Shown piece after piece: positions 1 through 64,000 of a stretch of DNA of 64,000 bases. Positions within the stretch are counted from its first letter, which is position 1. Every line of letters begins with the position of its first letter. The notes under the pieces are model-generated. The model made no database searches and had not been told where the DNA came from. It saw only the letters and a list, made by a program, of their open reading frames with translations. The translations under genes and the position numbers were made by a program. Source of the DNA: Dehalococcoidia bacterium (GTDB lineage Bacteria; Chloroflexota; Dehalococcoidia; Bin125); contig OZ253504.1 in NCBI GenBank assembly GCA_965262235.1, positions 2,582,354 through 2,646,353 of the forward strand. The letters run 5' to 3'.

Positions 1-99
1 CAGCGATCGCTCTGGGACATCGTCGACGCCTGCGAAACCACCGAGCAGGCCCAGGCCATTATCGGCGGCAACGCGGCGAAGGTCTGGGGGCTGGACTGA
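1..99 (+). CDS. 3' end of an amidohydrolase-family gene (partial, runs off window start)
   Basis: Frame 1 reads ...IIGGNAAKVWGLD* with stop at 97-99, a typical C-terminus of metal-dependent amidohydrolases. Confidence 0.35.
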   Translation, partial: QRSLWDIVDACETTEQAQAIIGGNAAKVWGLD

Positions 100-121
100 C
101 ATTCGCGATCGAGGCATAGCC

Positions 122-562
122 GTGGACGAGGTTGACGTCACGAAGGGGGAAAACCGGGTCTGGTTTGGGCCCCTGTGCGTGGCGCGAATTGACGACGGTC
201 GATGCCAGATCGAGGTACGCGACGATGCCGGGCGGACGCATCCGGTTGAAGTGCCCGATTACCTGATCGAGATGGTGCGTGGCGCGCTAGGCAAGTGCGT
301 GCAGATCAGCTGCATGGAGACCAAGGACGACGACGGCAATCTGAAGGCCACGGCCTATTTCCTACGCCTGCTGACGCCCGGTGAGATCGGCCCACTCCTA
401 CCGACGAAGTCGTGGCGCGAACGCGCGATCGAGCAGGGTATTGACCCGGATGATCCCCCGAATATTTTGCCCGCCGTCGCAGCGATGCTCCCGACCCGCG
501 ACGATGCCGTGAGGTTCGGCCGAGAACTGGAGAAGCTGCGCGGTCGGAAGATCTTTGACTGA
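122..562 (+). CDS. hypothetical protein, possible antitoxin partner of the downstream PIN gene
   Basis: 146-aa ORF with GTG start; its end overlaps the start of the PIN ORF by 8 bp, a typical TA-operon arrangement. No recognisable motif. Confidence 0.4.
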   Translation: MDEVDVTKGENRVWFGPLCVARIDDGRCQIEVRDDAGRTHPVEVPDYLIEMVRGALGKCVQISCMETKDDDGNLKATAYFLRLLTPGEIGPLLPTKSWRERAIEQGIDPDDPPNILPAVAAMLPTRDDAVRFGRELEKLRGRKIFD

Positions 563-1043
563 CGATCCGATCTCGGCGCAAGCTGCGTCACTGGACACGA
601 GCGTCTTCCGACTGCTGGTTCACGCACGGAGCGATGATCCCGACTATCGCCCGCTGACCCGGCGCCGCGCGCTCCAGCTGACGTACTTCGTCGACGCCGA
701 GCTGCGCGCCGTTCGGTGGGACACCGACGATGCCGATCCTGCGCGCGCCCTGCGCACCCGTTGCACAACAACGGGACCTCCGGACGAGCGAACGAAAGAT
801 GCGTTCGTGCGGGCCAAGCGCGCCTTCGACTCGCTTGGATTCTCGCAGGCGCAGCGAAATCACACTGACCTGTGGATCGTGGCACAGACAGCCCAGAGTC
901 GCCTTGCCCTCATCACTCACGACAGGTCGATGGTTCGGATCGCGCACGCGCTCGGTGTGGAGACACTCACGTTGCTCCCTGACATTGAGCAGCAGTTGGC
1001 CGACGATCGGCGGCGCCTGGCGGAGCTTGCGCGCGACGCCTAG
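555..1043 (+). CDS. PIN-domain ribonuclease (VapC-like toxin)
   Basis: N-terminal LDTSV segment and C-terminal DLWIVAQTAQSRLALITHDRSMVRIA segment match the PIN fold acidic-residue pattern. Close paralog of the ORF at 42999-43481. Confidence 0.6.
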   Translation: MTDDPISAQAASLDTSVFRLLVHARSDDPDYRPLTRRRALQLTYFVDAELRAVRWDTDDADPARALRTRCTTTGPPDERTKDAFVRAKRAFDSLGFSQAQRNHTDLWIVAQTAQSRLALITHDRSMVRIAHALGVETLTLLPDIEQQLADDRRRLAELARDA

Positions 1044-1147
1044 ATCAGGCCGGCGCCCGACAGCTCTTCGAGCTGCTCGCCTCTGAGGCCGAGTTCTGCG
1101 CTCGGCACCTCCCGCGTGTGCTCGCCGAGCAGGGGCGCGCTCCCACG
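1040..1147 (-). pseudogene. 3'-terminal remnant of a family-III CoA-transferase gene (duplicate of the end of the gene at 1349-2548)
   Basis: About 100 bp nearly identical to 1346-1452. Minus strand reads ...AELGLRGEQLEELSGAGLI* against the intact ...SAELGLSADQLEELSGAGVI*. No upstream coding continuation. Confidence 0.5.
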
Positions 1148-1149
1148 GA

Positions 1150-1345
1150 ACTCATCACACTGTCGAACTCACAGTGGTTGTTCGCCTGTCACATCTGGAA
1201 GACAACGAACCTTGTCTGCCAGATCGTCGCCGAAGTGACAGACAAATCTCTTTGCCTTGAATGTATGACAAGTGAACCGGCTTGCCTGTCACCCTCGAGC
1301 CGATGTGGAAGACAAACTCGCTTGTCTCTCAGGTATGACAGGCAA
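1150..1345. repeat. hairpin-rich, lower-GC element with nested inverted repeats (candidate MITE or structured ncRNA)
   Basis: Inverted repeats cactgt/acagtg, ctgtcac/gtgacag (twice) and agacaa/ttgtct (twice) within about 200 bp, bounded by 100-bp direct repeats (1043-1147 and 1346-1452). Confidence 0.4.
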
Positions 1346-1348
1346 CGA

Positions 1349-2548
1349 TCAGATCACGCCGGCGCCCGACAGCTCCTCGAGCTGATCGGCGCTGAGGCCG
1401 AGCTCTGCGCTCAGCACGTCGTGGGTGTGCTCGCCGAGCAGGGGGGCGCGCTGGTGGACGGCGGGTGACTCTGAGAGCCTGATCGGGCAGCCGAGCAGCG
1501 TCATCGGACCGCGATCGGGGTGCTCGATATCGACTAGCATCCCGCGCTCGCGCATGTGCTCGTTGTTGAAGACCTCCCCGCTGTCGAGCACTGGTCCGGT
1601 CGGCACGCCGGCTGCGCCGAGGATCTCCATCACCTCGAACTTGGTGTGCTGCAGCGTCCAGGCTTCAATCGCCTCGCGCAGGTCGGCGCTGCCGTCGCGC
1701 GAGAAGCTGCGTGGGTCGTGCGATTCGAGCAGGTCATTGCGACCGATCGCCCCGAGCAGCGCAGCCCACATGCGACCGTTCGCGACTACCACCCAGACCC
1801 AGTCACAGCGAGCGCCCGGCTTGCAGGGGAACAGACCGGTCGGAGACGTTTGACCGTCGCCGTAGGGCGGCACCGGGTCGCCGAACACTTCGCGACGCGT
1901 CATTGGGACGCGCGTGTAGTTCGTCACCGCTTCCTGCATCGAGAGCTCGACCTGTTGGCCCACCCCGTCGCGCTGACGCTGCCAGAGCGCCGCCAGCATG
2001 CCGATTGCGGCCTGCACGCCCGTGCCGGTGTCGCCCATCGTCGGCCCCGGTTTGAGCGGCAGCGTGTCCGCGGTCCCGGTCAACGACATCGCGCCGCCGG
2101 TCGCCTGCGCGATCATGTCGAACGACTTCGTGTGGGCCCACGGCCCGGTCGTTCCGAAGCCCTTGACGGTGCAGTAGATCAGCTGGGGGTGCAGCTCCTT
2201 GAGCACGTCGTAGCCGACTCCCAGCCGTTCCATCGTGCCCAGCGTGAAGTTCTCCACCACGATGTCGAAGTTCGGCACGAGTCGCAGGAACAGCTCGCGA
2301 CCGGCGTCCGACTTGAGGTCGATCGTGACCGATTTCTTGTTGTTGTTGAGCGTGATGAAGTAGGTCGAGTCGACGCCGTCGTCACCGCGCAGCCCCCGCC
2401 CCGGTTCGCCGCGTCCGGGCGGCTCGACCTTCACAATGTCCGCCCCCAGCCAGCCCAACGCCTGCGTCGAGGAGGTCCCCGCCTCGTATTGCGTCAGGTC
2501 AAGAATCCGAACATCCGCCAGCGCACGGTCCATCAGCAGCTCCTTCAA
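1349..2548 (-). CDS. family III CoA-transferase (CaiB/BaiF)
   Basis: N-terminus VRILDLTQYEAGTSSTQALGWLGADIVKVEPPGRGE matches the CaiB/BaiF signature; 399 aa. Confidence 0.85.
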   Translation of the reverse strand: MKELLMDRALADVRILDLTQYEAGTSSTQALGWLGADIVKVEPPGRGEPGRGLRGDDGVDSTYFITLNNNKKSVTIDLKSDAGRELFLRLVPNFDIVVENFTLGTMERLGVGYDVLKELHPQLIYCTVKGFGTTGPWAHTKSFDMIAQATGGAMSLTGTADTLPLKPGPTMGDTGTGVQAAIGMLAALWQRQRDGVGQQVELSMQEAVTNYTRVPMTRREVFGDPVPPYGDGQTSPTGLFPCKPGARCDWVWVVVANGRMWAALLGAIGRNDLLESHDPRSFSRDGSADLREAIEAWTLQHTKFEVMEILGAAGVPTGPVLDSGEVFNNEHMRERGMLVDIEHPDRGPMTLLGCPIRLSESPAVHQRAPLLGEHTHDVLSAELGLSADQLEELSGAGVI

Positions 2549-2587
2549 GTGGTTTAATCGAGGGTAGCGATCCCGAGCGGGCGAGCG

Positions 2588-2785
2588 TCAGTCGCTGACC
2601 TCTTCGAAGGAGAAAGACCGGACGCCGATGCGCTCGCTGGCGTGTTCGAGGGTGATCGCGCAGAGTCGGCCGCCGGAGTCGAACTCAAGCAGCGTTTGCT
2701 CGTCAAGGTCGCGGGATTCCTCAATCGGCTCGGCGCACAGCTCGAGGTAGAGCGTGTCCGTGTCGGCGAAGTAAGTGACCTTCAT
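2588..2785 (-). CDS. DUF2283 domain protein
   Basis: MKVTYFADTDTLYLEL... matches the DUF2283 N-terminus. Start trimmed to the internal Met at 2785 (ORF track extends to 2905). Lies 20 bp downstream of the MTase gene on the same strand. Confidence 0.55.
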   Translation of the reverse strand: MKVTYFADTDTLYLELCAEPIEESRDLDEQTLLEFDSGGRLCAITLEHASERIGVRSFSFEEVSD

Positions 2786-2804
2786 GGCGTGGAATTCGTT
2801 GGCG

Positions 2805-5732
2805 TCAGATGACGAGCTTCGCGCCTGGGGGCCGCGCTTTGCCGCCATGCACGGAGGGTTCGGCGCACCACTTGGCGGCAAGTCGGCGCACTCCTTCGTA
2901 GACATCCTCGTCGAAGCCGAGCAGGTCGCAGATGACTCGCCGGTCGAGCAAGGCGCGATTGGGGTCGGCGTCCGCGAGGTAGGCGGGCTCGAGTTCTAGT
3001 TCGCGGAACTCATCGAAGATCGCTTCGGCATTGAAGAGCTGGATTGCGTTCAGCGAAGTCAGGTCGAGTATAGGCAAGTTGTGCATTGTCTTGACAGTCA
3101 TATCACCTCTCCCTGCCTGTGAGCGATTCGAGTGCCACCAATAGAGGAGCAGACCAAGGGTGCAATTTCCCCACAACGCAAAAGCGCAGTCATATGTATC
3201 GTTATCGAAGATGACGTTCGGCCAGGCACGACCTCCGGCGGCTTTTGTCTCGGTCATGGCCACTGCCAGAGGTTGAGAAGTGAACCGAAATCCCCGGCTA
3301 ACGTGTGAGCGGCTCACTGATTCCCACCGGTTAGATGCATTCAACTCCATGCCTGGTCGCACGATGAACTGCGAATCTGGGTGGCAGAGTATTTTGGTTT
3401 CCCGTTGAGCATTGTGTGTCCACAACGCAGGATAAGTCGCGGTCGGACTTGCAGAGGCTCGTTTGAACGGACCCTTGTGCGCGGTACTAATAAAGAGCTG
3501 AGAGTCGAGACCTCGACGGCCGATCTTGCCGAGAGCCGAAATTGCTAGTTCTGTGGGGTAGGCGTTCGGTGGGAGCCATAGCTTCCCATCGGAGAGCGAA
3601 GCGGCGATCTGGCCCACGGCTGCATCCGAGAGCCGCGCGGCTCCCCATCCAGCGTCAGAGTGAGGTGCCGGAGCGTCCAGAGTCTCTCCCACATGTTCGT
3701 CACCGATGGAGACAATCGTTCCCCCAAATGGTCCGCCTTCGACCTTTCGGATGGATTCATGGCGCGAAAGGGCCATCGCCATCCCGCTCGCATCGGCAAG
3801 GTTTCGGGGACGTCCGAGAATTGACGTGAACTTGCCGCGCGAGTCGGCGTCGCTCGGTACACGTTTCGCAGGTCGCTTTCTGGCGATGACCAGGCATTCG
3901 GCCACCCCGGTATCGTTGGAGAACGACAGGGCATGGTCCTCGCCCTCCGCGATGGTTAAGATCGTCAAGTCTTCATACTCCGCTGCGAGTAATGTCCGCA
4001 CTTTCTTCCAAGAAGACGCGTTGACCATTGATGCAAGCAGCACAAAAGCCATTACTCCTCCCTTCTTCAGCTTTCGATGTGCTATAGAGACGAATGCCGA
4101 TCCCAGGCCCGCGTGACCGTGATACGTAGTGCCTTTCGCCAGCTTCTTCACCTCAGCAGCCATGTCCGCTTGGTCTGCTTCAGTGGCGTTGAATGCGGCG
4201 AAAGCGGCGTTCAAGACCGCGTCGCCTGCATCAAAGTGCTTGGTATTACTGGTGAACGGCGGATTCATGATGACCAGATCGAAGCCGATGTCCGGAATGT
4301 CAACGGTCACCTGCGCCGCGGTCTCCTCTCCCGCACTGCCGGTGCGGAGGGCAGGATCGCTGGTGTTGAAGAGCGTTAACAGGTGCGATTCCTTTAGCAG
4401 CTCCAGCGAGCCGACCTGTACGCCGCCGTCTTCCTGGCGTCCGTAGGGCATCGTGTAGAGGCGCGACTGTTGATAGTCGATGTTGGGCTGCCCGCCGGCC
4501 AGAGTTGCGCCGGTGATGTGCACCGCCGAGGGCATCACGTCGCAGCCGTAGAGGACTTGCTCCATCATCGGGGCGTGGAGCTTGGCGGGATCGCCGCCGG
4601 CGCGTTCGTGACGGGCGGCGATCTGGTCGTAGACGGCGGAGAGCAACGCGCCGGTGCCACAGGCGAAATCGCCTACGCGGAGTTTGCCGATGGCGTCCGC
4701 ATCGGACCAGTCGATGTCTTGCAGTTTGGCGACCGCGAGGCGGGCCAGCAGCGCCGCGGAGGCAGGGCGGGTGTAGAACGTGGCGAGGTACTTCCGGTCG
4801 GCGATCAGGCGCTGGAAGATGCGGCCCGTGAGGTCATGCGCGTTGTCGATTCCGGCCGCGTCTATCTCTTGGGCGGTCTCGCGCAGTGCGGCGAGGATGT
4901 GCGCGGCCGCGCCGGACGGCAGTTGCTCGACGATGTCCTTGGCGATGGCGAAGATGGGGAAATAGTTGATCGCGAGGATCTGGTCCCAGGCGGAGAGTGT
5001 TTCTTCCTGCGGGTTGGCGACGCCGGGGCCGCAGACCATGTGGAGCGGTTTGACGCCCTCGTGCATGCCGGCGATTCGTTCGTGGAAGACAAGCGCGTTG
5101 GCGATGATGGCGCAGGCCATGCGGCGGGTCTGCGGCACGTTGCGCATGCCGAGCAGATCGGCGACGGCGCGCACGATTCCGCGCTGGGTGTCGCTCATCT
5201 CATCGAGCACGCTGGCGGCGCGCTCGATCCCCGCCTGGAGGGAATCGGCGGCCCGGTTCACTTCCTTCTGCGGCATCGAGACGAGCCGGATCAGGTCGGC
5301 GAGGTCCTCGATTCCACCGTCCAGCCAACCTGATTCGGGGAAGCGGATGCGCCGCTCGTCCTTGTCGAACTCGTCGTAGAGCACGCACCAAGAGAGGCGC
5401 GTCTGCTGCAGGGCCTCGTTCAGGTCAGCTGCGGTGCGCAGCGGGGTGGGATAGCGCAGCGCGATCGCCGCTTCGATGGCTCGCGACTCACCGATGACAA
5501 TCCTGCCCAGCCGGTCGGCGGCTTCTTGCTCGGCGGTGTAGGCGGGCATGAACTCCGCTTCGACGACGACGGGTGATCGGCCGGGCGCGGTGATCAGGTT
5601 GTCGAGCTGCCAGGCAGGATGTCCGACGATCAGCTGGGTGTGCTCGGAGCGAACGAGGCAGGCCCCCACCATCCGTTTCAGCAGACCGCCCAATGCGGTG
5701 TTGACGCTCGGCTCCGTCTGTTGGGAGGGCAT
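2805..5732 (-). CDS. large N6-adenine DNA methyltransferase-domain protein, Type IIG/IIL (MmeI-like) or PglX-like
   Basis: Gamma-class MTase motif I DFACGTGALL and motif IV NPPF about 140 aa downstream. 975 aa with about 340 aa N-terminal to the MTase core and about 450 aa C-terminal (TRD-like). The C-terminal half (about 3000-4100) is markedly AT-richer than the flanks. Confidence 0.75.
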   Translation of the reverse strand: MPSQQTEPSVNTALGGLLKRMVGACLVRSEHTQLIVGHPAWQLDNLITAPGRSPVVVEAEFMPAYTAEQEAADRLGRIVIGESRAIEAAIALRYPTPLRTAADLNEALQQTRLSWCVLYDEFDKDERRIRFPESGWLDGGIEDLADLIRLVSMPQKEVNRAADSLQAGIERAASVLDEMSDTQRGIVRAVADLLGMRNVPQTRRMACAIIANALVFHERIAGMHEGVKPLHMVCGPGVANPQEETLSAWDQILAINYFPIFAIAKDIVEQLPSGAAAHILAALRETAQEIDAAGIDNAHDLTGRIFQRLIADRKYLATFYTRPASAALLARLAVAKLQDIDWSDADAIGKLRVGDFACGTGALLSAVYDQIAARHERAGGDPAKLHAPMMEQVLYGCDVMPSAVHITGATLAGGQPNIDYQQSRLYTMPYGRQEDGGVQVGSLELLKESHLLTLFNTSDPALRTGSAGEETAAQVTVDIPDIGFDLVIMNPPFTSNTKHFDAGDAVLNAAFAAFNATEADQADMAAEVKKLAKGTTYHGHAGLGSAFVSIAHRKLKKGGVMAFVLLASMVNASSWKKVRTLLAAEYEDLTILTIAEGEDHALSFSNDTGVAECLVIARKRPAKRVPSDADSRGKFTSILGRPRNLADASGMAMALSRHESIRKVEGGPFGGTIVSIGDEHVGETLDAPAPHSDAGWGAARLSDAAVGQIAASLSDGKLWLPPNAYPTELAISALGKIGRRGLDSQLFISTAHKGPFKRASASPTATYPALWTHNAQRETKILCHPDSQFIVRPGMELNASNRWESVSRSHVSRGFRFTSQPLAVAMTETKAAGGRAWPNVIFDNDTYDCAFALWGNCTLGLLLYWWHSNRSQAGRGDMTVKTMHNLPILDLTSLNAIQLFNAEAIFDEFRELELEPAYLADADPNRALLDRRVICDLLGFDEDVYEGVRRLAAKWCAEPSVHGGKARPPGAKLVI

Positions 5733-5798
5733 GATTCTAGGTTAGGCGGCAGTGACTGCGCCGCACAACCGTTCGAGGACAACCGGAGATGTCACTCT

Positions 5799-6179
5799 TC
5801 ACCCGGGTTCCGCATCAGGCGGATATAGCCTTCGCGTTCGAAAGTCGTCCATGACCTCCATGGAGATGCAGTCGACCAGGCTGCAAGTCTTGTCGGAGAG
5901 ATTTTCGTAACGAGTAAGTGCTCGCGCGAAGAGGCCAGGGCGTTGCGCGACGACTTCAATGTTAGGGTTCGCATATAGACTACGGGTCAGTTTGGCGGCG
6001 GCGGCGCGAAGCTGCCGTCGCTTGTTCAAACGCGCCAGCACTTCGCTGAGCACACTGTCGGTAGTGACGATCTGCGCGTGTCCGACCGCTTCCTCCGCGA
6101 CGACGGCGGCCTCGTGAAGGTTATCCGCCGGATTGACCTTTGCGATCCAGAATGCGGCGTCAGCGAACACGCGGTGCAT
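5799..6179 (-). CDS. PIN-domain nuclease
   Basis: MHRVFADAAFWIA...IVTTDSVLSEV...SLVDCISMEVM...DD shows the PIN acidic residues. Alternative upstream start at 6227 would overlap the preceding gene. Confidence 0.55.
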   Translation of the reverse strand: MHRVFADAAFWIAKVNPADNLHEAAVVAEEAVGHAQIVTTDSVLSEVLARLNKRRQLRAAAAKLTRSLYANPNIEVVAQRPGLFARALTRYENLSDKTCSLVDCISMEVMDDFRTRRLYPPDAEPG

Positions 6180-6198
6180 CGGGAGAACACCCGTGGGA

Positions 6199-7113
6199 TC
6201 AGTGAGCGGCGCTGAAATAGTCGTCATGCCGGGCTGCCAAGTCTTGAGGCAGGGAGCCCCACTCGTCGTCAGGGACAGCTGCGAAGGCGGCGGTGACCAT
6301 CTCAGAAACGGTGGGGGCGGTCGGGTCGAACACCCAGTTTTCTAGACTGACATCGTCGATCGAATCGACGCGGTCGATGCGGTAGATTTCACCGTCGCTC
6401 CGGTAGCGTCCGAATCCGCGGACTCGCAGTTCGATCGAGTCGTGCTCGTGCAGGGCAGCTGTGATTTGGTCTTCCTGTTCCGGGGAGAAGATCGCGTTGA
6501 CGGACTCCGTCGTGCTCAACCATAGCTGGAAGGTGTGTCGGTGCACGTCGGCGGCGAGGACACGGCCAATCACGTCAACGATGTCATCAACGGTGTTGGG
6601 AAGGCGCCGGCGGAACTGTGCGCGTGCGATGTCATTGATTCGTGTCGGACGGCGATTCGCCGGCACGAATGCCAATGTAGCTCCGGAGGGAAGTCGCGAC
6701 CCAAGCTGGGCGTAGGTGTCGCAGAGGCTAGGGGTGAGTGCGGACGGCGGTTCCGTATCGCCTGAGACGGCGTCGTATGCGTCGCCCATGAACTTGACGG
6801 CCTCCGACAGTTCATTGTCGAACAGATCAAGCTGCTGGCCAGCAGTAGGCGAGCGGTCAAGGATGACAATAGTACTGCCCGATCTGATCTCGTGCATATG
6901 CACTTGTAGCGAATCAGTGAACCGCCGTGGCAATCGTTCGCGGTGCGGGTGACTCAGTTTCCACCTGGCCTTGGCAGTGTCAGAAATCGCACGCATGACC
7001 TTGACGACTTCCTCGAGGGCGCGATCGTCCAAGGCGCACGAGTCGTAGATGCCGCCAGAGAAACGCAGTTCGACGAGGGGGCTTTTGCTTTGGTCCATCG
7101 GTCCACTCCGCAC
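6199..7113 (-). CDS. hypothetical protein (304 aa), first gene of the MTase-containing cluster
   Basis: Long ORF with the lower-GC codon usage of this islet; no recognisable motif. Co-directional and tightly spaced with the PIN and MTase genes. Confidence 0.45.
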   Translation of the reverse strand: MRSGPMDQSKSPLVELRFSGGIYDSCALDDRALEEVVKVMRAISDTAKARWKLSHPHRERLPRRFTDSLQVHMHEIRSGSTIVILDRSPTAGQQLDLFDNELSEAVKFMGDAYDAVSGDTEPPSALTPSLCDTYAQLGSRLPSGATLAFVPANRRPTRINDIARAQFRRRLPNTVDDIVDVIGRVLAADVHRHTFQLWLSTTESVNAIFSPEQEDQITAALHEHDSIELRVRGFGRYRSDGEIYRIDRVDSIDDVSLENWVFDPTAPTVSEMVTAAFAAVPDDEWGSLPQDLAARHDDYFSAAH

Positions 7114-7204
7114 GATTATGGTAACCGACGCAGTGCAGGCAGTTCGGCATGGGGTTGTGCTCAGGCGCGAGCACCGTTGGCATCCGCGCTGGGGCGGGGG
7201 CGCG

Positions 7205-9457
7205 TTAGTGGGCGATCACGATCACGCCGCTTCGTTCTAGGGTGGCGAGTTCGTCGGCTCTTGAGATTCCGCTGAGGATTTCGTCGGCGTTGGAGCCGAG
7301 GATGGGGGCGGGCTGGCCGGGGACTACGGGGGTGCGGCTGAGGATCGCGGCGGGGCCGTTGGTGCGGATCTTGCCGCGGCCTTCGTGGTCTCTGGTGATC
7401 GAGAGGCCGCGGGACTGCGCCCAATCGCTCTCCATCGCCTCATCGACGGTGATCACTTCGGCGACGCCGATTCCCGCGCCGCGGAAGTGTTCGAGCCAGT
7501 GACTGACGGGATGGGCGCGAATGCGCCACTCGAGCTCCGCCTGCAGGCGATCACCTGCAGAGGCGACACCGCTGAGGCCGGGAACGCCCTCCAGCGCGGG
7601 GATGTCTCGCTCGCTCGCGCCGAGGAAGATCCAGCCGTCGGCGGCTTCGTAGAGGCGCTGCAGCGGGCCTTCGCCGAGCGCGCTCTGTCCGCGCGGCTCG
7701 GTCCAGGTCTTGCCCTCGTAGCCCTGCAGGAGCGACGACTGGAGGGTGCCCGCGGTGCGCGCCAGCGCGGTGTAGATCTCCTGCCCCTGACCGGTCCGCT
7801 CGCGGTGATAGAGCGCCATGCCCACGCCGAACGCGCCCATGATGCCGGTGCCGTAGTCGTTGATCGGGAACGGCTGGAGGGTCGGCGGATCGTCGCCGCC
7901 GTAGCGCGTCTGCATGCCCGTGGCGGCCTGCGCGAGCTGCTCCCAGCCGGCGCGCTCGGCCCACGGGCCGATCTCGCCGAAGGCGTTCAACGACGCGTAG
8001 ACGATGCCAGGGTGGCGCGCCGCGACATCTGCGTAGCCGATACCGAGTCGCTCGACGGCGCCCTTGCGGTAGTTCTGGACGACCACATCGGCGCCGGCGA
8101 CGAGGTTGTTGAAGATGTCGATTCCCGCCGTGGACTTGAGATCGAGCATGATGCTGCGCTTACCGCGGTTGACATCTTCGTGGAATCCGCCGCCCTCGCG
8201 TTTGGGGTCGTCGATCTTGATCACGTCAGCGCCGAACTCGGCCAGGGTTCGTCCGCAGGTCGGGCCGGCGAGGATGATGCAAAGGTCGATCGCGCGCATG
8301 CCCTCGAGCGCCTTCGAGAGTCGCGGTACGCCCTGGTAGGGCGCCGGCGGCTGCGCGGCAGCGACGCTCTCGAGGATCGCTTCGCGGTCGGCGTCGGGAG
8401 CGCGCTGTGCGTGGCCCGGCGCTCCGGGCGTGCGCGACATCCGCACCTGGATGCCCGGCTGCAGCATGGGGCCGAGGTCGGGGTCGTCGATCTCCACGAC
8501 CGCCTCCGACTGACGTGCATGTTCCTCGTGCAGCCACTCGGCGCTGTCGAGGCAGCGAACCGTCGGCGGGCCGGCCGCGTTGATCAGTTCTTCCCACTCC
8601 ATCGCAGGGCGCGTCTTGAAGATCTCGCTGAGGCGGCGGCGCGCCTCCGCCGCGAGTTCCGGTGAGCCGGCGAGCTGTGCCGATTGCGACCAGGGCTCGT
8701 CGAGCCACTCGGGGACGCCGGCGGCCTCACAGAACTGGCGCACGAAGTATGAGAACGCCGCATGGAAGAAGACCCAGCGCCCATCGGCGCACTCGTAGGC
8801 CGCGACCCACGGCATCTGTCGGCGCGTCGTGTCCTGTCCGATCACGCGCAGACCGGAGACGCCGACCGCCTGATAGATCGCGTCGTGCAGCGGCGACTCG
8901 ATGCGCTGGCCGAGCCCATCGCGCTCGCGTGCGACGAGCGCCATCGCGGTCGCCGTCACGCCGACGAACGCGCCGTAGACGGAGGCGATCGGGATCGCGG
9001 TGTAGATCGGCCGTGTCGAGGGCGTCCCGCCGAGCCGGGCGAAATATGTGCCCACGCCAGCGGAAACGACGCCCTCCCAAGCGGCGATGTCGCGCCGCTC
9101 GTCGCGCGCGCTGAAGCCGGGCATCGAGAGATAGATCAACCGGTCGTCGCGCGTGGTCATCTGCTCCGCGCCGAGGCCCAGGCGGTCCATCACGCCGGGG
9201 CGGAAGTTCTCGATCACGACATCGGCCGAGGCGATCAACTGCTCGGCGGTGCGCCGGTCGGCGCCCTGCTTGAGATCGAGGGCGATGCGCGACTTGCCGC
9301 GGTTCCAGATGGCGTTGGCGGGCGTGTCCCACGCGGGACCGCCGCGCGGGTCGACGCGAATCACCTCGGCGCCCTGGTCGGCGAGCAGCATGCCGGCGAG
9401 CGGCCCGGGGACCCACTGCCCAAAGTCGATTACGCGGAGTCCATCGAGCGCGCCCAT
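7205..9457 (-). CDS. tandem two-domain family III CoA-transferase (CaiB/BaiF x2 fusion)
   Basis: Two CaiB-type N-terminal signatures: LRVIDFGQWVPGPLAGMLLADQGAEVIRVDP and MRAIDLCIILAGPTCGRTLAEFGADVIKIDDP; 750 aa. Confidence 0.8.
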   Translation of the reverse strand: MGALDGLRVIDFGQWVPGPLAGMLLADQGAEVIRVDPRGGPAWDTPANAIWNRGKSRIALDLKQGADRRTAEQLIASADVVIENFRPGVMDRLGLGAEQMTTRDDRLIYLSMPGFSARDERRDIAAWEGVVSAGVGTYFARLGGTPSTRPIYTAIPIASVYGAFVGVTATAMALVARERDGLGQRIESPLHDAIYQAVGVSGLRVIGQDTTRRQMPWVAAYECADGRWVFFHAAFSYFVRQFCEAAGVPEWLDEPWSQSAQLAGSPELAAEARRRLSEIFKTRPAMEWEELINAAGPPTVRCLDSAEWLHEEHARQSEAVVEIDDPDLGPMLQPGIQVRMSRTPGAPGHAQRAPDADREAILESVAAAQPPAPYQGVPRLSKALEGMRAIDLCIILAGPTCGRTLAEFGADVIKIDDPKREGGGFHEDVNRGKRSIMLDLKSTAGIDIFNNLVAGADVVVQNYRKGAVERLGIGYADVAARHPGIVYASLNAFGEIGPWAERAGWEQLAQAATGMQTRYGGDDPPTLQPFPINDYGTGIMGAFGVGMALYHRERTGQGQEIYTALARTAGTLQSSLLQGYEGKTWTEPRGQSALGEGPLQRLYEAADGWIFLGASERDIPALEGVPGLSGVASAGDRLQAELEWRIRAHPVSHWLEHFRGAGIGVAEVITVDEAMESDWAQSRGLSITRDHEGRGKIRTNGPAAILSRTPVVPGQPAPILGSNADEILSGISRADELATLERSGVIVIAH

Positions 9458-9520
9458 CGGTGCCTCCTCTGCTGCGTGTGTGGGCGCAGGGTAGCTAGGC
9501 GCCGCGGGCGAGTTGCCTCG

Positions 9521-10120
9521 CTACCCGCTCAGCAACGCATCGGCCGCTTCGTCTATCACGGCGATGAATTCGGCTGGCGAGCGATCGTTGTGCAGGACCA
9601 GATTCGCTTTGGGCGCGCGTTCCTGCCAGGGCGTGGCCGACGCCCAGCGTTGCTCGGCCTCGGGGCGGGTGAGATCGTTGCGCGCCATCAGGCGCTGCAG
9701 CGCGGTCTCGGCGTCGCACGCGACGAGCCAGCCGGCGTCGCAGATCTGCATGTAGGGGCCCTCAAAGAGCCGCACGGCTTCGAAGACCGCGAGCGGCTGC
9801 GTGGCGTCGCGCAGCTCCGCGAGCAGGCGCATGAACTCGCCCTCGATGTCGCCGATCGCGGTGCGCAGTGCGGCGAGTCGCTCGGCGTTGCCGAAGACCA
9901 GCGCGCCGAGTGCCTTGCGGTCGATCGCGCCGCTCGCGGCGGTGACCTGCTCGCCGAACTCGGCGACGATCCGGCCGTGCGCGTCGGTACCGGGCTCATA
10001 CATCGCGTGGACGTAGCGGTCGGCGTCGAGGTGCGATGCGCCCCAGCGGTCAACCAGGCGTTGGCAGAGCAACGATTTCCCGGCAGCGATGGCGCCGGTG
10101 ACCCCGAGGACGATGGCCAT
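9521..10120 (-). CDS. coaE: dephospho-CoA kinase
   Basis: MAIVLGVTGAIAAGKS P-loop start and CoaE-like length. Start trimmed to the internal Met (track ORF extends to 10156). Confidence 0.8.
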   Translation of the reverse strand: MAIVLGVTGAIAAGKSLLCQRLVDRWGASHLDADRYVHAMYEPGTDAHGRIVAEFGEQVTAASGAIDRKALGALVFGNAERLAALRTAIGDIEGEFMRLLAELRDATQPLAVFEAVRLFEGPYMQICDAGWLVACDAETALQRLMARNDLTRPEAEQRWASATPWQERAPKANLVLHNDRSPAEFIAVIDEAADALLSG

Positions 10121-10188
10121 GATGATGCCCCTCGTGGCGGGAATAGTAGGGTACAAGAAATACGCGTTGTGATCGGCAATCCGGCTGC

Positions 10189-10686
10189 GTGGAGTGCGGG
10201 ATGAGTGAGTTCGAGCCGTCAGACGACGTGCCGTCGGGCACGCATGTGGCGCTGCCGATCGCCGAAGCTCACGTGAATGCCAATCTCGACTCGATCGATG
10301 CGATCGATTCGAAGGCGATGTTTCTCATCGGTCTGAATGTGGCGGGCGTCGGGATCTACGTCAGCGCTGTGGTAGCGCTCGGCTGGGGACTGGAGTGCAC
10401 GATCGCGCCCATCGCGTTCTTCCTCATCGCGACAGGCATCGGAATGTGGAGCGTGTGGCGCCTGAAGATTGCGCAGTTCCCATCGCCCGCTTCGATCATC
10501 GCGCTGCTGGGGGAGCACCTGAGCGACGAGCAGGTGGCGTGGGTCTTGCTCCATGGCATCGCCGAGGCGTCTCGCATGATCGAGCCGGTGCTCGAGCGCA
10601 AAGCGAGGCTCACGTTGGTCCTGCTGGTGCTTACCGTGAGCCACTCGGTAGCGATCGCGGGTAGCGCCGCTATCTGCGCCGGTTAG
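10189..10686 (+). CDS. hypothetical membrane protein
   Basis: 165-aa ORF with 3-4 hydrophobic helices (IGLNVAGVGIYVSAVVALGW..., IAFFLIATGIGMWSV..., LTLVLLVLTVSHSVAIAG). Confidence 0.4.
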   Translation: MECGMSEFEPSDDVPSGTHVALPIAEAHVNANLDSIDAIDSKAMFLIGLNVAGVGIYVSAVVALGWGLECTIAPIAFFLIATGIGMWSVWRLKIAQFPSPASIIALLGEHLSDEQVAWVLLHGIAEASRMIEPVLERKARLTLVLLVLTVSHSVAIAGSAAICAG

Positions 10687-11068
10687 ACGCCCTTGATGGT
10701 CCAGCCCGGCTTGATGCGCGGCAGCGGTCGCCGCTGGCCGGATCGGTCAGGCGTTGCGCGCTCGACGTCGGCTTCGTCGCCATTCGCGGGTACGTCCCGG
10801 TCGGAAGCTGCTGCGGCCATCTTTGACCCCCTTGTGCGTGTGTCGAGGGTATCAGCCGCATTGCGATGCGGTGCGCTCTTCCAGGGATTGCGCGCCGCTT
10901 CGCCGTGCCGCCGCCACCACTCGGCGATCCGTGCGTGGGCGGCCCCGTTCGCTTCCTGAGGCGAAGTCTTCGGTTCGCTGCCCACCGCCTCAGTCCGTCT
11001 GTTACAGAGTGCGGGCCCGATCAGGCTCGTCCCGGCGACTGGTGGCCGGGGCCAGGGCCGTAGGTCGC

Positions 11069-11686
11069 GTGTATTCTCGGCGAACGGTGTCTAACGACTT
11101 TTACCGATGCTCGTGGGCCGGCGAGAACAATGCGGAGGTCGCGTACCACGACGAGGAGTGGGGCGTGCCGCTGACCGATGACGTGGCGCTGTTTGAGTGC
11201 CTGACGCTTGAGGGGGCGCAGGCAGGGCTCTCGTGGAGCACGATTCTGGCGCGTCGCGAGGGCTATCGGTCGGCCTTCTGGGGCTGGGACCTGGAGCGGA
11301 TCGCGGGGGCGTCGGACGATGATCGGGAGACGCTGCGGGGCGATGTGAGGATCATCCGCAATCGGTTGAAGATCGCGGCGACCGTCGACAACGCCATCGC
11401 GACGCTGGCGCTGCGCGCCGGGGGACGCTCGCTGACGGAACTCGTCTGGGCCTACGCTGAACCCAGCGCAGGCCTCGGCGAGCTGGGCGACGTGCAGGCC
11501 CAGACCGTCGGCTCGCGGGCGCTGAGCCGCGAACTCAAGAGTCTTGGCTTTCGCTTCGTTGGACCCACCATCTGTTACGCCTTCATGCAGGCGAGTGGAA
11601 TCGTCAACGATCATCTGGCGCGGTGCTTCCGCCATGATCCGGTCGAAGCGTTGCGCCGGCCGTTGCTCGATCGCGCGATACCCTGA
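11069..11686 (+). CDS. tag: DNA-3-methyladenine glycosylase I
   Basis: YRCSWAGENNAEVAYHDEEWGVP...GLSWSTILARRE...FVGPTICYAFMQASGIVNDH collinear with Tag. Start uncertain (GTG at about 11069 or 11087); the Arg-rich N-terminal extension of the track ORF looks spurious. Confidence 0.8.
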   Translation: MYSRRTVSNDFYRCSWAGENNAEVAYHDEEWGVPLTDDVALFECLTLEGAQAGLSWSTILARREGYRSAFWGWDLERIAGASDDDRETLRGDVRIIRNRLKIAATVDNAIATLALRAGGRSLTELVWAYAEPSAGLGELGDVQAQTVGSRALSRELKSLGFRFVGPTICYAFMQASGIVNDHLARCFRHDPVEALRRPLLDRAIP

Positions 11687-11704
11687 GCGGACAAACGACG
11701 GGAA

Positions 11705-12508
11705 GTGGACATGACCTACGAACACCTCCGGGTTGAGATCGACGACCAGATCGCGACGATCACGCTGGACCGTCCGGAGAAGCTGAACGCGCTCTCGCGC
11801 GACCTGCACAACGAGATGGTCGCCGCGGCCAATGCCCTGCAGGCCGACGACGACGTGCGTGTGCTGATCGTCACGGGCGCCGGCCGGGGCTTCTGCTCGG
11901 GCGCGGACCTGACCGCGCGCCCATCGGCAAACGGCGTCTCCGAATCGCAGAATGCGCGGCTCGACGAGTTCGGCTGGGTCGGGGCGCAGGCGCTCGCCTT
12001 CGGCCAGATCGACAAGCCGACGATCGCGGCGGTGAACGGGGTCGCGGCGGGCGCGGGGATGAGCCTCGCGTTGGCCTGCGACATCCGCGTGGGCTCGGAG
12101 AAGGCGCGCTTCAAGACCGTGTTCCTCGAGCGCTCGCTCTCGCCCGACGCGGGCATGACGTGGTTCCTGCCGCGGATCGTGGGCTACGCCAAGGCGGCCG
12201 AGCTGGTGCTGACCAGCCGCTTCGTCGAGTCCGACGAGGCGCTGGAGATGGGTCTGCTCAACACCCGCGTGGCTCACGACGAGCTGATCTCGGCGGCGCG
12301 CGCGACTGCCGCGCAGATCGCATTCTGGCCGCCGCTCGCCGCCCGGTCGGCGAAGCGCGTCATGCAGCGCAACCTCAACGCCACGCTCGAAGAGGGCCTG
12401 CGAAACGAGATCACCGCGATCTCTCACGCCACCCGATCGGCGCACGATGTCGCCGAGGCGCAGGCCTCGTTCGTTGAGCGTCGTCAGCCGAACTTCACCG
12501 GCCAGTGA
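11705..12508 (+). CDS. enoyl-CoA hydratase/isomerase (crotonase family)
   Basis: ITLDRPEKLNALS...VLIVTGAGRGFCSGADL crotonase signature; 267 aa. Confidence 0.85.
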   Translation: MDMTYEHLRVEIDDQIATITLDRPEKLNALSRDLHNEMVAAANALQADDDVRVLIVTGAGRGFCSGADLTARPSANGVSESQNARLDEFGWVGAQALAFGQIDKPTIAAVNGVAAGAGMSLALACDIRVGSEKARFKTVFLERSLSPDAGMTWFLPRIVGYAKAAELVLTSRFVESDEALEMGLLNTRVAHDELISAARATAAQIAFWPPLAARSAKRVMQRNLNATLEEGLRNEITAISHATRSAHDVAEAQASFVERRQPNFTGQ

Positions 12509-13005
12509 GCGAGATTCGGATCCGCGAGGCGACGCCGCAGGACGCAGCCGAGATCCTGCGTTTCATTCGTGGGCTGGCCGAGTTCGAGGGTGAGCCGGCT
12601 GAGACGGTCAAAACGACCGAGGACGACATCCGCGCCCACGGCTTCGGGCCGGACCGCCAGTTTGAGACGCTGATCGCGGAGCGCGATGGTTCGCCGGTCG
12701 GCATGGCGCTGTTCTTTCCGCATTACTCGACCTGGGAGGGCCGGCCGGCCCTTTATCTGGAGGACCTGTTCGTCGACGCGGACGCGCGCGGGACGGGGGC
12801 TGGATATGCGCTGATGCAGCGGCTGGCGGAGATCGCCGATGAGCGCGACTGGACCCGGCTCGACCTCGCGGTGCTCGATTGGAACCCGGCGCGGCGCTTC
12901 TACGAGCGGATCGGCATGACCCACGAGTCGGAGTGGCTCACCTACCGCATGGGGCAGGACGCGATCGCCGCGCTGGCGCAGAATGAGGCGCCGCGGGAGG
13001 GCTGA
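12505..13005 (+). CDS. GNAT family N-acetyltransferase
   Basis: 166 aa with RGTGAGYALM GNAT motif; 4-bp ATGA overlap with the upstream gene. Confidence 0.75.
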   Translation: MSEIRIREATPQDAAEILRFIRGLAEFEGEPAETVKTTEDDIRAHGFGPDRQFETLIAERDGSPVGMALFFPHYSTWEGRPALYLEDLFVDADARGTGAGYALMQRLAEIADERDWTRLDLAVLDWNPARRFYERIGMTHESEWLTYRMGQDAIAALAQNEAPREG

Positions 13006-13021
13006 GTCAGGAGGGTTGAGC

Positions 13022-14236
13022 ATGGCCGAGATCACTGTCTACGGCGCGCCGTGGTGCCCGGACTGCCGGCGTGCCAAGCAGTTCCTTGCGGAGCACCGCG
13101 TCGAGTACGACTGGGTCGACATCGACCAGGACGCCGCCGCGCGGGCTCACGTTGAGCAGTTGCAGGGCGGCGGCCGGACGATCCCAACCGTCGTGCTGGG
13201 CGACGGTCGGATGCTGCTTGAGCCGGACAACGACGAGCTGGCGCGCGCGCTTGAGCTGCAGGTGAGGCCGAGCCGCTCGTTCTACGACCTCGCGATCGTC
13301 GGTGGTGGGCCGGCGGGTCTCGCGGCCGCGATCTACGCCGCGCGCGAGGGGATCGACACCGTCGTGGTCGAGCGCTCCGCGCTGGGCGGCCAGGCCGGCG
13401 TCACGAACCGGATCGATAACTACCCCGGATTTCCGGACGGGATCAGTGGGGACGAGCTGGCCAGGCGTTTCATCGAGCAGGCCGAGCGGTTCGGCGTCGA
13501 GCTGCTCTCGGCGGTGGCGACCAGCTCGATCTCGAAGCGCCCCAGCACAGGAGACGTGCAGCTGGGGCTGTCCAGCGGCGACGAGATCGGTGCGCACGCG
13601 GTGATCCTGGCGCCGGGATCGACCTATCGGCGCCTCGATGTCCCCGGAGAGACCGAGCTGATCGGCGCCTCCGTGCATTTCTGCTCAACCTGTGACGGTC
13701 CCTTCTACCGCGGGGCTGGAGAGCTGGCGGTGATCGGCGGCGGGAACTCCGCGCTCGAGGAGGGCTTGTATCTGACCCAGTTCGCCGATCGGGTGCGAAT
13801 CATCCACCGCGGCGACGCGCTGCGCGGATCGCAGGTGTTGCGCGACAAGGTTCGCGACCACGATCGGGTCGACCTCATGCTCGGCACGACGGTCGAGGCG
13901 ATGCGCGGCAACGGGTCGATCTCGGCGCTGACGCTGCGCGACCGAGCAAGCGGCGAGCTCTCGGAGTACGCACCAGATGGGGTGTTCGTGTTCATCGGCC
14001 TGCAGCCCAACACCGACTTCCTGCCGCCCGAGATTGCGGTCGACGAGCGCGGATTCGTCGTGACCAACGCGCAGTTTGAGACCTCGATCGCCGGCGTGTT
14101 CGCAGCGGGCGACAGTCGCGCCGGCTCGACCAAGCAGCTGGGCGCGGCCGTCGGGGAGGGGATCACCGCGCTGATGATGGCGCGGCAGTATCTGCAGGGC
14201 CACCAGCACATTCGCGCGGCCTCGCGGGGGGACTGA
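13022..14236 (+). CDS. trxB: glutaredoxin-like domain fused to thioredoxin-disulfide reductase
   Basis: N-terminal ITVYGAPWCPDCRRAKQFL (Grx/NrdH-like CPDC). Then GGGPAG FAD motif, CSTCDG redox-active disulfide and GGGNSA NADPH motif. Start trimmed to MAEITVYG. Confidence 0.8.
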   Translation: MAEITVYGAPWCPDCRRAKQFLAEHRVEYDWVDIDQDAAARAHVEQLQGGGRTIPTVVLGDGRMLLEPDNDELARALELQVRPSRSFYDLAIVGGGPAGLAAAIYAAREGIDTVVVERSALGGQAGVTNRIDNYPGFPDGISGDELARRFIEQAERFGVELLSAVATSSISKRPSTGDVQLGLSSGDEIGAHAVILAPGSTYRRLDVPGETELIGASVHFCSTCDGPFYRGAGELAVIGGGNSALEEGLYLTQFADRVRIIHRGDALRGSQVLRDKVRDHDRVDLMLGTTVEAMRGNGSISALTLRDRASGELSEYAPDGVFVFIGLQPNTDFLPPEIAVDERGFVVTNAQFETSIAGVFAAGDSRAGSTKQLGAAVGEGITALMMARQYLQGHQHIRAASRGD

Positions 14237-14240
14237 GTCG

Positions 14241-16808
14241 TCAGGTCCGGCCGTCGCTGAGCGGCGGCGCGGTGACGATCGCCCGGTCCGACTCGAACTG
14301 CGCAACCTCCGCCGTGCTGAAGCCAAGCTCGCTGAGGATCACGCGATTGTGCTCGCCGAGCGCAGGACTGGGCCGCATCGCCAGCTCCGGCGCCTCGCTG
14401 AAGTGGAGCGGCGAACCGGCGTATTCGAACGTCCCGACACCGGGCTGATCCCAGTCGACAACGAAGCCGCGTTCGCGCAGCTGCCTGTTGTTGAATAGGT
14501 CGCGATTGGTCAGCACCGGCATCGCTGGGACCCCCGAAGCCTGAAGGCGCTCGGCCAGCGCGAAGCGCTCCAGCCTGGTGGTGTGGGACGAGATCAGCGC
14601 ATCGATCTGGTCGTGATGGGCCCGGCGACCGGCAGCGTTGAGCCACTCGGGGTTGCGCAGTGCCTGGTCGTCAATGACCTCGCAGAACTGGAGCCAGGCT
14701 TCGTCGCTGTCGATGGTGATCGCGATCCAGACATCAAGGCCGTCGGCAGCGTCCTCGCCCGCGGGCAGGCACGGGTAGACGCCCTGGGGCGCCGCCGACC
14801 AGTCGCGGTTGGCGCGCTGCTGGGGCGGGCCGCCGATTGAGGTCAACAGCGCGAGCTCGCCGCTGATGCCGACGTACGTCTCAAGCTGCGAGATGTCGAC
14901 GAACATCCCCTCGCCGGTCCGTTCGCGCTCCGCGAGCGCGGCGATCAGGGCAAACGCGGTGTGTATGCCGCCGACCGGATCGGGGAATGCGTGGCCGAGT
15001 TTGAGCGGTCCGGCCCCGGGGTATCCGGTCACGGTGGTGGCCCCGGAGTGGGCTTCGAGGATGGGACCGTACGAGACTCGCTGCTGCAAGGGCCCGGTGT
15101 GGCCGTAGCCCGTCGCGGAGATCGAGATGATCCGCGGATTCCACTCGCGGATCGTCGCGTGATCGATCCCCAGGCTGCGCGAGCCGCGCGGGCTGAAGTT
15201 GTCGAGCACCACGTCGGCCGACTCCACCAGCCGGCGCCAGATCCGCTTGCCCTCGGCGGTCTTCAGGTCAGCGCAGAGACTGCGCTTGTTGCGGTTCATC
15301 TTGGTGAACGATCCACCGCGGTTCCAGACTGCGGGGATCGGCTCCGCGTGGGGCTGCGAGCCCGAGCGTTGCTTGCGTCCGGGTGCATTGGGCCGCGGGA
15401 GGATTCCGGCCGCCCCCCGGGTGTGCTGCTCGACCTTGATCACATCTGCGCCGAGATCGCCGAGCGTGCGCGCGGCCAACGGGCCAGCCCAGGCGTAGCC
15501 GAATTCAACCACACGGATCCCCTCGAGCAGCCGCGTCGCGCCGGCTTCAGTGCGGGTTGGTCGCGTCGCGCGCAGGATCGGCGTCGGACGCCGCTCGCCG
15601 ACGAGCGGACGCGTGCCGCTGTCGAGGAGCACGCCGTCGCCGACGAGCTGTCGCAGCTCGTTGGGCGCGCAGCCTGCCTCGGCGAGCACTTGCGCGGTGT
15701 GCTGGCCGAGCCTGGGGGCGGCTCGAAACTCGGAAGGGCTGGACGGCAGCCGGAACGGGAGCCCGGGCATCCGCGCGCCGGCGCCGAGCTCCTCGGGCGA
15801 CACCCAGAAGTCGCGCTCCCGCAGCTGCTCGTCGTCCAGCGTTTCGTCGAGCGACAGCACGGCACTGGCGGGCACGTGGTGGCCCTGAAGCGCGTCGACC
15901 ACTTCGCTGCGGCTGCGGGACATCAGCCATGGCGCCAGGCGCTGATCGATCTCGTCGGCGTGGTCGGCGCGGCCGGAGCGGGGCGCGTTCGCGCCGTAAC
16001 GCGGATCATCGGCCATCTCCGGCATCCCAATCGCGGCGCAGAGGTTACGCCACTGCGCCGGGCTCGGCGCCGCGATGCAGACCCAGCCGTCGCGGCAGGG
16101 GAAGAGCGCGACCGGGTGCGGCGTATCGACGTGCCGATTGTTGGTGCGCCGTTTGACGACCCGCTGCCAGGAGTACTGCACGAAGCTCCACTGGTGCGAG
16201 GCGGCCATCGCTTCCATCGTGCCGACATCAACCAGCTGGCCGCGACCGCTCTTGCGCCGCTCATGCAGCGCGGCCAGCGCGCCGACGGCCGCGGTGACAC
16301 CGGCGACGTAGGCCGACCAGGGGCCCGCGCCCTGCACGGGGGCGCGCGCGGGATCGCCGCTGATGTAGAGGTAGCCGCTCGCGGCCCAATCGCAGAGGTC
16401 GCTGCCGCTCCAGCCGGACCACGGGCCGCTCGCTCCATAGCGCGATACCGACACGTGGACGAGCTCGGGATTGCGCGCGCGAATCCTGGCATCGAACTCA
16501 TGCGCCGTCTCGGGATTCTCGTCCGCTGAGCTAATCACCACATCGGCGTGGTCGATCAGTTCGTCGAGCCAGCGCTGGCCGGCGGGATGATCAGCGTCGA
16601 GCGCGACGCTCTGCTTCCACGCCGCGAGGTATTCAAACAGGGCGCTGCGACCCGTCGCTTGCGTGCGCAACAGCGGTGGCATGCGCCGCAACGCAGATCC
16701 TTCGAGCGGCTCAACCAGCGTGACATCGGCGCCGGCGGTGGCGAGCAGCCGCCCGGTGTACGCCCCGGCCACACTCTGGCTCAGCTCGAGCACGCGCAGG
16801 TCGATCAT
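14241..16808 (-). CDS. tandem two-domain family III CoA-transferase (CaiB/BaiF x2 fusion)
   Basis: MIDLRVLELSQSVAGAYTGRLLATAGADVTLVEP and IRVVEFGYAWAGPLAARTLGDLGADVIKVEQ signatures; 855 aa. Confidence 0.8.
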   Translation of the reverse strand: MIDLRVLELSQSVAGAYTGRLLATAGADVTLVEPLEGSALRRMPPLLRTQATGRSALFEYLAAWKQSVALDADHPAGQRWLDELIDHADVVISSADENPETAHEFDARIRARNPELVHVSVSRYGASGPWSGWSGSDLCDWAASGYLYISGDPARAPVQGAGPWSAYVAGVTAAVGALAALHERRKSGRGQLVDVGTMEAMAASHQWSFVQYSWQRVVKRRTNNRHVDTPHPVALFPCRDGWVCIAAPSPAQWRNLCAAIGMPEMADDPRYGANAPRSGRADHADEIDQRLAPWLMSRSRSEVVDALQGHHVPASAVLSLDETLDDEQLRERDFWVSPEELGAGARMPGLPFRLPSSPSEFRAAPRLGQHTAQVLAEAGCAPNELRQLVGDGVLLDSGTRPLVGERRPTPILRATRPTRTEAGATRLLEGIRVVEFGYAWAGPLAARTLGDLGADVIKVEQHTRGAAGILPRPNAPGRKQRSGSQPHAEPIPAVWNRGGSFTKMNRNKRSLCADLKTAEGKRIWRRLVESADVVLDNFSPRGSRSLGIDHATIREWNPRIISISATGYGHTGPLQQRVSYGPILEAHSGATTVTGYPGAGPLKLGHAFPDPVGGIHTAFALIAALAERERTGEGMFVDISQLETYVGISGELALLTSIGGPPQQRANRDWSAAPQGVYPCLPAGEDAADGLDVWIAITIDSDEAWLQFCEVIDDQALRNPEWLNAAGRRAHHDQIDALISSHTTRLERFALAERLQASGVPAMPVLTNRDLFNNRQLRERGFVVDWDQPGVGTFEYAGSPLHFSEAPELAMRPSPALGEHNRVILSELGFSTAEVAQFESDRAIVTAPPLSDGRT

Positions 16809-17662
16809 GCGTACCGGAGGGGCACGGCGCCCTGATAGATGCCCGGTATCCAGCTGCCGTCGACGCGCCGCGCCGCGTCGATCAACGCGGGGGCCATGCC
16901 TTCGGCGGCGTGGTACAGCTCCTCCACGTCCTCAAACGAGCCGGCGCTGTCGGCGCGCAGGCCGGGACGCCAGACGACCGTCGGCACCCCGGCCGAGAGG
17001 TGGTCCAGCTCGTTACGGGTGCGCTGCTCGACGGCGACCTCCATCGAGCGAGCCAACACATCGATGATGCCGCGCGGTCGCCGCGGCGAGGGCGGTGAGC
17101 CGAGGTCGACGGCGATGATCTCCGTCGCCCCCTGCGCCACGGCGGTCTCGAGGTCGAGCCCGGTGACCACTCCGGCGTCGACGTACCACTCGCCGCGGAT
17201 GCGGACCGGGGGGAACACCCCGGGGATCGCGCAGGAGGCGAGCACGGCATCGATCACCGAGCCGTTGGAGAAGACCTGCTTGACACCGCGGTCGAGGCTG
17301 GTGGCGGTGATGTACAGCGGAATCTCGGCGGCCGCGAGTTCGTCGACCGTGACGTAGGGCTCGATCAGCTGGCGGAGAAACTCGTTGGAGTAGAGGCTCA
17401 TCCGCCCGAGCAGCAGATTACGGCCGATCCGCAGGAGGTTGCGGTCCCACATGCGCTGGTCGCGCAGCGCACGCCAGACGTCGGCCAGGCCGTCGATGTT
17501 GTGCGGATGAAACGCGAGAAAGGCGCCGTTGAGCGCGCCGACGCTGGTGCCCACGATCATGTCGGGGTTAATGTCGAGGTCCATCAAGCGCTGCAGAAAC
17601 GGCACCTGGCAGATGCCGAGGTTGCCGCCGCCGCTCAGGACGAGAGCCAGGCGTTGCGCCAA
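16805..17662 (-). CDS. patatin-like phospholipase
   Basis: LVLSGGGNLG oxyanion motif, GTSVGA serine motif and a downstream DAG-type motif. 4-bp overlap with the downstream CoA-transferase gene. Confidence 0.8.
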   Translation of the reverse strand: MAQRLALVLSGGGNLGICQVPFLQRLMDLDINPDMIVGTSVGALNGAFLAFHPHNIDGLADVWRALRDQRMWDRNLLRIGRNLLLGRMSLYSNEFLRQLIEPYVTVDELAAAEIPLYITATSLDRGVKQVFSNGSVIDAVLASCAIPGVFPPVRIRGEWYVDAGVVTGLDLETAVAQGATEIIAVDLGSPPSPRRPRGIIDVLARSMEVAVEQRTRNELDHLSAGVPTVVWRPGLRADSAGSFEDVEELYHAAEGMAPALIDAARRVDGSWIPGIYQGAVPLRYA

Positions 17663-17681
17663 TCCTCCGCCCCCTCGTTGA

Positions 17682-18116
17682 TTAGCGATTCGGTCGGCGG
17701 TCGGGAACGATCTCGGTCAGAATCCCGTTGGCCGACTTGGGGTGGAAGAAGGATGCGGTGATGTCCTCGATCGGGCCGCCGAAGTCGATGTAACGCAGCC
17801 CGTTCTCGATGAACTGCTTGGTATCTGCGACGACGTTGTCGCTGGCGTAGCCGAGATGGTGCAGACCGGGGCCGTTGCGCTCGAGGAACTTGCCGATCCC
17901 GCTCACGTTGTCGTCGGGCAGCAGGATCTCGATTCGGGTCTCGCCGAGGTTGACCTTGACGAAGAAGATCCTGGTCCGCTCGGGGGCGAAGTAGCCGCCC
18001 TTGGGCATCGGGGTGCGCTCGGGGTCCCAATCGAGCCCCAGCCGGTCGACGAGCACATCGCCAGCCTGTTCCAGGCTGTTCGACACGATCCCGATGTGGT
18101 CCAGGTGGGTGATCAT
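17682..18116 (-). CDS. VOC-family protein resembling methylmalonyl-CoA epimerase
   Basis: HIGIVSNSLEQA...GLHHLGYASDNV...FFHPKSANGILTEIV pattern typical of MCE/glyoxalase-fold enzymes; 144 aa. Confidence 0.65.
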   Translation of the reverse strand: MITHLDHIGIVSNSLEQAGDVLVDRLGLDWDPERTPMPKGGYFAPERTRIFFVKVNLGETRIEILLPDDNVSGIGKFLERNGPGLHHLGYASDNVVADTKQFIENGLRYIDFGGPIEDITASFFHPKSANGILTEIVPDRRPNR

Positions 18117-18167
18117 CTCGTCCTCTTCCGCGCTGCTGCTCGTTGGGGCGTTTGCAAAGACTACTGA

Positions 18168-19502
18168 CTACTGCACGGACCGGATGCGCGGCGACAGCGC
18201 GGCCGTCGCGGCGGTGGCCGCGAGCAGACCGATCGCCATGCCAGCGACGGCCCAGCGGATGCCCAGCCCCTCGGCGAGGAGGCCGAGCACGAACGCGCCG
18301 AGCGACATCAGGCTGAACTGCATCATCAGCACCGACATCGCGCGCCCGCGGAACGCCGGCTCGGCGTGCTCCTGGATCAGCGTGGCCGAGACCGACATGC
18401 GCCCCGATTGGCCGACGCCCAACACGAGCATCAGCGCCAGTGAGAGCCAGAGCCAGGAGGAGACGGCGATGCCGAGCACGCCGAGGCCGAGCAGTGCGCT
18501 GAGGCCGAGCAGCAGCCAGCCGCGCCGACGCCGGGCCATGCCGGCGAGTCGCAATGAGGCGAGCAACGCTCCAGCGGCGGACACCATGCCGAATGCGCCG
18601 GCCAGGGCGGCGTCGGCGCCGAACACATCCTGCACGAAGCCCGGCAGCATCGGCTGAAACGGCATGCCCAGCGCGGAGACGACGAACGAGAGCAGCAGGA
18701 TCATCCGCAGCGTGCGATGTCCGGCCATGTAGCGGAAGCCAGCCGCCATGTCGGTCAGGGCTTCGCGAGGTCCGCCCACGCCGCCCGTCGCCTGCGCCGG
18801 GACGCGCGGCACCTTGAACATCGTTACGATCGCGATCAGGTAGCCGGCGGCCATCACGTAGAACGTGCCGCCCGCGCCAATGCTGTAGAGCAACAGCCCG
18901 CCGAGGCCGGGGCCGACGAACTGCATGATGTTCATCGCGGCGGCGGCGAGCGAGACGCCGTTCATCAGCCGCTCGCGGCTCACGATCTCGGAGACCATCG
19001 ACTGGCGCGCGGGCACCATCATCGCGACCAGCACGCCCTGGAAGACGGCCGAAGCGATCAGGTGCCAGAACTCAAGGACGCCCAGCACGGCCAGCGTGCC
19101 GATCGTGAGCGTGTTTGCCAGGCCGATGATCTGGAAGACCTGCGTGACCGTCTTCTTGGGGAAGCGGTCGGCCACGACCCCTCCGTAGGGCCCGAGCAGG
19201 AGCTGCGGCAGGGCGGAGCCGATCGCGACGACGCCGAGTGCGAAATACGAATCGGTGAGCTCGAAGACGAGGAACGAGCGGACGAAGATCTGCATGATCG
19301 CCGCGCCCATCTGCCCGAGCGTGGAGACGAAGAACCAGGCGAACGCGGGCTCGGAGAATGAGGCGAACGTGCGCGAGCGTCCGAACAAGGCGTGGAGCAG
19401 GGAGTTCTGCGACGCAGCTCCGTTGGGCGAGCGCTGGCCGGCCGATCGCGCGACCAGGTCGGGCTGCGGACGAGCAGGCGGGCGCTGCGGGGCGGGGGGC
19501 AC
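18168..19502 (-). CDS. MFS transporter
   Basis: About 12 predicted TM helices with the GPYGGVVADRFPKK MFS loop motif; 444 aa. Confidence 0.8.
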   Translation of the reverse strand: MPPAPQRPPARPQPDLVARSAGQRSPNGAASQNSLLHALFGRSRTFASFSEPAFAWFFVSTLGQMGAAIMQIFVRSFLVFELTDSYFALGVVAIGSALPQLLLGPYGGVVADRFPKKTVTQVFQIIGLANTLTIGTLAVLGVLEFWHLIASAVFQGVLVAMMVPARQSMVSEIVSRERLMNGVSLAAAAMNIMQFVGPGLGGLLLYSIGAGGTFYVMAAGYLIAIVTMFKVPRVPAQATGGVGGPREALTDMAAGFRYMAGHRTLRMILLLSFVVSALGMPFQPMLPGFVQDVFGADAALAGAFGMVSAAGALLASLRLAGMARRRRGWLLLGLSALLGLGVLGIAVSSWLWLSLALMLVLGVGQSGRMSVSATLIQEHAEPAFRGRAMSVLMMQFSLMSLGAFVLGLLAEGLGIRWAVAGMAIGLLAATAATAALSPRIRSVQ

Positions 19503-19603
19503 TGCCCAACGTTAGAGGTGGCCGCCGCTAAATGCGGTCTGGTGCAGGTTGCCGCGGGTTGGGGCGGTGGAACATGCCAGCAGGGTTCGATGCGTTGGGG
19601 CAG

Positions 19604-20296
19604 CTAATCCCACAGCCGCGCGAAGTCGAGCGTGAAATCGGGCAGGACCTCTTCGCCCGAGATGGTCTCGGGGCGCTCCAGCCGTTCGGGCTCGGAGCCG
19701 TCGGCTCGGTAAATCCAGACCAGTTCGCGCAGCGGGTCGATCAGCCAGCCGAGCTGCGCGCCGAAGCGCATCCACTCATCCATGCGCCGCCGCTGCGAGG
19801 CGACTGTCTCGCTTGGTGAGATGATCTCGACGACCAGTGCGGGGCAGAGGCTAGGCAGGCCGTGTTTGCGCTCGTAGGTGCTCAGCGAATCGAACTGTTC
19901 CTGGGTCATCCAGGAGACATCGGGAATCCGCACCGCGCCGACGGCGCGCTCGGGATCAACGGGTCCATCAGGGTCTTCGAGCCGGAATCCGCCGCTTGCG
20001 TCACGGACATCCCCGCCCGCCCCGGCCCAGGTCCAGATCATGATCTGAGTCACGATCCGCGCGCCGAACGAGGGACTCTCGCCATTCGGTGAGGGAGAGA
20101 TGATCAGGTCTCCTTCCGAGGTGCGCTCGAACGGCCCGAGTTCGTTGAGAGCCGCTAGCTCTGAGAGGGTCCAGTCGGTCAGCCGCCACTCGGAAGGGAG
20201 GCGGAGCACGATCGGGTCGCGAGCGGTCGCGAACTCCTCGATCGCCGGGGCGACGGTCGGCTTGGCGGGAGTGGAGACCATGAACTCCTCCGTCAC
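19604..20296 (-). CDS. Uma2-family (DUF820) putative restriction-endonuclease-like protein
   Basis: PALVVEIISPSE...RRRMDEWMRFGAQLGWLIDP matches the Uma2 PD-(D/E)xK-like core. Paralog of the gene at 36653-37342. Confidence 0.7.
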   Translation of the reverse strand: MTEEFMVSTPAKPTVAPAIEEFATARDPIVLRLPSEWRLTDWTLSELAALNELGPFERTSEGDLIISPSPNGESPSFGARIVTQIMIWTWAGAGGDVRDASGGFRLEDPDGPVDPERAVGAVRIPDVSWMTQEQFDSLSTYERKHGLPSLCPALVVEIISPSETVASQRRRMDEWMRFGAQLGWLIDPLRELVWIYRADGSEPERLERPETISGEEVLPDFTLDFARLWD

Positions 20297-20350
20297 TCGT
20301 TGTCTTCACCCATGATACGGATGCTGCGGGCGCAGTGTCGGGCCGCGCAG

Positions 20351-21127
20351 CTAGCCGCCGTAGACCCAGCCGGTGTAGAGCGACGTGAGCGGGCGGCCGA
20401 CGGCCGACTCCACCGCGCCGTCGACGACCCGCGAGAGGGCCAGCACGTGGCCGCCGACCGGGACGAACTGCTCGACCTCGCAGGCGATCCAGGAGAGCGC
20501 GTCGTCCAGGACCGGCGCGCCGCCGTCGAACAGCCGGTGCGCGACGCCGCGCATCTTGTCGGGCTTCTCATGGAGCGTGCTGCGACCCTTGATCTTGCTC
20601 GGGTCGGAGGGTTGTAGGAACGTGGCGGCGAGGTCCATGCCGGATTCGGGCAGGATGTTGACGGTCAGTTGGCGCGTCGCGCGCGCGTTCTTCAGCGATG
20701 TCGAGTCGCGCTCGAAGGCGATGCAGACGACGCGTGGATTGAACGAGACCTGCATCACCCAGTCGGCGACCATGACGTTCGGGTTGCCGTCCGCGGTGAC
20801 CGTTCCGATCACGTAGACGCCGTAGGGCAGGGAGTGGAGCGCTTCACGGATGCTGACATCCTGGCGCCGCTCGCGGCGGGTCAGCGCCGTCGTGTTGTTC
20901 GTCGGAATGATCGGTTCAACGGTCGGCGCGTCGGCCGCGAGCAGCAGTTCGACCGCGGCGTTGATTTCGAGCATTCGCTCGCCGGCGGCCTCGTCGTCGG
21001 GATTCTGGTCGGGGTGGAAGACACGCGCGAGGCGTCGGTAGCGGTCGCGGATCGCGCCCGCGTCGGCATCGATGCCGACCCCGAGCAGGTCCGCGGCTTC
21101 GGCCATCGAGTTGGGGATCGGCATCAA
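20351..21127 (-). CDS. J-domain (DnaJ-like) protein fused to a flavin-reductase-like FMN-binding domain
   Basis: N-terminal RDRYRRLARVFHPDQN (HPD motif), then GVYVIGTVTADGNPNVMVADWVMQVSFNPRVVCIAF (flavin reductase-like split barrel). Confidence 0.65.
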   Translation of the reverse strand: MMPIPNSMAEAADLLGVGIDADAGAIRDRYRRLARVFHPDQNPDDEAAGERMLEINAAVELLLAADAPTVEPIIPTNNTTALTRRERRQDVSIREALHSLPYGVYVIGTVTADGNPNVMVADWVMQVSFNPRVVCIAFERDSTSLKNARATRQLTVNILPESGMDLAATFLQPSDPSKIKGRSTLHEKPDKMRGVAHRLFDGGAPVLDDALSWIACEVEQFVPVGGHVLALSRVVDGAVESAVGRPLTSLYTGWVYGG

Positions 21128-21137
21128 TTTCGTCCGT

Positions 21138-23291
21138 TCAGTCGGCCGACCGCAGGTGGCGGTCGAAGTACTCGGCGAGTTTGCGTTCCTGGTATTCGAG
21201 GCCGGCGGCGTCGCGCGGCATGTGCCGCTCCTGGGGGAAGAGCAACAGGTCGTAGTCCTTGCCCGCGGCGGTCAGCGCCGTGATCAGCCGCGCGGTGTGG
21301 CGGAAGTGCACGTTCTCGTCGATTCCGCCGTGCACGAGCAGGAGCTGCCCCTGGAGTTTGTTGGCGTGCGTGAGCAGCGAGGCTTCGCGATAGCCCTCGG
21401 CGTTCGACTGCGGCGTGGCCATGTAGCGCTCGGTGTAGCCCGTGTCGTAGCCGTCCCAGTCGGAGACGGGCGCGCCGGCGACGCCGACGCGGAACAGGTC
21501 GGGCCGGCGCAGCATCGACATCACCGTCATATATCCGCCGTAGGACCAGCCGTAGACGCCGACTCGGCCAGGGTCGGCGTCGCCCGAGTCGGCGAGCTGC
21601 TGCACCGCGGCCGCCTGGTCGTCGACCTCGATCGTGCCCATCCGCTGGTGCAGATGCGCCTCGAACTGGAGCCCGCGGCCGGCCATCCCGCGGTTGTCGA
21701 GCTTGAGCACGAGGAAGCCCTGCTGGGCGAGGTATTGCGCGCGCATGTCGACTGTCAGCCCCCATGCGTCGAGCACGGTCTGGGCGTGCGGCCCGCCGTA
21801 GACGGCGACGAGTAGCGGCGCCGGGCCGTCGGCGGACGATTCGGGCGGGCGGTAGAGCGCGCCGTAGAGGTCGGAGCCATCGGCGGCGCGGAAGGTCCGA
21901 AGCAGCGGCGGCGCGAGGCCCAGTGACGGCGCCGTGACGTCCGGCTGCTCGTAAAGCATGGTCGCCGCTGAGCCATCGGTGCGCTGCACGCGGACGCAGG
22001 GGGCGCGTTCGAGCGATGAGCCGACGGTCGCGAGCCACTCGCCGTCACGCGACAGCACTCCGCCCTGCACTCCACCGGCTTCGCTCAACCGCTCAGGCTC
22101 GCCGCCAGCGAGCGGGACGCGATAGATGTGGCGTTGCAGGGGCGACTCGCGGGTCGCACCGAAGTAGATCAGGCCCCGTTCCTCGTCGACGCCGACCAGG
22201 TCCGTCACCATCCATTCGCCCTCGGTCAGCGTGCAGACGAGCGAGCCGTCGTCGCTGCGCAGCGAGAGGTGGCGGAAGCCGGAAGCTTCGCTGGCCCAGA
22301 GGAAACTGCCGTCGTCGAGCCCGCGGGCCTCATCGCCGATGTTGATCCAGGGCGACTGTTGCTCGTCGATCAAGGTTTCGGCTGCGCCGTCTGTGCTGTC
22401 TGTGCCGAACGCGATGAGGCGCAGACGGTCCTGCTTGCGGTTGAGCCATTGGGCGACGAGCCGGCCGGCCGGCGCACCGGGCTGCGGCCACCAGGCGACA
22501 CGCACCAGGTAGCCGTCCTCATCGGGCAGTTCGAGCCAGCGGATCGGGCCGCCGGCGGCGGGGACCACGCCGAGCTGCGCGGTGGCGTTGGCCGCTCCTG
22601 AGAAGGGATAGCGGTGGCGTTCGACCTCGGGCCGGTCCATGCCCTGGTGGACGATCGGGTACTCGGGGATGTGCCGCGAGTCGACGCGCACCAGCGCGAT
22701 CTGCTGCCCATCGCGGCTCCACCAGTGGCCGCGCAGCTGGCCGAACTCCTCCTGCGCGATGTAGTCGGCGAGGCCGAGCGTCAGGCCGTCCTCGGCCTCG
22801 TTGGTCAGGCGGGTCAGTTCGCCGCTCTCGCGGTCGAGCACGTGCAGATCGCCATCGCGTACGAACGAGACGCGGCCGCCATCGGGGCTGAGAGTGGGCT
22901 CGACCGCGGCTTCGGTGTCCCGCAGCTCTGCGGGGTCGCCGTCGCCCACGACGACTCGCAGGAGCGGGCCGCCGGGGATTAGCAGGACGGGCGGGTCGGC
23001 GTCGCGCGCCCACGAGTAGGACGTGACGCCGAGTTCGCGGGTGCGGGTGCGCTCGCGGCGCAGCTCTTCTTCGCGCGTCAGCTCGGCGGGGGCGTCGTCG
23101 GGGCCGACGAGGACGCTGCGTTCGCCGGTCTCGAGATCGACGCGCCAGAGCGACCGCACGAGGCTGCCCGACGCGCTGTGGAGCCAGGTCAAGGCGCTTC
23201 CGTCAGGCATGAAGCCGATGCCGGCGGGGCCGGCCATGCCGGGCCGCGGGTAGCTGGCGACCTGCGCGAGGGTGAGGCGCTGATTGGTCAC
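21138..23291 (-). CDS. S9 family serine peptidase (dipeptidyl-peptidase / prolyl oligopeptidase type)
   Basis: N-terminal beta-propeller-like region plus C-terminal alpha/beta hydrolase with GWSYGG nucleophile elbow; 717 aa. Confidence 0.85.
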   Translation of the reverse strand: MTNQRLTLAQVASYPRPGMAGPAGIGFMPDGSALTWLHSASGSLVRSLWRVDLETGERSVLVGPDDAPAELTREEELRRERTRTRELGVTSYSWARDADPPVLLIPGGPLLRVVVGDGDPAELRDTEAAVEPTLSPDGGRVSFVRDGDLHVLDRESGELTRLTNEAEDGLTLGLADYIAQEEFGQLRGHWWSRDGQQIALVRVDSRHIPEYPIVHQGMDRPEVERHRYPFSGAANATAQLGVVPAAGGPIRWLELPDEDGYLVRVAWWPQPGAPAGRLVAQWLNRKQDRLRLIAFGTDSTDGAAETLIDEQQSPWINIGDEARGLDDGSFLWASEASGFRHLSLRSDDGSLVCTLTEGEWMVTDLVGVDEERGLIYFGATRESPLQRHIYRVPLAGGEPERLSEAGGVQGGVLSRDGEWLATVGSSLERAPCVRVQRTDGSAATMLYEQPDVTAPSLGLAPPLLRTFRAADGSDLYGALYRPPESSADGPAPLLVAVYGGPHAQTVLDAWGLTVDMRAQYLAQQGFLVLKLDNRGMAGRGLQFEAHLHQRMGTIEVDDQAAAVQQLADSGDADPGRVGVYGWSYGGYMTVMSMLRRPDLFRVGVAGAPVSDWDGYDTGYTERYMATPQSNAEGYREASLLTHANKLQGQLLLVHGGIDENVHFRHTARLITALTAAGKDYDLLLFPQERHMPRDAAGLEYQERKLAEYFDRHLRSAD

Positions 23292-24709
23292 GCGGACAGC
23301 GCCTCGCGGCGGAGCGCTTCGATTTCGTCGGCGTCGCTGGGCAGGGCCGCGCTGAGCACCTCGCAGCCGTCGGCGGTGACCAGCACGTCGTCCTCGATGC
23401 GAATCCCGCCAAACTCAGCCTCGGAGCTGAGCAGCGCATCGATGCGGTCCCAGTTCGCCTGTTCGCGGTAACGTCGGCGGCGCTCGGGATCGGTCAGGAG
23501 CGCGGGGATGAAATAGATGCCCGGCTCGACGGTGACGACATAACCCGGCTCGAGCGGTAGGTCTGCGCGCAGGTAGGCGAGCCCGAATCGGTCTTCGGGA
23601 ACGCGGCCTTCGAGGTACCCGCCGCAGTCGTGAGTGGCCAGCCCGAGCATGTGCCCGAGGCCGTGAGGGAAGAAGAGGGCGTGTGCGTCGGATGCGACCA
23701 GGTCGCCGGCTGCGCCGACCAGAATGCCGGCGTCGACGAGGCCCTCAGCGATGGTCTGGGAGGCCTGGAGGTGGAGCTGCTTGTATTCGACGCCCGGCCG
23801 CAGCGCGTTGATCGCCGCTCGTTGCGCGGTCAGCACCACGTCGTAGAGGTGGCGCTGGAGCGGTGTGAACGCTGCGGCGACGGGGAAGGTGCGGGAGACA
23901 TCGCTGGCGTAGCCGTGTACCTCGGGGCCGGCGTCGATCAGGACGAGCTCGCCGTCGTTGAGAACGCGATCGCCCGGCGTTCCATGCAGGATCGCAGAGT
24001 TGGGCCCGCTGCCGACGATTGACCCGTAGGCGGTGCGCTGCCCGCCGAAGCGGAAGAACTCGGCCTCCAATTCGATCTGCACGGCTCGCTCGGTCAGCCC
24101 GGCACGGGCGAATCGCCAGGCGCGCAGGTGGCCCTCAACGGCGGCGTCGACGGCGCGGCGCATGTGCGAGAGTTCGAGTGCATCCTTGGCACGCCGACGC
24201 TCGGCGAGCGCCTTGCCGACGCGCTCGGTTGCGCCGTCGTCCACGACCACTTCAAGCGCCGACCAATTCTCGACGCCGTACTCGGCGCCGCGCTGCTCGA
24301 TGTCGCGGTTGCCGAGCAGGGCCAGCGGGAGGCCGCGGCGTGCGTTGAGCCAAGCGCCGAGCGCTGAGAAGTCGTCGGTCTCGATTCCCGTGCGCTCCGC
24401 CTGTTGGTCGGCAGTGGGCGGCTCGCTCATCCAGACGCGGTCGTCGATCGAGAGCGAGGGCGTGAACAGCCGCCAGCCAGCATCGGCCTCCCAGACCAGC
24501 GTGGCGCCGGGCTCAGCGACACCGCTGAGGTACTGAAACTCGGGGTGAGCGTGGAAGTCGTGGAACTGGTCGGTGCCGTCGATTGGGATCGGGACGCCGG
24601 CGGCGGCCACGACTGGGCCAGGTTTGCCTGCAGGGCCGGAGAGGCCGCGCCAGGCGTCTTCAACGCGCGCGCGGCGGGCCTGCAGAGCGTCGGCAGGATT
24701 GGCGGTCAT
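23288..24709 (-). CDS. pepP: Xaa-Pro aminopeptidase (M24B)
   Basis: HGLGHMLGLATHD and VTVEPGIY metal-ligand motifs; 4-bp overlap with the downstream S9 peptidase gene. Confidence 0.85.
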   Translation of the reverse strand: MTANPADALQARRARVEDAWRGLSGPAGKPGPVVAAAGVPIPIDGTDQFHDFHAHPEFQYLSGVAEPGATLVWEADAGWRLFTPSLSIDDRVWMSEPPTADQQAERTGIETDDFSALGAWLNARRGLPLALLGNRDIEQRGAEYGVENWSALEVVVDDGATERVGKALAERRRAKDALELSHMRRAVDAAVEGHLRAWRFARAGLTERAVQIELEAEFFRFGGQRTAYGSIVGSGPNSAILHGTPGDRVLNDGELVLIDAGPEVHGYASDVSRTFPVAAAFTPLQRHLYDVVLTAQRAAINALRPGVEYKQLHLQASQTIAEGLVDAGILVGAAGDLVASDAHALFFPHGLGHMLGLATHDCGGYLEGRVPEDRFGLAYLRADLPLEPGYVVTVEPGIYFIPALLTDPERRRRYREQANWDRIDALLSSEAEFGGIRIEDDVLVTADGCEVLSAALPSDADEIEALRREALSA

Positions 24710-24730
24710 GGACTCAAGTGTACCGACGGT

Positions 24731-26695
24731 TCAGGTCTCGACGGCGACCACCTCAACGAGCAGCTGCCCCTCTTCGACCGTCGCCCCGGCTTCGCAGCGG
24801 ACCGAGGCGACGCGCCCACCGGCGAGCGCCGGCAGCAGGTGCTCCATCTTCATCGCCTCGAGCACGACCAGCGTCTGACCGGCCTCGACGAGATCGCCCT
24901 CGGCGACGAGCACCGCCGCGATCGTGCCCGGCATCGGCGCGTGGACCGCGTTGGAGCCGCCCGCGCGTCGCCGCGTCCCGGCGGAGCGGTCGCGTTCGGC
25001 GGTCGTGAAGGCCCATGAGCGCTCGCCGTGGCCGACGATCACACCCCATCGGGAGCGTTGTGTCGACCACGATTGGCGACTCCGGGCGATGCTGAGTTCG
25101 AGCCCATCCGCCGTGCGGTGAGCGTTGACGGTGGTGTTTGCGCCGCCGTCGACGCTCGCCTCCCACGTGGCGTTCGCACCCACGACGCGTTGCAGGGTGA
25201 CGGTGTGCTCGCTGCCATGCAGCGCCAGCCGCGCGGTGGTGTCGCCGGACGAGCGCCAGCCGCCGGTCGCGCCCTCGATGCGCGGCAGCGCGGCATCGAG
25301 CGCCGCCGCGATGAGCGCTGCGTTCGGCGTGTCGCGCGGCCCGAGCTCGGTGCGCTCCAGCCAGCCGACATCAACGCCGCCGGAGCGAAAATCGTCGGAG
25401 CTGAGGATGCCGACAAGCTGGTTGACGTTGGTGCGCAGGCCGGCGATCGCCGTGCCTTCGAGCGCCGCGACCGAGCGCGTCAGCGCTTCCTCGCGATCGG
25501 CGCCGTGCGCGATCACCTTGCCGAGCAGCGGGTCGTAGTGCGGCGTGACTGCGGAGCCCGCTGCGACGCCGAGATCGTTGCGCACGCCGGCCGCGCTTGA
25601 GGGCGCGAACCAGGTCAGCCGACCGATCGAGGGGAGGTAGTCGCGGGTTGGGTCCTCGGCGTAGACGCGCGACTCGATGGCGTGGCCCTGCCAGTGAATC
25701 TCGGTCTGCGAGATCGGCAGTTCCTCGCCCATCGCGATGCGTAGCTGCAGCTCGACCAGGTCGAGGCCCGTGACGGCCTCGGTGACAGGATGCTCGACCT
25801 GCAGGCGGGTGTTGACCTCGAGGAAGACGAACTCGTTGTCGGGCAGCAGCAGGAACTCAACCGTGCCCGCATTCTGGTAACCCGCCGCGCCGATGATCGC
25901 GAGGGCGGCCTCGCCGAGGCGGTGGCGCAGGTCGTCGTCGACGCCCGGCGCCGGCGCCTCTTCGATGACCTTCTGGCGGCGGCGCTGCACGGAGCAGTCG
26001 CGCTCGCCGAGATGGACGGCGTTGCCGAATCGGTCGGCGAGGACCTGCACCTCGACGTGGCGGCCGTCAACGATCGCCCGTTCGACGAGCAGGCGGCCGT
26101 CTCCGAAGGCCGACTCGGCTTCGCGGCGCGCGGATGCGATGGTCTCCACCAGGTCGTCGGGCGCTTCGGTCAGCAGCCGCATGCCGCGCCCGCCGCCGCC
26201 GGCGGCTGCCTTGAGCATCACGGGGTAGCCGAGCTGCCCGATCGCCGCGGCCAACGCTTCGTCGCCCTCGTCCTGCTCGATCCCGTCTGCAACGGGGACG
26301 CCCGCTGCGACCGCGAGCTGCCGGGCCTGCGCCTTGTCGCCGAGCTGCGACATCACGTCGGCCGGGGGGCCGATCCAGACCAGGCCGGCGTTGGCGCAGG
26401 CGCGCGCGAACTCGGCGTTCTCCGAGAGAAAGCCGTAGCCGGGGTGCACCGCATCGGCGCCCGAGCGCGCCGCGGCGTCGAGCAGCGCGGGGATGTTGAG
26501 ATAACTCTGAGCAGCGGGCGCCGCGCCGATCGGGATCGCGGCGTCTGCTGCGCGCACGTGCAGGGCCCCGCGGTCGGCGTCGGAGTAGACCGCGATCGAG
26601 TGCACGCCGAGTTCGCGGCAGGTGCGCGCGATCCGGACGGCGATCTCGCCGCGGTTGGCGATCAGCACGGCGCGGGGCAGCAGCGTGTTGGGCAT
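24731..26695 (-). CDS. acyl-CoA carboxylase alpha subunit (biotin carboxylase + biotin carboxyl carrier domains)
   Basis: N-terminal AVLIANRGEIAVRIARTCRELG biotin carboxylase signature; C-terminal VLEAMKMEH biotinylation motif; 654 aa. Confidence 0.85.
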   Translation of the reverse strand: MPNTLLPRAVLIANRGEIAVRIARTCRELGVHSIAVYSDADRGALHVRAADAAIPIGAAPAAQSYLNIPALLDAAARSGADAVHPGYGFLSENAEFARACANAGLVWIGPPADVMSQLGDKAQARQLAVAAGVPVADGIEQDEGDEALAAAIGQLGYPVMLKAAAGGGGRGMRLLTEAPDDLVETIASARREAESAFGDGRLLVERAIVDGRHVEVQVLADRFGNAVHLGERDCSVQRRRQKVIEEAPAPGVDDDLRHRLGEAALAIIGAAGYQNAGTVEFLLLPDNEFVFLEVNTRLQVEHPVTEAVTGLDLVELQLRIAMGEELPISQTEIHWQGHAIESRVYAEDPTRDYLPSIGRLTWFAPSSAAGVRNDLGVAAGSAVTPHYDPLLGKVIAHGADREEALTRSVAALEGTAIAGLRTNVNQLVGILSSDDFRSGGVDVGWLERTELGPRDTPNAALIAAALDAALPRIEGATGGWRSSGDTTARLALHGSEHTVTLQRVVGANATWEASVDGGANTTVNAHRTADGLELSIARSRQSWSTQRSRWGVIVGHGERSWAFTTAERDRSAGTRRRAGGSNAVHAPMPGTIAAVLVAEGDLVEAGQTLVVLEAMKMEHLLPALAGGRVASVRCEAGATVEEGQLLVEVVAVET

Positions 26696-26723
26696 GGCGC
26701 GAGTCTAGACTCGCGCCATGCCC
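26690..26723. promoter_or_regulatory. 34-bp perfect palindrome spanning both divergent start codons (candidate shared operator)
   Basis: gggcatggcgcgagtctagactcgcgccatgccc equals its own reverse complement. It contains the CAT (minus-strand ATG) of the carboxylase gene and the ATG of the PurO-like gene. Confidence 0.5.
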
Positions 26724-27464
26724 GATCGTCTTCTCGACCTCGCGCAGCGGAACTTCCGGCAACACCTCGCCGAGAATTCGTACCCGGGGCGGGGGATAGT
26801 GATCGGTCGGCTGGAGAGCGGCGACTGGATTCAGCTGTACTGGATCATGGGCCGCAGCGCGAACAGCAGGAACCGCAAGCTGGTGTCGAGCGAGGGCGAG
26901 CTTCGTACCGAGCCGCTCGACGCGGCGCTCGCGGAAGATCCGACCAACATCATCTACGAGGCGATGCTCGAGGCGCCGGACGTGTTCGTGGTCTCGAACG
27001 GTGACCAGACGCGCACGATCCTCAATGCGCTGGCGCACGGTGATCGGTTCGAGGACGCGCTGGCGACGCGCGAGCGCGAGGACGACGCGCCCAACTACAC
27101 ACCGCGCATCGCCGGGCTGATCGACCTACGCGGCCGGACGCACCAGCTGCCCGCACAGCTCAGCCTCGCGATCCTGCGCGCGAGCGACGCGGACGCCGGC
27201 GAGACCGACCGGACGATCTATCGGCCGGCATTGCCGCCGCCGGGGCTTGGCCAGGGGCTCACGACGTACGCCGGAGATGGCAGCCCCCTGCCGCCATTCC
27301 GCGGCGACCCGCTGTGGTTACCAATGGTCGGGAATGTTCAGGCGATCCTTGACACGTATTGGCAGGCGCTCGACGCGAACAATCGAATCGCGCTGGCGGC
27401 GAAGCAGATACCGACCGACGGGGGCGAGACCCAAATTCACCTCCGCGGCTCTGGAGCGGAGTAG
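26718..27464 (+). CDS. PurO-like (archaeal-type) IMP cyclohydrolase homolog
   Basis: YPGRGIVIGRLESGDWIQLYWIMGRSANSRNR and VFVVSNGDQTRTI...NYTPRIAG align by memory with the PurO pattern Y.GR...GR..G....RSFPNR / VVSNG..T.TI...NTPRIA. Confidence 0.5.
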   Translation: MPDRLLDLAQRNFRQHLAENSYPGRGIVIGRLESGDWIQLYWIMGRSANSRNRKLVSSEGELRTEPLDAALAEDPTNIIYEAMLEAPDVFVVSNGDQTRTILNALAHGDRFEDALATREREDDAPNYTPRIAGLIDLRGRTHQLPAQLSLAILRASDADAGETDRTIYRPALPPPGLGQGLTTYAGDGSPLPPFRGDPLWLPMVGNVQAILDTYWQALDANNRIALAAKQIPTDGGETQIHLRGSGAE

Positions 27465-27469
27465 GCGGC

Positions 27470-29881
27470 ATGGCCGAGCATGAGGGCGCGCTGTCGGGGC
27501 TGACGGTGGTGCAGATCGGCTCAGGGCTCGACTCGGCCTACGCCGCGAAACTGCTCTCGGACCTGGGCGCGCGGCTGATCGTCGTCGAGCCACCCGATGG
27601 CGCGCCGCTGCGGACGCGTCCGCCGGTCGCCGACGGGGCGGGGCACGGGGCGATCTGGGCGCACCTCGCCTCGGGTGCGGAGTCGGTGGTTCCGGCCGAT
27701 CGCCAGGATGCCCGGCGAATTCTGCGCTCGTTGCTCGCTCATGCCGATGTGCTGCTGACGGATGGGACATCGCAGTCGCAGCAGGACCTGCCGACCGCGC
27801 CGCACGCGCGGCTGATCACTGCCGACCTATCGGCCTGGGGACGGTCGGGGCCGTACGCGGAGTGGCGTGAGAGCGACATCGCGACCTGGGCGATGGGCGG
27901 CTACATGTATTTCACGGGTGAGCCCGACCGCGAGCCGCTGATCATCCCGGGCAGCCAGAGCGCGATCCACGCGGGCGTGCATTGCGCGCTCGCTGTGCTT
28001 GCGGCGGTGCGCGAGCGTCGCCGCTCGGGGCACGGCCAGCAGATCGAGCTGTCGCAGCTCGAGGCGAATCTGTCAGCGCATGCGTGGCTGGTCTCGTCGT
28101 GGACCGCCAGCGGGCAGGCGCTGCTGCGCACGGGGCATGACTTCACCAGGACGCGCGACGGCTGGGCGCATTTCATGCAGATGGTGCCCAACCCGAACGT
28201 CTTCCTGCTGATCGACCAGCCGGAGCGGATGGACGAGGTGATCGCCAACGACATCGACACGTGGCGGCGGGCAGTGGCGGGCGTGTACCGCGAGGTGGAG
28301 GCCTGGGCGCAGGACGTTGATTCAGAGGAGGTGGCGACCCGCGCGCAGGAGCTGCGAGTGGCCTGCACGCCGATGCTCGATGCGGCCGGGCTGGATCGAA
28401 ATCCTCAGCTCGCGGCGCGGGGCTGGTGGGAGACGGATTTGGACGCCGAGCTCGGGGAGCTGCGGTTCCCGGGCCCGGCGTACCAGCTCTCGCGAACGCC
28501 CGCGCATCGAGGCGGCCCCGCGCCGCAGCTCGGCGAGCACAGCGCGGCGATTCGGGAGGAGTTCGTGGGGCGAGCCGCGCCGCCTGCGCCGAGCGCGATG
28601 CCGACCGATGCCGGGCCGCTGGAGGGGCTGACTGTCGTTGAGCTGACCTCGAACTGGGCCGGGCCGATCGCCGGACGCCACCTGGGCGACCTCGGCGCGA
28701 ATGTGATCAAGCTGGAGTGGGCGGCGCGTCCCGCGACGCGCGCGTTGTTCATGCCGGGGCCGACGCAGGACCCGCAGCGCTATCCCTATGACCGCGCGAT
28801 GTACTTCAATCTGCTCAATCGCAACAAGCGGGATGTGATCGTGGATCTGGCGACCGAGCAGGGGCGCGAGGTGTTCAGGGCGCTGATCGCGCGCGCCGAC
28901 GTGTTCATCGAGAACAACAGCGCGCGCGTGATGCCGAACCTTGGCCTGGGCTACGACGCGATGAGCGAGGTCAACCCGCGGCTGATTTACGTGTCGATGT
29001 CGGGCTTCGGCGCGACCGGCCCGTGGCGCGACTGGAGCGCGTACGGGTCGAACATCGAGGCGTCGTCGGGCCTGGCGTCGGTGACGGGCTACGACGAGTC
29101 GCAGGTCTATCGCACGCCGGTGTTCTACGCCGACCCGGTGGCGGGCAATCACGCGGCGGTGGCGATTCTGGCGGCGCTGGAGGAGCGTGAGCGCTCGGGG
29201 CTGGGGCAGTTCATCGATGTCGCGCTGAACGAAGCGGGCGCCTGCCACTTCCTCGAGATGCTGCTCGACTATCAGGCGACGGGCACGATCCGGCGGCCGA
29301 ACGGCAACCGCGACGAGCGATTCGCGCCGCAGGGCGCCTATCGCTGCGCGGGTGATGACTGCTGGATCGGCCTGGCGGTGCAGAGCGACGAGGAGTGGCC
29401 GCTGCTCGCGGAAGCGATCGGTCGCCAGGACCTGGCGGACGATCTGGAGCTGGCGACGCTCGCCGGTCGCCAGGGGCGACACGACGAGCTGGATGCGGCG
29501 ATCCACACCTGGACGCAGGGATACGAGCAATACGAGGCGGCGTGGATCCTGCAGCGGGCCGGCGTCTCGGCCGCGCCGGTGCTGGCCAACTGGCAGGTGC
29601 TGGCCGACCCGCATCTGTTTCATCGCGGGTTCTACGTGCCGATCGAGCATCCCGTGGTAGGGGTCTACCCGTTCCCCTCGTGGCCCTGGCGCTTTTCGCG
29701 GACGCCGGCGCGGGTGAGGCGCGCGGCGCCGCGGTTCGCCGAGCACAACCGGGAGGTTCTGTCGGAGATCGGCTTGTCGGAGCAGCAGATCCAGCAGCTC
29801 TACGACGAGGGGATCACATCCGATGCGCCCACGGCCCCGACGCTGGTCGTCCGTTCGGGCCTGTCGGCGCCCGACGACTAA
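27470..29881 (+). CDS. tandem two-domain family III CoA-transferase (CaiB/BaiF x2 fusion)
   Basis: LTVVQIGSGLDSAYAAKLLSDLGARLIVVEPP and LTVVELTSNWAGPIAGRHLGDLGANVIKLEW signatures. Start trimmed to MAEHEG (track ORF starts at 27359). Confidence 0.8.
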   Translation: MAEHEGALSGLTVVQIGSGLDSAYAAKLLSDLGARLIVVEPPDGAPLRTRPPVADGAGHGAIWAHLASGAESVVPADRQDARRILRSLLAHADVLLTDGTSQSQQDLPTAPHARLITADLSAWGRSGPYAEWRESDIATWAMGGYMYFTGEPDREPLIIPGSQSAIHAGVHCALAVLAAVRERRRSGHGQQIELSQLEANLSAHAWLVSSWTASGQALLRTGHDFTRTRDGWAHFMQMVPNPNVFLLIDQPERMDEVIANDIDTWRRAVAGVYREVEAWAQDVDSEEVATRAQELRVACTPMLDAAGLDRNPQLAARGWWETDLDAELGELRFPGPAYQLSRTPAHRGGPAPQLGEHSAAIREEFVGRAAPPAPSAMPTDAGPLEGLTVVELTSNWAGPIAGRHLGDLGANVIKLEWAARPATRALFMPGPTQDPQRYPYDRAMYFNLLNRNKRDVIVDLATEQGREVFRALIARADVFIENNSARVMPNLGLGYDAMSEVNPRLIYVSMSGFGATGPWRDWSAYGSNIEASSGLASVTGYDESQVYRTPVFYADPVAGNHAAVAILAALEERERSGLGQFIDVALNEAGACHFLEMLLDYQATGTIRRPNGNRDERFAPQGAYRCAGDDCWIGLAVQSDEEWPLLAEAIGRQDLADDLELATLAGRQGRHDELDAAIHTWTQGYEQYEAAWILQRAGVSAAPVLANWQVLADPHLFHRGFYVPIEHPVVGVYPFPSWPWRFSRTPARVRRAAPRFAEHNREVLSEIGLSEQQIQQLYDEGITSDAPTAPTLVVRSGLSAPDD

Positions 29882-29916
29882 CTGGCTGCTGAAAGTGTCA
29901 AGGCGTCCGCTCTTGC

Positions 29917-29940
29917 TCTCCCCCCACGGTGCGGGGGGAG
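29917..29940. terminator. GC-rich hairpin (stem tctcccccc/ggggggag) between convergent genes
   Basis: Perfect 8-9 bp G/C stem with 7-nt loop; no T-tract, so function as a terminator is inferred only from position. Confidence 0.3.
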
Positions 29941-30044
29941 ATGTCACGTAGTGACAGAAGGGGGCTCCGACCATGCCGGACCGGATGCGCCAGGCCGTTG
30001 CGTCGGGGCGGCAGGCCCCCCTCTGCCTTCGGCATCTCCCCCCG

Positions 30045-30069
30045 CGGGGCGGGGGGAGAGGGGATCGGG
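30045..30069. terminator. second copy of the GC-rich hairpin (stem tctcccccc/ggggggaga)
   Basis: Same 9-bp stem as at 29917, about 127 bp away; lies before the stop of the minus-strand gene at 30086. Confidence 0.3.
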
Positions 30070-30085
30070 CTTCTTCAGAGCATTC

Positions 30086-30454
30086 TTAGCAATACGACAT
30101 CGACGAAGACGGACCGGCGAGGCCGCACTCAAGCGGCTCACCGTCGGGCCCTCGCCAGACTTGGCCGTCCCAGGTGTACCCAGGTGGGTCCAGTGTGTAG
30201 CCGTCGGGGTGTACGCGTCGCGGGCCGGGCCCGAACGGCCGGCTGGGGTGGTCAATATGGAAGCCGTGTTCGTCGAGATACGGCACGCAGTTCCGCTTCT
30301 CGCCTTCAGGCCAATCCACATCCTCGAAGTGGCGAAACGCCCACAAGATCGCGTCGAGCGACGTCTTCACGTGCGCCGGCTCGACGTACTTGTCATCTGA
30401 CGTTCGACCGCCCGCGTCGGCGGATCGATCCGCCGGTGTTCGCTCCGCGACCAT
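30086..30454 (-). CDS. hypothetical protein
   Basis: 122-aa ORF with high-GC3 codon usage; no recognisable motif. Confidence 0.35.
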   Translation of the reverse strand: MVAERTPADRSADAGGRTSDDKYVEPAHVKTSLDAILWAFRHFEDVDWPEGEKRNCVPYLDEHGFHIDHPSRPFGPGPRRVHPDGYTLDPPGYTWDGQVWRGPDGEPLECGLAGPSSSMSYC

Positions 30455-30541
30455 CGTCGCCTCCGCTCATCCACGATCACAATACATCGTTTACGGGCAT
30501 CCTGGTGACTAGCTAGCCACTGGTGATCGTCGTCGGGCGCG

Positions 30542-31297
30542 TCAAACGAGCGGCCAGGGGACGGCGCGACGGTTTTGGGGGGGATTGGGCAGGTGACGCT
30601 CGGAGAGGGCGCGAATCGCACGCTGCCGCAGGATCTCGAGCTCCTGCTCGGTGAGCAGTTCGGCGAGCGCGCTGTGGGCCGGACCGGCCGCTTCCAGGTC
30701 GCCGGCCAGCTGCTCGACATCGCTGAGCAGCTGCTCCGAGATTTCGTCGCCCGCGTAATCCCAGATCACCGTGCGGAGCTTCTCGTCGACGTGGAAGGAG
30801 AGCCCGTTGTCGATGCCCCAAAGGTGGCCGGCCTCGCCTTCGAGGATGTGGCCGCCCTTGCGGTCGGCGTTGTTGGCCAGCCAATCGAAGAGCGCGAACT
30901 GACGCATCCGCTCGGCGTGCTGCTCGCGCAGCTCGAAGAAGGTGCAGCGGTAGTCGGTCGGGATGTAGGCCTGTAGCGAGCCAACGCCCAGCTCCAACCC
31001 TTCCGCGCGCTTCACGGTTGGCGGAATGATCGACCAGGCCAGCGCCCGCGAGAGCCGGTAGGCCGCGACCTCGCGGCGGTAGAGCTCGGGCGGGAAGTCC
31101 CAGAGCGGGTTCTCGCCGCGCGCCGGCTTGTAGATCGCGTAGCCCGACTCGGGCGCGGCCTCGTGCTGCAGCTCGACGATGAACACGCGGTTCGAGGCGT
31201 AGGGAATTCGCGCCCCGTCGACCACTTCGCCGTGCAGCAGCCAGTCTTCGATCTCGTCGCCGGCAGGGTCCCACGAACGGTCGGGGAAGCGGTCCAT
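30542..31297 (-). CDS. PI3/PI4-kinase-like protein (SCO1664-family-like)
   Basis: IYKPARGENPLWDFP and LANNADRKGGHIL resemble lipid/protein kinase-like catalytic loops; 251 aa. Assignment from memory of family patterns. Confidence 0.45.
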   Translation of the reverse strand: MDRFPDRSWDPAGDEIEDWLLHGEVVDGARIPYASNRVFIVELQHEAAPESGYAIYKPARGENPLWDFPPELYRREVAAYRLSRALAWSIIPPTVKRAEGLELGVGSLQAYIPTDYRCTFFELREQHAERMRQFALFDWLANNADRKGGHILEGEAGHLWGIDNGLSFHVDEKLRTVIWDYAGDEISEQLLSDVEQLAGDLEAAGPAHSALAELLTEQELEILRQRAIRALSERHLPNPPQNRRAVPWPLV

Positions 31298-31303
31298 GCG
31301 CGG

Positions 31304-32089
31304 TCAGCCGCTGTTGCTGATCTGGATGGCGTCGCCGACGGAGATTCGGCCGCCGCTGACGACGTTGGCTTCGACGCCGAAGTCGAGGTGGCCGTAGTTG
31401 TCTTTCAGCACACCCATCAGCTCAGTGTCGCGGCCGGCGCCGGTCGGCGAGGCGTTGATCGCGTTGCAGCGGACGAGCCGCGCGGTTACATCGATCTCAA
31501 CCTCCGGACCGACGCGCAGGCGGCGGCCGACCCAGTCGAACTCGGACCACGCCTCGATGCCTTCCACGGCGAAGTTCAACCGGAAGCGCCGGAAGTCGAC
31601 ATCGACCGTGGCGACATCGGAGAGGTCACTGAGGCTGTCGAGCCCGGCGAGACTGATCTGGGTCGGACCGCGGTCGGTATAGCGGCTCGAGCCGTCGCCG
31701 AGCAGCACCAGCGGCTCGCGCTCGGGTCGACCGCTCAGCGGATTCTCGTCGAACGTGCGCACCACATCGGCCAACCGGTCGGCGAGGGCGGTGCGCTGCC
31801 GTTGGTCGGCTACGTCGGCCGATTGTTCGGCGCCTTCGAACGCGAGCGAGAGGCGGCCGGTGGCGGAATCGAAGCTCGCGGCGACACGTGGCAGATCGGG
31901 GGTGTTGAGCAGCGTGACCGACTGGCGCTTGGAAACCCAGCCGATCGGACCGACGCGCTCGGCGTTGCCGAACGCGAAGATGAAGGCTCGGTCACCGAGA
32001 ACCGATTGGCCCGGTTCGAGTTGCAGCGTCTCAGCCGGCTGGGCGGTGAGGCCCTTGACGGGGTAGACGTAGCAGGCGTTGATCTTCAT
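31304..32089 (-). CDS. MOSC domain protein
   Basis: FRRFRLNFAVEGIEAWSEFDWVGRRLRVG...RLVRCNAINASPTGAGRD matches the MOSC beta-barrel and conserved Cys region. Confidence 0.75.
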   Translation of the reverse strand: MKINACYVYPVKGLTAQPAETLQLEPGQSVLGDRAFIFAFGNAERVGPIGWVSKRQSVTLLNTPDLPRVAASFDSATGRLSLAFEGAEQSADVADQRQRTALADRLADVVRTFDENPLSGRPEREPLVLLGDGSSRYTDRGPTQISLAGLDSLSDLSDVATVDVDFRRFRLNFAVEGIEAWSEFDWVGRRLRVGPEVEIDVTARLVRCNAINASPTGAGRDTELMGVLKDNYGHLDFGVEANVVSGGRISVGDAIQISNSG

Positions 32090-32126
32090 GGCTGCTGGCC
32101 AATCACTCTGTGGGTCATGTCGGCGG

Positions 32127-33173
32127 TCATCTCGGTGGTCCGAGCATCTCGAAAAACTCTGATTCGGAGATCACATCGATCTTGTGGCCCTCGGCGATCA
32201 GCTCGTCGGCGCGGAGTCGATCACGCTGGGCCGGCCCTTGCGCACCGTGTTCGATCGTATGGTCCGCGACGATCAGGAGGGTCGTCTCCTCGCTGAGCGC
32301 GGAACTGACCGTCAGCCCGGCGCGCCGGGCGACGATCTGCAGTGCGGCCGGCGCGACCAGCGACGAGCAGCTGACGACGACTGTCTCATCGTAGCGGCGG
32401 CGCTTCAGTCGCCGCAGCCGTCGCTTACGGGTCTTGCGTGGCTTGGCCGGGGTGGGTGGCGTGGCTGGGACGTCGGCTTTCGCGCGCTGCGGGCGCGCGG
32501 TGGGCTTGGTCGGCTCAGCGGGCTTGGTGGCCTGGGTGCGCTTGGCGGGCTTGGTGGATTTGGCGGGCTTCGATCGTGGCGCGGGGGTGCTGCCGGGCGC
32601 TGCTGGTGCGGGCGCACGAGTGGGCGCACGAGCGGGCGCACGCTCGAGCTCGATGATCGGTTCGATCGTCCGCGCGCCGGTTTTGCGCATCGCGGCGAGG
32701 ATCACGTGACCGGCGGCCTTTGCGTCGGCGAGCGCGTCGTGGTGGGCGAAGCGGTAGCCGATCATTCGGCAGACCTCTGCGAGGCCGTAGCCGTCGCGGG
32801 AGCGATGCGGCCAGGTTCGGCGCGTGACCAGCGCGGAATCGAGCCAGCGCCAGCTCGGCGGCGGCAGGTTGGCTCGCGCCGCCGCCTGCGAGATCGCCGA
32901 GCGGTCGAACTGCGTGTGATGCACGACGACGCTGTCGGCGACGAACTCGTTGAGGCGCGGGAGCGCCTCTGCGAAGCGCGGCGCCCTCGCCACCTTGTCG
33001 CGGTCGATCCCGTGGATGCCGACGTTGACCGCGGCGAAGTAGTCCTGCGGATCGACCAGGGTGTAGAACTCGTCGACGATCGCGCCGCGCTCGAAGCGCG
33101 CCGCGCCGATCGAGCAGATCGACGCGTAGTCGGAGTTGGCTGTCTCGACATCGAGCGCGACGAACGAGCTCAT
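32127..33173 (-). CDS. DEDDh 3'-5' exonuclease with Pro/Lys-rich linker and C-terminal BRCT domain
   Basis: N-terminal FVALDVETAN...HHDALADA exonuclease motifs. Low-complexity PAPA/KPAK linker, then BRCT-like segment ETVVVSCSSLVAPAALQIVARRAGLTV...LLIVADH. Confidence 0.75.
   Translation of the reverse strand: MSSFVALDVETANSDYASICSIGAARFERGAIVDEFYTLVDPQDYFAAVNVGIHGIDRDKVARAPRFAEALPRLNEFVADSVVVHHTQFDRSAISQAAARANLPPPSWRWLDSALVTRRTWPHRSRDGYGLAEVCRMIGYRFAHHDALADAKAAGHVILAAMRKTGARTIEPIIELERAPARAPTRAPAPAAPGSTPAPRSKPAKSTKPAKRTQATKPAEPTKPTARPQRAKADVPATPPTPAKPRKTRKRRLRRLKRRRYDETVVVSCSSLVAPAALQIVARRAGLTVSSALSEETTLLIVADHTIEHGAQGPAQRDRLRADELIAEGHKIDVISESEFFEMLGPPR
32434..32650. repeat. degenerate short tandem repeats inside the exonuclease linker coding region
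   Basis: Repeated gcgggcttggtgg and gggcgcacgag units encoding the PKPA-rich linker. Confidence 0.7.
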
Positions 33174-33175
33174 GG

Positions 33176-35728
33176 TTAGCCGCCAGCGGCAAAGGCCTGA
33201 CAGGCGCGGGCGCGGCGCAACTCGTCGAGCGCCTCGCGCAGGTTGCGGGCGAGCAGCAGATCGCCGTCGCCGAGCTGTTCAAGCAGGTTAGCCGAGCGGT
33301 TGACGACCTCGTCGATCGCGACGTGGCCGGGGTAGAGCGCGCCGAACCAGCGCGTCGCGTACTCCTTGTCGCGTTCGGCGAACACGCCACGCACCTCCTC
33401 GAAGAAGCGGCCGACGTAGGGCTGTAGCAGCGCATCCTGAGGCTTCCACCAGAAGCCGTGCATTGCGGCGCCGAGGATGTGCAGCGAGGCCTCGCGGTCC
33501 TCGCGGAAGCGTGACCAGGCCGCTGTCTTGATCGCGGCGTCGGCGCGCGAGGCGCGCACGGTCTCAGCGGCGCGCTGGCCGCGGTCGGAGCCGTCGCGCT
33601 CCAGTTCTGGAGCGAGCCGTTCGAAGCCTCCCTGCATGTCGTAGGCGACCGACTTGGTCACCAAACTCCAGCGCATGTCCTGGTCGAGCTCGAAGCCTTC
33701 GATGTCGACGCCGTCGTCGGCGAGCGCGAGCAACCGCTGGATTCGCTCGGGCTCCTGCGCCGAGCCGATCAGGATGCGCGCCCAGACGATCCGGAAGTCC
33801 GCGTCAGCGGTCGAGAAGAGCCCATCCCAGGCGAGGTCGAAGAGTTGGGCCGCGCGATCGAGCCGCTGCGATTCGGGCAGGTAGCGACCGATCGCGTAGA
33901 GCGCGTGGTTGGCGATGGTCTGCATGATCTCGAGCGTGCCCTCGCTGCCGAGCTTGTCGGCCGCGAGCGCGACGAAGTCACCGGCGGAGAACTGCTGGTC
34001 GCGCACCATGTCCCACAGGGTGTGCCAGAAGAGCAGGCGCTCGAACGGCGCGTCGAAGCGATCGATCTGTTCCTGCACGAACGACAGCGAGCGGTCGTCG
34101 AGCGCGATCTTGGCAAACGCGTGGTCGCCGTGGTTGGGGAAGACGGCGGCCGGCGCGCTGATCCCGACGAGGCCCTCGACGACGGTTTCGGGACCGTCGA
34201 GGTCGACCGGCACGGCGTCGCGCAGCACCGGGCCGTCGTCGCCGGCGTCGTAGATCGCCACCTCGGTCCGGTGCGGACGGAGGTCGGTGTGCTCCGCCGG
34301 TGCGGTCTGGACCATGGTGAAGGAGTTCACTTCGCCGTCGACGACGCTGTAGTTGGCGGCCAGGGTGTTGACGCCGGCGCGTTCGAGCCACAGTTCCGAC
34401 CAGCGGCCCAGCTCGCGGCCGGAGCCTCGCTCGAGCGCGGCGAGGAAGTCGGCCAGGGTCGTGTTGCCCCAGGCGTGGGTCTGGAAGTAGTCCCGCATGC
34501 CGTCGCGGAAGCCCTCGGCGCCGAGGAAGGCGACGAGCTGCTTGAGCACCGCAGCGCCCTTGCCGTAGGTGATCCCGTCGAAGTTCAGGAACGTGGCGTC
34601 GGTGTCGGGCACGTCGCCGGCGATCGGGTGGGTGGTGGGGAGCTGGTCCTGCTCGTAGGCCCAGGCCTTCATCCGCGCGTGGAAGGCCGACCAGGCGGAC
34701 GACTCGAAGCGCGTGGCCTGCTCCATCGAGAGGTAGGCCATGTAGGTCGCAAACGACTCGTTGAGCCAGAGGTCATTCCACCACTGCATCGTGACGAGGT
34801 CGCCGAACCACATGTGGGCCATCTCGTGCAGCACGACCTCGGCGCGGTTGAGCCGCTGGATGTCGGTCGGCGGGTCGCGGAAGATCATCCGCTCCGAGTA
34901 GGTGATACAGCCGACGTTCTCCATCGCGCCCATGTTGAACTCGGGCACGAAGACCTGGTCGTACTTGTCGAATGGGTAGCGGAAGTCGAAGAAGTCGGAG
35001 TAGAAGGTCAGGCCCTGGCGGGTGACCTCGAAGAACTCGTCGGCATCGAAGTACTCGGCCAGCGAGGAGCGGCAGCAGACGCCGAGCGGCGTGTCTTCCC
35101 AGCGGTCGTCGAAGCGCACGTAGGGACCCGCCGCGAGCGCGAGCAGGTAGGTGCTGAAGCGCGGGGTGGTCACGAAGCGACGCCGCGTGCGTTCGCCGGC
35201 ATCGACTGACTCCGTCTCGGCGACCGGGTAGTTGGCGATCACCTCCCAGGCGCTGGGAGCGGTGACGGTCAGGTCGTAGGTCCCCTTGAGGTCGGGCTGG
35301 TCGAAGCAGGGCAGCAGACGGTGGGCGTCGTAGGGCTCGAAGTGGGTGTAGAGGTATTCGGCGCCGTCCTGTGGATCGATAAACTGATGCAGTCCTGCGC
35401 CGATGTGGTCGTAGTCGTTGGTGTAGTGGACGCGCACCTCGTTGGCAGCGGCCAGATCGGCGCCGTCGAGATAGAGACGGTTGCGCTCATGCCGCGCGGC
35501 CCGCTGGACGCCGTTGACGGTCAGCGAGTGGATCTCGCGACCCGTGAAGTCGAGGAATGCGCCCGCGGCGGGAGCGGCGTGGCTGAAGCGGATCGCGGCT
35601 TCGGCGTCGTAGGTCTCGGAGCCGGCGGTCAGGGAGAGGGTGAGGTCGTAGGCGACGTCCGAGATCGCCGCGGCCCGGTCTTCCGCCTCGTTCTGCGTCA
35701 AGACATTGGGGCCCGCTAGTTCGGCCAT
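33176..35728 (-). CDS. pepN: aminopeptidase N (M1 family)
   Basis: GAMEN motif and HEMAHMWFGDLVT...E zinc-binding motif; 850 aa. Confidence 0.9.
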   Translation of the reverse strand: MAELAGPNVLTQNEAEDRAAAISDVAYDLTLSLTAGSETYDAEAAIRFSHAAPAAGAFLDFTGREIHSLTVNGVQRAARHERNRLYLDGADLAAANEVRVHYTNDYDHIGAGLHQFIDPQDGAEYLYTHFEPYDAHRLLPCFDQPDLKGTYDLTVTAPSAWEVIANYPVAETESVDAGERTRRRFVTTPRFSTYLLALAAGPYVRFDDRWEDTPLGVCCRSSLAEYFDADEFFEVTRQGLTFYSDFFDFRYPFDKYDQVFVPEFNMGAMENVGCITYSERMIFRDPPTDIQRLNRAEVVLHEMAHMWFGDLVTMQWWNDLWLNESFATYMAYLSMEQATRFESSAWSAFHARMKAWAYEQDQLPTTHPIAGDVPDTDATFLNFDGITYGKGAAVLKQLVAFLGAEGFRDGMRDYFQTHAWGNTTLADFLAALERGSGRELGRWSELWLERAGVNTLAANYSVVDGEVNSFTMVQTAPAEHTDLRPHRTEVAIYDAGDDGPVLRDAVPVDLDGPETVVEGLVGISAPAAVFPNHGDHAFAKIALDDRSLSFVQEQIDRFDAPFERLLFWHTLWDMVRDQQFSAGDFVALAADKLGSEGTLEIMQTIANHALYAIGRYLPESQRLDRAAQLFDLAWDGLFSTADADFRIVWARILIGSAQEPERIQRLLALADDGVDIEGFELDQDMRWSLVTKSVAYDMQGGFERLAPELERDGSDRGQRAAETVRASRADAAIKTAAWSRFREDREASLHILGAAMHGFWWKPQDALLQPYVGRFFEEVRGVFAERDKEYATRWFGALYPGHVAIDEVVNRSANLLEQLGDGDLLLARNLREALDELRRARACQAFAAGG

Positions 35729-35839
35729 CGCGTGATCCTCCTGTGAAGCTTGAATTTGCCGCGGATCGTATCAGCCTCGAACACGCGCCCGTCTACCATG
35801 CGGTTCGATTCACCCGATCGACACACAGCGGAGCGCAGC

Positions 35840-36619
35840 ATGCCCGACAGCAGCCACGAGGAACACCAGATCGAGGTCGCCGGCCTCCCCATCCAGCTGC
35901 GTCGCGGCGGGTCGGGATCGACGCTGCTGGTGGTGCACCAGGAGACCGGAAATGCCGGCTGGATGCCGTTCCACGATGCGCTCGCGCAGTCACATGATGT
36001 GCTGCTGCCGACGCTGCCGGGCTGGGACGGCACGCAGCGCGGCGAGTGGATGCGCAATCCGCGCGACCTCGCGTCGGTGCTCCAGCTGCTGCTCGACGAG
36101 CTTGCCGTCGAGCGTTGCTCGGTCCTCGGCCTCGGCTTCGGCGGCTTCCTCGCCGCGGAGATGGCGGTCGCCAACCAGGCGCGGATCGATGGCCTGGTGC
36201 TGGTCGGTGCGATGGGCCTGCAGGTCGAGGGCGCGGAGATTCGCGACCAGTTCCTGGAGGGTCACGAGGACTACGTCCAGAGTTGCTTTTACGACGTGGC
36301 GAACTTCCACGCGCTGTTCGGCGAGACGCCTAGCACCGAACAGCTGATCGCGTGGGACGCGAACCGCGAGATGACCGCGCGCACGGCCTGGAAGCCGTTC
36401 CTCTACAGCCAGGGGCTGCCGCATCTGCTGTCCTCGGTGCGCGTGCCTGCGCTGGTGGTGCATCCGGAGCACGACACGGTCGTCCCGCTGGGTTGCGCGG
36501 AGGCCTACGCGCAGCGGCTCGGCAACGCCCGGCTCGAAACGCTGGCGGATGCCGGACACCTCGCCGAGGCGGAGCAGGCCGACGCGCTGGCGGGGATGAT
36601 CACGGGCTTTCTTGGCTAA
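35840..36619 (+). CDS. alpha/beta hydrolase
   Basis: VLGLGFGGFLA nucleophile-elbow-like motif and HDTVVP...H C-terminal region. Start trimmed to the ATG at 35840. Confidence 0.7.
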   Translation: MPDSSHEEHQIEVAGLPIQLRRGGSGSTLLVVHQETGNAGWMPFHDALAQSHDVLLPTLPGWDGTQRGEWMRNPRDLASVLQLLLDELAVERCSVLGLGFGGFLAAEMAVANQARIDGLVLVGAMGLQVEGAEIRDQFLEGHEDYVQSCFYDVANFHALFGETPSTEQLIAWDANREMTARTAWKPFLYSQGLPHLLSSVRVPALVVHPEHDTVVPLGCAEAYAQRLGNARLETLADAGHLAEAEQADALAGMITGFLG

Positions 36620-36652
36620 GCTGACACTGATGGAGGGGAGGGAGCGCCTCGG

Positions 36653-37342
36653 ATGGTGACGACGCGGACACGGCCGGCGGGAGCAGTGGAGGCCGCCGGT
36701 CCGGCCCCCTGGGAGATGCTGACGATCTGTCTACCGGAGGAACTGAAGTTGACCGACGGGCTGCTGGAAGAGCTGAGCGGCCTCAACCCTCACTGGAAGA
36801 TCGAGCGCGGACACGACGGGGAGTTGGTGCTGACGATGGCCTCGGGCGGAGCGAGCGCAGTGATCGGTGGGAAGATTGGTAGCAGGGTCTGGGCGTGGCT
36901 GGAATCTGGCGGCGGTGGAATCGCGCTCGACGCGAGCGCCGGTTACAACGTGATCGACCCCGAGGGCGGCGCGCCGATGCGCAATCCCGACGTGTCCTGG
37001 ATCAGTGACCAACAACTCGAGCCGATGGACGGCGTGCCGCCCCGCGAGGGGTTCTGGGATCTGTGTCCCACGTTCGTAGTCGAAGTACGCTCGCCGAGCG
37101 ACACGGTCGCGGCGCAGCGCCGACGGATGGTCGACTGGATCCGCTTTGGCGCGCAGCTAGGCTGGCTGGTCGACCCGCAAGGCCGTGCGTTGTGGATTTA
37201 TCGGGCAGACGGGGAGCCTGAGCAGCTGGAGCGCCCCGCTGCGGTGAGCGGCGAGCAGGTGCTGGAGGGCTTCGTGTTCGACTTCACGCCGATCTGGACG
37301 ATGCTGGATCGCGGGGACGAAGCGGCTGATCACGCTGAGTGA
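36653..37342 (+). CDS. Uma2-family (DUF820) putative endonuclease, paralog of 19604-20296
   Basis: PTFVVEVRSPSD...RRRMVDWIRFGAQLGWLVDP; highly similar C-terminal half to the other Uma2 copy. Confidence 0.7.
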   Translation: MVTTRTRPAGAVEAAGPAPWEMLTICLPEELKLTDGLLEELSGLNPHWKIERGHDGELVLTMASGGASAVIGGKIGSRVWAWLESGGGGIALDASAGYNVIDPEGGAPMRNPDVSWISDQQLEPMDGVPPREGFWDLCPTFVVEVRSPSDTVAAQRRRMVDWIRFGAQLGWLVDPQGRALWIYRADGEPEQLERPAAVSGEQVLEGFVFDFTPIWTMLDRGDEAADHAE

Positions 37343-37401
37343 AGGGCATGCGCTTTGGTCTCGGCGCGCGGAGGCGATTACGGGCTTTTCCGGTTGAGTG
37401 A

Positions 37402-39544
37402 CTAATGCAGGTGTCGAGCGTCTTCGTTCATCGAGCGACGGTCGGTCTGTTGCTCGCGATCCTGACGCTTGTGTTGTCGGGTTCGTTGGCGCGGGCGCAG
37501 GATCCTCCGCTGGGGGTGGAGGTGCTGTAGGGCGGTTGAGGTTGGGCTGGGACACCGCTTCGGGCAAGATTGGACGCTGGTCTCGCCGCAACGGCGCATC
37601 CTCGCCGCGGACACGCCCGCCGACGCCTGGCGCGTGAGTTCGGCGGTCGGCGTGCCGATTAGCCCGACGCACGTGCGGATTACGATCGAGAATCGAGGCG
37701 CCTGGACCGACGCGCGCAGTGCGGGCGAATTCGTCGCGCAGATCAACCAGGTGCGTCAGTGCAGCCGCTGCGGCTGGTTGAGGCTGCAGCTGAGCGATGA
37801 TCGGCTCGAGCTCCAGACCTACTCGGACGACTGCACCCACCTGACCGCGATCGGCGCTACGGACATCGCGAATCCCATGAGCGAAGGACGGCAGGAGCTG
37901 CGCGTCGCGGCGCGCCGCCTGGCAGGCGGCGGGATCGAACTGGGACTCCAGCGCCGCGCCGAGTCCGGCTGGGACGCTCTCCAGCAGCCGGAGGATTCGA
38001 TCGTCCCCGCCGATCTCACGGTCGGCGTCTGGTATGCCACATCGCCGATCTCGCTGCCGCCGCCGCCGGCCAGCGTGGAAGCCGACCTGCGTCGCGGCGC
38101 ATCGATCGAGAGGGTCGGAGATGAGCTGCAGGTCAGCGTCGACGGCACGACCTACCGCACCAACTGCGGAGAGCTCCAGCTTCGTTCGTTCCGGACGACA
38201 CTGCTGTTGGACACGCGCGACGAGCAGTGCGATCGGTCGGTCGCGCTCGCCACGGTCTGTGCCTCGGCGGACGTGGGCCGCGACTGCGGCGTCCAACGGA
38301 CCCAGGCGTATCGCTGGGAGACGCGCCAGGAGCGCACCGCGAGGTTCGGGCACATACCGCTCACGGAGACGGAGACGGAGACGGAGACGGAGGACGTTGT
38401 CGACGCGATATTCGCCGACTACTTCGCGTCGGGGCGACGCGCTCCGAGAGTGGTCGCCTGGAGCGGTGATACCGCCCACTTCGACGGCGCCAAGAACCAG
38501 ATCGTTCTCTCCGAGAGCAGTTTTGCGTTCGACACCGTCGCACATGAGATGAGTCACGCGCTGCTGTCGGCTGCGCGGATTCGGAATCCCGGCCACGACG
38601 GCTCGCACACCGCGCTGATCATGGAATTTTGGGGGCGCTACGTACTGCTGATTGATGTTTCTGAGGCGCGAGCTGACGCGCGCGCGAGCGATCTCGATGT
38701 CGCCGAGCGACCGCGTCCGGCCCCGCGAGGCGACGCTGGCATCGTGGCGGTGCGAGACATTCTCTGCGCTGAGTCCGTGACGTCGGACGCGCTCTGCCGC
38801 GCCTTCGATGGGCAGATGTCAGTGCTCGGCGCGCAGGCGACCACTGACCTATACCTCGGCAGTGGGAGGCGCGGTGACGATTTGTCGTGGACGACGGGCG
38901 TTGATTCCCAGACGAGCGGCATGTGGACCTCTATCAGGCAGGACGCTGCAGTCGTGGGGGCGTCGGACGCGCGGGCGCTATTTCGGGTCAGATGCACCAC
39001 CGCAGACGAACTTGATCTCCGTGTTTGGTGGTCCGGCGTTCCCGACCTCAATGGTGAGGTGACCTACCAAATCGGAGAACTTCAGGCCGTCGACGCTCGC
39101 TGGCTCACCGGCAGCGGCAGCGGGCCGGGCGGACCGTGGCTGTATCACCAGGCGCCGGGTCCTATGGGCATTGCGCGCGCGTTCAGCTGGGCCGCCCGTT
39201 CAGGCGGAGAGCTGAGCTTCAGCTTCGAGCTCTACGGGCGGATTTATTCAACCACGTTCGATCTCGATGCGATCTTCAACACACCGGCGCAACCGAATCT
39301 CGCGCAGTGTGGGTCGCTCGCGGAGCCGCCGGCGCTCGGTGAACCGGTCACGGGGTTTTGTCGGTACGGCCCGCATTTCTGGTGGAACACGCAGCTGAAC
39401 TCCGAGACGGGCGCGCTGCTCACCGCTGTGGTCCGCGAGACGGCAGTCGAGGGAGCGGATGCGGCGCTCGCGCGCCTCCGGGTCGTATGTGTGTACGACG
39501 ACACGCTGGCTGTGACCTGTGGTGGCGTGGCGTTCCGGAACTGA
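37402..39544 (+). pseudogene. secreted HExxH-motif protein gene with an apparent frameshift after the signal peptide
   Basis: 37402-37530 encodes a signal peptide (MQVSSVFVHRATVGLLLAILTLVLSGSLARAQDPPLGVEVL*) ending in a stop. The 691-aa ORF (37469-39544) continues in the +1 frame. A G5 run at 37512-37516 is the likely indel site. Body contains FAFDTVAHEMSHALL (HExxH). Confidence 0.45.
38363..38392. repeat. (ACGGAG)x5 hexanucleotide microsatellite encoding (TE)5
   Basis: Five perfect tandem ACGGAG copies inside the HExxH ORF. Confidence 0.9.
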
Positions 39545-39813
39545 GCCCCGATGTGAGCTTGCGGATCGGTGAGCTTCCGCAGCAGGACGTGACCTCGCTG
39601 ACGAGCATTGGCAGATGGGGGGACAACGACTGGAGCTTCCACGGGGCGCCGGACTCTCGCTCGCTCGTGCAGGCGCTCGGTTGGGCCGCCGGCGCCGGCG
39701 CCAACTTCAGCGTCAGCTTCGTGAGCGACGGGGCGACCTACAGCGCCAGCTTCGACCGCGACGGGCTCTTCGAGACACCCGTCCAGCCCAACCTCGCGCG
39801 CTGTGGGCATTAG
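39515..39813 (+). pseudogene. frameshifted second copy of the about 95-aa C-terminal domain of the HExxH protein
   Basis: Alternate frame reads DLWWRGVPELSPDVSLRIGEL...FSVSFVSDGATYSASFDRDGLFETPVQPNLARCGH, paralogous to RVWWSGVPDLNGEVTYQIGEL...FSFELYGRIYSTTFDLDAIFNTPAQPNLAQCGS upstream. A 1-nt deletion relative to copy 1 lies just before TGGTGG. Confidence 0.4.
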
Positions 39814-39843
39814 ACTGCCCGCCAACGACTGAAGGAGACCGCC

Positions 39844-41091
39844 ATGCATTTGATGTACTTCACCGAGCAACCGATGTCGGCCTATGACGAGGCGTCGGCT
39901 GAGGAGGGCGTGACGGCGCTGCTGTTCCCCAACTCCAACTTCGACTCGGAGGCGGGCAGCCGCCTCTACCGCGACCGCCTGACCGAATACCAGTTCGCCG
40001 AGGAGGTCGGGGTCGACGGGATCATGCTGAACGAGCATCACAACGCGCCGTTCTGCATGCAGGCGAAGTGCAACATCTGGGCTGCCGTGCTCGCCGGCGC
40101 GACCGAACGGGTGAAGATCGTGCTGCTCGGCAACCCGCTGCCGCTGGCCGACAACCCGATCCGGCTCGCCGAAGAGCTCGCGATGATCGACATGATCTCG
40201 CAGGGCCGGCTCGTCTCGGGCTTCGTCCGCGGCGGCGGTTCCGAGCAACTCGCGACCGGCGTCAACCCGGCCTACAACCGCGAACGCTTCGAGGAGGCCC
40301 ACGACCTGATCGTCGAGGCCTGGACGCGGCCCGGTCCGTTCCGCTGGGAGGGCAACCACTACCAGCACCGCGTGGTCAATCCCTGGGCGACGCCGATGCA
40401 GCAGCCGCATCCGCGGATCTGGATTCCCGGTGTGCTCTCGCGCGAGACGGTGGTCTGGGCGGCCAAGCACCGCTACCCCTACATCGCGCTGAACACCACG
40501 ATCGAGGCGACCAAGCGGATCTGGCAGACCTACGACGAATCGGCGCACGAGGTTGGCTACGACCCGGGCCCCGAGAACCGCGGGTACCTGCTGCGCGTGC
40601 ACGTCGCGGACACGACCGAAAAGGCGATCGAGAACGCGTCGCAGTTCATGTGGATGCAGGGTGAGTTCACCGGCCTCGCGCATCCGGTCTGGAGCAACCC
40701 GGCCGGCTACGCCTCGCCGCGCAACCGCGAGGCGTTGGTCGAGGTGATGAACGGGCGCCGCCCGCCGCCGCGCGCGAGCACCTTCGAGAACCAGATCGAA
40801 AACATGCAGATCATCGCCGGCACGCCCGACGAGTGCATCGCCAAGCTGCGGATCATCCTCGAAGCGACGCGGCCCGGCATCCTCGCGCTGTGGGGCAACG
40901 ACGGCCGCGTGACGCATGAGGACTCGATGCGCTGCATCGAGCTGCTCGGCACCGAAGTCATGCCCGCCGTCCGCGAAATCGGCGCCGAGCTGGACCTCGA
41001 CGGGCCGTTCGACTCCGAGCCGCCGGTCAGCATCCGCTACGACGAAGCCGCTCAGGCGCGAGTCGCGGCGGGCGCAGCGGCCGGCGACTAA
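39844..41091 (+). CDS. LLM-class flavin-dependent oxidoreductase (luciferase-like monooxygenase)
   Basis: MHLMYFTEQP start, TIM-barrel LLM pattern, 415 aa. Confidence 0.85.
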   Translation: MHLMYFTEQPMSAYDEASAEEGVTALLFPNSNFDSEAGSRLYRDRLTEYQFAEEVGVDGIMLNEHHNAPFCMQAKCNIWAAVLAGATERVKIVLLGNPLPLADNPIRLAEELAMIDMISQGRLVSGFVRGGGSEQLATGVNPAYNRERFEEAHDLIVEAWTRPGPFRWEGNHYQHRVVNPWATPMQQPHPRIWIPGVLSRETVVWAAKHRYPYIALNTTIEATKRIWQTYDESAHEVGYDPGPENRGYLLRVHVADTTEKAIENASQFMWMQGEFTGLAHPVWSNPAGYASPRNREALVEVMNGRRPPPRASTFENQIENMQIIAGTPDECIAKLRIILEATRPGILALWGNDGRVTHEDSMRCIELLGTEVMPAVREIGAELDLDGPFDSEPPVSIRYDEAAQARVAAGAAAGD

Positions 41092-41136
41092 CCGACCAAC
41101 ACGCTCGCCAACACGTTCGAAGGCACTGAGGAGATC

Positions 41137-41913
41137 ATGGCAACCATCGACATTCTGCTGCACGGCTACTCGTTCGGGACCGACTCGGGCACGCCGGCGT
41201 TTTGCAGCGTCATCCTGGTCGAGTCCGAGGGGCGTCGGGTGCTGGTCGACACGGCGCACGTCGGCCGTCGGGTCCAGCTCCAGGAGGCGCTCGCTGCGCG
41301 CGGCCTGACCGCCGACGACATCGACGTGATCCTGATGACGCACGCGCACTGGGACCACGTGCAGAACTTCGACGCGTTCCCGAACACGCCGATGGCGATC
41401 CACCCGTGGGAGCGCAAGTACGCCAGCGATCCGCACGTCAACGACTGGGCCACGCCCAAGTGGACCGGCGCGGCGATCGAGACGCACACGCTGCAGGAAG
41501 TCAGCGAGGGCGACGAGTTGGCCAAGGGCGTCACAGTGATCGATCTGCCGGGTCACTCGCCCGGCAGCATCGGCCTGCTGGTCGAGACCGAGGCGGGTCT
41601 TGCGGGCCTGACCGGCGATGCGATGCACACCGCGGCGGCCGGGATCGCGGGGCGCAGCCCGCTGGTCTTCTACAACGAGACGCAGGCCAACGACAGCATC
41701 GCCAAGATCGTCTCCGCAGCCGAGTTGCTCTACCCGGGCCACGACCAGCCGTTCCGGATCGTCGATGGCGCGCCGGTCTACATCGAGCCGTTCAAGCTGA
41801 CGCTCTCGGGCGTACAGCCACAGATGGAGGGGCTCACCTTCGCGCCGCCGCCGGCGGGTCCGATCGTGCCCTGGATCATGCCGGGCATCGGGGATCAGCC
41901 GACGTACGACTAA
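41137..41913 (+). CDS. MBL-fold metallo-hydrolase
   Basis: THAHWDH metal-binding motif and DLPGHSPG. Confidence 0.8.
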   Translation: MATIDILLHGYSFGTDSGTPAFCSVILVESEGRRVLVDTAHVGRRVQLQEALAARGLTADDIDVILMTHAHWDHVQNFDAFPNTPMAIHPWERKYASDPHVNDWATPKWTGAAIETHTLQEVSEGDELAKGVTVIDLPGHSPGSIGLLVETEAGLAGLTGDAMHTAAAGIAGRSPLVFYNETQANDSIAKIVSAAELLYPGHDQPFRIVDGAPVYIEPFKLTLSGVQPQMEGLTFAPPPAGPIVPWIMPGIGDQPTYD

Positions 41914-41926
41914 GCTCCGCCAGCGG

Positions 41927-42811
41927 GTGCGCATCGCGCGAATCGGCGGCCGTCGGGTCGCGTATGAAACGTATGGCGACCCGCGCGGCCAACCCGTCCT
42001 GATCATTCACGGCGCCTGGGGCGGGCCGTCGTCCAGCCTGTGGAACGGGCCGCGCCTGCGTTGGTCAGCGCCCACCGATGGTCTGCGCCTGATCTGGTAC
42101 GACCGCCGGTGCGCCGGTCTCTCGCAGTACGACACGCAGCCGTTCGCACTCGAGGACCTGGCATACGATGCCGTCGAGGTTCTCGACTACCTGCAGATTG
42201 AACGGGCCGCGGTCATCGCGACTTCCGCAGGTGGTCCGATCGGCATGAGATTGGCGCTCGGTCATCCGGACCGGGTCTCAGCCCTGGTGCTGCTCAACAC
42301 GGGCGCGGCGTTGATGTCGTTGAATCCAACGGGAGTCAATCTCGACGACCCGTTCGTCGCTGATCGGCTCGAGACGGTCGCCAGGCGCATCGGGCTGTTG
42401 AAACTCATGGAATCCAAGGGCGTCGAGGCGGCGATTCAGCAATCCGAAGAGGAGTGGCGAACGCCGCCGGAGCCGGAGAGCGCGGATCCAGAGCTGGCTG
42501 CGTTTCGAGCGAATCGTCTGCGTGCCCTGAGCCGGTTGTCGCAAAGCGAGCTGGTGCGGCTGGGGCGAGGAGCCTTGCTGAACATGCAGGCGCAGCGGGG
42601 CATTGACCTTGCTGATCGACTGCACGGGATCAACTGTCCGACTCTGATCGTCCACGGAGATGCCGACACGACCGTGCCCATCGACTTCGGACGCGCCACG
42701 GCTGAGCGGATCTCAGGAGCCGAACTCGCCATTCTCCATGCCGCTGGCCACGGTCTGATCGCTCATGCCCAAGCGCAGTCCATGCTGGCAAAGTGGTTGT
42801 TGGGAGTCTAG
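41927..42811 (+). CDS. alpha/beta hydrolase
   Basis: VLIIHGAWGG, ATSAGG nucleophile elbow, C-terminal HGDADTTVP...AGH. Confidence 0.75.
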   Translation: MRIARIGGRRVAYETYGDPRGQPVLIIHGAWGGPSSSLWNGPRLRWSAPTDGLRLIWYDRRCAGLSQYDTQPFALEDLAYDAVEVLDYLQIERAAVIATSAGGPIGMRLALGHPDRVSALVLLNTGAALMSLNPTGVNLDDPFVADRLETVARRIGLLKLMESKGVEAAIQQSEEEWRTPPEPESADPELAAFRANRLRALSRLSQSELVRLGRGALLNMQAQRGIDLADRLHGINCPTLIVHGDADTTVPIDFGRATAERISGAELAILHAAGHGLIAHAQAQSMLAKWLLGV

Positions 42812-42820
42812 AATCGGGAC

Positions 42821-43039
42821 ATGACCACGACAGAGCCCAGTCCGGCAACCTCGCAGATCAGCGAACGCGCCCGCCAGCGCGGAGTCGAGTTGTGGAGCGG
42901 CGAAGAACTGGTCGACATGCTGGACAAGATCTGCGAAGGCATGACTCAGGAAGAGCGCGAAGCGCTGGCCGACGAATTGGACCCCAAATGGCGCGACGAT
43001 GGCGGGCCTGAGTGGCGAACGGCGGACGATTTCAGTTGA
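42821..43039 (+). CDS. small hypothetical protein, possible antitoxin of the downstream PIN gene
   Basis: 72-aa acidic ORF immediately upstream of and overlapping the PIN gene. Confidence 0.35.
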   Translation: MTTTEPSPATSQISERARQRGVELWSGEELVDMLDKICEGMTQEEREALADELDPKWRDDGGPEWRTADDFS

Positions 43040-43481
43040 TACCAATGTGCTCAGCGCCATAGTGGGGCGGAGCGATGTCGGGGGCGCCTACCGAGATTTG
43101 TTGCGAAACTTCAGCGCGGTGGTGACGTATTTTGTGCGCGCTGAAATACAGGTGATCGACTGGCGACCAGCGGCATGGGACATCCTTGCAGTCTTTCTCA
43201 AAGATGATAATGCGTTTGACCCGCCAGGCTATGATGTGATCGAAGAGTATGTGCAGCTCAAACGGACAGCCATTGCGCTTGGCTTGCGCTATGGCGCAGA
43301 GCGGGAAGATCTCTGGATGCTGGCCCAGACTCGTAGCGTACAGCTGCCGGTGATGACTCACGATCGCAACGCCGCTCGCGTAGCACGGGCGGTTGGAATG
43401 CCAGTGGTGACCGCGTTATCCGACATCGAGGCGGACTACGCCCGTGATCGCGGGAGATTGGCGAGAACTCGATCGCGCTAA
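42999..43481 (+). CDS. PIN-domain ribonuclease (VapC-like toxin)
   Basis: ISVDTNVLSAIV N-terminus and EDLWMLAQTRSVQLPVMTHDRNAARVA C-terminus. Paralogous to the PIN ORF at 555-1043. Confidence 0.6.
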   Translation: MAGLSGERRTISVDTNVLSAIVGRSDVGGAYRDLLRNFSAVVTYFVRAEIQVIDWRPAAWDILAVFLKDDNAFDPPGYDVIEEYVQLKRTAIALGLRYGAEREDLWMLAQTRSVQLPVMTHDRNAARVARAVGMPVVTALSDIEADYARDRGRLARTRSR

Positions 43482-43518
43482 CTAAGTTCCAAGAACATCG
43501 CGCCCCAATGCGCCTCGA

Positions 43519-43866
43519 TCACTCTTCCTCAATCTCGATATCAGACCAGTCGTAAGCGTAGACCTGCGTGACCATTCCGCGCCACCAATGATCATTTTCC
43601 AGATTCAGCTGCATGCCTTCGGGCGCAAAACCCGCGCTGGGGCGCATTGTCGCCTTGCTCACCGCAATCGCAGGAAGCCATGGTCGCTGGTGTTTGCGAC
43701 AGACTTCGTCGCGGATGTAGCCCAACGGTAGGTTTACTCCTGGCGGGAACAGGCCGGTTGCATCCGCTAGCTCCTGATACGTGATTGTACGCATGTCTTG
43801 CGCGCGCTGCTTTAGTATCGCGAGCACTCTGTCGGTCTTGGCTGGAACTCTTACACGTTCGCTCAT
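43519..43866 (-). CDS. hypothetical protein with MGMT-like/winged-helix DNA-binding-type segment (no catalytic Cys)
   Basis: TITYQELADATGLFP...LGYIRDEVCRKHQRPWLPAIAVS resembles the Ogt/Ada C-terminal DNA-binding region but lacks PCHR. 4-bp overlap with the upstream CoA-transferase gene. Confidence 0.35.
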   Translation of the reverse strand: MSERVRVPAKTDRVLAILKQRAQDMRTITYQELADATGLFPPGVNLPLGYIRDEVCRKHQRPWLPAIAVSKATMRPSAGFAPEGMQLNLENDHWWRGMVTQVYAYDWSDIEIEEE

Positions 43867-45119
43867 GACAGCTCCGACAACACCTCGGCGGTGTGCTCGC
43901 CGAGCAGTGGTGGGCGCCTTGTGATTCCCCAGCTTCCCTTGGTGAGCTGATAGGGGGCGCCTGGATAGATCACTTCGCGACCCAGCTCCGGGTGTTCCAC
44001 CTTGACCTGCATGCCGCGGTCGACGAAGTGCGGGTCTTCGAGCGCCTCCTCGGGGCTGTGAATCACGCCGACCTGGAAGCCGAGGTTCTGGGCTTTGGTG
44101 AAGAACTCGTAGGCGCTGAGTTTCGACGCCAGCAGGTCGAAGGCCTGTCGGCCGGCGCCGAAGATCGCGAGCAGTTCCTCGTTGTTGCTGTTGAAGACAT
44201 CCGCCAGGGAGAACGATTCCAGCCCGGCGCCAACCTGCAGGAGCGCCGCTTCGGGAAGTTCATCCAGGAGGCCTTCCTCTTCCAACCAGCGGTAGACGAT
44301 GCCGAACTCGGCTGGGCGACGAGCCGGGATGCCGGTGTTGACGTAGCGACCGTCGGCACACTTGATCTGCGATGGCATCGACGGTGCGACGCCGGCGTGA
44401 CGGCCAGTCTGCCGTTGCACGGTCGCATGTGCGACCAACCATGAGTACGAACCGGATTCGGTCGTCACGTTGACGGATGCGTTGATATTGACGTTGATGT
44501 GCTGGCCGAGACCCGTGAGATCGCGATGTAGCAACGCTGTCAGAATCGACATAAAGGCGTAGTTTGAGCCCGTGTGATACGCCTGCTGTCCGCCGCCGCG
44601 CACCGGTGGCAACGAGTGATCGTCGTACCCGTTCATCCAGGTGAAGCCGCCGTTGGCGGCCAGTGTCAGGTCCGTGTGAGGCTCGTCGTCCCTCACCGAC
44701 CCGAAGCCGAAATTGGTGATCGTGCACCAGATCAACTTTGGGTTGTCGGACATCAGCTGATCAAACGACAGACCCAGGCGACCAACCGGATCGTATGTAG
44801 CGGTGTCGAAGATCACGTCGGCTGACTGCACCAGCTTGACGAATGCGTCGGCGTTGGACTGGTCGTCGAAGTCCATCACGATGCTGCGCTTGGACGTGTT
44901 GTAGTACCAGAAGAACAGCGATCGCTCACTGTCCGGTTCGTCGTCGACGAACGGTTCATACTGCCGCGACGGGTCGCCTTCCGGCGGCTCGATCTTGATC
45001 ACGTCGGCGCCCATGTCGGCCATCAGCTTGCCGCACCAGGCGCCGCGCTCATCACCGATCTCGAGCACGCGAAGGTCGTCGAGGGCCATCATCGCCAGGG
45101 GATTTGAGCTGGTTGTCAT
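43863..45119 (-). CDS. family III CoA-transferase (CaiB/BaiF)
   Basis: LRVLEIGDERGAWCGKLMADMGADVIKIEPPEGDP; 418 aa. Confidence 0.85.
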   Translation of the reverse strand: MTTSSNPLAMMALDDLRVLEIGDERGAWCGKLMADMGADVIKIEPPEGDPSRQYEPFVDDEPDSERSLFFWYYNTSKRSIVMDFDDQSNADAFVKLVQSADVIFDTATYDPVGRLGLSFDQLMSDNPKLIWCTITNFGFGSVRDDEPHTDLTLAANGGFTWMNGYDDHSLPPVRGGGQQAYHTGSNYAFMSILTALLHRDLTGLGQHINVNINASVNVTTESGSYSWLVAHATVQRQTGRHAGVAPSMPSQIKCADGRYVNTGIPARRPAEFGIVYRWLEEEGLLDELPEAALLQVGAGLESFSLADVFNSNNEELLAIFGAGRQAFDLLASKLSAYEFFTKAQNLGFQVGVIHSPEEALEDPHFVDRGMQVKVEHPELGREVIYPGAPYQLTKGSWGITRRPPLLGEHTAEVLSELS

Positions 45120-46393
45120 TAGATCACGCCCTCTTCGTGGAGCCCGGCGATCTCGTCCGGGCTCAAGCCCAACAGCTCGCCGTAGACGTAGTCGTTGTCC
45201 TCACCCAGCACGGCCGCGCCTCGCGTCATCGACCAATCCGTCTTCGACAGGTGCGCGGGGATGCCGTCGACACGGACGCGTCCCATCTCCGCCTGTCTGA
45301 TCGTCGGCCAGAGGCGGGCCTCGGCGGAGTTCGGGTCCTGGTCGATCCGTTGTTCCGGCGTCTGCACGGGATTGGCCGGCACGCCGGCGGCGCGCAGCAG
45401 CTCCGTCGATTCGAAGGGGTCGCGACGCAGACACCACTCAGCGATGTTCGCGTCGAGCTGATCCTGCGCCGCCACGCGTCCCGAGAGCTGGCCGTAGCAA
45501 TCGTCAGCAGCCCAACCACAACCGTCGGCGGCCAGCACGTCGCGCATCGCGTGCCAGTCCACGTCGTTGCGGCAGGCGATTGCGATCCAGGCCTCGTCGA
45601 ACGATCCGGGAATCGGCATGGCCGCGTAGATGTTGTGCGGGGCCATCGCCGGATGCAGCGAGTGATTGGCGTCGGGATAGCCATCGCGGCGCAGCGGTCG
45701 ACCATTGACGGTGTAGTCCAGGAGCACCGGACCGTTCAACGTGATCGCTGCTTCGGTTGCCGCGACATCGACGTACTGCCCCTCGCCGGTGCGATTGCGA
45801 TGGTGGATCGCCAGCATGATCGCCATCGCCATGAAGTAGGAGCCGGTGTGGTCCATGTAGGAGTAGCCCCAGCCGGCCGGCGGCTGATCGGGAAGCGCCG
45901 AGGACATCGTCAGCCCGCTGGTCGCCTGAACGATTGGTCCCCATGTCTTGAACTTCTCGTACGGGCCGGAGTGACCGAAGCCGCAGTTGGAGACATAGAT
46001 GATGTCTTCCCTGATCTGCTTGAGCTGCTCGTAGTCGTAACCCCATGAGCGCATCACGCCGGAGGAGAAGTTCTCGGTCACGCAGTCGGAGATGGCGACC
46101 AGCCGCTCGAATAGCTCGCGCCCCTTTTCGGTCTTGATGTTCAGCGAGACCCCGAGCTTGCCCACGTTGTGGTTGTTGAACGGTCCGCCCAGCTCGGGGC
46201 CGCGCCGGTCGTCCACATAGGGCGGCATCCCACGCAGGATGTCCCAGCGGCCGTGGTTGGAGGGGTCCTCGATGCGGATCACCTCGGCACCGAAGGCGGC
46301 CATGAATTTGGTCGCGCCAGCGCCGGCGAGCTGCCCGGTGAAATCGCAGATGCGCAGGTGCCCGAGGGCGCCGCGTCCGCCTGGTCGCCTCAT
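45119..46393 (-). CDS. family III CoA-transferase (CaiB/BaiF)
   Basis: LRICDFTGQLAGAGATKFMAAFGAEVIRIEDPSNHG; 424 aa; 1-bp overlap with the downstream paralog. Confidence 0.85.
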   Translation of the reverse strand: MRRPGGRGALGHLRICDFTGQLAGAGATKFMAAFGAEVIRIEDPSNHGRWDILRGMPPYVDDRRGPELGGPFNNHNVGKLGVSLNIKTEKGRELFERLVAISDCVTENFSSGVMRSWGYDYEQLKQIREDIIYVSNCGFGHSGPYEKFKTWGPIVQATSGLTMSSALPDQPPAGWGYSYMDHTGSYFMAMAIMLAIHHRNRTGEGQYVDVAATEAAITLNGPVLLDYTVNGRPLRRDGYPDANHSLHPAMAPHNIYAAMPIPGSFDEAWIAIACRNDVDWHAMRDVLAADGCGWAADDCYGQLSGRVAAQDQLDANIAEWCLRRDPFESTELLRAAGVPANPVQTPEQRIDQDPNSAEARLWPTIRQAEMGRVRVDGIPAHLSKTDWSMTRGAAVLGEDNDYVYGELLGLSPDEIAGLHEEGVI

Positions 46394-46516
46394 CGCCGTC
46401 CCCCTCTCGAGCGCCCCGGTCGAGCCGTCAGCTTGGGCGCACGCGCGGAAGTTTAGCGCCCGCCTCTATTCTGCCCCCAGCTCACAACGAACACGCACGA
46501 CTCAGGAGGCGGGGCA

Positions 46517-47290
46517 ATGGCTAACAAGGTGGCGCTGATCACGGGCGCGAGCCGCGGGATCGGGAAACAGCTGGCGATCGACTTTGCCGACGCGGGCTAC
46601 GACATCGTCGCGGTGGCGCGCTCGACGGCCGATTCACCGACCAAGCTGCCCGGCACGATCGACGAGACGGCGCAGCTGGTCCGTGACGCGGGCCAGCGCT
46701 GCATCACGATCGGCGCCGACCTCCAGGAGGTTGACGCGATCGACCGGATCGTCGACGCGACCTACGCCGAGCTGGGCCAGGTAGACGTGCTGATCAACAA
46801 CGCCGCGGTTGCCCCTCCGGGGAAAGCGCTCGATGGTTCGCGCAACCGTTGGCGGCTGGCGGTCGACATCAATGTCAACGCGCCGTTCTATCTGATGCAC
46901 GCGATCTGCCCGCGGATGGTCGCGAGCGGAGGCGGCGCGGTGATCAACATCGGCTCCGGCGCGGCGATTTCGCCCGAGTTCGGGCGCGTCTCCTACACGA
47001 CGACCAAGCGCGCCCTCGAAGCGATGAGCGAATCGCTGGCGCACGACCTCGCCGGCACCGGCGTCTCGGTCAACTGCCTGCGCCTCGAGCTTTCGGTCTA
47101 CTCGGAGGGCTACGCGTTCACGCTTGGGGAGCGCGCCAAAGAGATGGAGTTCGAGGACCCGATCATCATGTCCGACGCGTGCCTGTGGATGGTCGCCCAG
47201 GGCCCGGAGTGGACGGGCCGGATCGTCACCATCGCCGACCTCCGCAAGTACGGCGCGGTCCGCCCTCAGACGCTCAAACAGTTCGACTAA
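46517..47290 (+). CDS. SDR family oxidoreductase
   Basis: VALITGASRGIGK Rossmann motif and YTTTK active-site region. Confidence 0.85.
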   Translation: MANKVALITGASRGIGKQLAIDFADAGYDIVAVARSTADSPTKLPGTIDETAQLVRDAGQRCITIGADLQEVDAIDRIVDATYAELGQVDVLINNAAVAPPGKALDGSRNRWRLAVDINVNAPFYLMHAICPRMVASGGGAVINIGSGAAISPEFGRVSYTTTKRALEAMSESLAHDLAGTGVSVNCLRLELSVYSEGYAFTLGERAKEMEFEDPIIMSDACLWMVAQGPEWTGRIVTIADLRKYGAVRPQTLKQFD

Positions 47291-47350
47291 GATGCCGGTC
47301 GGTCGATCCCGCCAGTGTGATATTCGCGCGGCGGCGGCGTAGGTGGACGC

Positions 47351-48793
47351 TCACGCACCGTCTCCTTGTGGGAGTTCCGGCGCGGTCAGCTGGCGTACCT
47401 CCAGCTCGACGGAGGCGGGGCCTTCGATGCGGCGCGACTCCTCGACGGCGCCCAGCTCCTCGATCCGGCGTGCCTGGACCAGCACGCGCGACTGAAACGA
47501 GCCGACGCTGCTGTTGTAGGCGCGCACCGCCGATGTCAGCGCCTTGCCGACGTTGCCCACATGGTCGGAGTACGTCGCCAGACGCGTGTAGAGCTCGCGC
47601 GACGTGTCGGCGATCTCCTGCGCGTTCTGCTGGATGTCTTCCTGCTGCCAGGCCACGCCGATGGTCCTGAGCAGTGCGATCAGCAGCCCCGGACTTGCGA
47701 TCAGCACCTTGTGCTGGGTCCACGCGTCCTCCCAGATGGTCGGCTGCGCGACCATCGCCGCGTCCAGAATCGTCTCCGTCGGCACGAACAGCACGACGAA
47801 GTCGGGCGACTTGCCATCGATCGCATCGGCGTAGTTCTTGCTGCCCAGGGCGCGCGCGTGGTTCATCAAGGCTGCCGCGTGCTGGCCCAACGCCGCCCGC
47901 TGTTCGTCGTCGTCGTGAGACTCGTTCGCGCGCAGATAGGCCTCCAACGGCGTCTTCGCGTCGACGGGGACGCTCAACCCGCGCGGTAGCTTGATCACCG
48001 CGTCGGGACGGATCGCGCCGTCCTCGGTGACGGTGTGCTCCTGCCGCGAGTAGTCGACGTGCTCACGCATTCCGGCGACCTCCAGCACGCGCTCGAGTGT
48101 GAGCTCGCCCCAGCGTCCCCGCTGCTGCGGTGAGCTCAAGGCCTGGCGCAGGCCGGTCGTGGTCGCGCGAAGCTCGCCGATCTGCTTGCCGGCGCTGCCG
48201 ATCAGCTCGACCACCATGCCGTAGGCGTTCTCGCGCTTCTCCTCGATCTCGCCGACGCGCTTCTGCAGCTTCTCCAGCGTTTCGCCGACCGGCTTGACCA
48301 GGTTGTCGACGGCCTGCTGGCGTTTCTCGAGGTCCGTGTCGGCGAGTTCGCGGTCGCGCTTGAACTGATCCTCGGCCTGTTTGCGGAACCCCTCGTTGCT
48401 CAGCTGCAACGCATCGAGCGCCAGGCCCTTGAAGCGCTGTTCGAGATCCGCTCGGTACTGCTCAAGTTCCTCGCGGCGCGCGCGATGCGACTGCTCCAGC
48501 GCGGCGACGGCCTCCCGAGAGGTCGCAAGCTCGCGGCGCAGTCGCTGGATCTCCGTCTGCGCTTCAATCTCCTGCTCGCGGGCTCGCCGCAGTTGGTCCG
48601 AGCGCTCTTCGAGCGAGGTCTGGGCTGCGGCCAGATCGATCTGCGCGCTGGTCAGCCCGTTGGCAGTCTCCGCCTGCGAAATGCGCAATTCGTCGACCTG
48701 CTCGCGTGCGAGCCCTGCGCTGCGTTGGGCCCACAGCCAGCCGACGAATCCGCCCAGCGCCACGATCGCCAGCACAACGACTGCGATCTCCAT
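47351..48793 (-). CDS. rmuC: DNA recombination protein RmuC
   Basis: N-terminal TM helix, long coiled coil, and C-terminal RmuC region (SPDFVVLFVPTE...LIASPGLLIALL). Confidence 0.8.
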   Translation of the reverse strand: MEIAVVVLAIVALGGFVGWLWAQRSAGLAREQVDELRISQAETANGLTSAQIDLAAAQTSLEERSDQLRRAREQEIEAQTEIQRLRRELATSREAVAALEQSHRARREELEQYRADLEQRFKGLALDALQLSNEGFRKQAEDQFKRDRELADTDLEKRQQAVDNLVKPVGETLEKLQKRVGEIEEKRENAYGMVVELIGSAGKQIGELRATTTGLRQALSSPQQRGRWGELTLERVLEVAGMREHVDYSRQEHTVTEDGAIRPDAVIKLPRGLSVPVDAKTPLEAYLRANESHDDDEQRAALGQHAAALMNHARALGSKNYADAIDGKSPDFVVLFVPTETILDAAMVAQPTIWEDAWTQHKVLIASPGLLIALLRTIGVAWQQEDIQQNAQEIADTSRELYTRLATYSDHVGNVGKALTSAVRAYNSSVGSFQSRVLVQARRIEELGAVEESRRIEGPASVELEVRQLTAPELPQGDGA

Positions 48794-48922
48794 GAGCTAC
48801 CTCCGCTTCGATTTCGTAAACCCCAGGTCCACGCGAGTTGGGCCGGGAACTCTCGGGCCGGGCGAGCGTCTTGCACTCCAGGCACGCGACTTCGCCGAGC
48901 GTAGGGTGAGGTCGGATTCGGC

Positions 48923-49708
48923 GTGAGGAGGCAACGGGTGAGGGCATTGATCGCCACTCTCTCGCTTGTGATCGCGCTCGCGATCAATCTGGTCGCGTGC
49001 TCGTCAAACGATCGAATGTCGGGTGAGGTGTTCTGGATCGGCGGCGATGTCGACCTGCCCGAGGGCGCCGTGCTGCGCGTCGCGCTGTCGGATGTGAGCT
49101 TCGCCGATAGCTCCGCGATCGTGGTGGCTGAACAGCTGATCGAGGATGTTGGCTCCCTGCCGCAGCGGTTTTCGTTCAGCTTCGACCGCGGCCAGATCGA
49201 GCAACGAAACGACTACAGCTTGTCGGCACGGGTCGAGCTGGATGGGCAGCTGCTCTACATCGATGACACTGTACACAGCGTCCTCACGGGTGGCAGTCCC
49301 GGGCGCAGCGACATCGCGGTGGTCTCCGTCAACTCGAACGATCCGTGCCGCGAGCCGCTGCCCGGCTCCGTCGGCTTCTACGACGACGGCCGTTGGGAGG
49401 GGACGAGCATTCCTCCTGGCGCCGTCGCCACCATCCGCTTGCTCGATGTCTCCGATCCCGACACTCCGACCAGCGTGACCGAAACGGTCGTTGAGGACCT
49501 CACTGAGTTCCCGATCGAGTTCGAGCTGCCGCACGGCGGTGTCAGCGTCGATCGGCATCACCGCTATGAGCTGGAAGCGACGGTCACGCTCGACGGGCGC
49601 GTGCTCTTCGACGATGACGTCCACGACGCGCACCGGATGCTCCCCTTCGCGGTCTGCCCGAGCGTCGACCGGCCGCTGTTCATGGAGGTGTATCGGGTTG
49701 GCGAGTGA
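48923..49708 (+). CDS. YbaY-like lipoprotein (two tandem repeats)
   Basis: Signal peptide with LVAC lipobox. Two YbaY-type repeats (LRVALSDVSFADSSAIVVAEQLI... and TIRLLDVSDPDTPTSVTETVVEDL...). Confidence 0.5.
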   Translation: MRRQRVRALIATLSLVIALAINLVACSSNDRMSGEVFWIGGDVDLPEGAVLRVALSDVSFADSSAIVVAEQLIEDVGSLPQRFSFSFDRGQIEQRNDYSLSARVELDGQLLYIDDTVHSVLTGGSPGRSDIAVVSVNSNDPCREPLPGSVGFYDDGRWEGTSIPPGAVATIRLLDVSDPDTPTSVTETVVEDLTEFPIEFELPHGGVSVDRHHRYELEATVTLDGRVLFDDDVHDAHRMLPFAVCPSVDRPLFMEVYRVGE

Positions 49709-49778
49709 CGGCCCGGCTGAGCCGGTCGAGGTGCGATAATGGGCCGTGAAGCCCGCACACTGTTGACCGGAGATTGAC

Positions 49779-51368
49779 ATGGAAGTCCCGCTGCTCGTCA
49801 CCGATTTCCTGCGACGCGCGACGAAGCTGTACGCCGATTCGGAGGCAGTGGTCGATGGCGATCAACGCCTCAGCTGGCGCGAGTTCGGTGAGCGCGTCAA
49901 CCAGCAGGCCAACGCGTTGCTCGAGATGGGGATCGGGAAGGGCGATCGCGTGGCGATCATCGCGCCAAACAGCCACCAGTTCCTTGAGACGTTCTACGCC
50001 ACGGCCTCGATCGGCGCGATCATCGTGCCGGTCAACTACCGCCTGATCCCGTCCGACTTCGAGTACATCCTGCAGCACTCGACCGCGCGGGTTGTGCTCG
50101 TCGACGCCGAGTTCACTCACCTGGTCGACCTGATCCGCAGCGCGGCGCCGTCGGTCGAGCACTACATCGCGGTCCCCTACGGCGACGCGCCGATCGCGCC
50201 GGGCTGGACCGACTACGAGGTCTGGATCGGCGGCCAGCCGACCTCTGCGCCGCCGGACCCGGGCCTCGAAGAGACCGACCTGCTCAGCATCAACTACACC
50301 TCCGGCACGACCGCGCGGCCCAAGGGTGTGATGATCACCCACCGCAACGCCTACATCAACACCTACAACTTCATCGCCCATCTGCGCATTCAGCAGAACG
50401 ACGCGGAGCTGTGGACCCTGCCGATGTTCCACGCCAACGGCTGGGGCGGCGTCTATGCGATCACCGCGATGGGCGGCAAACACGTGGTGCTGCGCGCGCC
50501 GGAGGCCGACGACATCTACCGCCTGATCCAGGACGAGCGCTGCACGTTTGCCTGCATGGCGCCTGCGGTGCTCGCGCGGATCCTCGAGTTCGAGCGCAAG
50601 GACGAGTTCGAGATCACGACGCGCCCGCGTTTCACCGTCGCGGGCGCGCCGCCGCCGCAGGCGTTCATCGAGCGGCTCGAAAACGAACTCGGCTGGGAGT
50701 TCATGCAGATCTATGGGCTGACCGAGACCTCGCCGATCCTCACCGTCGCCCAGCCCAAGCCGCACGTCGAAGTCGGCTCGCCCGCCTACTTCCGCAACAA
50801 GGTCCGCGCCGGGCATGAAGTCATCGGCGTCGATGTCAAGATCGTCGATGACGTCGGTGATGAGGTCGAGTGGGACGACGAATCGATCGGCGAGATCGTC
50901 GCCCGATCCAATGTCGTCATGCGCGGCTACTGGGAGCAGCAGGCCGAGACCGACAAGGTGATCGTCGACGGCTGGTTCCACACCGGCGACATGGCCACGG
51001 TCAACTCGGAGGGCTACATCAACATCGTTGACCGCGCGAAGGACGTGATCATCTCGGGTGGCGAGAACATCTCCTCAATCGAGGTTGAAGACGTGCTCTA
51101 CCAGCACCCCGGGGTGCTGGAGGCCGCCGTGATCGGCGTTCCCTCGGAGCAGTGGGGCGAGACGCCGCTGGCGCTGATCGTGCCGCGCGAAGGACAGGAA
51201 GTCACGCGGGACGAGATCGTCGCGCACTGCCGAGCCCAGATGGCCAGCTTCAAAATCCCCCGCCGGGTCGAGTTCGTCGAAGAGCTGCCCCGTACCGCCA
51301 CGGGGAAACTGAAGAAGTTCGAGCTGCGCGAAACCTACTGGGAGGGCGTCGAGAAGCGGGTGAATTGA
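49779..51368 (+). CDS. AMP-dependent acyl-CoA synthetase/ligase
   Basis: INYTSGTTARPKGVMITHRN AMP-binding motif and C-terminal GKLKK; 529 aa. Confidence 0.85.
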   Translation: MEVPLLVTDFLRRATKLYADSEAVVDGDQRLSWREFGERVNQQANALLEMGIGKGDRVAIIAPNSHQFLETFYATASIGAIIVPVNYRLIPSDFEYILQHSTARVVLVDAEFTHLVDLIRSAAPSVEHYIAVPYGDAPIAPGWTDYEVWIGGQPTSAPPDPGLEETDLLSINYTSGTTARPKGVMITHRNAYINTYNFIAHLRIQQNDAELWTLPMFHANGWGGVYAITAMGGKHVVLRAPEADDIYRLIQDERCTFACMAPAVLARILEFERKDEFEITTRPRFTVAGAPPPQAFIERLENELGWEFMQIYGLTETSPILTVAQPKPHVEVGSPAYFRNKVRAGHEVIGVDVKIVDDVGDEVEWDDESIGEIVARSNVVMRGYWEQQAETDKVIVDGWFHTGDMATVNSEGYINIVDRAKDVIISGGENISSIEVEDVLYQHPGVLEAAVIGVPSEQWGETPLALIVPREGQEVTRDEIVAHCRAQMASFKIPRRVEFVEELPRTATGKLKKFELRETYWEGVEKRVN

Positions 51369-51442
51369 GCGGGATGTCGATGCCGGCGGTGCGCGCAATG
51401 GCGAATCCCCGGGGACGCGTGCCGCTACTGTAGGTCTCGCAG

Positions 51443-52636
51443 ATGAGCGGGGGGACGATGGCGATCACGCCTCGAATCGATGTCGATCCAGGGTTGATCG
51501 AGTGGGCGTGCGTACGGTCTCGCGTGCAGCGAGCAGATCTGGAGCGGAAGTTCAGGGGACTCCCGAGATGGCTTGCGGGAGAGGAGTCTCCAACTTCGGC
51601 GCAGCTCCAGTCGTTCGCGAAGGCAACGTACACGCCGTTTGGCTATTTCTTCAGTCCAGAGCCCCCAGCAGACGCTCTGCCTGTCAGCGATTTTCGGGTC
51701 CGAACGGGCGGGCTACTGGATCGACCTTCACCACATTTGCTGGACACGATCTACAACTGTCAGGATCGGCAGGCGTGGTATCGCGACTATCTGCAGGCGA
51801 GTGGAGAGCCGCCTGTTGACTGGATTGGATCGCAGGTCCTCGAGGGCGATCCGACGACGGCGGCGAGACGATTTGCTCGCGAAGTAGGTTTGGGCGTGGA
51901 GTCCCGATCTGGTGCGTCAACCTGGGAGGATGCGCTGAGGGATGCCCGACGGATGTTGGAAGCCGTGGGCGTATTGGTGATGGTGAACGGTGTTGTGGGA
52001 AACAATACCCGCAGGCGGCTCGATCCCGACGAGTTCATCGGATTCGCGCTGGCAGACGATCTGGCGCCCTTGATATTCATCAACAACGCCGACTACAAGG
52101 CGTCGCAGATGTTCTCGGTGGCTCACGAGATCGGGCATCTACTCTTGGGCGAGTCTGGAGTCTCCGACGATTCAGTCGGCGTAGAGCAGGCGCCAGACAA
52201 CGAGAGGTGGTGTGATCACTTCGCGGCAGAACTATTGGTTCCCGAAGCAGATCTGCAAGCGCAGGATCTCGACTTCAGGGAAGTGGCCCGAGATGATCTA
52301 CAGAGCTTAGCGCGCCGATACAAGGTCAGTAAGGTCGTGGTGCTGCGTCGCCTGCGAACGGTGGGTCTCATCGGTATTCGTCGGTATTCTGACCTGTTCG
52401 CTGAAGAGCGACAAGAATTCGCGGCGCGGCGAGCAGCACGCGATGGTGACACCGGCCGCGGAGGGAACTTCTACAACACATTCTTCCAGAGAACCGGACG
52501 CCGATTTGTCTGGGCCGTGGTAGCCAGCACCTTGGGCGGGCAGACGACATACGACGAAATGTCGAGATTACTTGGAATTAGCACGTTCGAGACTTTCGAC
52601 AAGATCGCGGCGGACTTTGGAATGGCGCGCCCATGA
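51443..52636 (+). CDS. XRE-like N-terminal region fused to ImmA/IrrE-family zinc metallopeptidase
   Basis: FSVAHEIGHLLLGE (HExxH of COG2856 ImmA/IrrE). 397 aa; 4-bp overlap with the downstream DUF4411 gene. Confidence 0.7.
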   Translation: MSGGTMAITPRIDVDPGLIEWACVRSRVQRADLERKFRGLPRWLAGEESPTSAQLQSFAKATYTPFGYFFSPEPPADALPVSDFRVRTGGLLDRPSPHLLDTIYNCQDRQAWYRDYLQASGEPPVDWIGSQVLEGDPTTAARRFAREVGLGVESRSGASTWEDALRDARRMLEAVGVLVMVNGVVGNNTRRRLDPDEFIGFALADDLAPLIFINNADYKASQMFSVAHEIGHLLLGESGVSDDSVGVEQAPDNERWCDHFAAELLVPEADLQAQDLDFREVARDDLQSLARRYKVSKVVVLRRLRTVGLIGIRRYSDLFAEERQEFAARRAARDGDTGRGGNFYNTFFQRTGRRFVWAVVASTLGGQTTYDEMSRLLGISTFETFDKIAADFGMARP

Positions 52637-53130
52637 CCGATCTCATCGACGCAAACGTCTTGATCGAGGCTTACCGAAGATACTATAGCATGGACATTTG
52701 TCCTGGGTTTTGGGACTGGCTCGGTGGTGCCTTGGCTCTCGGCGATGTCGTTCTGATTCCGCAAGTCGCGCGTGAAGTGACGCCGCGTTCTCAGATCCTA
52801 ATCAACTGGCTCCGTAATGATGCAACCATCCAGGAGCCGAGGAATCTCGCGCCAATCGATCACTCTCGTCGGCAGGTGACGGCCAGGGTCAATCAGTTGG
52901 GGTGTACTCCCTATTCTGTGAACAAGTTTATGCTTGGCGGCGATTTCCACTTGGCTGCTTTCGCAGATGCTGGGGGTCACAGGATTGTCACACTTGAGAC
53001 AAAAGAGGATCCTAACAAGTCGAGCAGAAGACTCAAGCTTCCAGACCTCTGTGACTCCATGGGCATCGAGTGGGCAAGGCCGTTTCAGATGCTTAAGGAC
53101 CACGGAGTGCGGTTCGAGTGGTCTGGATAG
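52633..53130 (+). CDS. DUF4411 (PIN-like) family protein
   Basis: MTDLIDANVLIEAYRRYYSMDICPGFWDWL matches the DUF4411 N-terminal pattern. Distinctly lower GC than the surroundings. Confidence 0.6.
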   Translation: MTDLIDANVLIEAYRRYYSMDICPGFWDWLGGALALGDVVLIPQVAREVTPRSQILINWLRNDATIQEPRNLAPIDHSRRQVTARVNQLGCTPYSVNKFMLGGDFHLAAFADAGGHRIVTLETKEDPNKSSRRLKLPDLCDSMGIEWARPFQMLKDHGVRFEWSG

Positions 53131-53309
53131 CTTCGGTGCCCGACCGTCAGTGGGTGGACTCTGCTGTCCGCCTTTATGACGCCGCTGGGTCGCCTAGTCT
53201 TGGGGGCATTCACGTCCCCTGTGCCCCAGCGCACGGTACGGCGAAGCTCCTGTGCGAACTCCCCCGCTCTTGACTGTAGATTCACTACTCCAGCTACGCT
53301 CAATAGCAG

Positions 53310-54239
53310 CTAGCCCAAGACGCCGCTGAGGAAGCTGTTGACGCGGTTTGTGCCGTCCATGCCGGCGGGGGTGGGGAAGTTGTCGAAGCCGTGGGGGGCC
53401 TCGGGGAACACGTGGAGGTCTGTCTCGTGCCCGGCCGCCTCCCAACGGGCCGCCATGAAGAGGGTGTCATCGAGCAGCGGATCGAGCGTGCCCACGATGA
53501 AGATCGCCGGGGGCATGTCGTGCAGACGCGCCAGCAGCGGCGTCACGTCGGGGTCGTCGCGGTCCGCGGGGTCCACATAGTGGTCGATGAACCACTCCAT
53601 GATCGGGCTCGAGAGGATCAGGTTGCGCTCGCCCCAGAGCCGGGCTGAGGGCGAATGCCGTAGGTCGTAGACGCCGTAGATCAGCGCCGCGCCGAGGAAG
53701 CCGGTGTAGCCGTGGTTGTCGCGCATCCGCAGCAGCGTGGTTGCCGAGAGGTGCCCGCCGGCCGACTCGCCGCCGATCGTGAACTTGTCGGCGCCGAACT
53801 CCGACTGACCGTTCTCGACCAGCCAGACAGCGGCCGCTTCGCAGTCGTCGTTGCTGGCCGGCCAGCGATGCTCGGGCGCCAGTCGGTAGCCGACCGAGAC
53901 CACGGCCTGCTGGGTCGCCTGGGCGCGCTCCCAGAGCCGCTCGTCGGCGCCGTCGTGCGAGCCGATCACCCAGCCGCCGCCGTGGATGTGCAGGTAGACG
54001 CCGTTCACGACCTCCGGCACGAAGACGCGGATCGGAATGTCGCCGGCCGGCCCGGCAATCGTGCGCTCCTGCGCGATGTCGTCAAGGCGCGGCGGCGGCG
54101 GCCCAAACGGCCCACCCTCGGCCAGCGCGTCGCGCACCTCCTGCGCGCCCATCTCGTTCCACGGCTTGGCATCGGCCGAGAGCGTTTCGATCATCTGGTT
54201 CAGCGCCACCGTCTGCGGATCTGCTCGCATCACACTCAC
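53310..54239 (-). CDS. alpha/beta hydrolase, esterase/lipase (HSL family)
   Basis: HGGGW oxyanion motif and GESAGG nucleophile elbow. Confidence 0.8.
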   Translation of the reverse strand: MSVMRADPQTVALNQMIETLSADAKPWNEMGAQEVRDALAEGGPFGPPPPRLDDIAQERTIAGPAGDIPIRVFVPEVVNGVYLHIHGGGWVIGSHDGADERLWERAQATQQAVVSVGYRLAPEHRWPASNDDCEAAAVWLVENGQSEFGADKFTIGGESAGGHLSATTLLRMRDNHGYTGFLGAALIYGVYDLRHSPSARLWGERNLILSSPIMEWFIDHYVDPADRDDPDVTPLLARLHDMPPAIFIVGTLDPLLDDTLFMAARWEAAGHETDLHVFPEAPHGFDNFPTPAGMDGTNRVNSFLSGVLG

Positions 54240-54361
54240 CCTTCACGGTTCGGATTGAACTCAGTATACGAAGGCCCACGGTTCGAACAAGCGTCCTGTG
54301 ATCGGCTAGAGTCTCGCCGTGCGATGCTAGGGAGCCGGAACCCCGACCGAGAGGAACGCTG

Positions 54362-54829
54362 ATGCCGCTGCCCGATTCGATCGAAGCCACCGCCAACGGA
54401 CTGATCTCACGCCTGTTGGACACGATCGACGGCCTGACCGCCGAACAGCTCGACGCCCGCCCGCTCGACGAAGCGAGTTCGCTGTTCATCCTCGTGACCC
54501 ACGCCATCTCCGCGACCGAGTGGAACTTCGTCGAAGTGCTCGCCGGCGGCAACGTCGACCGCACGCGACAGGTCGAATTCGACGCGCAAGCCGCCGACTT
54601 CGACGACCCCGCTGGCATGTTGCGCGACCGCTGGGCGAGCGCTCGAGACGCGATCCACAACGCGCTCGCCTCGCTCGATGACGACGAGTGGGACCGCCTG
54701 CGGATGCACATTTTCCAGCAGCGCGAGATCACGGGCTGGGATGTCGTGTGCTCCGCCCTCGCGCACACCGGCGAGCATGTCGGCCACGCCGAACTCACCC
54801 GCCAGATGCTCGACAACGAAGCGCTCTAG
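54362..54829 (+). CDS. DinB/YfiT-like (DinB_2) metal-dependent four-helix-bundle protein
   Basis: LVTHAISATEW...ALAHTGEHVGH His-rich pattern typical of the DinB_2/mycothiol-dependent-enzyme-like fold. Confidence 0.65.
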   Translation: MPLPDSIEATANGLISRLLDTIDGLTAEQLDARPLDEASSLFILVTHAISATEWNFVEVLAGGNVDRTRQVEFDAQAADFDDPAGMLRDRWASARDAIHNALASLDDDEWDRLRMHIFQQREITGWDVVCSALAHTGEHVGHAELTRQMLDNEAL

Positions 54830-54866
54830 GCCGAACTACGATTGATCGCCGAGGAGTCCGCGACCG

Positions 54867-56018
54867 ATGATCATCACCCGCCTGGTGCTGGAGAACTGGC
54901 GCAACTTCCGCGAAGTCGACATCGCGCTCCAGCAGCGTACGTTTATCGTCGGCCCGAACGCATCAGGCAAGTCGAACCTGCTCGACGCCGTGCGGTTTCT
55001 CCGCGACGTGTCGAACGACGGTCTGCAGCGAGCCCTCGACCAACGCGGTGGCATCTCCAAGATCCGCTGCTTGGCCGGACGCCAGGCACCAGGCGTCACG
55101 CTCGACGTCAGCATCGGCGCCTCTGACGATCAGTCGCCGCAGTGGCGTTACCGGCTGGGAATCCGCCGGGAACCGACCGGGCGTCACCGAACGCTCGTCA
55201 CCACCGAGCAGGTTTGGAATGCGGAGGGCGAACTGCTGATCGACCGCCCGAGCGACCGTGAGCGCGACGATCCTGAGCTGCTAACACAGACGGCGATCGA
55301 GCAGGTGAGCGAGAACCGCGGGTTTCGCGACATCGCAGCATTCTTCAAATCGGTGAGCTACCTGCATCTGGTTCCGCAGATGATTCGCTACGGGGATGAG
55401 TCGCGCCAGGCGTCGTCGGGCAATGATCCCTTCGGGCGCGGCTTTCTGGAGCGCATCGCCGAGACACCGGAGCGGACGCGTGAGCGTCGCCTGCGCAAGA
55501 TCGGTGCACAGCTACATGCAATCCAGCCGCTGTTCGATGGGACCCTGGTCGTTGCCAGGGACGAGCGCGGCCAGCCGCACCTCGAGGCGCGTTTCGACCA
55601 CTGGCGCCCGAAGGCAGGCAAGCAGCGCGAGGATCAGTTTTCGGATGGCACGCTGCGCCTGATCGGCCTGCTCTGGGCGCTCATGGAAGGCTCCGGCCCG
55701 CTGTTGCTGGAAGAGCCGGAGCTGTCGCTACAGAACGACCTGGTCAGTCAGCTGGCCGCGATGTTCGCTCGTGTCGGCAAACGCGAGCGCCAGGTGCTCG
55801 TCACGACGCACTCGCCCGATCTCCTGGACGATGAGGGGATCATGCCCGAGGAGGTCTTGCTCATCGAGCCGTCGAAGAACGGTTCGGTGATCACGTCGGG
55901 CGCGGAAGATCTCTCGGCGGTTGCGATCTCCGAACATGGCGGGCATGTGGGCGACATGCTGCTCGCGATGGCCGTCAGGCGTGGCGGCGCTCAGCTGCCC
56001 CTTCGCTCTGCGCAATGA
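54867..56018 (+). CDS. ABC/OLD-family AAA ATPase (AAA_15/AAA_21-like)
   Basis: Walker A GPNASGKSNLLDA, signature-like FSDGTLRLIGLL, Walker B LLLEEPE, H-loop VTTHSP; 383 aa. Confidence 0.75.
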   Translation: MIITRLVLENWRNFREVDIALQQRTFIVGPNASGKSNLLDAVRFLRDVSNDGLQRALDQRGGISKIRCLAGRQAPGVTLDVSIGASDDQSPQWRYRLGIRREPTGRHRTLVTTEQVWNAEGELLIDRPSDRERDDPELLTQTAIEQVSENRGFRDIAAFFKSVSYLHLVPQMIRYGDESRQASSGNDPFGRGFLERIAETPERTRERRLRKIGAQLHAIQPLFDGTLVVARDERGQPHLEARFDHWRPKAGKQREDQFSDGTLRLIGLLWALMEGSGPLLLEEPELSLQNDLVSQLAAMFARVGKRERQVLVTTHSPDLLDDEGIMPEEVLLIEPSKNGSVITSGAEDLSAVAISEHGGHVGDMLLAMAVRRGGAQLPLRSAQ

Positions 56019-56593
56019 CGGTTCGCGTCGCGGTTGAAGGGCGCCTCGATCTCGTGGTTGTCCAGCGACTGCTGTCAGACCATGATCTCGTCGCGGCGCC
56101 GGTTCGACGGGCCCGTGGCCGTGATGCCATCTTGGACAGGCTGATGGGATACAACGTCGCGGCCGAACGCGAGCCGTGGTTGGTTCTGGTCGACCTTGAT
56201 CGCGATGTGTGCGCCGCTGAGGCTGTGCAGCTGTGGCTTCCTCATCCTGCAGCACGAATGACCTTTCGAATCGCAGTCCGTGCCGTGGAGGCATGGCTGT
56301 TGGCGGATCGCGGAATCGCGAGATTCCTCCGAGTGCAACCGCGCTTCCTCCCTGAAGACCCAGATGCGCTCGGCGATCCGAAGCGTCGCCTTGTACAGAT
56401 TGTGAGCGAGGAGTGTCGGTCTTCATCGGTCCGCTCAGCGATCATGCGTTCCGACGGCAGCACTCGTGCGGGGCAGCGTTACAACGAATTTCTTGCGGAG
56501 TTCGTGTCGAACGATTGGGATTGGCGCGGCGCTGCCCGGCGGTCCGACTCGCTTCGACGCGCCGTTGAGGCGATCGCTCGGATCGGCGGTTGA
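56015..56593 (+). CDS. small TOPRIM-like protein (DUF4276-like) coupled to the ATPase
   Basis: RVAVEGRLDLVVVQRLL (conserved Glu), LVLVDLDRD (DxD) and VRAVEAWLLAD fit a minimal TOPRIM/DUF4276 pattern. ATGA start-stop overlap with the ATPase gene. Confidence 0.5.
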   Translation: MTVRVAVEGRLDLVVVQRLLSDHDLVAAPVRRARGRDAILDRLMGYNVAAEREPWLVLVDLDRDVCAAEAVQLWLPHPAARMTFRIAVRAVEAWLLADRGIARFLRVQPRFLPEDPDALGDPKRRLVQIVSEECRSSSVRSAIMRSDGSTRAGQRYNEFLAEFVSNDWDWRGAARRSDSLRRAVEAIARIGG

Positions 56594-56680
56594 ACGAGGA
56601 CTCGGCGCGGGACTGGGGAGCGACGGCGGGCTGACGGGGCGATGCCTCTATCCTGAACGCAATCACGCACGCAGCTCCCC

Positions 56681-57625
56681 ATGAAACGGACAGCGAACAT
56701 GCCAGTTGACCCTGCCGCTCAGGTGTTGCTTGACCAGCTTGCGGAAGCCGGCGGGCCCGACATCTCAGAACAGACCCCCGAGGAAGCCCGCGCGATGATC
56801 GAGGGCTTCGCGATGATGCAGCTCGGCGCCCCCGAGCCGCCCATCGTCTTCGACCGCACGGTGCCCGGCCCCGCCGGCGACATCCCTGTCCGCGTCTACG
56901 CGGCCGAAGGCGACAACCTGCCGGTGCTCGTCTTCTTCCACGGCGGCGGCTGGGTCGTCGGCAACATCGTGTCGCACGACGGCGTCTGCAAGCAGCTGCT
57001 GGCCGAGCTCGGCGACGCGGTCGTCGTGGCCGTCGACTACCGCCTGGCGCCCGAGCACAAGTACCCCGCGGCGGCCGACGATTGCTACGCCGCGACGGCG
57101 TGGGTCGCCGAGAACGCCGACCAGATCGGGGGCGACGGCTCGCGGGTCGCGGTCTGCGGCGATAGCGCGGGTGGCAACCTCTCAGCCGTCGTGGCCCAGA
57201 TGGCGCGCGACAAGGGCGGCCCCGCGATCGCCGCGCAGATTCTGCACGTGCCGGTGACCGACCACAACTATGACCGCCCTTCTTACAGCGACAACGCTGA
57301 GGGCTATCTGCTCACGCGCGCCAGCATGGTCTGGTTCTGGGACCACTACCTGTCCAGCGCGGAACAGGGCCAGGAGGCCTACGCCTCGCCGCTGCAGGCC
57401 GACGACCTCTCCAACCTCGCCCCGGCGCTGGTCCAGACGGCCGAGTACGATCCGCTGCGCGACGAGGGCGAAGCCTATGCCGCGGCGCTGACCGAGGCCG
57501 GCAACGAGGTGACGGTGCGTCGCTACGACGGGCAGATTCACGATCCGCTGATGATGTTCGCGATCAATCCCGCCGGGCTCGAAGCGCTCAAGGAAGCCGC
57601 CGAGTTCGTGACCTCGCGCTGGTAA
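56681..57625 (+). CDS. alpha/beta hydrolase, esterase/lipase (HSL family)
   Basis: FFHGGGW and GDSAGG motifs; 314 aa. Confidence 0.85.
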   Translation: MKRTANMPVDPAAQVLLDQLAEAGGPDISEQTPEEARAMIEGFAMMQLGAPEPPIVFDRTVPGPAGDIPVRVYAAEGDNLPVLVFFHGGGWVVGNIVSHDGVCKQLLAELGDAVVVAVDYRLAPEHKYPAAADDCYAATAWVAENADQIGGDGSRVAVCGDSAGGNLSAVVAQMARDKGGPAIAAQILHVPVTDHNYDRPSYSDNAEGYLLTRASMVWFWDHYLSSAEQGQEAYASPLQADDLSNLAPALVQTAEYDPLRDEGEAYAAALTEAGNEVTVRRYDGQIHDPLMMFAINPAGLEALKEAAEFVTSRW

Positions 57626-57695
57626 CCGAGCGCTGGTAATCACGCGCTGCTAATCACCCTCCGGTAACCACCGGGGCCAGACGTTGGGCTGACCG

Positions 57696-58622
57696 ATGCC
57701 AATCACCGCTGAAGTGCAGGAGATTCTCAAGCTGCGCGCCGCGGCGCCGGCGATGCACACGCTCTCCGTCGAGGAAGCGCGCATTTCGTCCGCCGCCGGG
57801 CGTATTCAACCCGACCCGCCGGAGCCCGTCGCCCGCATCGAAGACTTCACGATTCCCGGCCCCGCGGGTGACATCCCGGTGCGGCTCTACTCGCCCGATC
57901 CCGATACCCAACTACCCGCCGTGGTGTACTACCACGGCGGCGGGTGGGTGGTCGGCGACCTCGACTCGCACGATCCGCTCTGCCGCGCGCTCGCCAACCG
58001 AGCGAACGTGGTCGTGCTGTCCGTGCACTACCGTCTCGCCCCCGAGCACAAATACCCCGCCGCAGCCGACGATTCGTACGCAGCCGCGCAATGGGTCAGC
58101 GAGCACGGCGCGGAGATCGGGGCCGACGGCTCACGGATCGTTGTCTGCGGCGACAGCGCCGGCGGCAACCTCTCGGCGGTCGTTTCGCTCATGGCCCGCG
58201 ACCGCGGCGGCCCCGGACTGCGCGGGCAGGTGCTGATCTACCCGGTCACGAACCTCGACTTCGGGACCGACTCCTACCGCGACAACGGCGACGGCTCGAA
58301 GGGGCTGTCGGAAGACGGCATGCGCTGGTTCTGGCAGCACTACGTCCGCACGCAGTCCGAAGGCTTCGAGCCCTACGCCTCGCCGCTACGCGCCGACACG
58401 ATCGCCGACCTGCCTCCCGCCCTGGTGATCACCGCTGAATACGACGCGCTTCGTGACGAAGGCGAGCTCTATGCGGATCGCCTCGAGCGCGGCGGCGTCA
58501 CGACCCAACTCACGCGCTACGACGGCGTGATCCACGGGTTCGTGGGCATGTTCGCGGCGGTGCCCGAGGGCAACACGGCGGTGAATCAGATCGCCGAGTT
58601 TCTCAAGGAGACGCTCGCCTGA
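57696..58622 (+). CDS. alpha/beta hydrolase, esterase/lipase (HSL family), tandem paralog
   Basis: YYHGGGW and GDSAGG; strong similarity to the upstream esterase (shared HYRLAPEHKYPAAADD). Confidence 0.85.
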   Translation: MPITAEVQEILKLRAAAPAMHTLSVEEARISSAAGRIQPDPPEPVARIEDFTIPGPAGDIPVRLYSPDPDTQLPAVVYYHGGGWVVGDLDSHDPLCRALANRANVVVLSVHYRLAPEHKYPAAADDSYAAAQWVSEHGAEIGADGSRIVVCGDSAGGNLSAVVSLMARDRGGPGLRGQVLIYPVTNLDFGTDSYRDNGDGSKGLSEDGMRWFWQHYVRTQSEGFEPYASPLRADTIADLPPALVITAEYDALRDEGELYADRLERGGVTTQLTRYDGVIHGFVGMFAAVPEGNTAVNQIAEFLKETLA

Positions 58623-58629
58623 GCGACGG

Positions 58630-59004
58630 CTAGTCGGCTAGCTGAGCCTGGAAGGCGGCAGCGTCGAAATAGTCGCGCCAGCGCGCGATCTTGCCGTCGC
58701 GCAGCTCGAAGACGCCGCAGACCTGCCCTGCGACCTCCTTGCCGCGCATGTGAAAGCGGTCGATGCGCTCGTTCAGCACGACATCGCCATCGACGGCCTG
58801 GTAGACGATCTCCCAGCCGCGCGAGGTCAGCCCCGCCACGCCGGCCAGCGCTTCGCGCACCGCTTCGATGCCCTCGGCGGGGGCCATCGGCATGTTGTGG
58901 TAGACGGCGTCGTCGGTGAAGTAGCTGGCGAGCGTGTCGACGTCGGGGTGCTCGACATCCCACTCCCTGATGAATGCAGTCACGACCTCTTCGGGCGTAG
59001 CCAT
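58630..59004 (-). CDS. SnoaL-like / limonene-epoxide-hydrolase-like (NTF2 fold) protein
   Basis: EEVVTAFIREWDV...YHNMPMAP...RWRDYFD pattern. Start trimmed to MATPEE. Confidence 0.6.
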   Translation of the reverse strand: MATPEEVVTAFIREWDVEHPDVDTLASYFTDDAVYHNMPMAPAEGIEAVREALAGVAGLTSRGWEIVYQAVDGDVVLNERIDRFHMRGKEVAGQVCGVFELRDGKIARWRDYFDAAAFQAQLAD

Positions 59005-59034
59005 GCCATTGCCTCTCGGTTGCAGGGTCAAAGT

Positions 59035-60087
59035 CTAGAGATTGCTCTGGGCCAGCTCGGCCATCAGCTCCAGCGCATCGGGCTGCTCGCTGTTGACGGT
59101 GACGCCGGTGATGTAGCTGTCGGCCCAGGCGCGGTAGCGCTCGCGGATCCGCGCCGGCGGGCCGACCAGCGACTGTTCGTCGAGGAAGTCGTCGGGGACC
59201 GCTTCCATCGCCTCCGCCTTGCGGCCGGCCATGTAGAGCTCCTGGATCCGCTCGGCCGCCTCGCCGTAGCCGCGCCGAATCATCGACATCTTGTGGAAGT
59301 TGAGCGTGCGGTGGCCCATGCCGCCGACGTACAGAGCGACGTTCGGCTTCATCTTGCGCAACGCGCTGCCGACATCGTCGGTCAGCTCAACGGTGCAGGA
59401 TGCCTGAACCTCGAAGTCGGACCAGCCTTTCGGCTGTCCGGTCTTCGCCTCGGCGCGGCGGAAGCCTTCTTCGATCCAGGGCACAAACAGATCGGCGTTG
59501 TGCGGCGTCAGCCCGAGCGGAAGCCAGCCGTCGGCGATCTCGGCGGTCAGCTTGACGTTGGCCTCGGCGCCGGTGCCCAGCCAGATGGGGATGTGCGGGT
59601 TCATGTGCAGAATCGAGCGCAGCGGCTTGGCCAGTCCGCTGCTGCCGGGGCCGTCGTACGGCAGCGAAATCTCCTTGCCGTCGTGTGTGACTGGCGCTTC
59701 GCGAGCGAGGATCTTGCGGATGATCGCCACATAGTCGCGAATCCTCGGGTTGGGCCGACCCCACGGCTGGCCATACCAGCCTTCGACGATCTGCGGGCCG
59801 GACACGCCAATCCCGACGATGACGCGGTCGTGACCAGCCAGGGCGTCGATCGTCGCCGCGGTCATCGCGGCGTTGGCCGGTGTGCGGGCGGCCAACTGGA
59901 TGACGCCCGTGCCCAGCCGAATTCGCGCGGTCAGCGCCGCCGCGTAGGCCAGCGGCGAGAACGCGTCGGAGCCGTAGGCCTCGGCGGTCCAGATCGAGTC
60001 GTAGCCGAGCGCCTCCGCGCTCTGAATCTGTTCGATGGGCAGCCGCATGTCGGCGCCCGAATAGCCGAGCGCGAGTCCGAGTTTCAT
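59035..60087 (-). CDS. LLM-class F420-dependent oxidoreductase
   Basis: MKLGLALGYSG start and TIM-barrel LLM pattern typical of the F420-dependent subgroup; 350 aa. Confidence 0.75.
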   Translation of the reverse strand: MKLGLALGYSGADMRLPIEQIQSAEALGYDSIWTAEAYGSDAFSPLAYAAALTARIRLGTGVIQLAARTPANAAMTAATIDALAGHDRVIVGIGVSGPQIVEGWYGQPWGRPNPRIRDYVAIIRKILAREAPVTHDGKEISLPYDGPGSSGLAKPLRSILHMNPHIPIWLGTGAEANVKLTAEIADGWLPLGLTPHNADLFVPWIEEGFRRAEAKTGQPKGWSDFEVQASCTVELTDDVGSALRKMKPNVALYVGGMGHRTLNFHKMSMIRRGYGEAAERIQELYMAGRKAEAMEAVPDDFLDEQSLVGPPARIRERYRAWADSYITGVTVNSEQPDALELMAELAQSNL

Positions 60088-60121
60088 TCGCGTCGTCCTT
60101 TCAAGTTGGCTGTGGAGTCGA

Positions 60122-60745
60122 TCAGCTCAAGGTGATTCGCCCCTTGGGGCCTTCGATGATCGCGATCAGCGCTGGCGCGTCGCCCTGCTCCACGCGCAGC
60201 TCCACGCCCAGCGCCGCCAACGCCTGCTGCACGGCCGCACGGTCCGGATGCACGCCGTGGAAGTCGACCAGGTGGCAGCCTTTCACGGCGGTCTCGCTCG
60301 GGTGCAGGGCGTCGCCCCAATCGATCATGAATGGGACGAGGCCATCCATCAGCGGCGGCCAGCCGCTGATGCTCAGGCGCCAGTCGAGTCGTGTGCCGTC
60401 GGCCAGCACGCGGCCCAGCGGTTGCACCGTGCCGAGGTCATAGCCCGCCGCTCGGGCCGCTTCAACCCGCTGCTCGATCTCCGCGCCGGCCTTTGCGCAC
60501 CAGTGCGCGACCTTCGTCTGATCGGTCAGGTGCATGCCGAACGGCAGCGGTCCCTCATGGCCGGCCTGCTGCGGATCCGGACCGATGATTTCGATGTAGG
60601 CGCCATCCTGCAGCGCGACGAGGTGGTTGTAGACACCGCGGCCCTCGAAGCGACCGCCCAGCTCCGCGTACACGCCCGTCGCCGCCTCGAATGCCGCGAC
60701 CGAGGCCTGCACGTCCTGCGAGGCCAGCACGATGTGGTCGATCAT
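60122..60745 (-). CDS. VOC-family (glyoxalase-like) protein
   Basis: MIDHIVLASQDV...YIEIIGP pattern of the glyoxalase-like domain. Confidence 0.6.
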   Translation of the reverse strand: MIDHIVLASQDVQASVAAFEAATGVYAELGGRFEGRGVYNHLVALQDGAYIEIIGPDPQQAGHEGPLPFGMHLTDQTKVAHWCAKAGAEIEQRVEAARAAGYDLGTVQPLGRVLADGTRLDWRLSISGWPPLMDGLVPFMIDWGDALHPSETAVKGCHLVDFHGVHPDRAAVQQALAALGVELRVEQGDAPALIAIIEGPKGRITLS

Positions 60746-61944
60746 CAGGTCGTCATCCTCCCGTGCGCGGCTTCAAAGGCCGCTTGTGTCTGTTCCCTGA
60801 GCTCCGCGTCGCTGAGCCAATCGAGCGCCGTCAGTGTCATTGCCCGAGCGGCGCGCAGCGTGGCGTCGTGGGCGCTGTCGCTGGCGGCGGCCGCGGTGAA
60901 CCCGGCGGTGTGATTCCCCGCATCGGCCTCGATTGCGTAGATCGGGTGCAGGCTGGGCAGCACGTGCGAGACGTTGCCCATGTCGGTGCTCCCGAAGCCA
61001 CCGGGCGCCGGGCCCGCGAGGTCGAGCGCACGCACACCCTCGCGTTCCGACCAGTGGCGCCCGAACAGGTCGTGCAGCACCGAGTTTGAGGCGAGGTCGC
61101 TGTAGCGCGGCCCGAGCCAGGTCAGCGTCATCGCTGTTTCGGTCGCCTCAGCAGCGCCACGGAAGCAGGCTTCGACGCGTTGGCACATCTCGTCAAGCAA
61201 TCCCTCGCGCGGCGCGCGCACGTAGAACTCCGCGGCGGCGCGGTCGGGGATGATGTTCGGTTTGTCGCCGCCGTGGTGAATCACCCCGTGAATCCGCACC
61301 TCGGGACGCGACTGCTGGCGCAGTAAACCGATCGCCTGGTAGGCCAGCACGAACGCGTCGAGCGCGTTGCGCCCTTCCCAGGGCGCGGCTGCGGCGTGCG
61401 CGTTGCGGCCGGTGAACTCGACCATGCAGGTGTCGATCGCCAGGACGGGCGGGCTCAGCAGGTCCGCTGTGCCGGGATGGACCATCAGCGCCGCGCCGAC
61501 GCCCTCGAAGGCGCCCTCATCGATCAGCCGAATCTTGCCTCCGCCACCCTCTTCAGCGGGCGAGCCGAGCACGCGGACGCGCCCCTCGATCCCGGTTGCA
61601 TCGAGCGCGGCCGCGAGGCCGAGGCCGGCCGCGACGCCCGCCATCGCGATGAGATTGTGCCCGCAGGCGTGGCCGATCTCCGGCAGCGCGTCGTATTCAC
61701 ACAGCACGCTGATGCACGGCCCGCCGGCGCCGTGCTCGGCCTGGAACGCGGTCTCCATGCCGTAGGCCCCGCGTTGCACCGCCCACGAGTTCGCCTCGAG
61801 GAAGTCCGTCAACACGCCATGCGCGTGAGTCTCTTGGTAGTTCTCCTGCGGATGCGCGTGGATGTCGAGGCTGAGCGCCCGCAGCGCATCGGACGCGCCG
61901 TCGATCGCTCGGGTCGCGGCCTGCTCGCCGCTCGCTGCGCTCAT
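60745..61944 (-). CDS. M20-family amidohydrolase
   Basis: ALSLDIHAHPQENYQETHAHG, GHACGHN and C-terminal M20 dimerisation region. Trimmed to the internal Met (M146 of the 544-aa track ORF) because the extension overlaps the SDR gene in another frame. Confidence 0.8.
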   Translation of the reverse strand: MSAASGEQAATRAIDGASDALRALSLDIHAHPQENYQETHAHGVLTDFLEANSWAVQRGAYGMETAFQAEHGAGGPCISVLCEYDALPEIGHACGHNLIAMAGVAAGLGLAAALDATGIEGRVRVLGSPAEEGGGGKIRLIDEGAFEGVGAALMVHPGTADLLSPPVLAIDTCMVEFTGRNAHAAAAPWEGRNALDAFVLAYQAIGLLRQQSRPEVRIHGVIHHGGDKPNIIPDRAAAEFYVRAPREGLLDEMCQRVEACFRGAAEATETAMTLTWLGPRYSDLASNSVLHDLFGRHWSEREGVRALDLAGPAPGGFGSTDMGNVSHVLPSLHPIYAIEADAGNHTAGFTAAAASDSAHDATLRAARAMTLTALDWLSDAELREQTQAAFEAAHGRMTT

Positions 61945-62759
61945 TCCGTAAACCAGCCGCCGTCGGGGTGAATGATCTCGCCGGTGACGTATGACGATTC
62001 TTCGCTGGCCAGCCACAGCGCCGTGTTCGCGATCTCGCGCGGCTGGCCGAAACGCTTCATCGGCGTCAGCGAGAGCACCCACTGGTTGAGCGGCTCGTCG
62101 CCCTGGATCGCAGCGGTCATCGGCGTCTCGATGAAGCCCGGGCCGATCGCGTTGACCCGGATGCCGTCCTGCACCAGTTCCTGTGCCAACACCTTGGTCA
62201 GCATCCAGACGCCCGCCTTCGAGACGCAGTAGTTGGCGGCTCCGGCCATCGGGAACTTGGCCATGATCGAGGCGATGTTGATGATCGCGCCGCCGTTGCC
62301 CAGCTCGACCATCCGCCGCGCGCAAGCGCGGTCGGTCAGCATCACGCCGGTGAGGTTGACCGCCATCACCTTTTCCCACTGCTCAATCTCTTGATTGGCG
62401 ATGAACGACGCCGTGCGGTCGGGTCCCAGCTCCTGCGCCTCGCCGCTCACGTACTCCGCGTTCGAGACGCCTGCGGCGGCGACCACCACGTCGAGCCGGC
62501 CGAATTCCGCGACGGCGCGGTCGGCCAGCGCCTCGTTGTCGGCCTCCGACGATGTGTCGCAGCCGATCACCACGGCGCGCCGTCCGAGCGCCTCAACTGC
62601 GGCGACCGTGTCGGCTGATCGGTCGGGCAGCAGGTCTGCGAGCAGGACATCGGCGCCCTCCTCTGCGAAGCGAATTGCGCACGCGGCGCCGATCCCGCTC
62701 GCACCCCCGGTGATGACCGCGGCTTTGCCGGCGAGGGCTCCCGTTGGTTCGTCCGCCAT
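61941..62759 (-). CDS. SDR family oxidoreductase
   Basis: AAVITGGASGIGAA Rossmann motif and YCVSK active site. Confidence 0.85.
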   Translation of the reverse strand: MADEPTGALAGKAAVITGGASGIGAACAIRFAEEGADVLLADLLPDRSADTVAAVEALGRRAVVIGCDTSSEADNEALADRAVAEFGRLDVVVAAAGVSNAEYVSGEAQELGPDRTASFIANQEIEQWEKVMAVNLTGVMLTDRACARRMVELGNGGAIINIASIMAKFPMAGAANYCVSKAGVWMLTKVLAQELVQDGIRVNAIGPGFIETPMTAAIQGDEPLNQWVLSLTPMKRFGQPREIANTALWLASEESSYVTGEIIHPDGGWFTE

Positions 62760-62979
62760 GTTCGCCTCCTGCGCTGCATTGCGTTCGGATTACACAAGCC
62801 GATGTTAGTCCTGCCCCTGATCGCCTGCACGTGCTTGCAGGAGTATGATCGTGTTGCTCGGTTCCGCGTGCAAGACGCCGCCCCCCACTGTGTGGCGGCG
62901 TGGAGGCCCTTGATGCCTCGTCGCCCACTCATCATCTTGAGCGTCGCGCACCTGATTCGCCTTGGGAGGCCGGTCACTG

Positions 62980-64000
62980 ATGCCTGAGTCGTCGTCCGAT
63001 ATCGCATCCCCGGTCATTGAGCGCGAACGCGTCACTGTGCGCTTCGCGGGAGACTCCGGCGACGGCATGCAGCTCGCTGGGAATCGATTCGCCGACGCCA
63101 CTGCCGTCTTCGGCAACGACTTCAGCACGTTGCCGGACTTCCCTGCCGAAATTCGTGCGCCCGCGGGCTCGCTGGCCGGCGTCAGCTCGTTCCAGATCTC
63201 GTTCGCGCAGCACCAGATCTTCACCCCGGGCGACGAGCCCGACACGCTGGTCGCGATGAACCCCGCAGCGCTCAAGTCGCACCTCAACGCGCTGATTCGC
63301 GGCGGCCTGCTCGTCGTCAACAAGGATGCGTTCACCAACGCCAACCTCAAGAAGGCCGGCTATCCGACCAATCCGCTGACGGATGGCTCACTTGACGGCT
63401 TCCGAATCATCGAAGCGCCGGTCACCACCGCGGCTGTCGCGGCCGTGAATGACCTGGGGCTCTCCACCCAGCATTCTGAGCGGACCAAGAACTTCTTCGC
63501 CCTCGGGCTCGTGTACTGGCTCTACGACCGCGACCTCGAGCCGACGCTCAACTGGATCGAAGAGCGCTTCGGCCGGGTGCCCAACCTCGCCGAGGCCAAC
63601 CGTCGCGCGCTGTTCGCCGGCCACGCCTACGGCGAGACGACGGAAATCGCCGACGCGCACGTGCGCGTACCGCCGGCCCAGCTGCGACCCGGCGAGTACC
63701 GCACGATCACCGGCAACCAGGCGCTCTCGATGGGCCTCGTGGCCGGCGCCCAACTCGCGGGCCTCGACCTCTTCTACGGCTCCTACCCGATCACGCCGGC
63801 CTCCGACGTGCTCGTCGATCTCGCCGCGCTGCGCAACTTCGGTGTCCGAACCTTCCAGGCTGAAGACGAAATCTCGGCTGTCGGCTCGGCTATCGGGGCC
63901 GCCTACGGCGGGGCGCTGGGCGTGACCGGCACCAGCGGTCCCGGCATCGCGCTCAAGTCGGAGGCGATTGGCCTTGCCGTGATGACCGAGCTGCCGCTCG
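62980..64000 (+). CDS. korA: 2-oxoacid:ferredoxin oxidoreductase alpha subunit (partial, runs off window end)
   Basis: VTVRFAGDSGDGMQ N-terminal KorA-type signature; GGGAGG RBS upstream of the ATG at 62980. Confidence 0.8.
   Translation, partial: MPESSSDIASPVIERERVTVRFAGDSGDGMQLAGNRFADATAVFGNDFSTLPDFPAEIRAPAGSLAGVSSFQISFAQHQIFTPGDEPDTLVAMNPAALKSHLNALIRGGLLVVNKDAFTNANLKKAGYPTNPLTDGSLDGFRIIEAPVTTAAVAAVNDLGLSTQHSERTKNFFALGLVYWLYDRDLEPTLNWIEERFGRVPNLAEANRRALFAGHAYGETTEIADAHVRVPPAQLRPGEYRTITGNQALSMGLVAGAQLAGLDLFYGSYPITPASDVLVDLAALRNFGVRTFQAEDEISAVGSAIGAAYGGALGVTGTSGPGIALKSEAIGLAVMTELPL

Follow-up and report, generated by a model that had tools for sequence, protein, structure and literature searches.

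A VapBC52-like ImmA/IrrE peptidase-DUF4411 cassette in a variable chromosomal slot of a Dehalococcoidia genome

The analysed stretch of Dehalococcoidia DNA, 64 kb in length and called the window below, carries a two-gene cassette at positions 51443-53130. The first gene encodes a zinc-peptidase protein of the IrrE/ImmA family and the second a PIN-like nuclease of the DUF4411 family. With a probability of about 0.8, the cassette is a type II toxin-antitoxin or abortive-infection-type module of the same kind as VapBC52 of Mycobacterium tuberculosis. In this Dehalococcoidia lineage it belongs to the accessory content of a chromosomal defence hotspot, where its alleles move between genomes by horizontal exchange. 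The features of the locus, in order along the window, are:

49779..51368, + strand: left flank, AMP-binding acyl-CoA ligase gene (Pfam AMP-binding), outside the module
51369..51457, + strand: upstream intergenic region; sequences of relatives are unrelated right after the AMP-binding stop codon
51443..52636, + strand: putative antitoxin/sensor gene, VapB52-like three-domain HTH plus IrrE/ImmA (M78) zinc-peptidase (397-aa ORF)
51470..51667, + strand: N-terminal five-helix HTH-like domain, residues ~10-75 (AF2 helices 16-26, 30-36, 40-45, 52-61 and 66-70)
51689..51697, + strand: DFR motif D83 F84 R85, within the flexible linker that joins the N-terminal domain to the middle domain (from alignment and pLDDT)
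52124..52204, + strand: zinc site H228-E229-x-x-H232 and E254 (from alignment to VapB52)
52460..52633, + strand: C-terminal four-helix domain, beginning at the GGNFY motif, residues 340-344 (AF2 helices 343-351, 353-364, 370-377 and 382-391)
52633..52636, + strand: ATGA stop/start overlap of the antitoxin and toxin genes (read from the sequence)
52633..53130, + strand: putative toxin gene, DUF4411 PIN-like nuclease, VapC52-like (165 aa)
52648, 52774, 52942 and 52996, + strand: acidic active-site residues D6, E48, D104 and E122 of the toxin, respectively (from 77 family representatives)
53131..53309, no strand: right edge of the variable slot, a spacer separating the DUF4411 gene from the convergent esterase gene; unconserved in relatives up to the esterase stop codon
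53310..54239, - strand: right flank, Abhydrolase_3 esterase gene (Pfam Abhydrolase_3), outside the module

The two genes and their products

Both reading frames described in the initial annotation were found together with their 4-bp overlap, ATGA, and the two peptides quoted there, FSVAHEIGHLLLGE and MTDLIDANVLIEAYRRYYSMDICPGFWDWL, are present in them. The overlap implies translational coupling of the antitoxin and the toxin. The true start of the antitoxin gene is probably the ATG at 51458, downstream of the ORF start at 51443, which gives a protein of 392 residues. The sequence GGGGGGA is located just 5' of this codon, at 51449-51455, and the same start is used in the database copy P0021 and in all close homologues. 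The promoter and operator of the cassette presumably lie within the upstream region, 51369..51457, in which a search for a sigma-70-like site and for a convincing palindrome found neither.

The assignment of the first protein to COG2856 (ImmA/IrrE) was confirmed by Pfam, in which PF06114 Peptidase_M78 matches residues 174-304 with an E-value of 2.9e-18 (66.3 bits, cut-off 22). The sole match in NCBIfam is sub-threshold, to the spr1629 antitoxin family (33.6 bits vs a cut-off of 335). The AF2 model of the protein (pLDDT 89.5) is comprised of a five-helix N-terminal domain, a middle domain that combines the peptidase with an HTH and contains 4-5 strands plus helices, and a four-helix C-terminal domain. 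An alignment of 42 antitoxin homologues shows that the zinc-site residues H228, E229, H232 and E254 are invariant, as are D83 and R85 of the linker motif, C106 and C257, and G340, G341, F343 and Y344 of the C-terminal motif. These homologues come from several phyla. The linker is flexible in the model, with a mean pLDDT of 58 over residues 81-90. The N-terminal domain is structurally similar to C.Csp231I and to the DNA-binding domain of ImmR (Foldseek). By analogy with VapB52, this domain is predicted to bind the toxin, and it possibly also binds DNA; the DFR linker is predicted to be the region of self-cleavage, and the C-terminal domain is predicted to plug the active site of the toxin.

The second protein had been recognized as DUF4411 and as a predicted PIN-like nuclease, and both statements hold. 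The Pfam search proposed in the initial annotation gives a full-length match to PF14367 (profile positions 2-159 of 159, E 7.2e-31, 107.6 bits, cut-off 23.5). The AF2 model (pLDDT 91.8) has the PIN alpha/beta/alpha fold, and Foldseek matches it to VapC11, VapC2, VapC15, FitB and PAE2754, with a VapC/PIN probability of 1.00 and TM scores of 0.54-0.64. The acidic residues D6, D104 and E122 are invariant among 77 DUF4411 representatives, and E48 is near-invariant (at least 90%). The family comprises 7,198 clusters at 50% identity (E<=1e-3). PHROG families do give matches, yet a search of the phage collection at E<=1e-5 found no DUF4411 homologue.

The association of the two genes is strict. DUF4411 is found immediately 3' of the same ImmA subfamily in all 12 other loci inspected (L001-L004, L085, L086 and L088-L093), and the genes abut or overlap in every homologous locus examined. 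The arrangement was described by Matelska et al. 2017 (PMC5499597), who found a fused HTH-DUF955 (COG2856) gene immediately before DUF4411 (PIN-like cluster DUF4411.1) and already predicted that the pair is a three-component-like toxin-antitoxin module.

A different reading of the first protein is suggested by its relatives. The best structural matches found by Foldseek are CapP (7T5T), IrrE (3DTE), PprI and PrpR (6CZ6), with 8SLN also among the matches, and the M78 domain is common to ICEBs1 ImmA, IrrE/PprI and CapP, peptidases whose substrate is in each case a distinct HTH repressor. The protein might then be an ImmA-type anti-repressor or an IrrE/PprI-type regulator of a separate repressor, with DUF4411 an unrelated passenger; the target would control a mobile element or a DNA-damage regulon. 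However, the 64-kb window contains no integrase, no other mobile-element genes and no tRNA, nor is there a separate small XRE repressor near the pair. The protein has an N-terminal HTH-like domain and a DFR linker of its own, and such features make VapB52 its own substrate. Furthermore, DUF4411 is translationally coupled to it and co-inherited with it in all examined loci, and the homologous proteins form one complex in crystal structure 9VZY. A separate repressor as the target is, for these reasons, very improbable.

Relationship to VapBC52 and a proposed mechanism

VapBC52 (Rv2515c/Rv2514c) is known from crystal structures PDB 9VZY and 9VZZ (Singh et al., Nucleic Acids Res. 2026, PMC13273310). 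VapC52 is a PIN tRNase, which is inactivated by the D6A substitution, and VapB52 and VapC52 form a 1:2 complex in which the antitoxin holds a toxin dimer (PMC13273310). The N-terminal domain (NTD) of VapB52 is needed for toxin binding, and four helices of its C-terminal domain (CTD) occlude the VapC52 active site (PMC13273310). VapB52 cleaves itself, with loss of the NTD, in a reaction that is induced by ssDNA and dependent on HExxH; the probable cleavage site is the 'FR motif', F75/R76, in the linker between the NTD and the middle domain (PMC13273310). The peptidase is auto-inhibited by C229, the 'cysteine switch', which serves as the fourth zinc ligand (PMC13273310). Because the structures and biochemistry of this homologue are now available, the view that the function of the pair is still unproven has been superseded.

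The link between the cassette and VapBC52 is based on sequence and profile searches. The antitoxin matches 9vzy_A with an E-value of 1e-16 in phmmer and 5.8e-35 with the family profile, and the alignment spans the NTD, the middle domain and the start of the CTD. The toxin matches 9vzy_D with an E-value of 3.6e-4 as a single sequence and 4.3e-18, over its full length, with the family profile. The identity is 26% to VapB52 and 19% to VapC52, and at this distance the substrate, the trigger and the stoichiometry may differ.

The two systems have the same gene order and coupling, and both contain a DUF4411 PIN toxin with the same acidic residues, D6 being aligned to D6. The antitoxins have a common three-domain plan. 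The N-terminal domain aligns to the VapB52 NTD, the HExxH plus Glu zinc site aligns to VapB52 H216/H220/E245, D83-F84-R85 aligns with D-F75-R76 of VapB52, which contains its 'FR motif', and GGNFY corresponds to GGNWY. The structural neighbours of the antitoxin match those published for VapB52 (CapP 7T5T, IrrE 3DTE, PrpR 6CZ6 and C.Csp231I). There are also differences. S241 (52163-52165) occupies the position of VapB52 C229, so that the antitoxin does not share the residue of cysteine-switch auto-inhibition, and this position is Ser or Asp in 42/42 sequences of the subfamily. The switch loop itself is kept and is flexible (mean pLDDT 62, residues 241-250). Conversely, C106, which is invariant in the subfamily of the cassette, is absent from VapB52. 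The hosts also differ, VapBC52 being actinobacterial and the cassette belonging to a Chloroflexota (Dehalococcoidia) genome.

In the proposed mechanism, the DUF4411 protein would be a metal-dependent RNase of the PIN fold that, by analogy, cleaves tRNA. The N-terminal HTH-like and the C-terminal four-helix domains of the antitoxin would clamp the toxin dimer and block its active site, and the central IrrE/ImmA zinc peptidase would be a built-in sensor. Stress would turn the peptidase on; VapB52, CapP and IrrE/PprI suggest by analogy that the signal is ssDNA, produced when DNA is damaged or a phage replicates. The activated peptidase would cut its own linker near DFR, the N-terminal domain would be lost, and the freed toxin would arrest translation. 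It is from the analogy with VapBC52 that we infer a toxic nuclease directed at tRNA, its neutralisation in a 1:2 complex, a peptidase that cleaves itself in response to ssDNA, and a role in phage defence.

Since the Ser-for-Cys subfamily is devoid of the zinc ligand of the cysteine switch, a different mode of inactivation or a different trigger is possible. It may tentatively be suggested, as a rather doubtful extension, that this subfamily is triggered otherwise than by ssDNA-driven release of the Cys ligand and that, given the swapping of alleles at one fixed hotspot (see below), the cassette is a diversifying phage sensor in Dehalococcoidia. We know of no experimentally studied immunity in this group.

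Several other systems share part of this architecture. RosmerTA (RmrT/RmrA; Millman et al. 2022) has an antitoxin with an N-terminal HTH and a Zn-peptidase (ImmA/M78) and a swappable toxin. Fifteen RmrA models of PADLOC match the antitoxin of the cassette, the best with an E-value of 2.9e-17, but they cover the peptidase core alone (residues ~200-322 of 397) and fall short of the full architecture; capP matches slightly better. The DUF4411 toxin matches no RmrT model of PADLOC, and assignment to the RosmerTA family was therefore rejected. According to NetFlax (Ernits et al. 2023), the RosmerTA antitoxin node D25 associates with PIN-like toxins, and those RmrT toxins that have been characterised either have an unknown fold or depolarise membranes and are not PIN nucleases.

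The CapP/CapH regulators of CBASS and IrrE/PprI-DdrO likewise have an IrrE-family zinc peptidase with an adjoining HTH, and they are the best structural match. The peptidase activity of CapP and IrrE/PprI is switched on by ssDNA or DNA damage (PMC13273310). These peptidases cleave a separate repressor and de-repress transcription, whereas in the cassette, by analogy with VapB52, the substrate and the toxin-binding domains would be fused into the peptidase and the output would be release of a nuclease. The antitoxin of the cassette also has no GAF domain. Canonical VapBC modules (PF01850) share with the cassette the PIN fold, the four-acid active site, and overlapping genes with the antitoxin gene first. 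Their antitoxin, however, is a DNA-binding protein of 8-13 kDa, in contrast to ~390 residues with an enzymatic domain, and the toxin of the cassette is found in PF14367, not in PF01850. The canonical stoichiometry is 2:2 or 4:4, compared with 1:2 in the VapBC52 reference structure.

Base composition and the chromosomal slot

The cassette is the stretch of lowest GC among all 1688-bp stretches of the 64-kb window, 57.7% against a window mean of 67.0% (sd 3.0). The strong reduction described in the initial annotation is therefore real; the value of about 50% given there for the DUF4411 gene is too low, the GC content being 53.8% in this gene and 59.2% in the ImmA gene. GC3 is 0.66 in the ImmA gene, 0.62 in the DUF4411 gene and 0.87-0.91 in the neighbours. 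The host belongs to a high-GC Dehalococcoidia lineage.

The flanking genes are conserved. The AMP-binding ligase gene is 81-96% identical in relatives with or without the pair, and the esterase gene is 80-97% identical. The slot between them contains the pair in the window and in L001, L002/L003, L004, L092 and L093, that is, in at least six related genomes. The closest relative, L005, whose flanks are 94-97% identical, has no pair; its slot is occupied by another defence candidate, HEC-07 (PADLOC, E 3.6e-34). The slot contains DUF559 in L008 and L009, and it is empty, with 15 bp, in L006 and L007. The pair is thus not a core feature of all relatives in the neighbourhood comparison.

The alleles of the pair do not follow the flanks. 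L001 and L002 are 94-95% identical in the flanks, but 59% and 54% in the pair, and the best match of the window pair (69-70%) comes from the other host clade, in which the flanks are 81-83% identical. This incongruence indicates that the alleles have been exchanged horizontally, and it upholds, together with the absence of the pair from L005, the earlier claim of horizontal acquisition. The low GC could instead be intrinsic, caused for example by low expression or relaxed codon bias, in an old and vertically inherited pair. That explanation is quite improbable. The pair occupies the identical slot of six related genomes, GC3 of the pair is lowered in all six carriers (0.55-0.78 vs 0.79-0.93 in the flanks), and the nearest homologues of the pair (at least 58% identity) all come from the same lineage and slot, which is what vertical descent would give; the same explanation is contradicted by the closest relative without the pair, by the two empty slots and by allele similarities that disagree with the flank phylogeny. 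A single recent insertion does not account for the pair, since six or more related genomes have it at this position and its alleles have turned over there; the slot between the ligase and the esterase genes is a hotspot with swappable defence cargo.

The search for the boundaries of an insertion gave negative results. A scan of 51250-53400 found a lone terminator-like hairpin, which lies inside the ImmA gene and is below the shuffle expectation, and the spacer 53131..53309 has no terminator-like site. Short direct and inverted repeats in the scanned region are chance-like, and the cassette has no flanking target-site duplication or att-like repeat. A tRNA-linked island or an RNA antitoxin is unsupported, with no tRNA and no Rfam family in the window. 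A REP-like palindrome, present in the same slot of relatives, was considered as the cause of insertion and rejected, as it is absent from the window.

Defence context and implications

As the initial annotation had stated, the pair recurs in defence and mobile contexts. Its homologues are found inside type I R-M operons, beside NucS/Dcm/Vsr and in a region rich in TA modules and IS elements; plasmids are another setting, with 26 records, of which 15 are conjugative. HEC-01A/B (PADLOC) lies 1.7 kb downstream of the cassette within the window.

Plasmid carriage raises the question of whether the pair acts only for its own benefit, as an addiction module that secures its own persistence and that of its chromosomal slot, with no role in phage defence and no peptidase-mediated trigger, since addiction is the classic role of such modules on plasmids. 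M. smegmatis is protected against phage D29 only by over-expression of VapC52, and not by co-expression of toxin and antitoxin (PMC13273310), which is in favour of this explanation, as is the lack of any PADLOC model that matches the DUF4411 toxin at E<=0.01. Even in VapBC52, phage defence by the intact system is therefore no more than putative. The toxin has decayed, by an in-frame internal deletion in L093 and by a truncation in L086, and the antitoxin has been kept in both; this is the pattern expected of a toxic gene and would be ordinary toxin-antitoxin decay. On the other hand, homologues from different phyla keep the zinc site, the DFR linker and the complete 390-aa architecture unchanged, which argues for a functional, not a vestigial, peptidase. 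Defence islands are the consistent setting of the examined loci: type I R-M operons surround the homologues, and the same slot or its neighbour carries HEC-07 or HEC-01. RosmerTA systems, which have the same type of antitoxin, do defend against phage. A purely selfish role is therefore unlikely, and a VapBC52-like module with a sensory peptidase is the preferred reading.

The cassette alone carries little weight: its family runs to thousands of clusters, the pair was predicted to be a toxin-antitoxin module in 2017, and structures and a mechanism are available for a homologue. Its annotation can nevertheless be upgraded from "DUF4411 / ImmA, function unknown" to "VapBC52-like PIN toxin / self-cleaving peptidase antitoxin", at the strength given above. 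The existence of a widespread non-mycobacterial subfamily without the cysteine-switch residue means that the published model of activation may not generalise. The locus also provides a clean natural defence hotspot in uncultivated Dehalococcoidia, in which the same slot is occupied by the ImmA-DUF4411 pair, by HEC-07, by DUF559 or by nothing, and which shows both the exchange of alleles and the decay of the toxin.

The gene pair and its relation to VapBC52

The cassette consists of two co-directional, translationally coupled genes, which are joined by an ATGA overlap that can be read from the sequence:

51443..52636, forward strand: M78, antitoxin-type ORF (397 aa)
52633..53130, forward strand: DUF4411 ORF (165 aa)

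The coordinates in the initial annotation are exact, the peptides quoted there were found, and the 4-bp overlap is confirmed. Both of its family assignments hold. The first protein, proposed to belong to ImmA/IrrE, matches Pfam Peptidase_M78 over residues 174-304 (E 2.9e-18), and the second matches Pfam DUF4411 along the entire length of the profile (E 7.2e-31). PHROGs families also match the two proteins (phrog_2439, E 1.8e-41; phrog_11126, E 9.6e-24). The true start of the first gene is more probably ATG 51458, giving 392 aa, because GGGGGGA occurs 3-9 nt ahead of it and because P0021, the 100% identical database copy, and all close homologues start there.

The predicted identity of the two proteins was decided by a search of their sequences against the PDB. 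The first matched 9VZY chain A, "HTH cro/C1-type domain-containing protein" (E 1e-16), and the second matched 9VZY chain D (E 3.6e-4) and 9VZZ (E 1.1e-3), both named "DUF4411 family protein". Profiles from homologue alignments strengthened the matches to E 5.8e-35 for the antitoxin (alignment A2), from the N-terminal domain (NTD) into the beginning of the C-terminal domain (CTD), and to E 4.3e-18 for the toxin (A1) over its full length.

9VZY and 9VZZ were published by Singh et al. (Nucleic Acids Res. 2026; PMC13273310) for M. tuberculosis VapBC52 (Rv2515c/Rv2514c). VapC52, a PIN tRNase, loses its activity on D6A substitution. VapB52 is an antitoxin of unusual size with three domains: a five-helix, HTH-like NTD that contacts the outer face of the toxin dimer; a middle domain comprising an IrrE-type peptidase with an HTH motif, in which H216/H220/E245 coordinate the zinc and C229 acts as a "cysteine-switch"; and a four-helix CTD that occludes the toxin active site. 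The VapB52:VapC52 stoichiometry is 1:2. Self-cleavage of VapB52 is triggered by ssDNA, depends on HExxH and occurs near a conserved FR motif, removing the NTD. Protection against D29 was seen only with toxin over-expression; intact VapBC52 gave none (PMC13273310). Pairwise identity is only 26% to VapB52 and 19% to VapC52, and the cassette is therefore treated as a remote member of the same kind of system.

Conserved features and a proposed mechanism

Like VapBC52, the cassette has two partners homologous to those of the solved complex, a three-domain antitoxin, and motifs conserved at the catalytic and zinc sites, in the linker and in the CTD. Across 77 toxin sequences, each representing a cluster at 50% identity, five residues never vary (D6, D104, E122, W27, P137) and three almost never do (E48, T120, C140); all eight are present in the window protein. 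A confident AF2 model of the latter (pLDDT 91.8) matches VapC11, VapC2, FitB, VapC15, PAE2754 and HARP RNase P in Foldseek.

Antitoxin conservation was measured on 42 homologues that share 43-71% identity with the query. The invariant residues are D83 and R85 of the DFR motif, H228/E229/H232, E254 and GGNFY (340-344); they align with VapB52 DF75R76, H216/E217/H220, E245 and GGNWY, respectively. In the AF2 model (pLDDT 89.5), five N-terminal helices precede a peptidase core rich in strands and an internal HTH, and four helices make up the C-terminal part; mean confidence falls to 58 over residues 81-90, the linker with the DFR motif, and to 62 over residues 241-250, the loop following HExxH. 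The Foldseek neighbours of this model, CapP 7T5T, IrrE 3DTE/3DTI, PprI-ssDNA 8SLN and PrpR 6CZ6, and C.Csp231I and ImmR as matches to the NTD, coincide with those published for VapB52 (PMC13273310). Unlike VapB52, the window antitoxin has Ser241 at the position of C229, and no switch cysteine was found in the subfamily, where all 42 members have Ser or Asp. Two other cysteines, C106 and C257, are invariant in the 42 homologues, the former without a counterpart in VapB52. The activation chemistry may differ from that of VapB52.

By analogy with VapBC52, CapP and IrrE, the antitoxin would clamp the toxin dimer until stress, signalled by a nucleic acid and most probably by ssDNA, switches on its peptidase. 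The antitoxin would then cut itself near F84-R85 and release the NTD, and the freed PIN toxin would cleave tRNA, causing a growth arrest that is possibly abortive for phage infection. The weak points of this scheme are the missing cysteine switch, the remote identity to the reference and the failure of intact VapBC52 to protect against D29.

Two relatives keep an intact ImmA-type antitoxin beside a decayed toxin, the pattern of decay that would be expected of a toxic gene:

L093, 6173..6346: DUF4411 gene with an in-frame internal deletion fusing residues 1-26 to 143-165 (57 aa left)
L086, 7152..7286: DUF4411 gene truncated to a 44-aa stub

A variable slot and the probable exchange of alleles

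The pair is an accessory, exchangeable occupant of a defence hotspot, the slot between two genes:

49779..51368, forward strand: AMP-binding ligase (stop at 51368)
53310..54239, reverse strand: Abhydrolase_3 esterase, convergent

When the adjacent ligase was searched against one genome per species, the window fell within a Dehalococcoidia (Chloroflexota) lineage of high GC. The slot is filled by the ImmA-DUF4411 pair in the window and in L001, L002/L003, L004, L092 and L093. The closest relative, L005, has flanks 94-97% identical and an unrelated gene on the opposite strand:

L005, 11656..13221, reverse strand: 521-aa protein (PADLOC HEC-07, E 3.6e-34; NsnC, E 1.7e-25), for which a Pfam search gave no match

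The slot holds a DUF559 endonuclease-like gene in L008 and L009 and is empty in L006 and L007, where 15 bp separate the flanking genes. Since its contents vary among relatives, the pair is not core.

The alleles do not track the host tree. The flanks of L001 and L002 are 94-95% identical, whereas their pairs are just 59% and 54% identical; those of L092 and L093 are 91% identical, the ImmA genes 59%. The best match of the window pair (69-70%) is L001, from the other host clade, with flanks only 81-83% identical. The simplest reading of these sequences is that a pool of diverged pair alleles is exchanged among these bacteria, likely by homologous recombination via the conserved flanks. Horizontal acquisition, proposed initially from base composition, is borne out by this incongruence and by patchy presence at a fixed slot. 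The window contains neither an integrase nor a tRNA, and the cassette is flanked by no att-like repeat or target duplication.

The GC content is 59.2% in the M78 gene and 53.8% in the DUF4411 gene, against 67.0% in the window. The anomaly reported in the initial annotation is thus real, its size slightly overstated (about 50% for the DUF4411 gene). No other 1.7-kb stretch of the full 64 kb is lower, and the cassette lies about 3 sd under the mean. GC3 is 0.66 and 0.62, compared with 0.87-0.91 in neighbouring genes, and is depressed in every genome carrying the pair (0.55-0.78 vs 0.79-0.93 in the flanks). Two more patches below 60% GC lie at 2701-4500 and 6551-7300.

A REP-like palindrome, GCTCCCCC-N-GGGGGAGC, often with CGCGACA in front, recurs in the slot of several relatives, with zero copies in the window; it may mark or promote hotspot turnover:

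L001, ~8640-8670: REP-like element
L002, ~8565-8590: REP-like element
L005, ~13500-13520: REP-like element
L008, ~12045-12075: REP-like element
L009, ~12375-12410 and 11590-11650: REP-like elements

Several further features of the neighbourhood were recorded:

39244..42006, reverse strand: 920-aa ORF, with neither a Pfam-A nor a PADLOC match
42821..43039, forward strand: 72-aa ORF, overlapping the next gene
42999..43481, forward strand: classical PIN-domain gene, 160 aa (PF01850, E 3e-6)
47351..48793, reverse strand: RmuC gene
54867..56018, forward strand: HEC-01A match (PADLOC E 1e-134; Pfam AAA_21/ABC-type ATPase)
56015..56593, forward strand: HEC-01B match (PADLOC E 4.9e-53)
L092, 7758..9467, and L093, 7407..9116: N6_N4_Mtase (DNA methyltransferase) gene

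The 72-aa and 160-aa ORFs, in a low-GC patch (42.7-44 kb, ~59% GC), are probably a canonical VapBC-type pair. RmuC is only 35-53% identical between genomes, far more divergent than its surroundings (81-83% for the adjacent ligase), and may also be subject to replacement. The HEC-01 genes overlap by 4 bp, like the cassette, and occupy a separate variable slot, from DinB/MST to a second esterase; L005 has nothing in this slot, and different cargo occupies it in L004, L006, L007, L092 and L093; L002 has a HEC-01 pair elsewhere, 36-38% identical. HEC-01B is TOPRIM-like according to Payne et al., and HEC-01 did not protect against phage when it was first assayed. The methyltransferase insertion between esterase and DinB is a third variable point.

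Distribution and standing of the class

DUF4411 lies immediately downstream in every inspected member of this ImmA subfamily from other phyla-level lineages. The suggested recurrence in defence and mobile settings was observed: two pairs lie between hsdS and hsdR in type I restriction-modification operons, one pair is found in a region rich in TA and IS genes, and one adjoins NucS, cytosine methylase (Dcm) and Vsr. Plasmids also carry DUF4411 homologues (26 records, 15 conjugative), some annotated beside ImmA/IrrE or XRE genes; none was present in the phage collection at E<=1e-5. The family comprises 7,198 clusters (50% identity, E<=1e-3), and the ImmA homologues number >3,100.

The arrangement of DUF4411.1 behind a fused HTH-DUF955 gene was already described in the computational work of Matelska et al. 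2017 (PMC5499597). In the NetFlax network the cassette falls into the ImmA/Rosmer zone, in which antitoxins of this kind are paired with PIN-like toxins (Ernits et al. 2023). Millman et al. cite the HTH-DUF955/DUF4411 configuration in defining RosmerTA. The cassette would not qualify as RosmerTA in PADLOC: the RmrA models cover the peptidase core only and no RmrT model matches DUF4411.

Overall, the feature first noted is real and was interpreted correctly. The cassette is an ordinary member of a widespread, previously described class, which gained an experimentally characterised representative, VapBC52, in June 2026. Its value rests on two points: the dominant subfamily does not conserve the cysteine switch, and the hotspot and its allele exchange give a tidy picture for an uncultivated lineage.

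Follow-up and report, generated by a model that had tools for sequence, protein, structure and literature searches.

An ABC ATPase–TOPRIM gene pair of a Dehalococcoidia bacterium, almost certainly a HEC-01 member, lies outside any Hma operon in its neighbourhood

Systems that combine an ABC ATPase with a TOPRIM protein include AbiL, MADS3-4, OLD, Gabija and PARIS (PMC11464382), and BREX and BREX-related (Hma) systems widely carry TOPRIM-linked OLD-ABC dyads as auxiliary modules (PMC12839542). A 64,000-nucleotide stretch of a Dehalococcoidia genome (contig OZ253504.1; the window) encodes two adjacent genes, A and B, with this combination. The original prediction described them as a split OLD-like module with the architecture of PARIS and AbiL. 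To which system does the pair belong, and what is its function?

Table 1. Positions of the gene pair, its related loci and the other features discussed in the text
Feature	Sequence	Position	Strand	Remark
HEC-01A (ORF A), 383-aa ABC-type (AAA_21/AAA_15) ATPase	window	54867–56018	+	ATG start
HEC-01B (ORF B), 192-aa DUF4276-like TOPRIM protein, C-terminal helical extension	window	56015–56593	+	ATG start
ATGA start/stop overlap, A to B	window	56015–56018	+	ATG of B within TGA of A
GAGGAG Shine-Dalgarno-like hexamer	window	54851–54856	+	10 nt 5' of A start; sequence inspection
Antisense ORF, 232 aa	window	55728–56426		competes with B
Second HEC-01-type pair	L081	13003–14699	-	site 2, between SnoaL and Glyoxalase_3
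Second HEC-01-type pair	L082	14150–15882	-	site 2, between SnoaL and Glyoxalase_3
Pair of the window clade	L002	8853–10588		between LLM and SnoaL
Luciferase-like monooxygenase	window	59035–60087		site 2
ImmA/IrrE M78 peptidase and DUF4411 protein	window	51443–53130	+	overlapping genes
N6_N4 methyltransferase and GH3 slots	L081	5358–7067, 7582–8724		between esterase, DinB and esterase
N6_N4 methyltransferase and GH3 slots	L018	14659–18071, ~13008–14069		between esterase, DinB and esterase
Low-GC patch with Eco57I-like methylase	window	2805–7113	-	GC 0.57 at 3–4 kb
PIN-domain ORF	window	5799–6227		within the patch
304-aa ORF	window	6199–7113		within the patch
PIN-domain ORF, 160 aa	window	42999–43481	+	low-GC patch (0.585 at 43–44 kb)
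CoA-transferase family III, four paralogs	window	1349–2548, 7205–9457, 43863–45119, 45119–46393
Abhydrolase_3 esterases, three paralogs	window	53310–54239, 56681–57625, 57696–58622

Two forward-strand ORFs joined by an ATGA overlap had been predicted, and both ORFs and the four shared bases were found where they had been placed (Table 1). A is preceded by a Shine-Dalgarno-like hexamer and B by none, which is consistent with translational coupling of B to A. Neither a sigma-70-type promoter nor an intrinsic terminator was found in a scan of positions 54200–56800. GC3 is 0.80 in A and 0.65 in B, and 0.86–0.91 in the flanking genes. The exact sequence of A is present in a collection of 15 billion proteins (P0121, of NCBI and ENA origin). 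The exact sequence of B is absent from that collection, where the best homolog returned is at most 58% identical, and the public record may lack a gene call for B. A long antisense ORF competes with B.

A matches Pfam AAA_21 (E 1.2e-31) and also AAA_15, SMC_N and AAA_29. The predicted motifs of the AAA_15/AAA_21 class are all present, namely Walker A (GPNASGKS, residues 29–36), the signature (SDGT, 259–262), Walker B (LLLEEPE, 279–285) and the H-loop (H315). In an alignment of approximately 62 homologs, G29, N31, A32, G34, K35 and S36 of Walker A are invariant, as are S259-D-G-T262, L279-L-(L)-E282-E283-P-E285 and H315. The AlphaFold model of A (pLDDT 89.2, pTM 0.89) has the fold of an ABC head. 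The family is large, with at least 8000 matches at E up to 1e-10. A is presumed to be the sensor and regulator of the pair.

B is presumed to be the nuclease effector. Its coding status, on which the original prediction depended, is supported by an HMM match at E 4.9e-53, by 122 homologs, by a syntenic ortholog with 58% identity and by a confident AlphaFold model (pLDDT 95, pTM 0.90). The model contains a four-strand beta-alpha core followed by helices. Its best structural matches are DNA-cleaving OLD nucleases, and the fold is a TOPRIM of the OLD type, as anticipated. The two stretches that had suggested a TOPRIM protein, RVAVEGRLD (residues 4–12) and LVLVDLDRD (residues 56–64), are present and their acidic residues are conserved. 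Conservation among aligned homologs is complete at E8, D60, E92 and D98 and reaches at least 90% at G9, D12 and K123; D62 is the majority residue. The two-metal site of BpOLD consists of E400/D455/D457 at metal A and E404/T506/E508 at metal B, plus K562 (PMC6755086). By analogy, E8/D60/D62 and D12/E92 of B appear to match this site in order, spacing and secondary-structure position.

To place B in a family, profile matches were compared. Pfam DUF4276 (PF14103) scores 15.1 bits on B (E 0.029), under its gathering threshold of 30.2 bits. The same model is matched by 57 of 77 aligned B homologs at E up to 0.01, and two homologs are named 'DUF4276 family protein' by their sources. Judged by sequence, B belongs to a peripheral DUF4276 subfamily. 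DUF4276 has been placed independently in the TOPRIM superfamily (PMC12065111). Sequence and profile searches of the PDB with B returned chance-level matches only, and NCBIfam and PHROGs gave no match. A profile search recovered 3124 B-family clusters at 50% identity, 1419 of them at E up to 1e-30. The best 150 of the 3124 representatives are all stand-alone proteins of about 150–270 aa.

A search of the PADLOC models, which the original prediction had proposed as a check, gave full-length matches to both halves of one system, HEC-01, whose catalogued status the prediction had missed. HEC-01A (PDLC04180) matches residues 1–372 of A over profile positions 1–373 of 382 (E 1e-134, 447.5 bits), and HEC-01B (PDLC04194) matches residues 2–189 of B over profile positions 5–196 of 204 at the E value given above. 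HEC-01 was defined as an ABC ATPase plus a TOPRIM protein embedded in Hma systems (Payne et al., bioRxiv 10.1101/2024.01.29.577857). In the window pair, too, the gene for the ABC ATPase comes first and that for a TOPRIM-like protein of ~200 aa, which keeps its metal-binding site, comes second. The genes are adjacent on one strand with a 4-bp overlap, the ABC motifs are intact, and the TOPRIM fold carries an OLD-like metal site. There is little doubt that the pair is HEC-01. It differs from the founding copies in that these lie within Hma (helicase-methylase-ATPase) operons, whereas the window pair stands alone, and none of the ten large ORFs elsewhere in the window is HmaA, HmaB or HmaC. Hma embedding is the context in which HEC-01 was discovered and is not demanded by the PADLOC models. 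A and B probably form a single translationally coupled operon, a stand-alone module of the HEC-01 type. The pair is an ordinary new member of HEC-01, already catalogued in PADLOC, hence no new system.

The likeness to PARIS and AbiL that had been proposed is correct for the architecture, which the pair also shares with MADS and OLD. It does not extend to membership, and the pair belongs to none of the four. PARIS, AbiL and MADS are excluded by the effector, and OLD is excluded by the fusion state. AriB of PARIS is a 35 kDa DUF4435 protein, whereas B has 192 residues, is DUF4276-like and has no DUF4435 or AriB match. PARIS is also carried typically by P4 satellites and phages, and the B family is absent from the phage collection. 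In AbiL, likewise an ABC ATPase with a TOPRIM protein, the AbiLi model matches A at E 1.5e-21. However, this match spans only profile positions 50–261 of 326 and is far weaker than that of HEC-01A, and B has no match to AbiLii (PADLOC, E up to 0.1) or RloB (Pfam, E up to 10). Mad3 and Mad4 of the P. aeruginosa MADS system are an AAA_15/21-type ATPase and a DUF4276-class TOPRIM protein (PMC12065111, PMC11464382), and the PADLOC mad3 model aligns to A almost end to end at E 1.6e-22, against 1e-134 for HEC-01A. In contrast, A scores 65.6 bits against the NCBIfam MADS3 model NF047739 (cut-off 420), the only PADLOC models that B matches at E up to 0.1 are those of HEC-01B, and the mandatory mad6-8 genes do not adjoin the window pair, which is flanked by DinB and esterase genes. 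Nucleases of the OLD family (P2 Old, BpOLD, TsOLD and GajA of Gabija) carry ATPase and TOPRIM in one polypeptide, whereas the window pair consists of two ORFs with a stop codon between them.

Is this organization general? Relatives of B were located at 493 loci, in many phyla and mostly in MAGs, by a pattern scan of 185,579 species genomes, and gene context was counted in 80 of the 493. In 79 of these 80 loci an A homolog lies directly 5' of the B homolog on the same strand, and the gap from the A stop to the B start is mostly -8 to +24 nt (78 related loci). Clustering of neighbouring ORFs in the 80 loci placed HmaA (SNF2 helicase) directly upstream in 13 of them and revealed HmaB (DUF1156 methylase) in 9 and HmaC (DUF499) in 6. 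Approximately 13 of the 80 pairs are Hma-embedded and approximately 65 stand alone, in contexts that are unrelated and largely metabolic. No relatives were found in 50,697 phage records. The plasmid collection holds a single relative of B (32% identity), on a 2.3 Mb Ralstonia replicon, a megaplasmid. In 400 random locus pairs B was more diverged than A in 99%, with a mean identity of 49.5% for B and 59.8% for A, and the divergences of A and B were correlated (r = 0.81).

To follow the pair within its own lineage, four syntenic loci were compared with the window: L081 and L082, from one ENA sample, and L002 and L018, from Dehalococcoidia MAG chromosomes. All five share a backbone of AMP-binding, esterase, DinB, esterase, esterase, SnoaL, Glyoxalase_3 and M20 genes with 59–89% protein identity. 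Between DinB and esterase (site 1), L081 and L082 have orthologs of the window pair; identity is ~76% for A, like the flanks, and ~58% for B. A recent insertion of the pair is rejected because L081 and L082 have its orthologs in the same place and A is conserved like the flanking genes. The pair has been inherited vertically at site 1 since the window lineage split from that of L081/L082, so it is not especially mobile here. In L081 and L082 the flanks share 96–98% DNA identity and the site-1 pairs 99%. Each has a second pair at site 2 (Table 1), and these cassettes have a protein identity of only 35% (A) and 47% (B). The whole cassette at site 2 has been swapped, and one breakpoint falls inside the final ~27 codons of B. 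The window has a monooxygenase gene at site 2 instead of a HEC-01 pair, and L018 has a pair at site 2 only. L002 has no pair at the DinB–esterase site and carries one of the window clade (A 64%, B 44% identity) elsewhere, inverted relative to the backbone. From this position and the empty site it follows that the module moved or was re-acquired within the neighbourhood. Differing alleles at two sites and the swap between L081 and L082 show a rapid turnover of alleles in this lineage, a pattern typical of defence hotspots.

The flanking genes of the pair encode a DinB/mycothiol-S-transferase-like protein and an Abhydrolase_3 esterase. They had been assigned to an accessory stretch, which is not the case: DinB and the esterases are backbone genes, since they are conserved in the syntenic loci and have native codon composition. 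DinB lies 37 bp upstream of A and was considered as a system component. This role was rejected because a GH3 gene intervenes in L081 and L082 and because the pairs of L002 and L018 sit elsewhere. The window contains no tRNA genes and no feature that ties the pair to phages or to mobile elements; the adjoining genes are metabolic.

Further upstream, a gene for an ImmA/IrrE M78 peptidase (397 aa; Pfam Peptidase_M78 E 2.9e-18; PADLOC capP and RmrA-like matches) overlaps one for a DUF4411 protein (165 aa). Their GC3 values of 0.66 and 0.61, against 0.86–0.91 in the flanks, indicate that the cassette was probably acquired horizontally. L018 has it in the same slot (65% and 51% identity), where L081 and L082 have a 114-aa ORF and a 655-aa SEC-C protein. 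This cassette was rejected as part of the same system because two native genes lie between and the two vary independently. L081 and L082 each have one gene for an N6_N4 DNA methyltransferase and L018 has two paralogs, none with an identified restriction partner. The methyltransferases were rejected as obligate partners since the window and L002 are without them, as they are without GH3.

What does the pair do? It is likely to function in phage defence. This reading follows from the conserved catalytic sites, the obligate pairing, the co-divergence of A and B, the Hma embedding of relatives and the allele exchange at a hotspot. Payne et al. found their representative inactive against every phage they tried (bioRxiv 10.1101/2024.01.29.577857). 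In a 2026 survey, E. coli B with one cold-seep HEC-01 was reportedly protected from at least one of the phages T7, T5 and T4; the result covers a single representative, and the passage that describes it gives no effect size. The survey also places HEC-01 in the top 12 system types by abundance in cold-seep metagenomes (PMC12881386). In MADS, loss of either mad3 or mad4, the genes analogous to A and B, weakened defence. The pair is most likely an ATPase-controlled nuclease. A would form an ATP-dependent oligomer that holds or controls B, and a phage-derived cue would alter the nucleotide state of A and thereby license B. Using two-metal TOPRIM chemistry, with E8/D60/D62 as metal A and D12/E92 as metal B after BpOLD E400/D455/D457 and E404/E508, B would cleave nucleic acid and so halt the replication of the phage, perhaps at a cost to the cell. 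B might cleave DNA, as OLD and Gabija do, or tRNA, as PARIS does; sequence cannot decide. This specific mechanism, in which a sensor releases a nuclease, has somewhat less than an even chance of being right.

Two alternatives keep the pair in defence and change what it responds to or depends on. A could sense phage anti-restriction proteins (Ocr-like DNA mimics) and free B to cleave host tRNA and abort infection, as in PARIS. Such a guard would account both for the frequent embedding in methylation-based Hma and BREX-related systems and for silence in an RM-deleted E. coli host. It is nevertheless unlikely, because B is smaller than AriB and has no match to it or to DUF4435, because the top structural matches of B cleave DNA, and because most relatives, like the window pair, adjoin no restriction or methylation system that they could guard. 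Alternatively, the pair could supply the nuclease for an Hma or BREX-related system based on methylation, comparable to Mad3/Mad4, and be, when found alone, an orphaned remnant with little or no activity. Full MADS defence needs both mad3 and mad4, and mad5 could be deleted only jointly with mad2 or mad3; HEC-01 was found embedded in Hma, and the stand-alone HEC-01 of Payne et al. was inactive. However, approximately 65 of 80 relatives stand alone with intact catalytic motifs, and a stand-alone cold-seep HEC-01 was reportedly active (PMC12881386). The window pair and its L081/L082 orthologs also keep every catalytic residue at 76% (A) and 58% (B) identity, and this speaks for an autonomous function kept by purifying selection. 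A dependent effector is an improbable description of the pair.

The other alternatives remove the pair from defence. B could act as a nuclease toxin with A as its antidote, or the roles could be exchanged, and the pair would then persist selfishly as an addiction module. The Pfam label of AAA_21 ('putative AbiEii toxin, Type IV TA system'), the tight operon of two overlapping genes and the TA-like cassettes nearby (ImmA/DUF4411 and PIN genes) fit this. Addiction modules are usually enriched in phages and plasmids, however, and the phage records yielded no relatives and the plasmid collection almost none; Hma embedding and hotspot allele exchange suit defence better, and toxin-antitoxin activity and abortive-infection defence are not mutually exclusive. 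Addiction without defence is very unlikely. The possibility that A is a housekeeping DNA-repair ATPase like RecF, SbcC or Rad50, served by an accessory nuclease, is effectively refuted; a match of this kind would have counted against the original prediction. The NCBIfam recF equivalog scores 37.7 bits on A (cut-off 172) and aligns only with residues 3–45, the Walker A region, and Rad50 and SMC models score 21–23 bits (cut-offs 567–1087) over residues 1–45 only. The model of A has no coiled-coil insertion, its length is only 383 aa, and the family is patchy across phyla and varies in position even among close relatives.

Because PADLOC would already label the pair HEC-01, the finding adds little alone. 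HEC-01 is abundant, since the B family alone forms ~3100 clusters at 50% identity, yet two tests, one negative and one positive, are what its defence role is based on. Within the lineage, the orthologous and swapped alleles in two defined slots amount to a natural experiment that could help to select alleles for functional work. An effector that diverges faster than its sensor is unusual and merits explanation. HEC-01 might be an autonomous PARIS-like guard in which B, and not A, is the faster-evolving part that bears specificity, kept polymorphic in this lineage by whole-cassette exchange at two fixed slots. The greater divergence of B in 99% of pairs, the unrelated site-2 alleles in near-identical genomes and the slot and inversion in L002 suggest this proposal, which we regard as doubtful. 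If the guard reading were true, the stand-alone copies would be the ancestral unit, and Hma, BREX-related systems and MADS would have recruited them as backups against anti-restriction.

Two low-GC patches lie elsewhere in the window (Table 1). One encodes a 975-aa Eco57I-like RM methylase (Pfam E 1.4e-6; PADLOC mad2 E 2.6e-11, and MTase_II) together with a PIN-domain ORF and an unassigned 304-aa ORF, and may be a second defence or TA islet. The PIN-domain ORF of the other patch, located between CoA-transferase genes, may encode a VapC-like toxin. Family III CoA-transferases and Abhydrolase_3 esterases are each represented by several paralogs in the window, and the esterases belong to the backbone in the syntenic loci.
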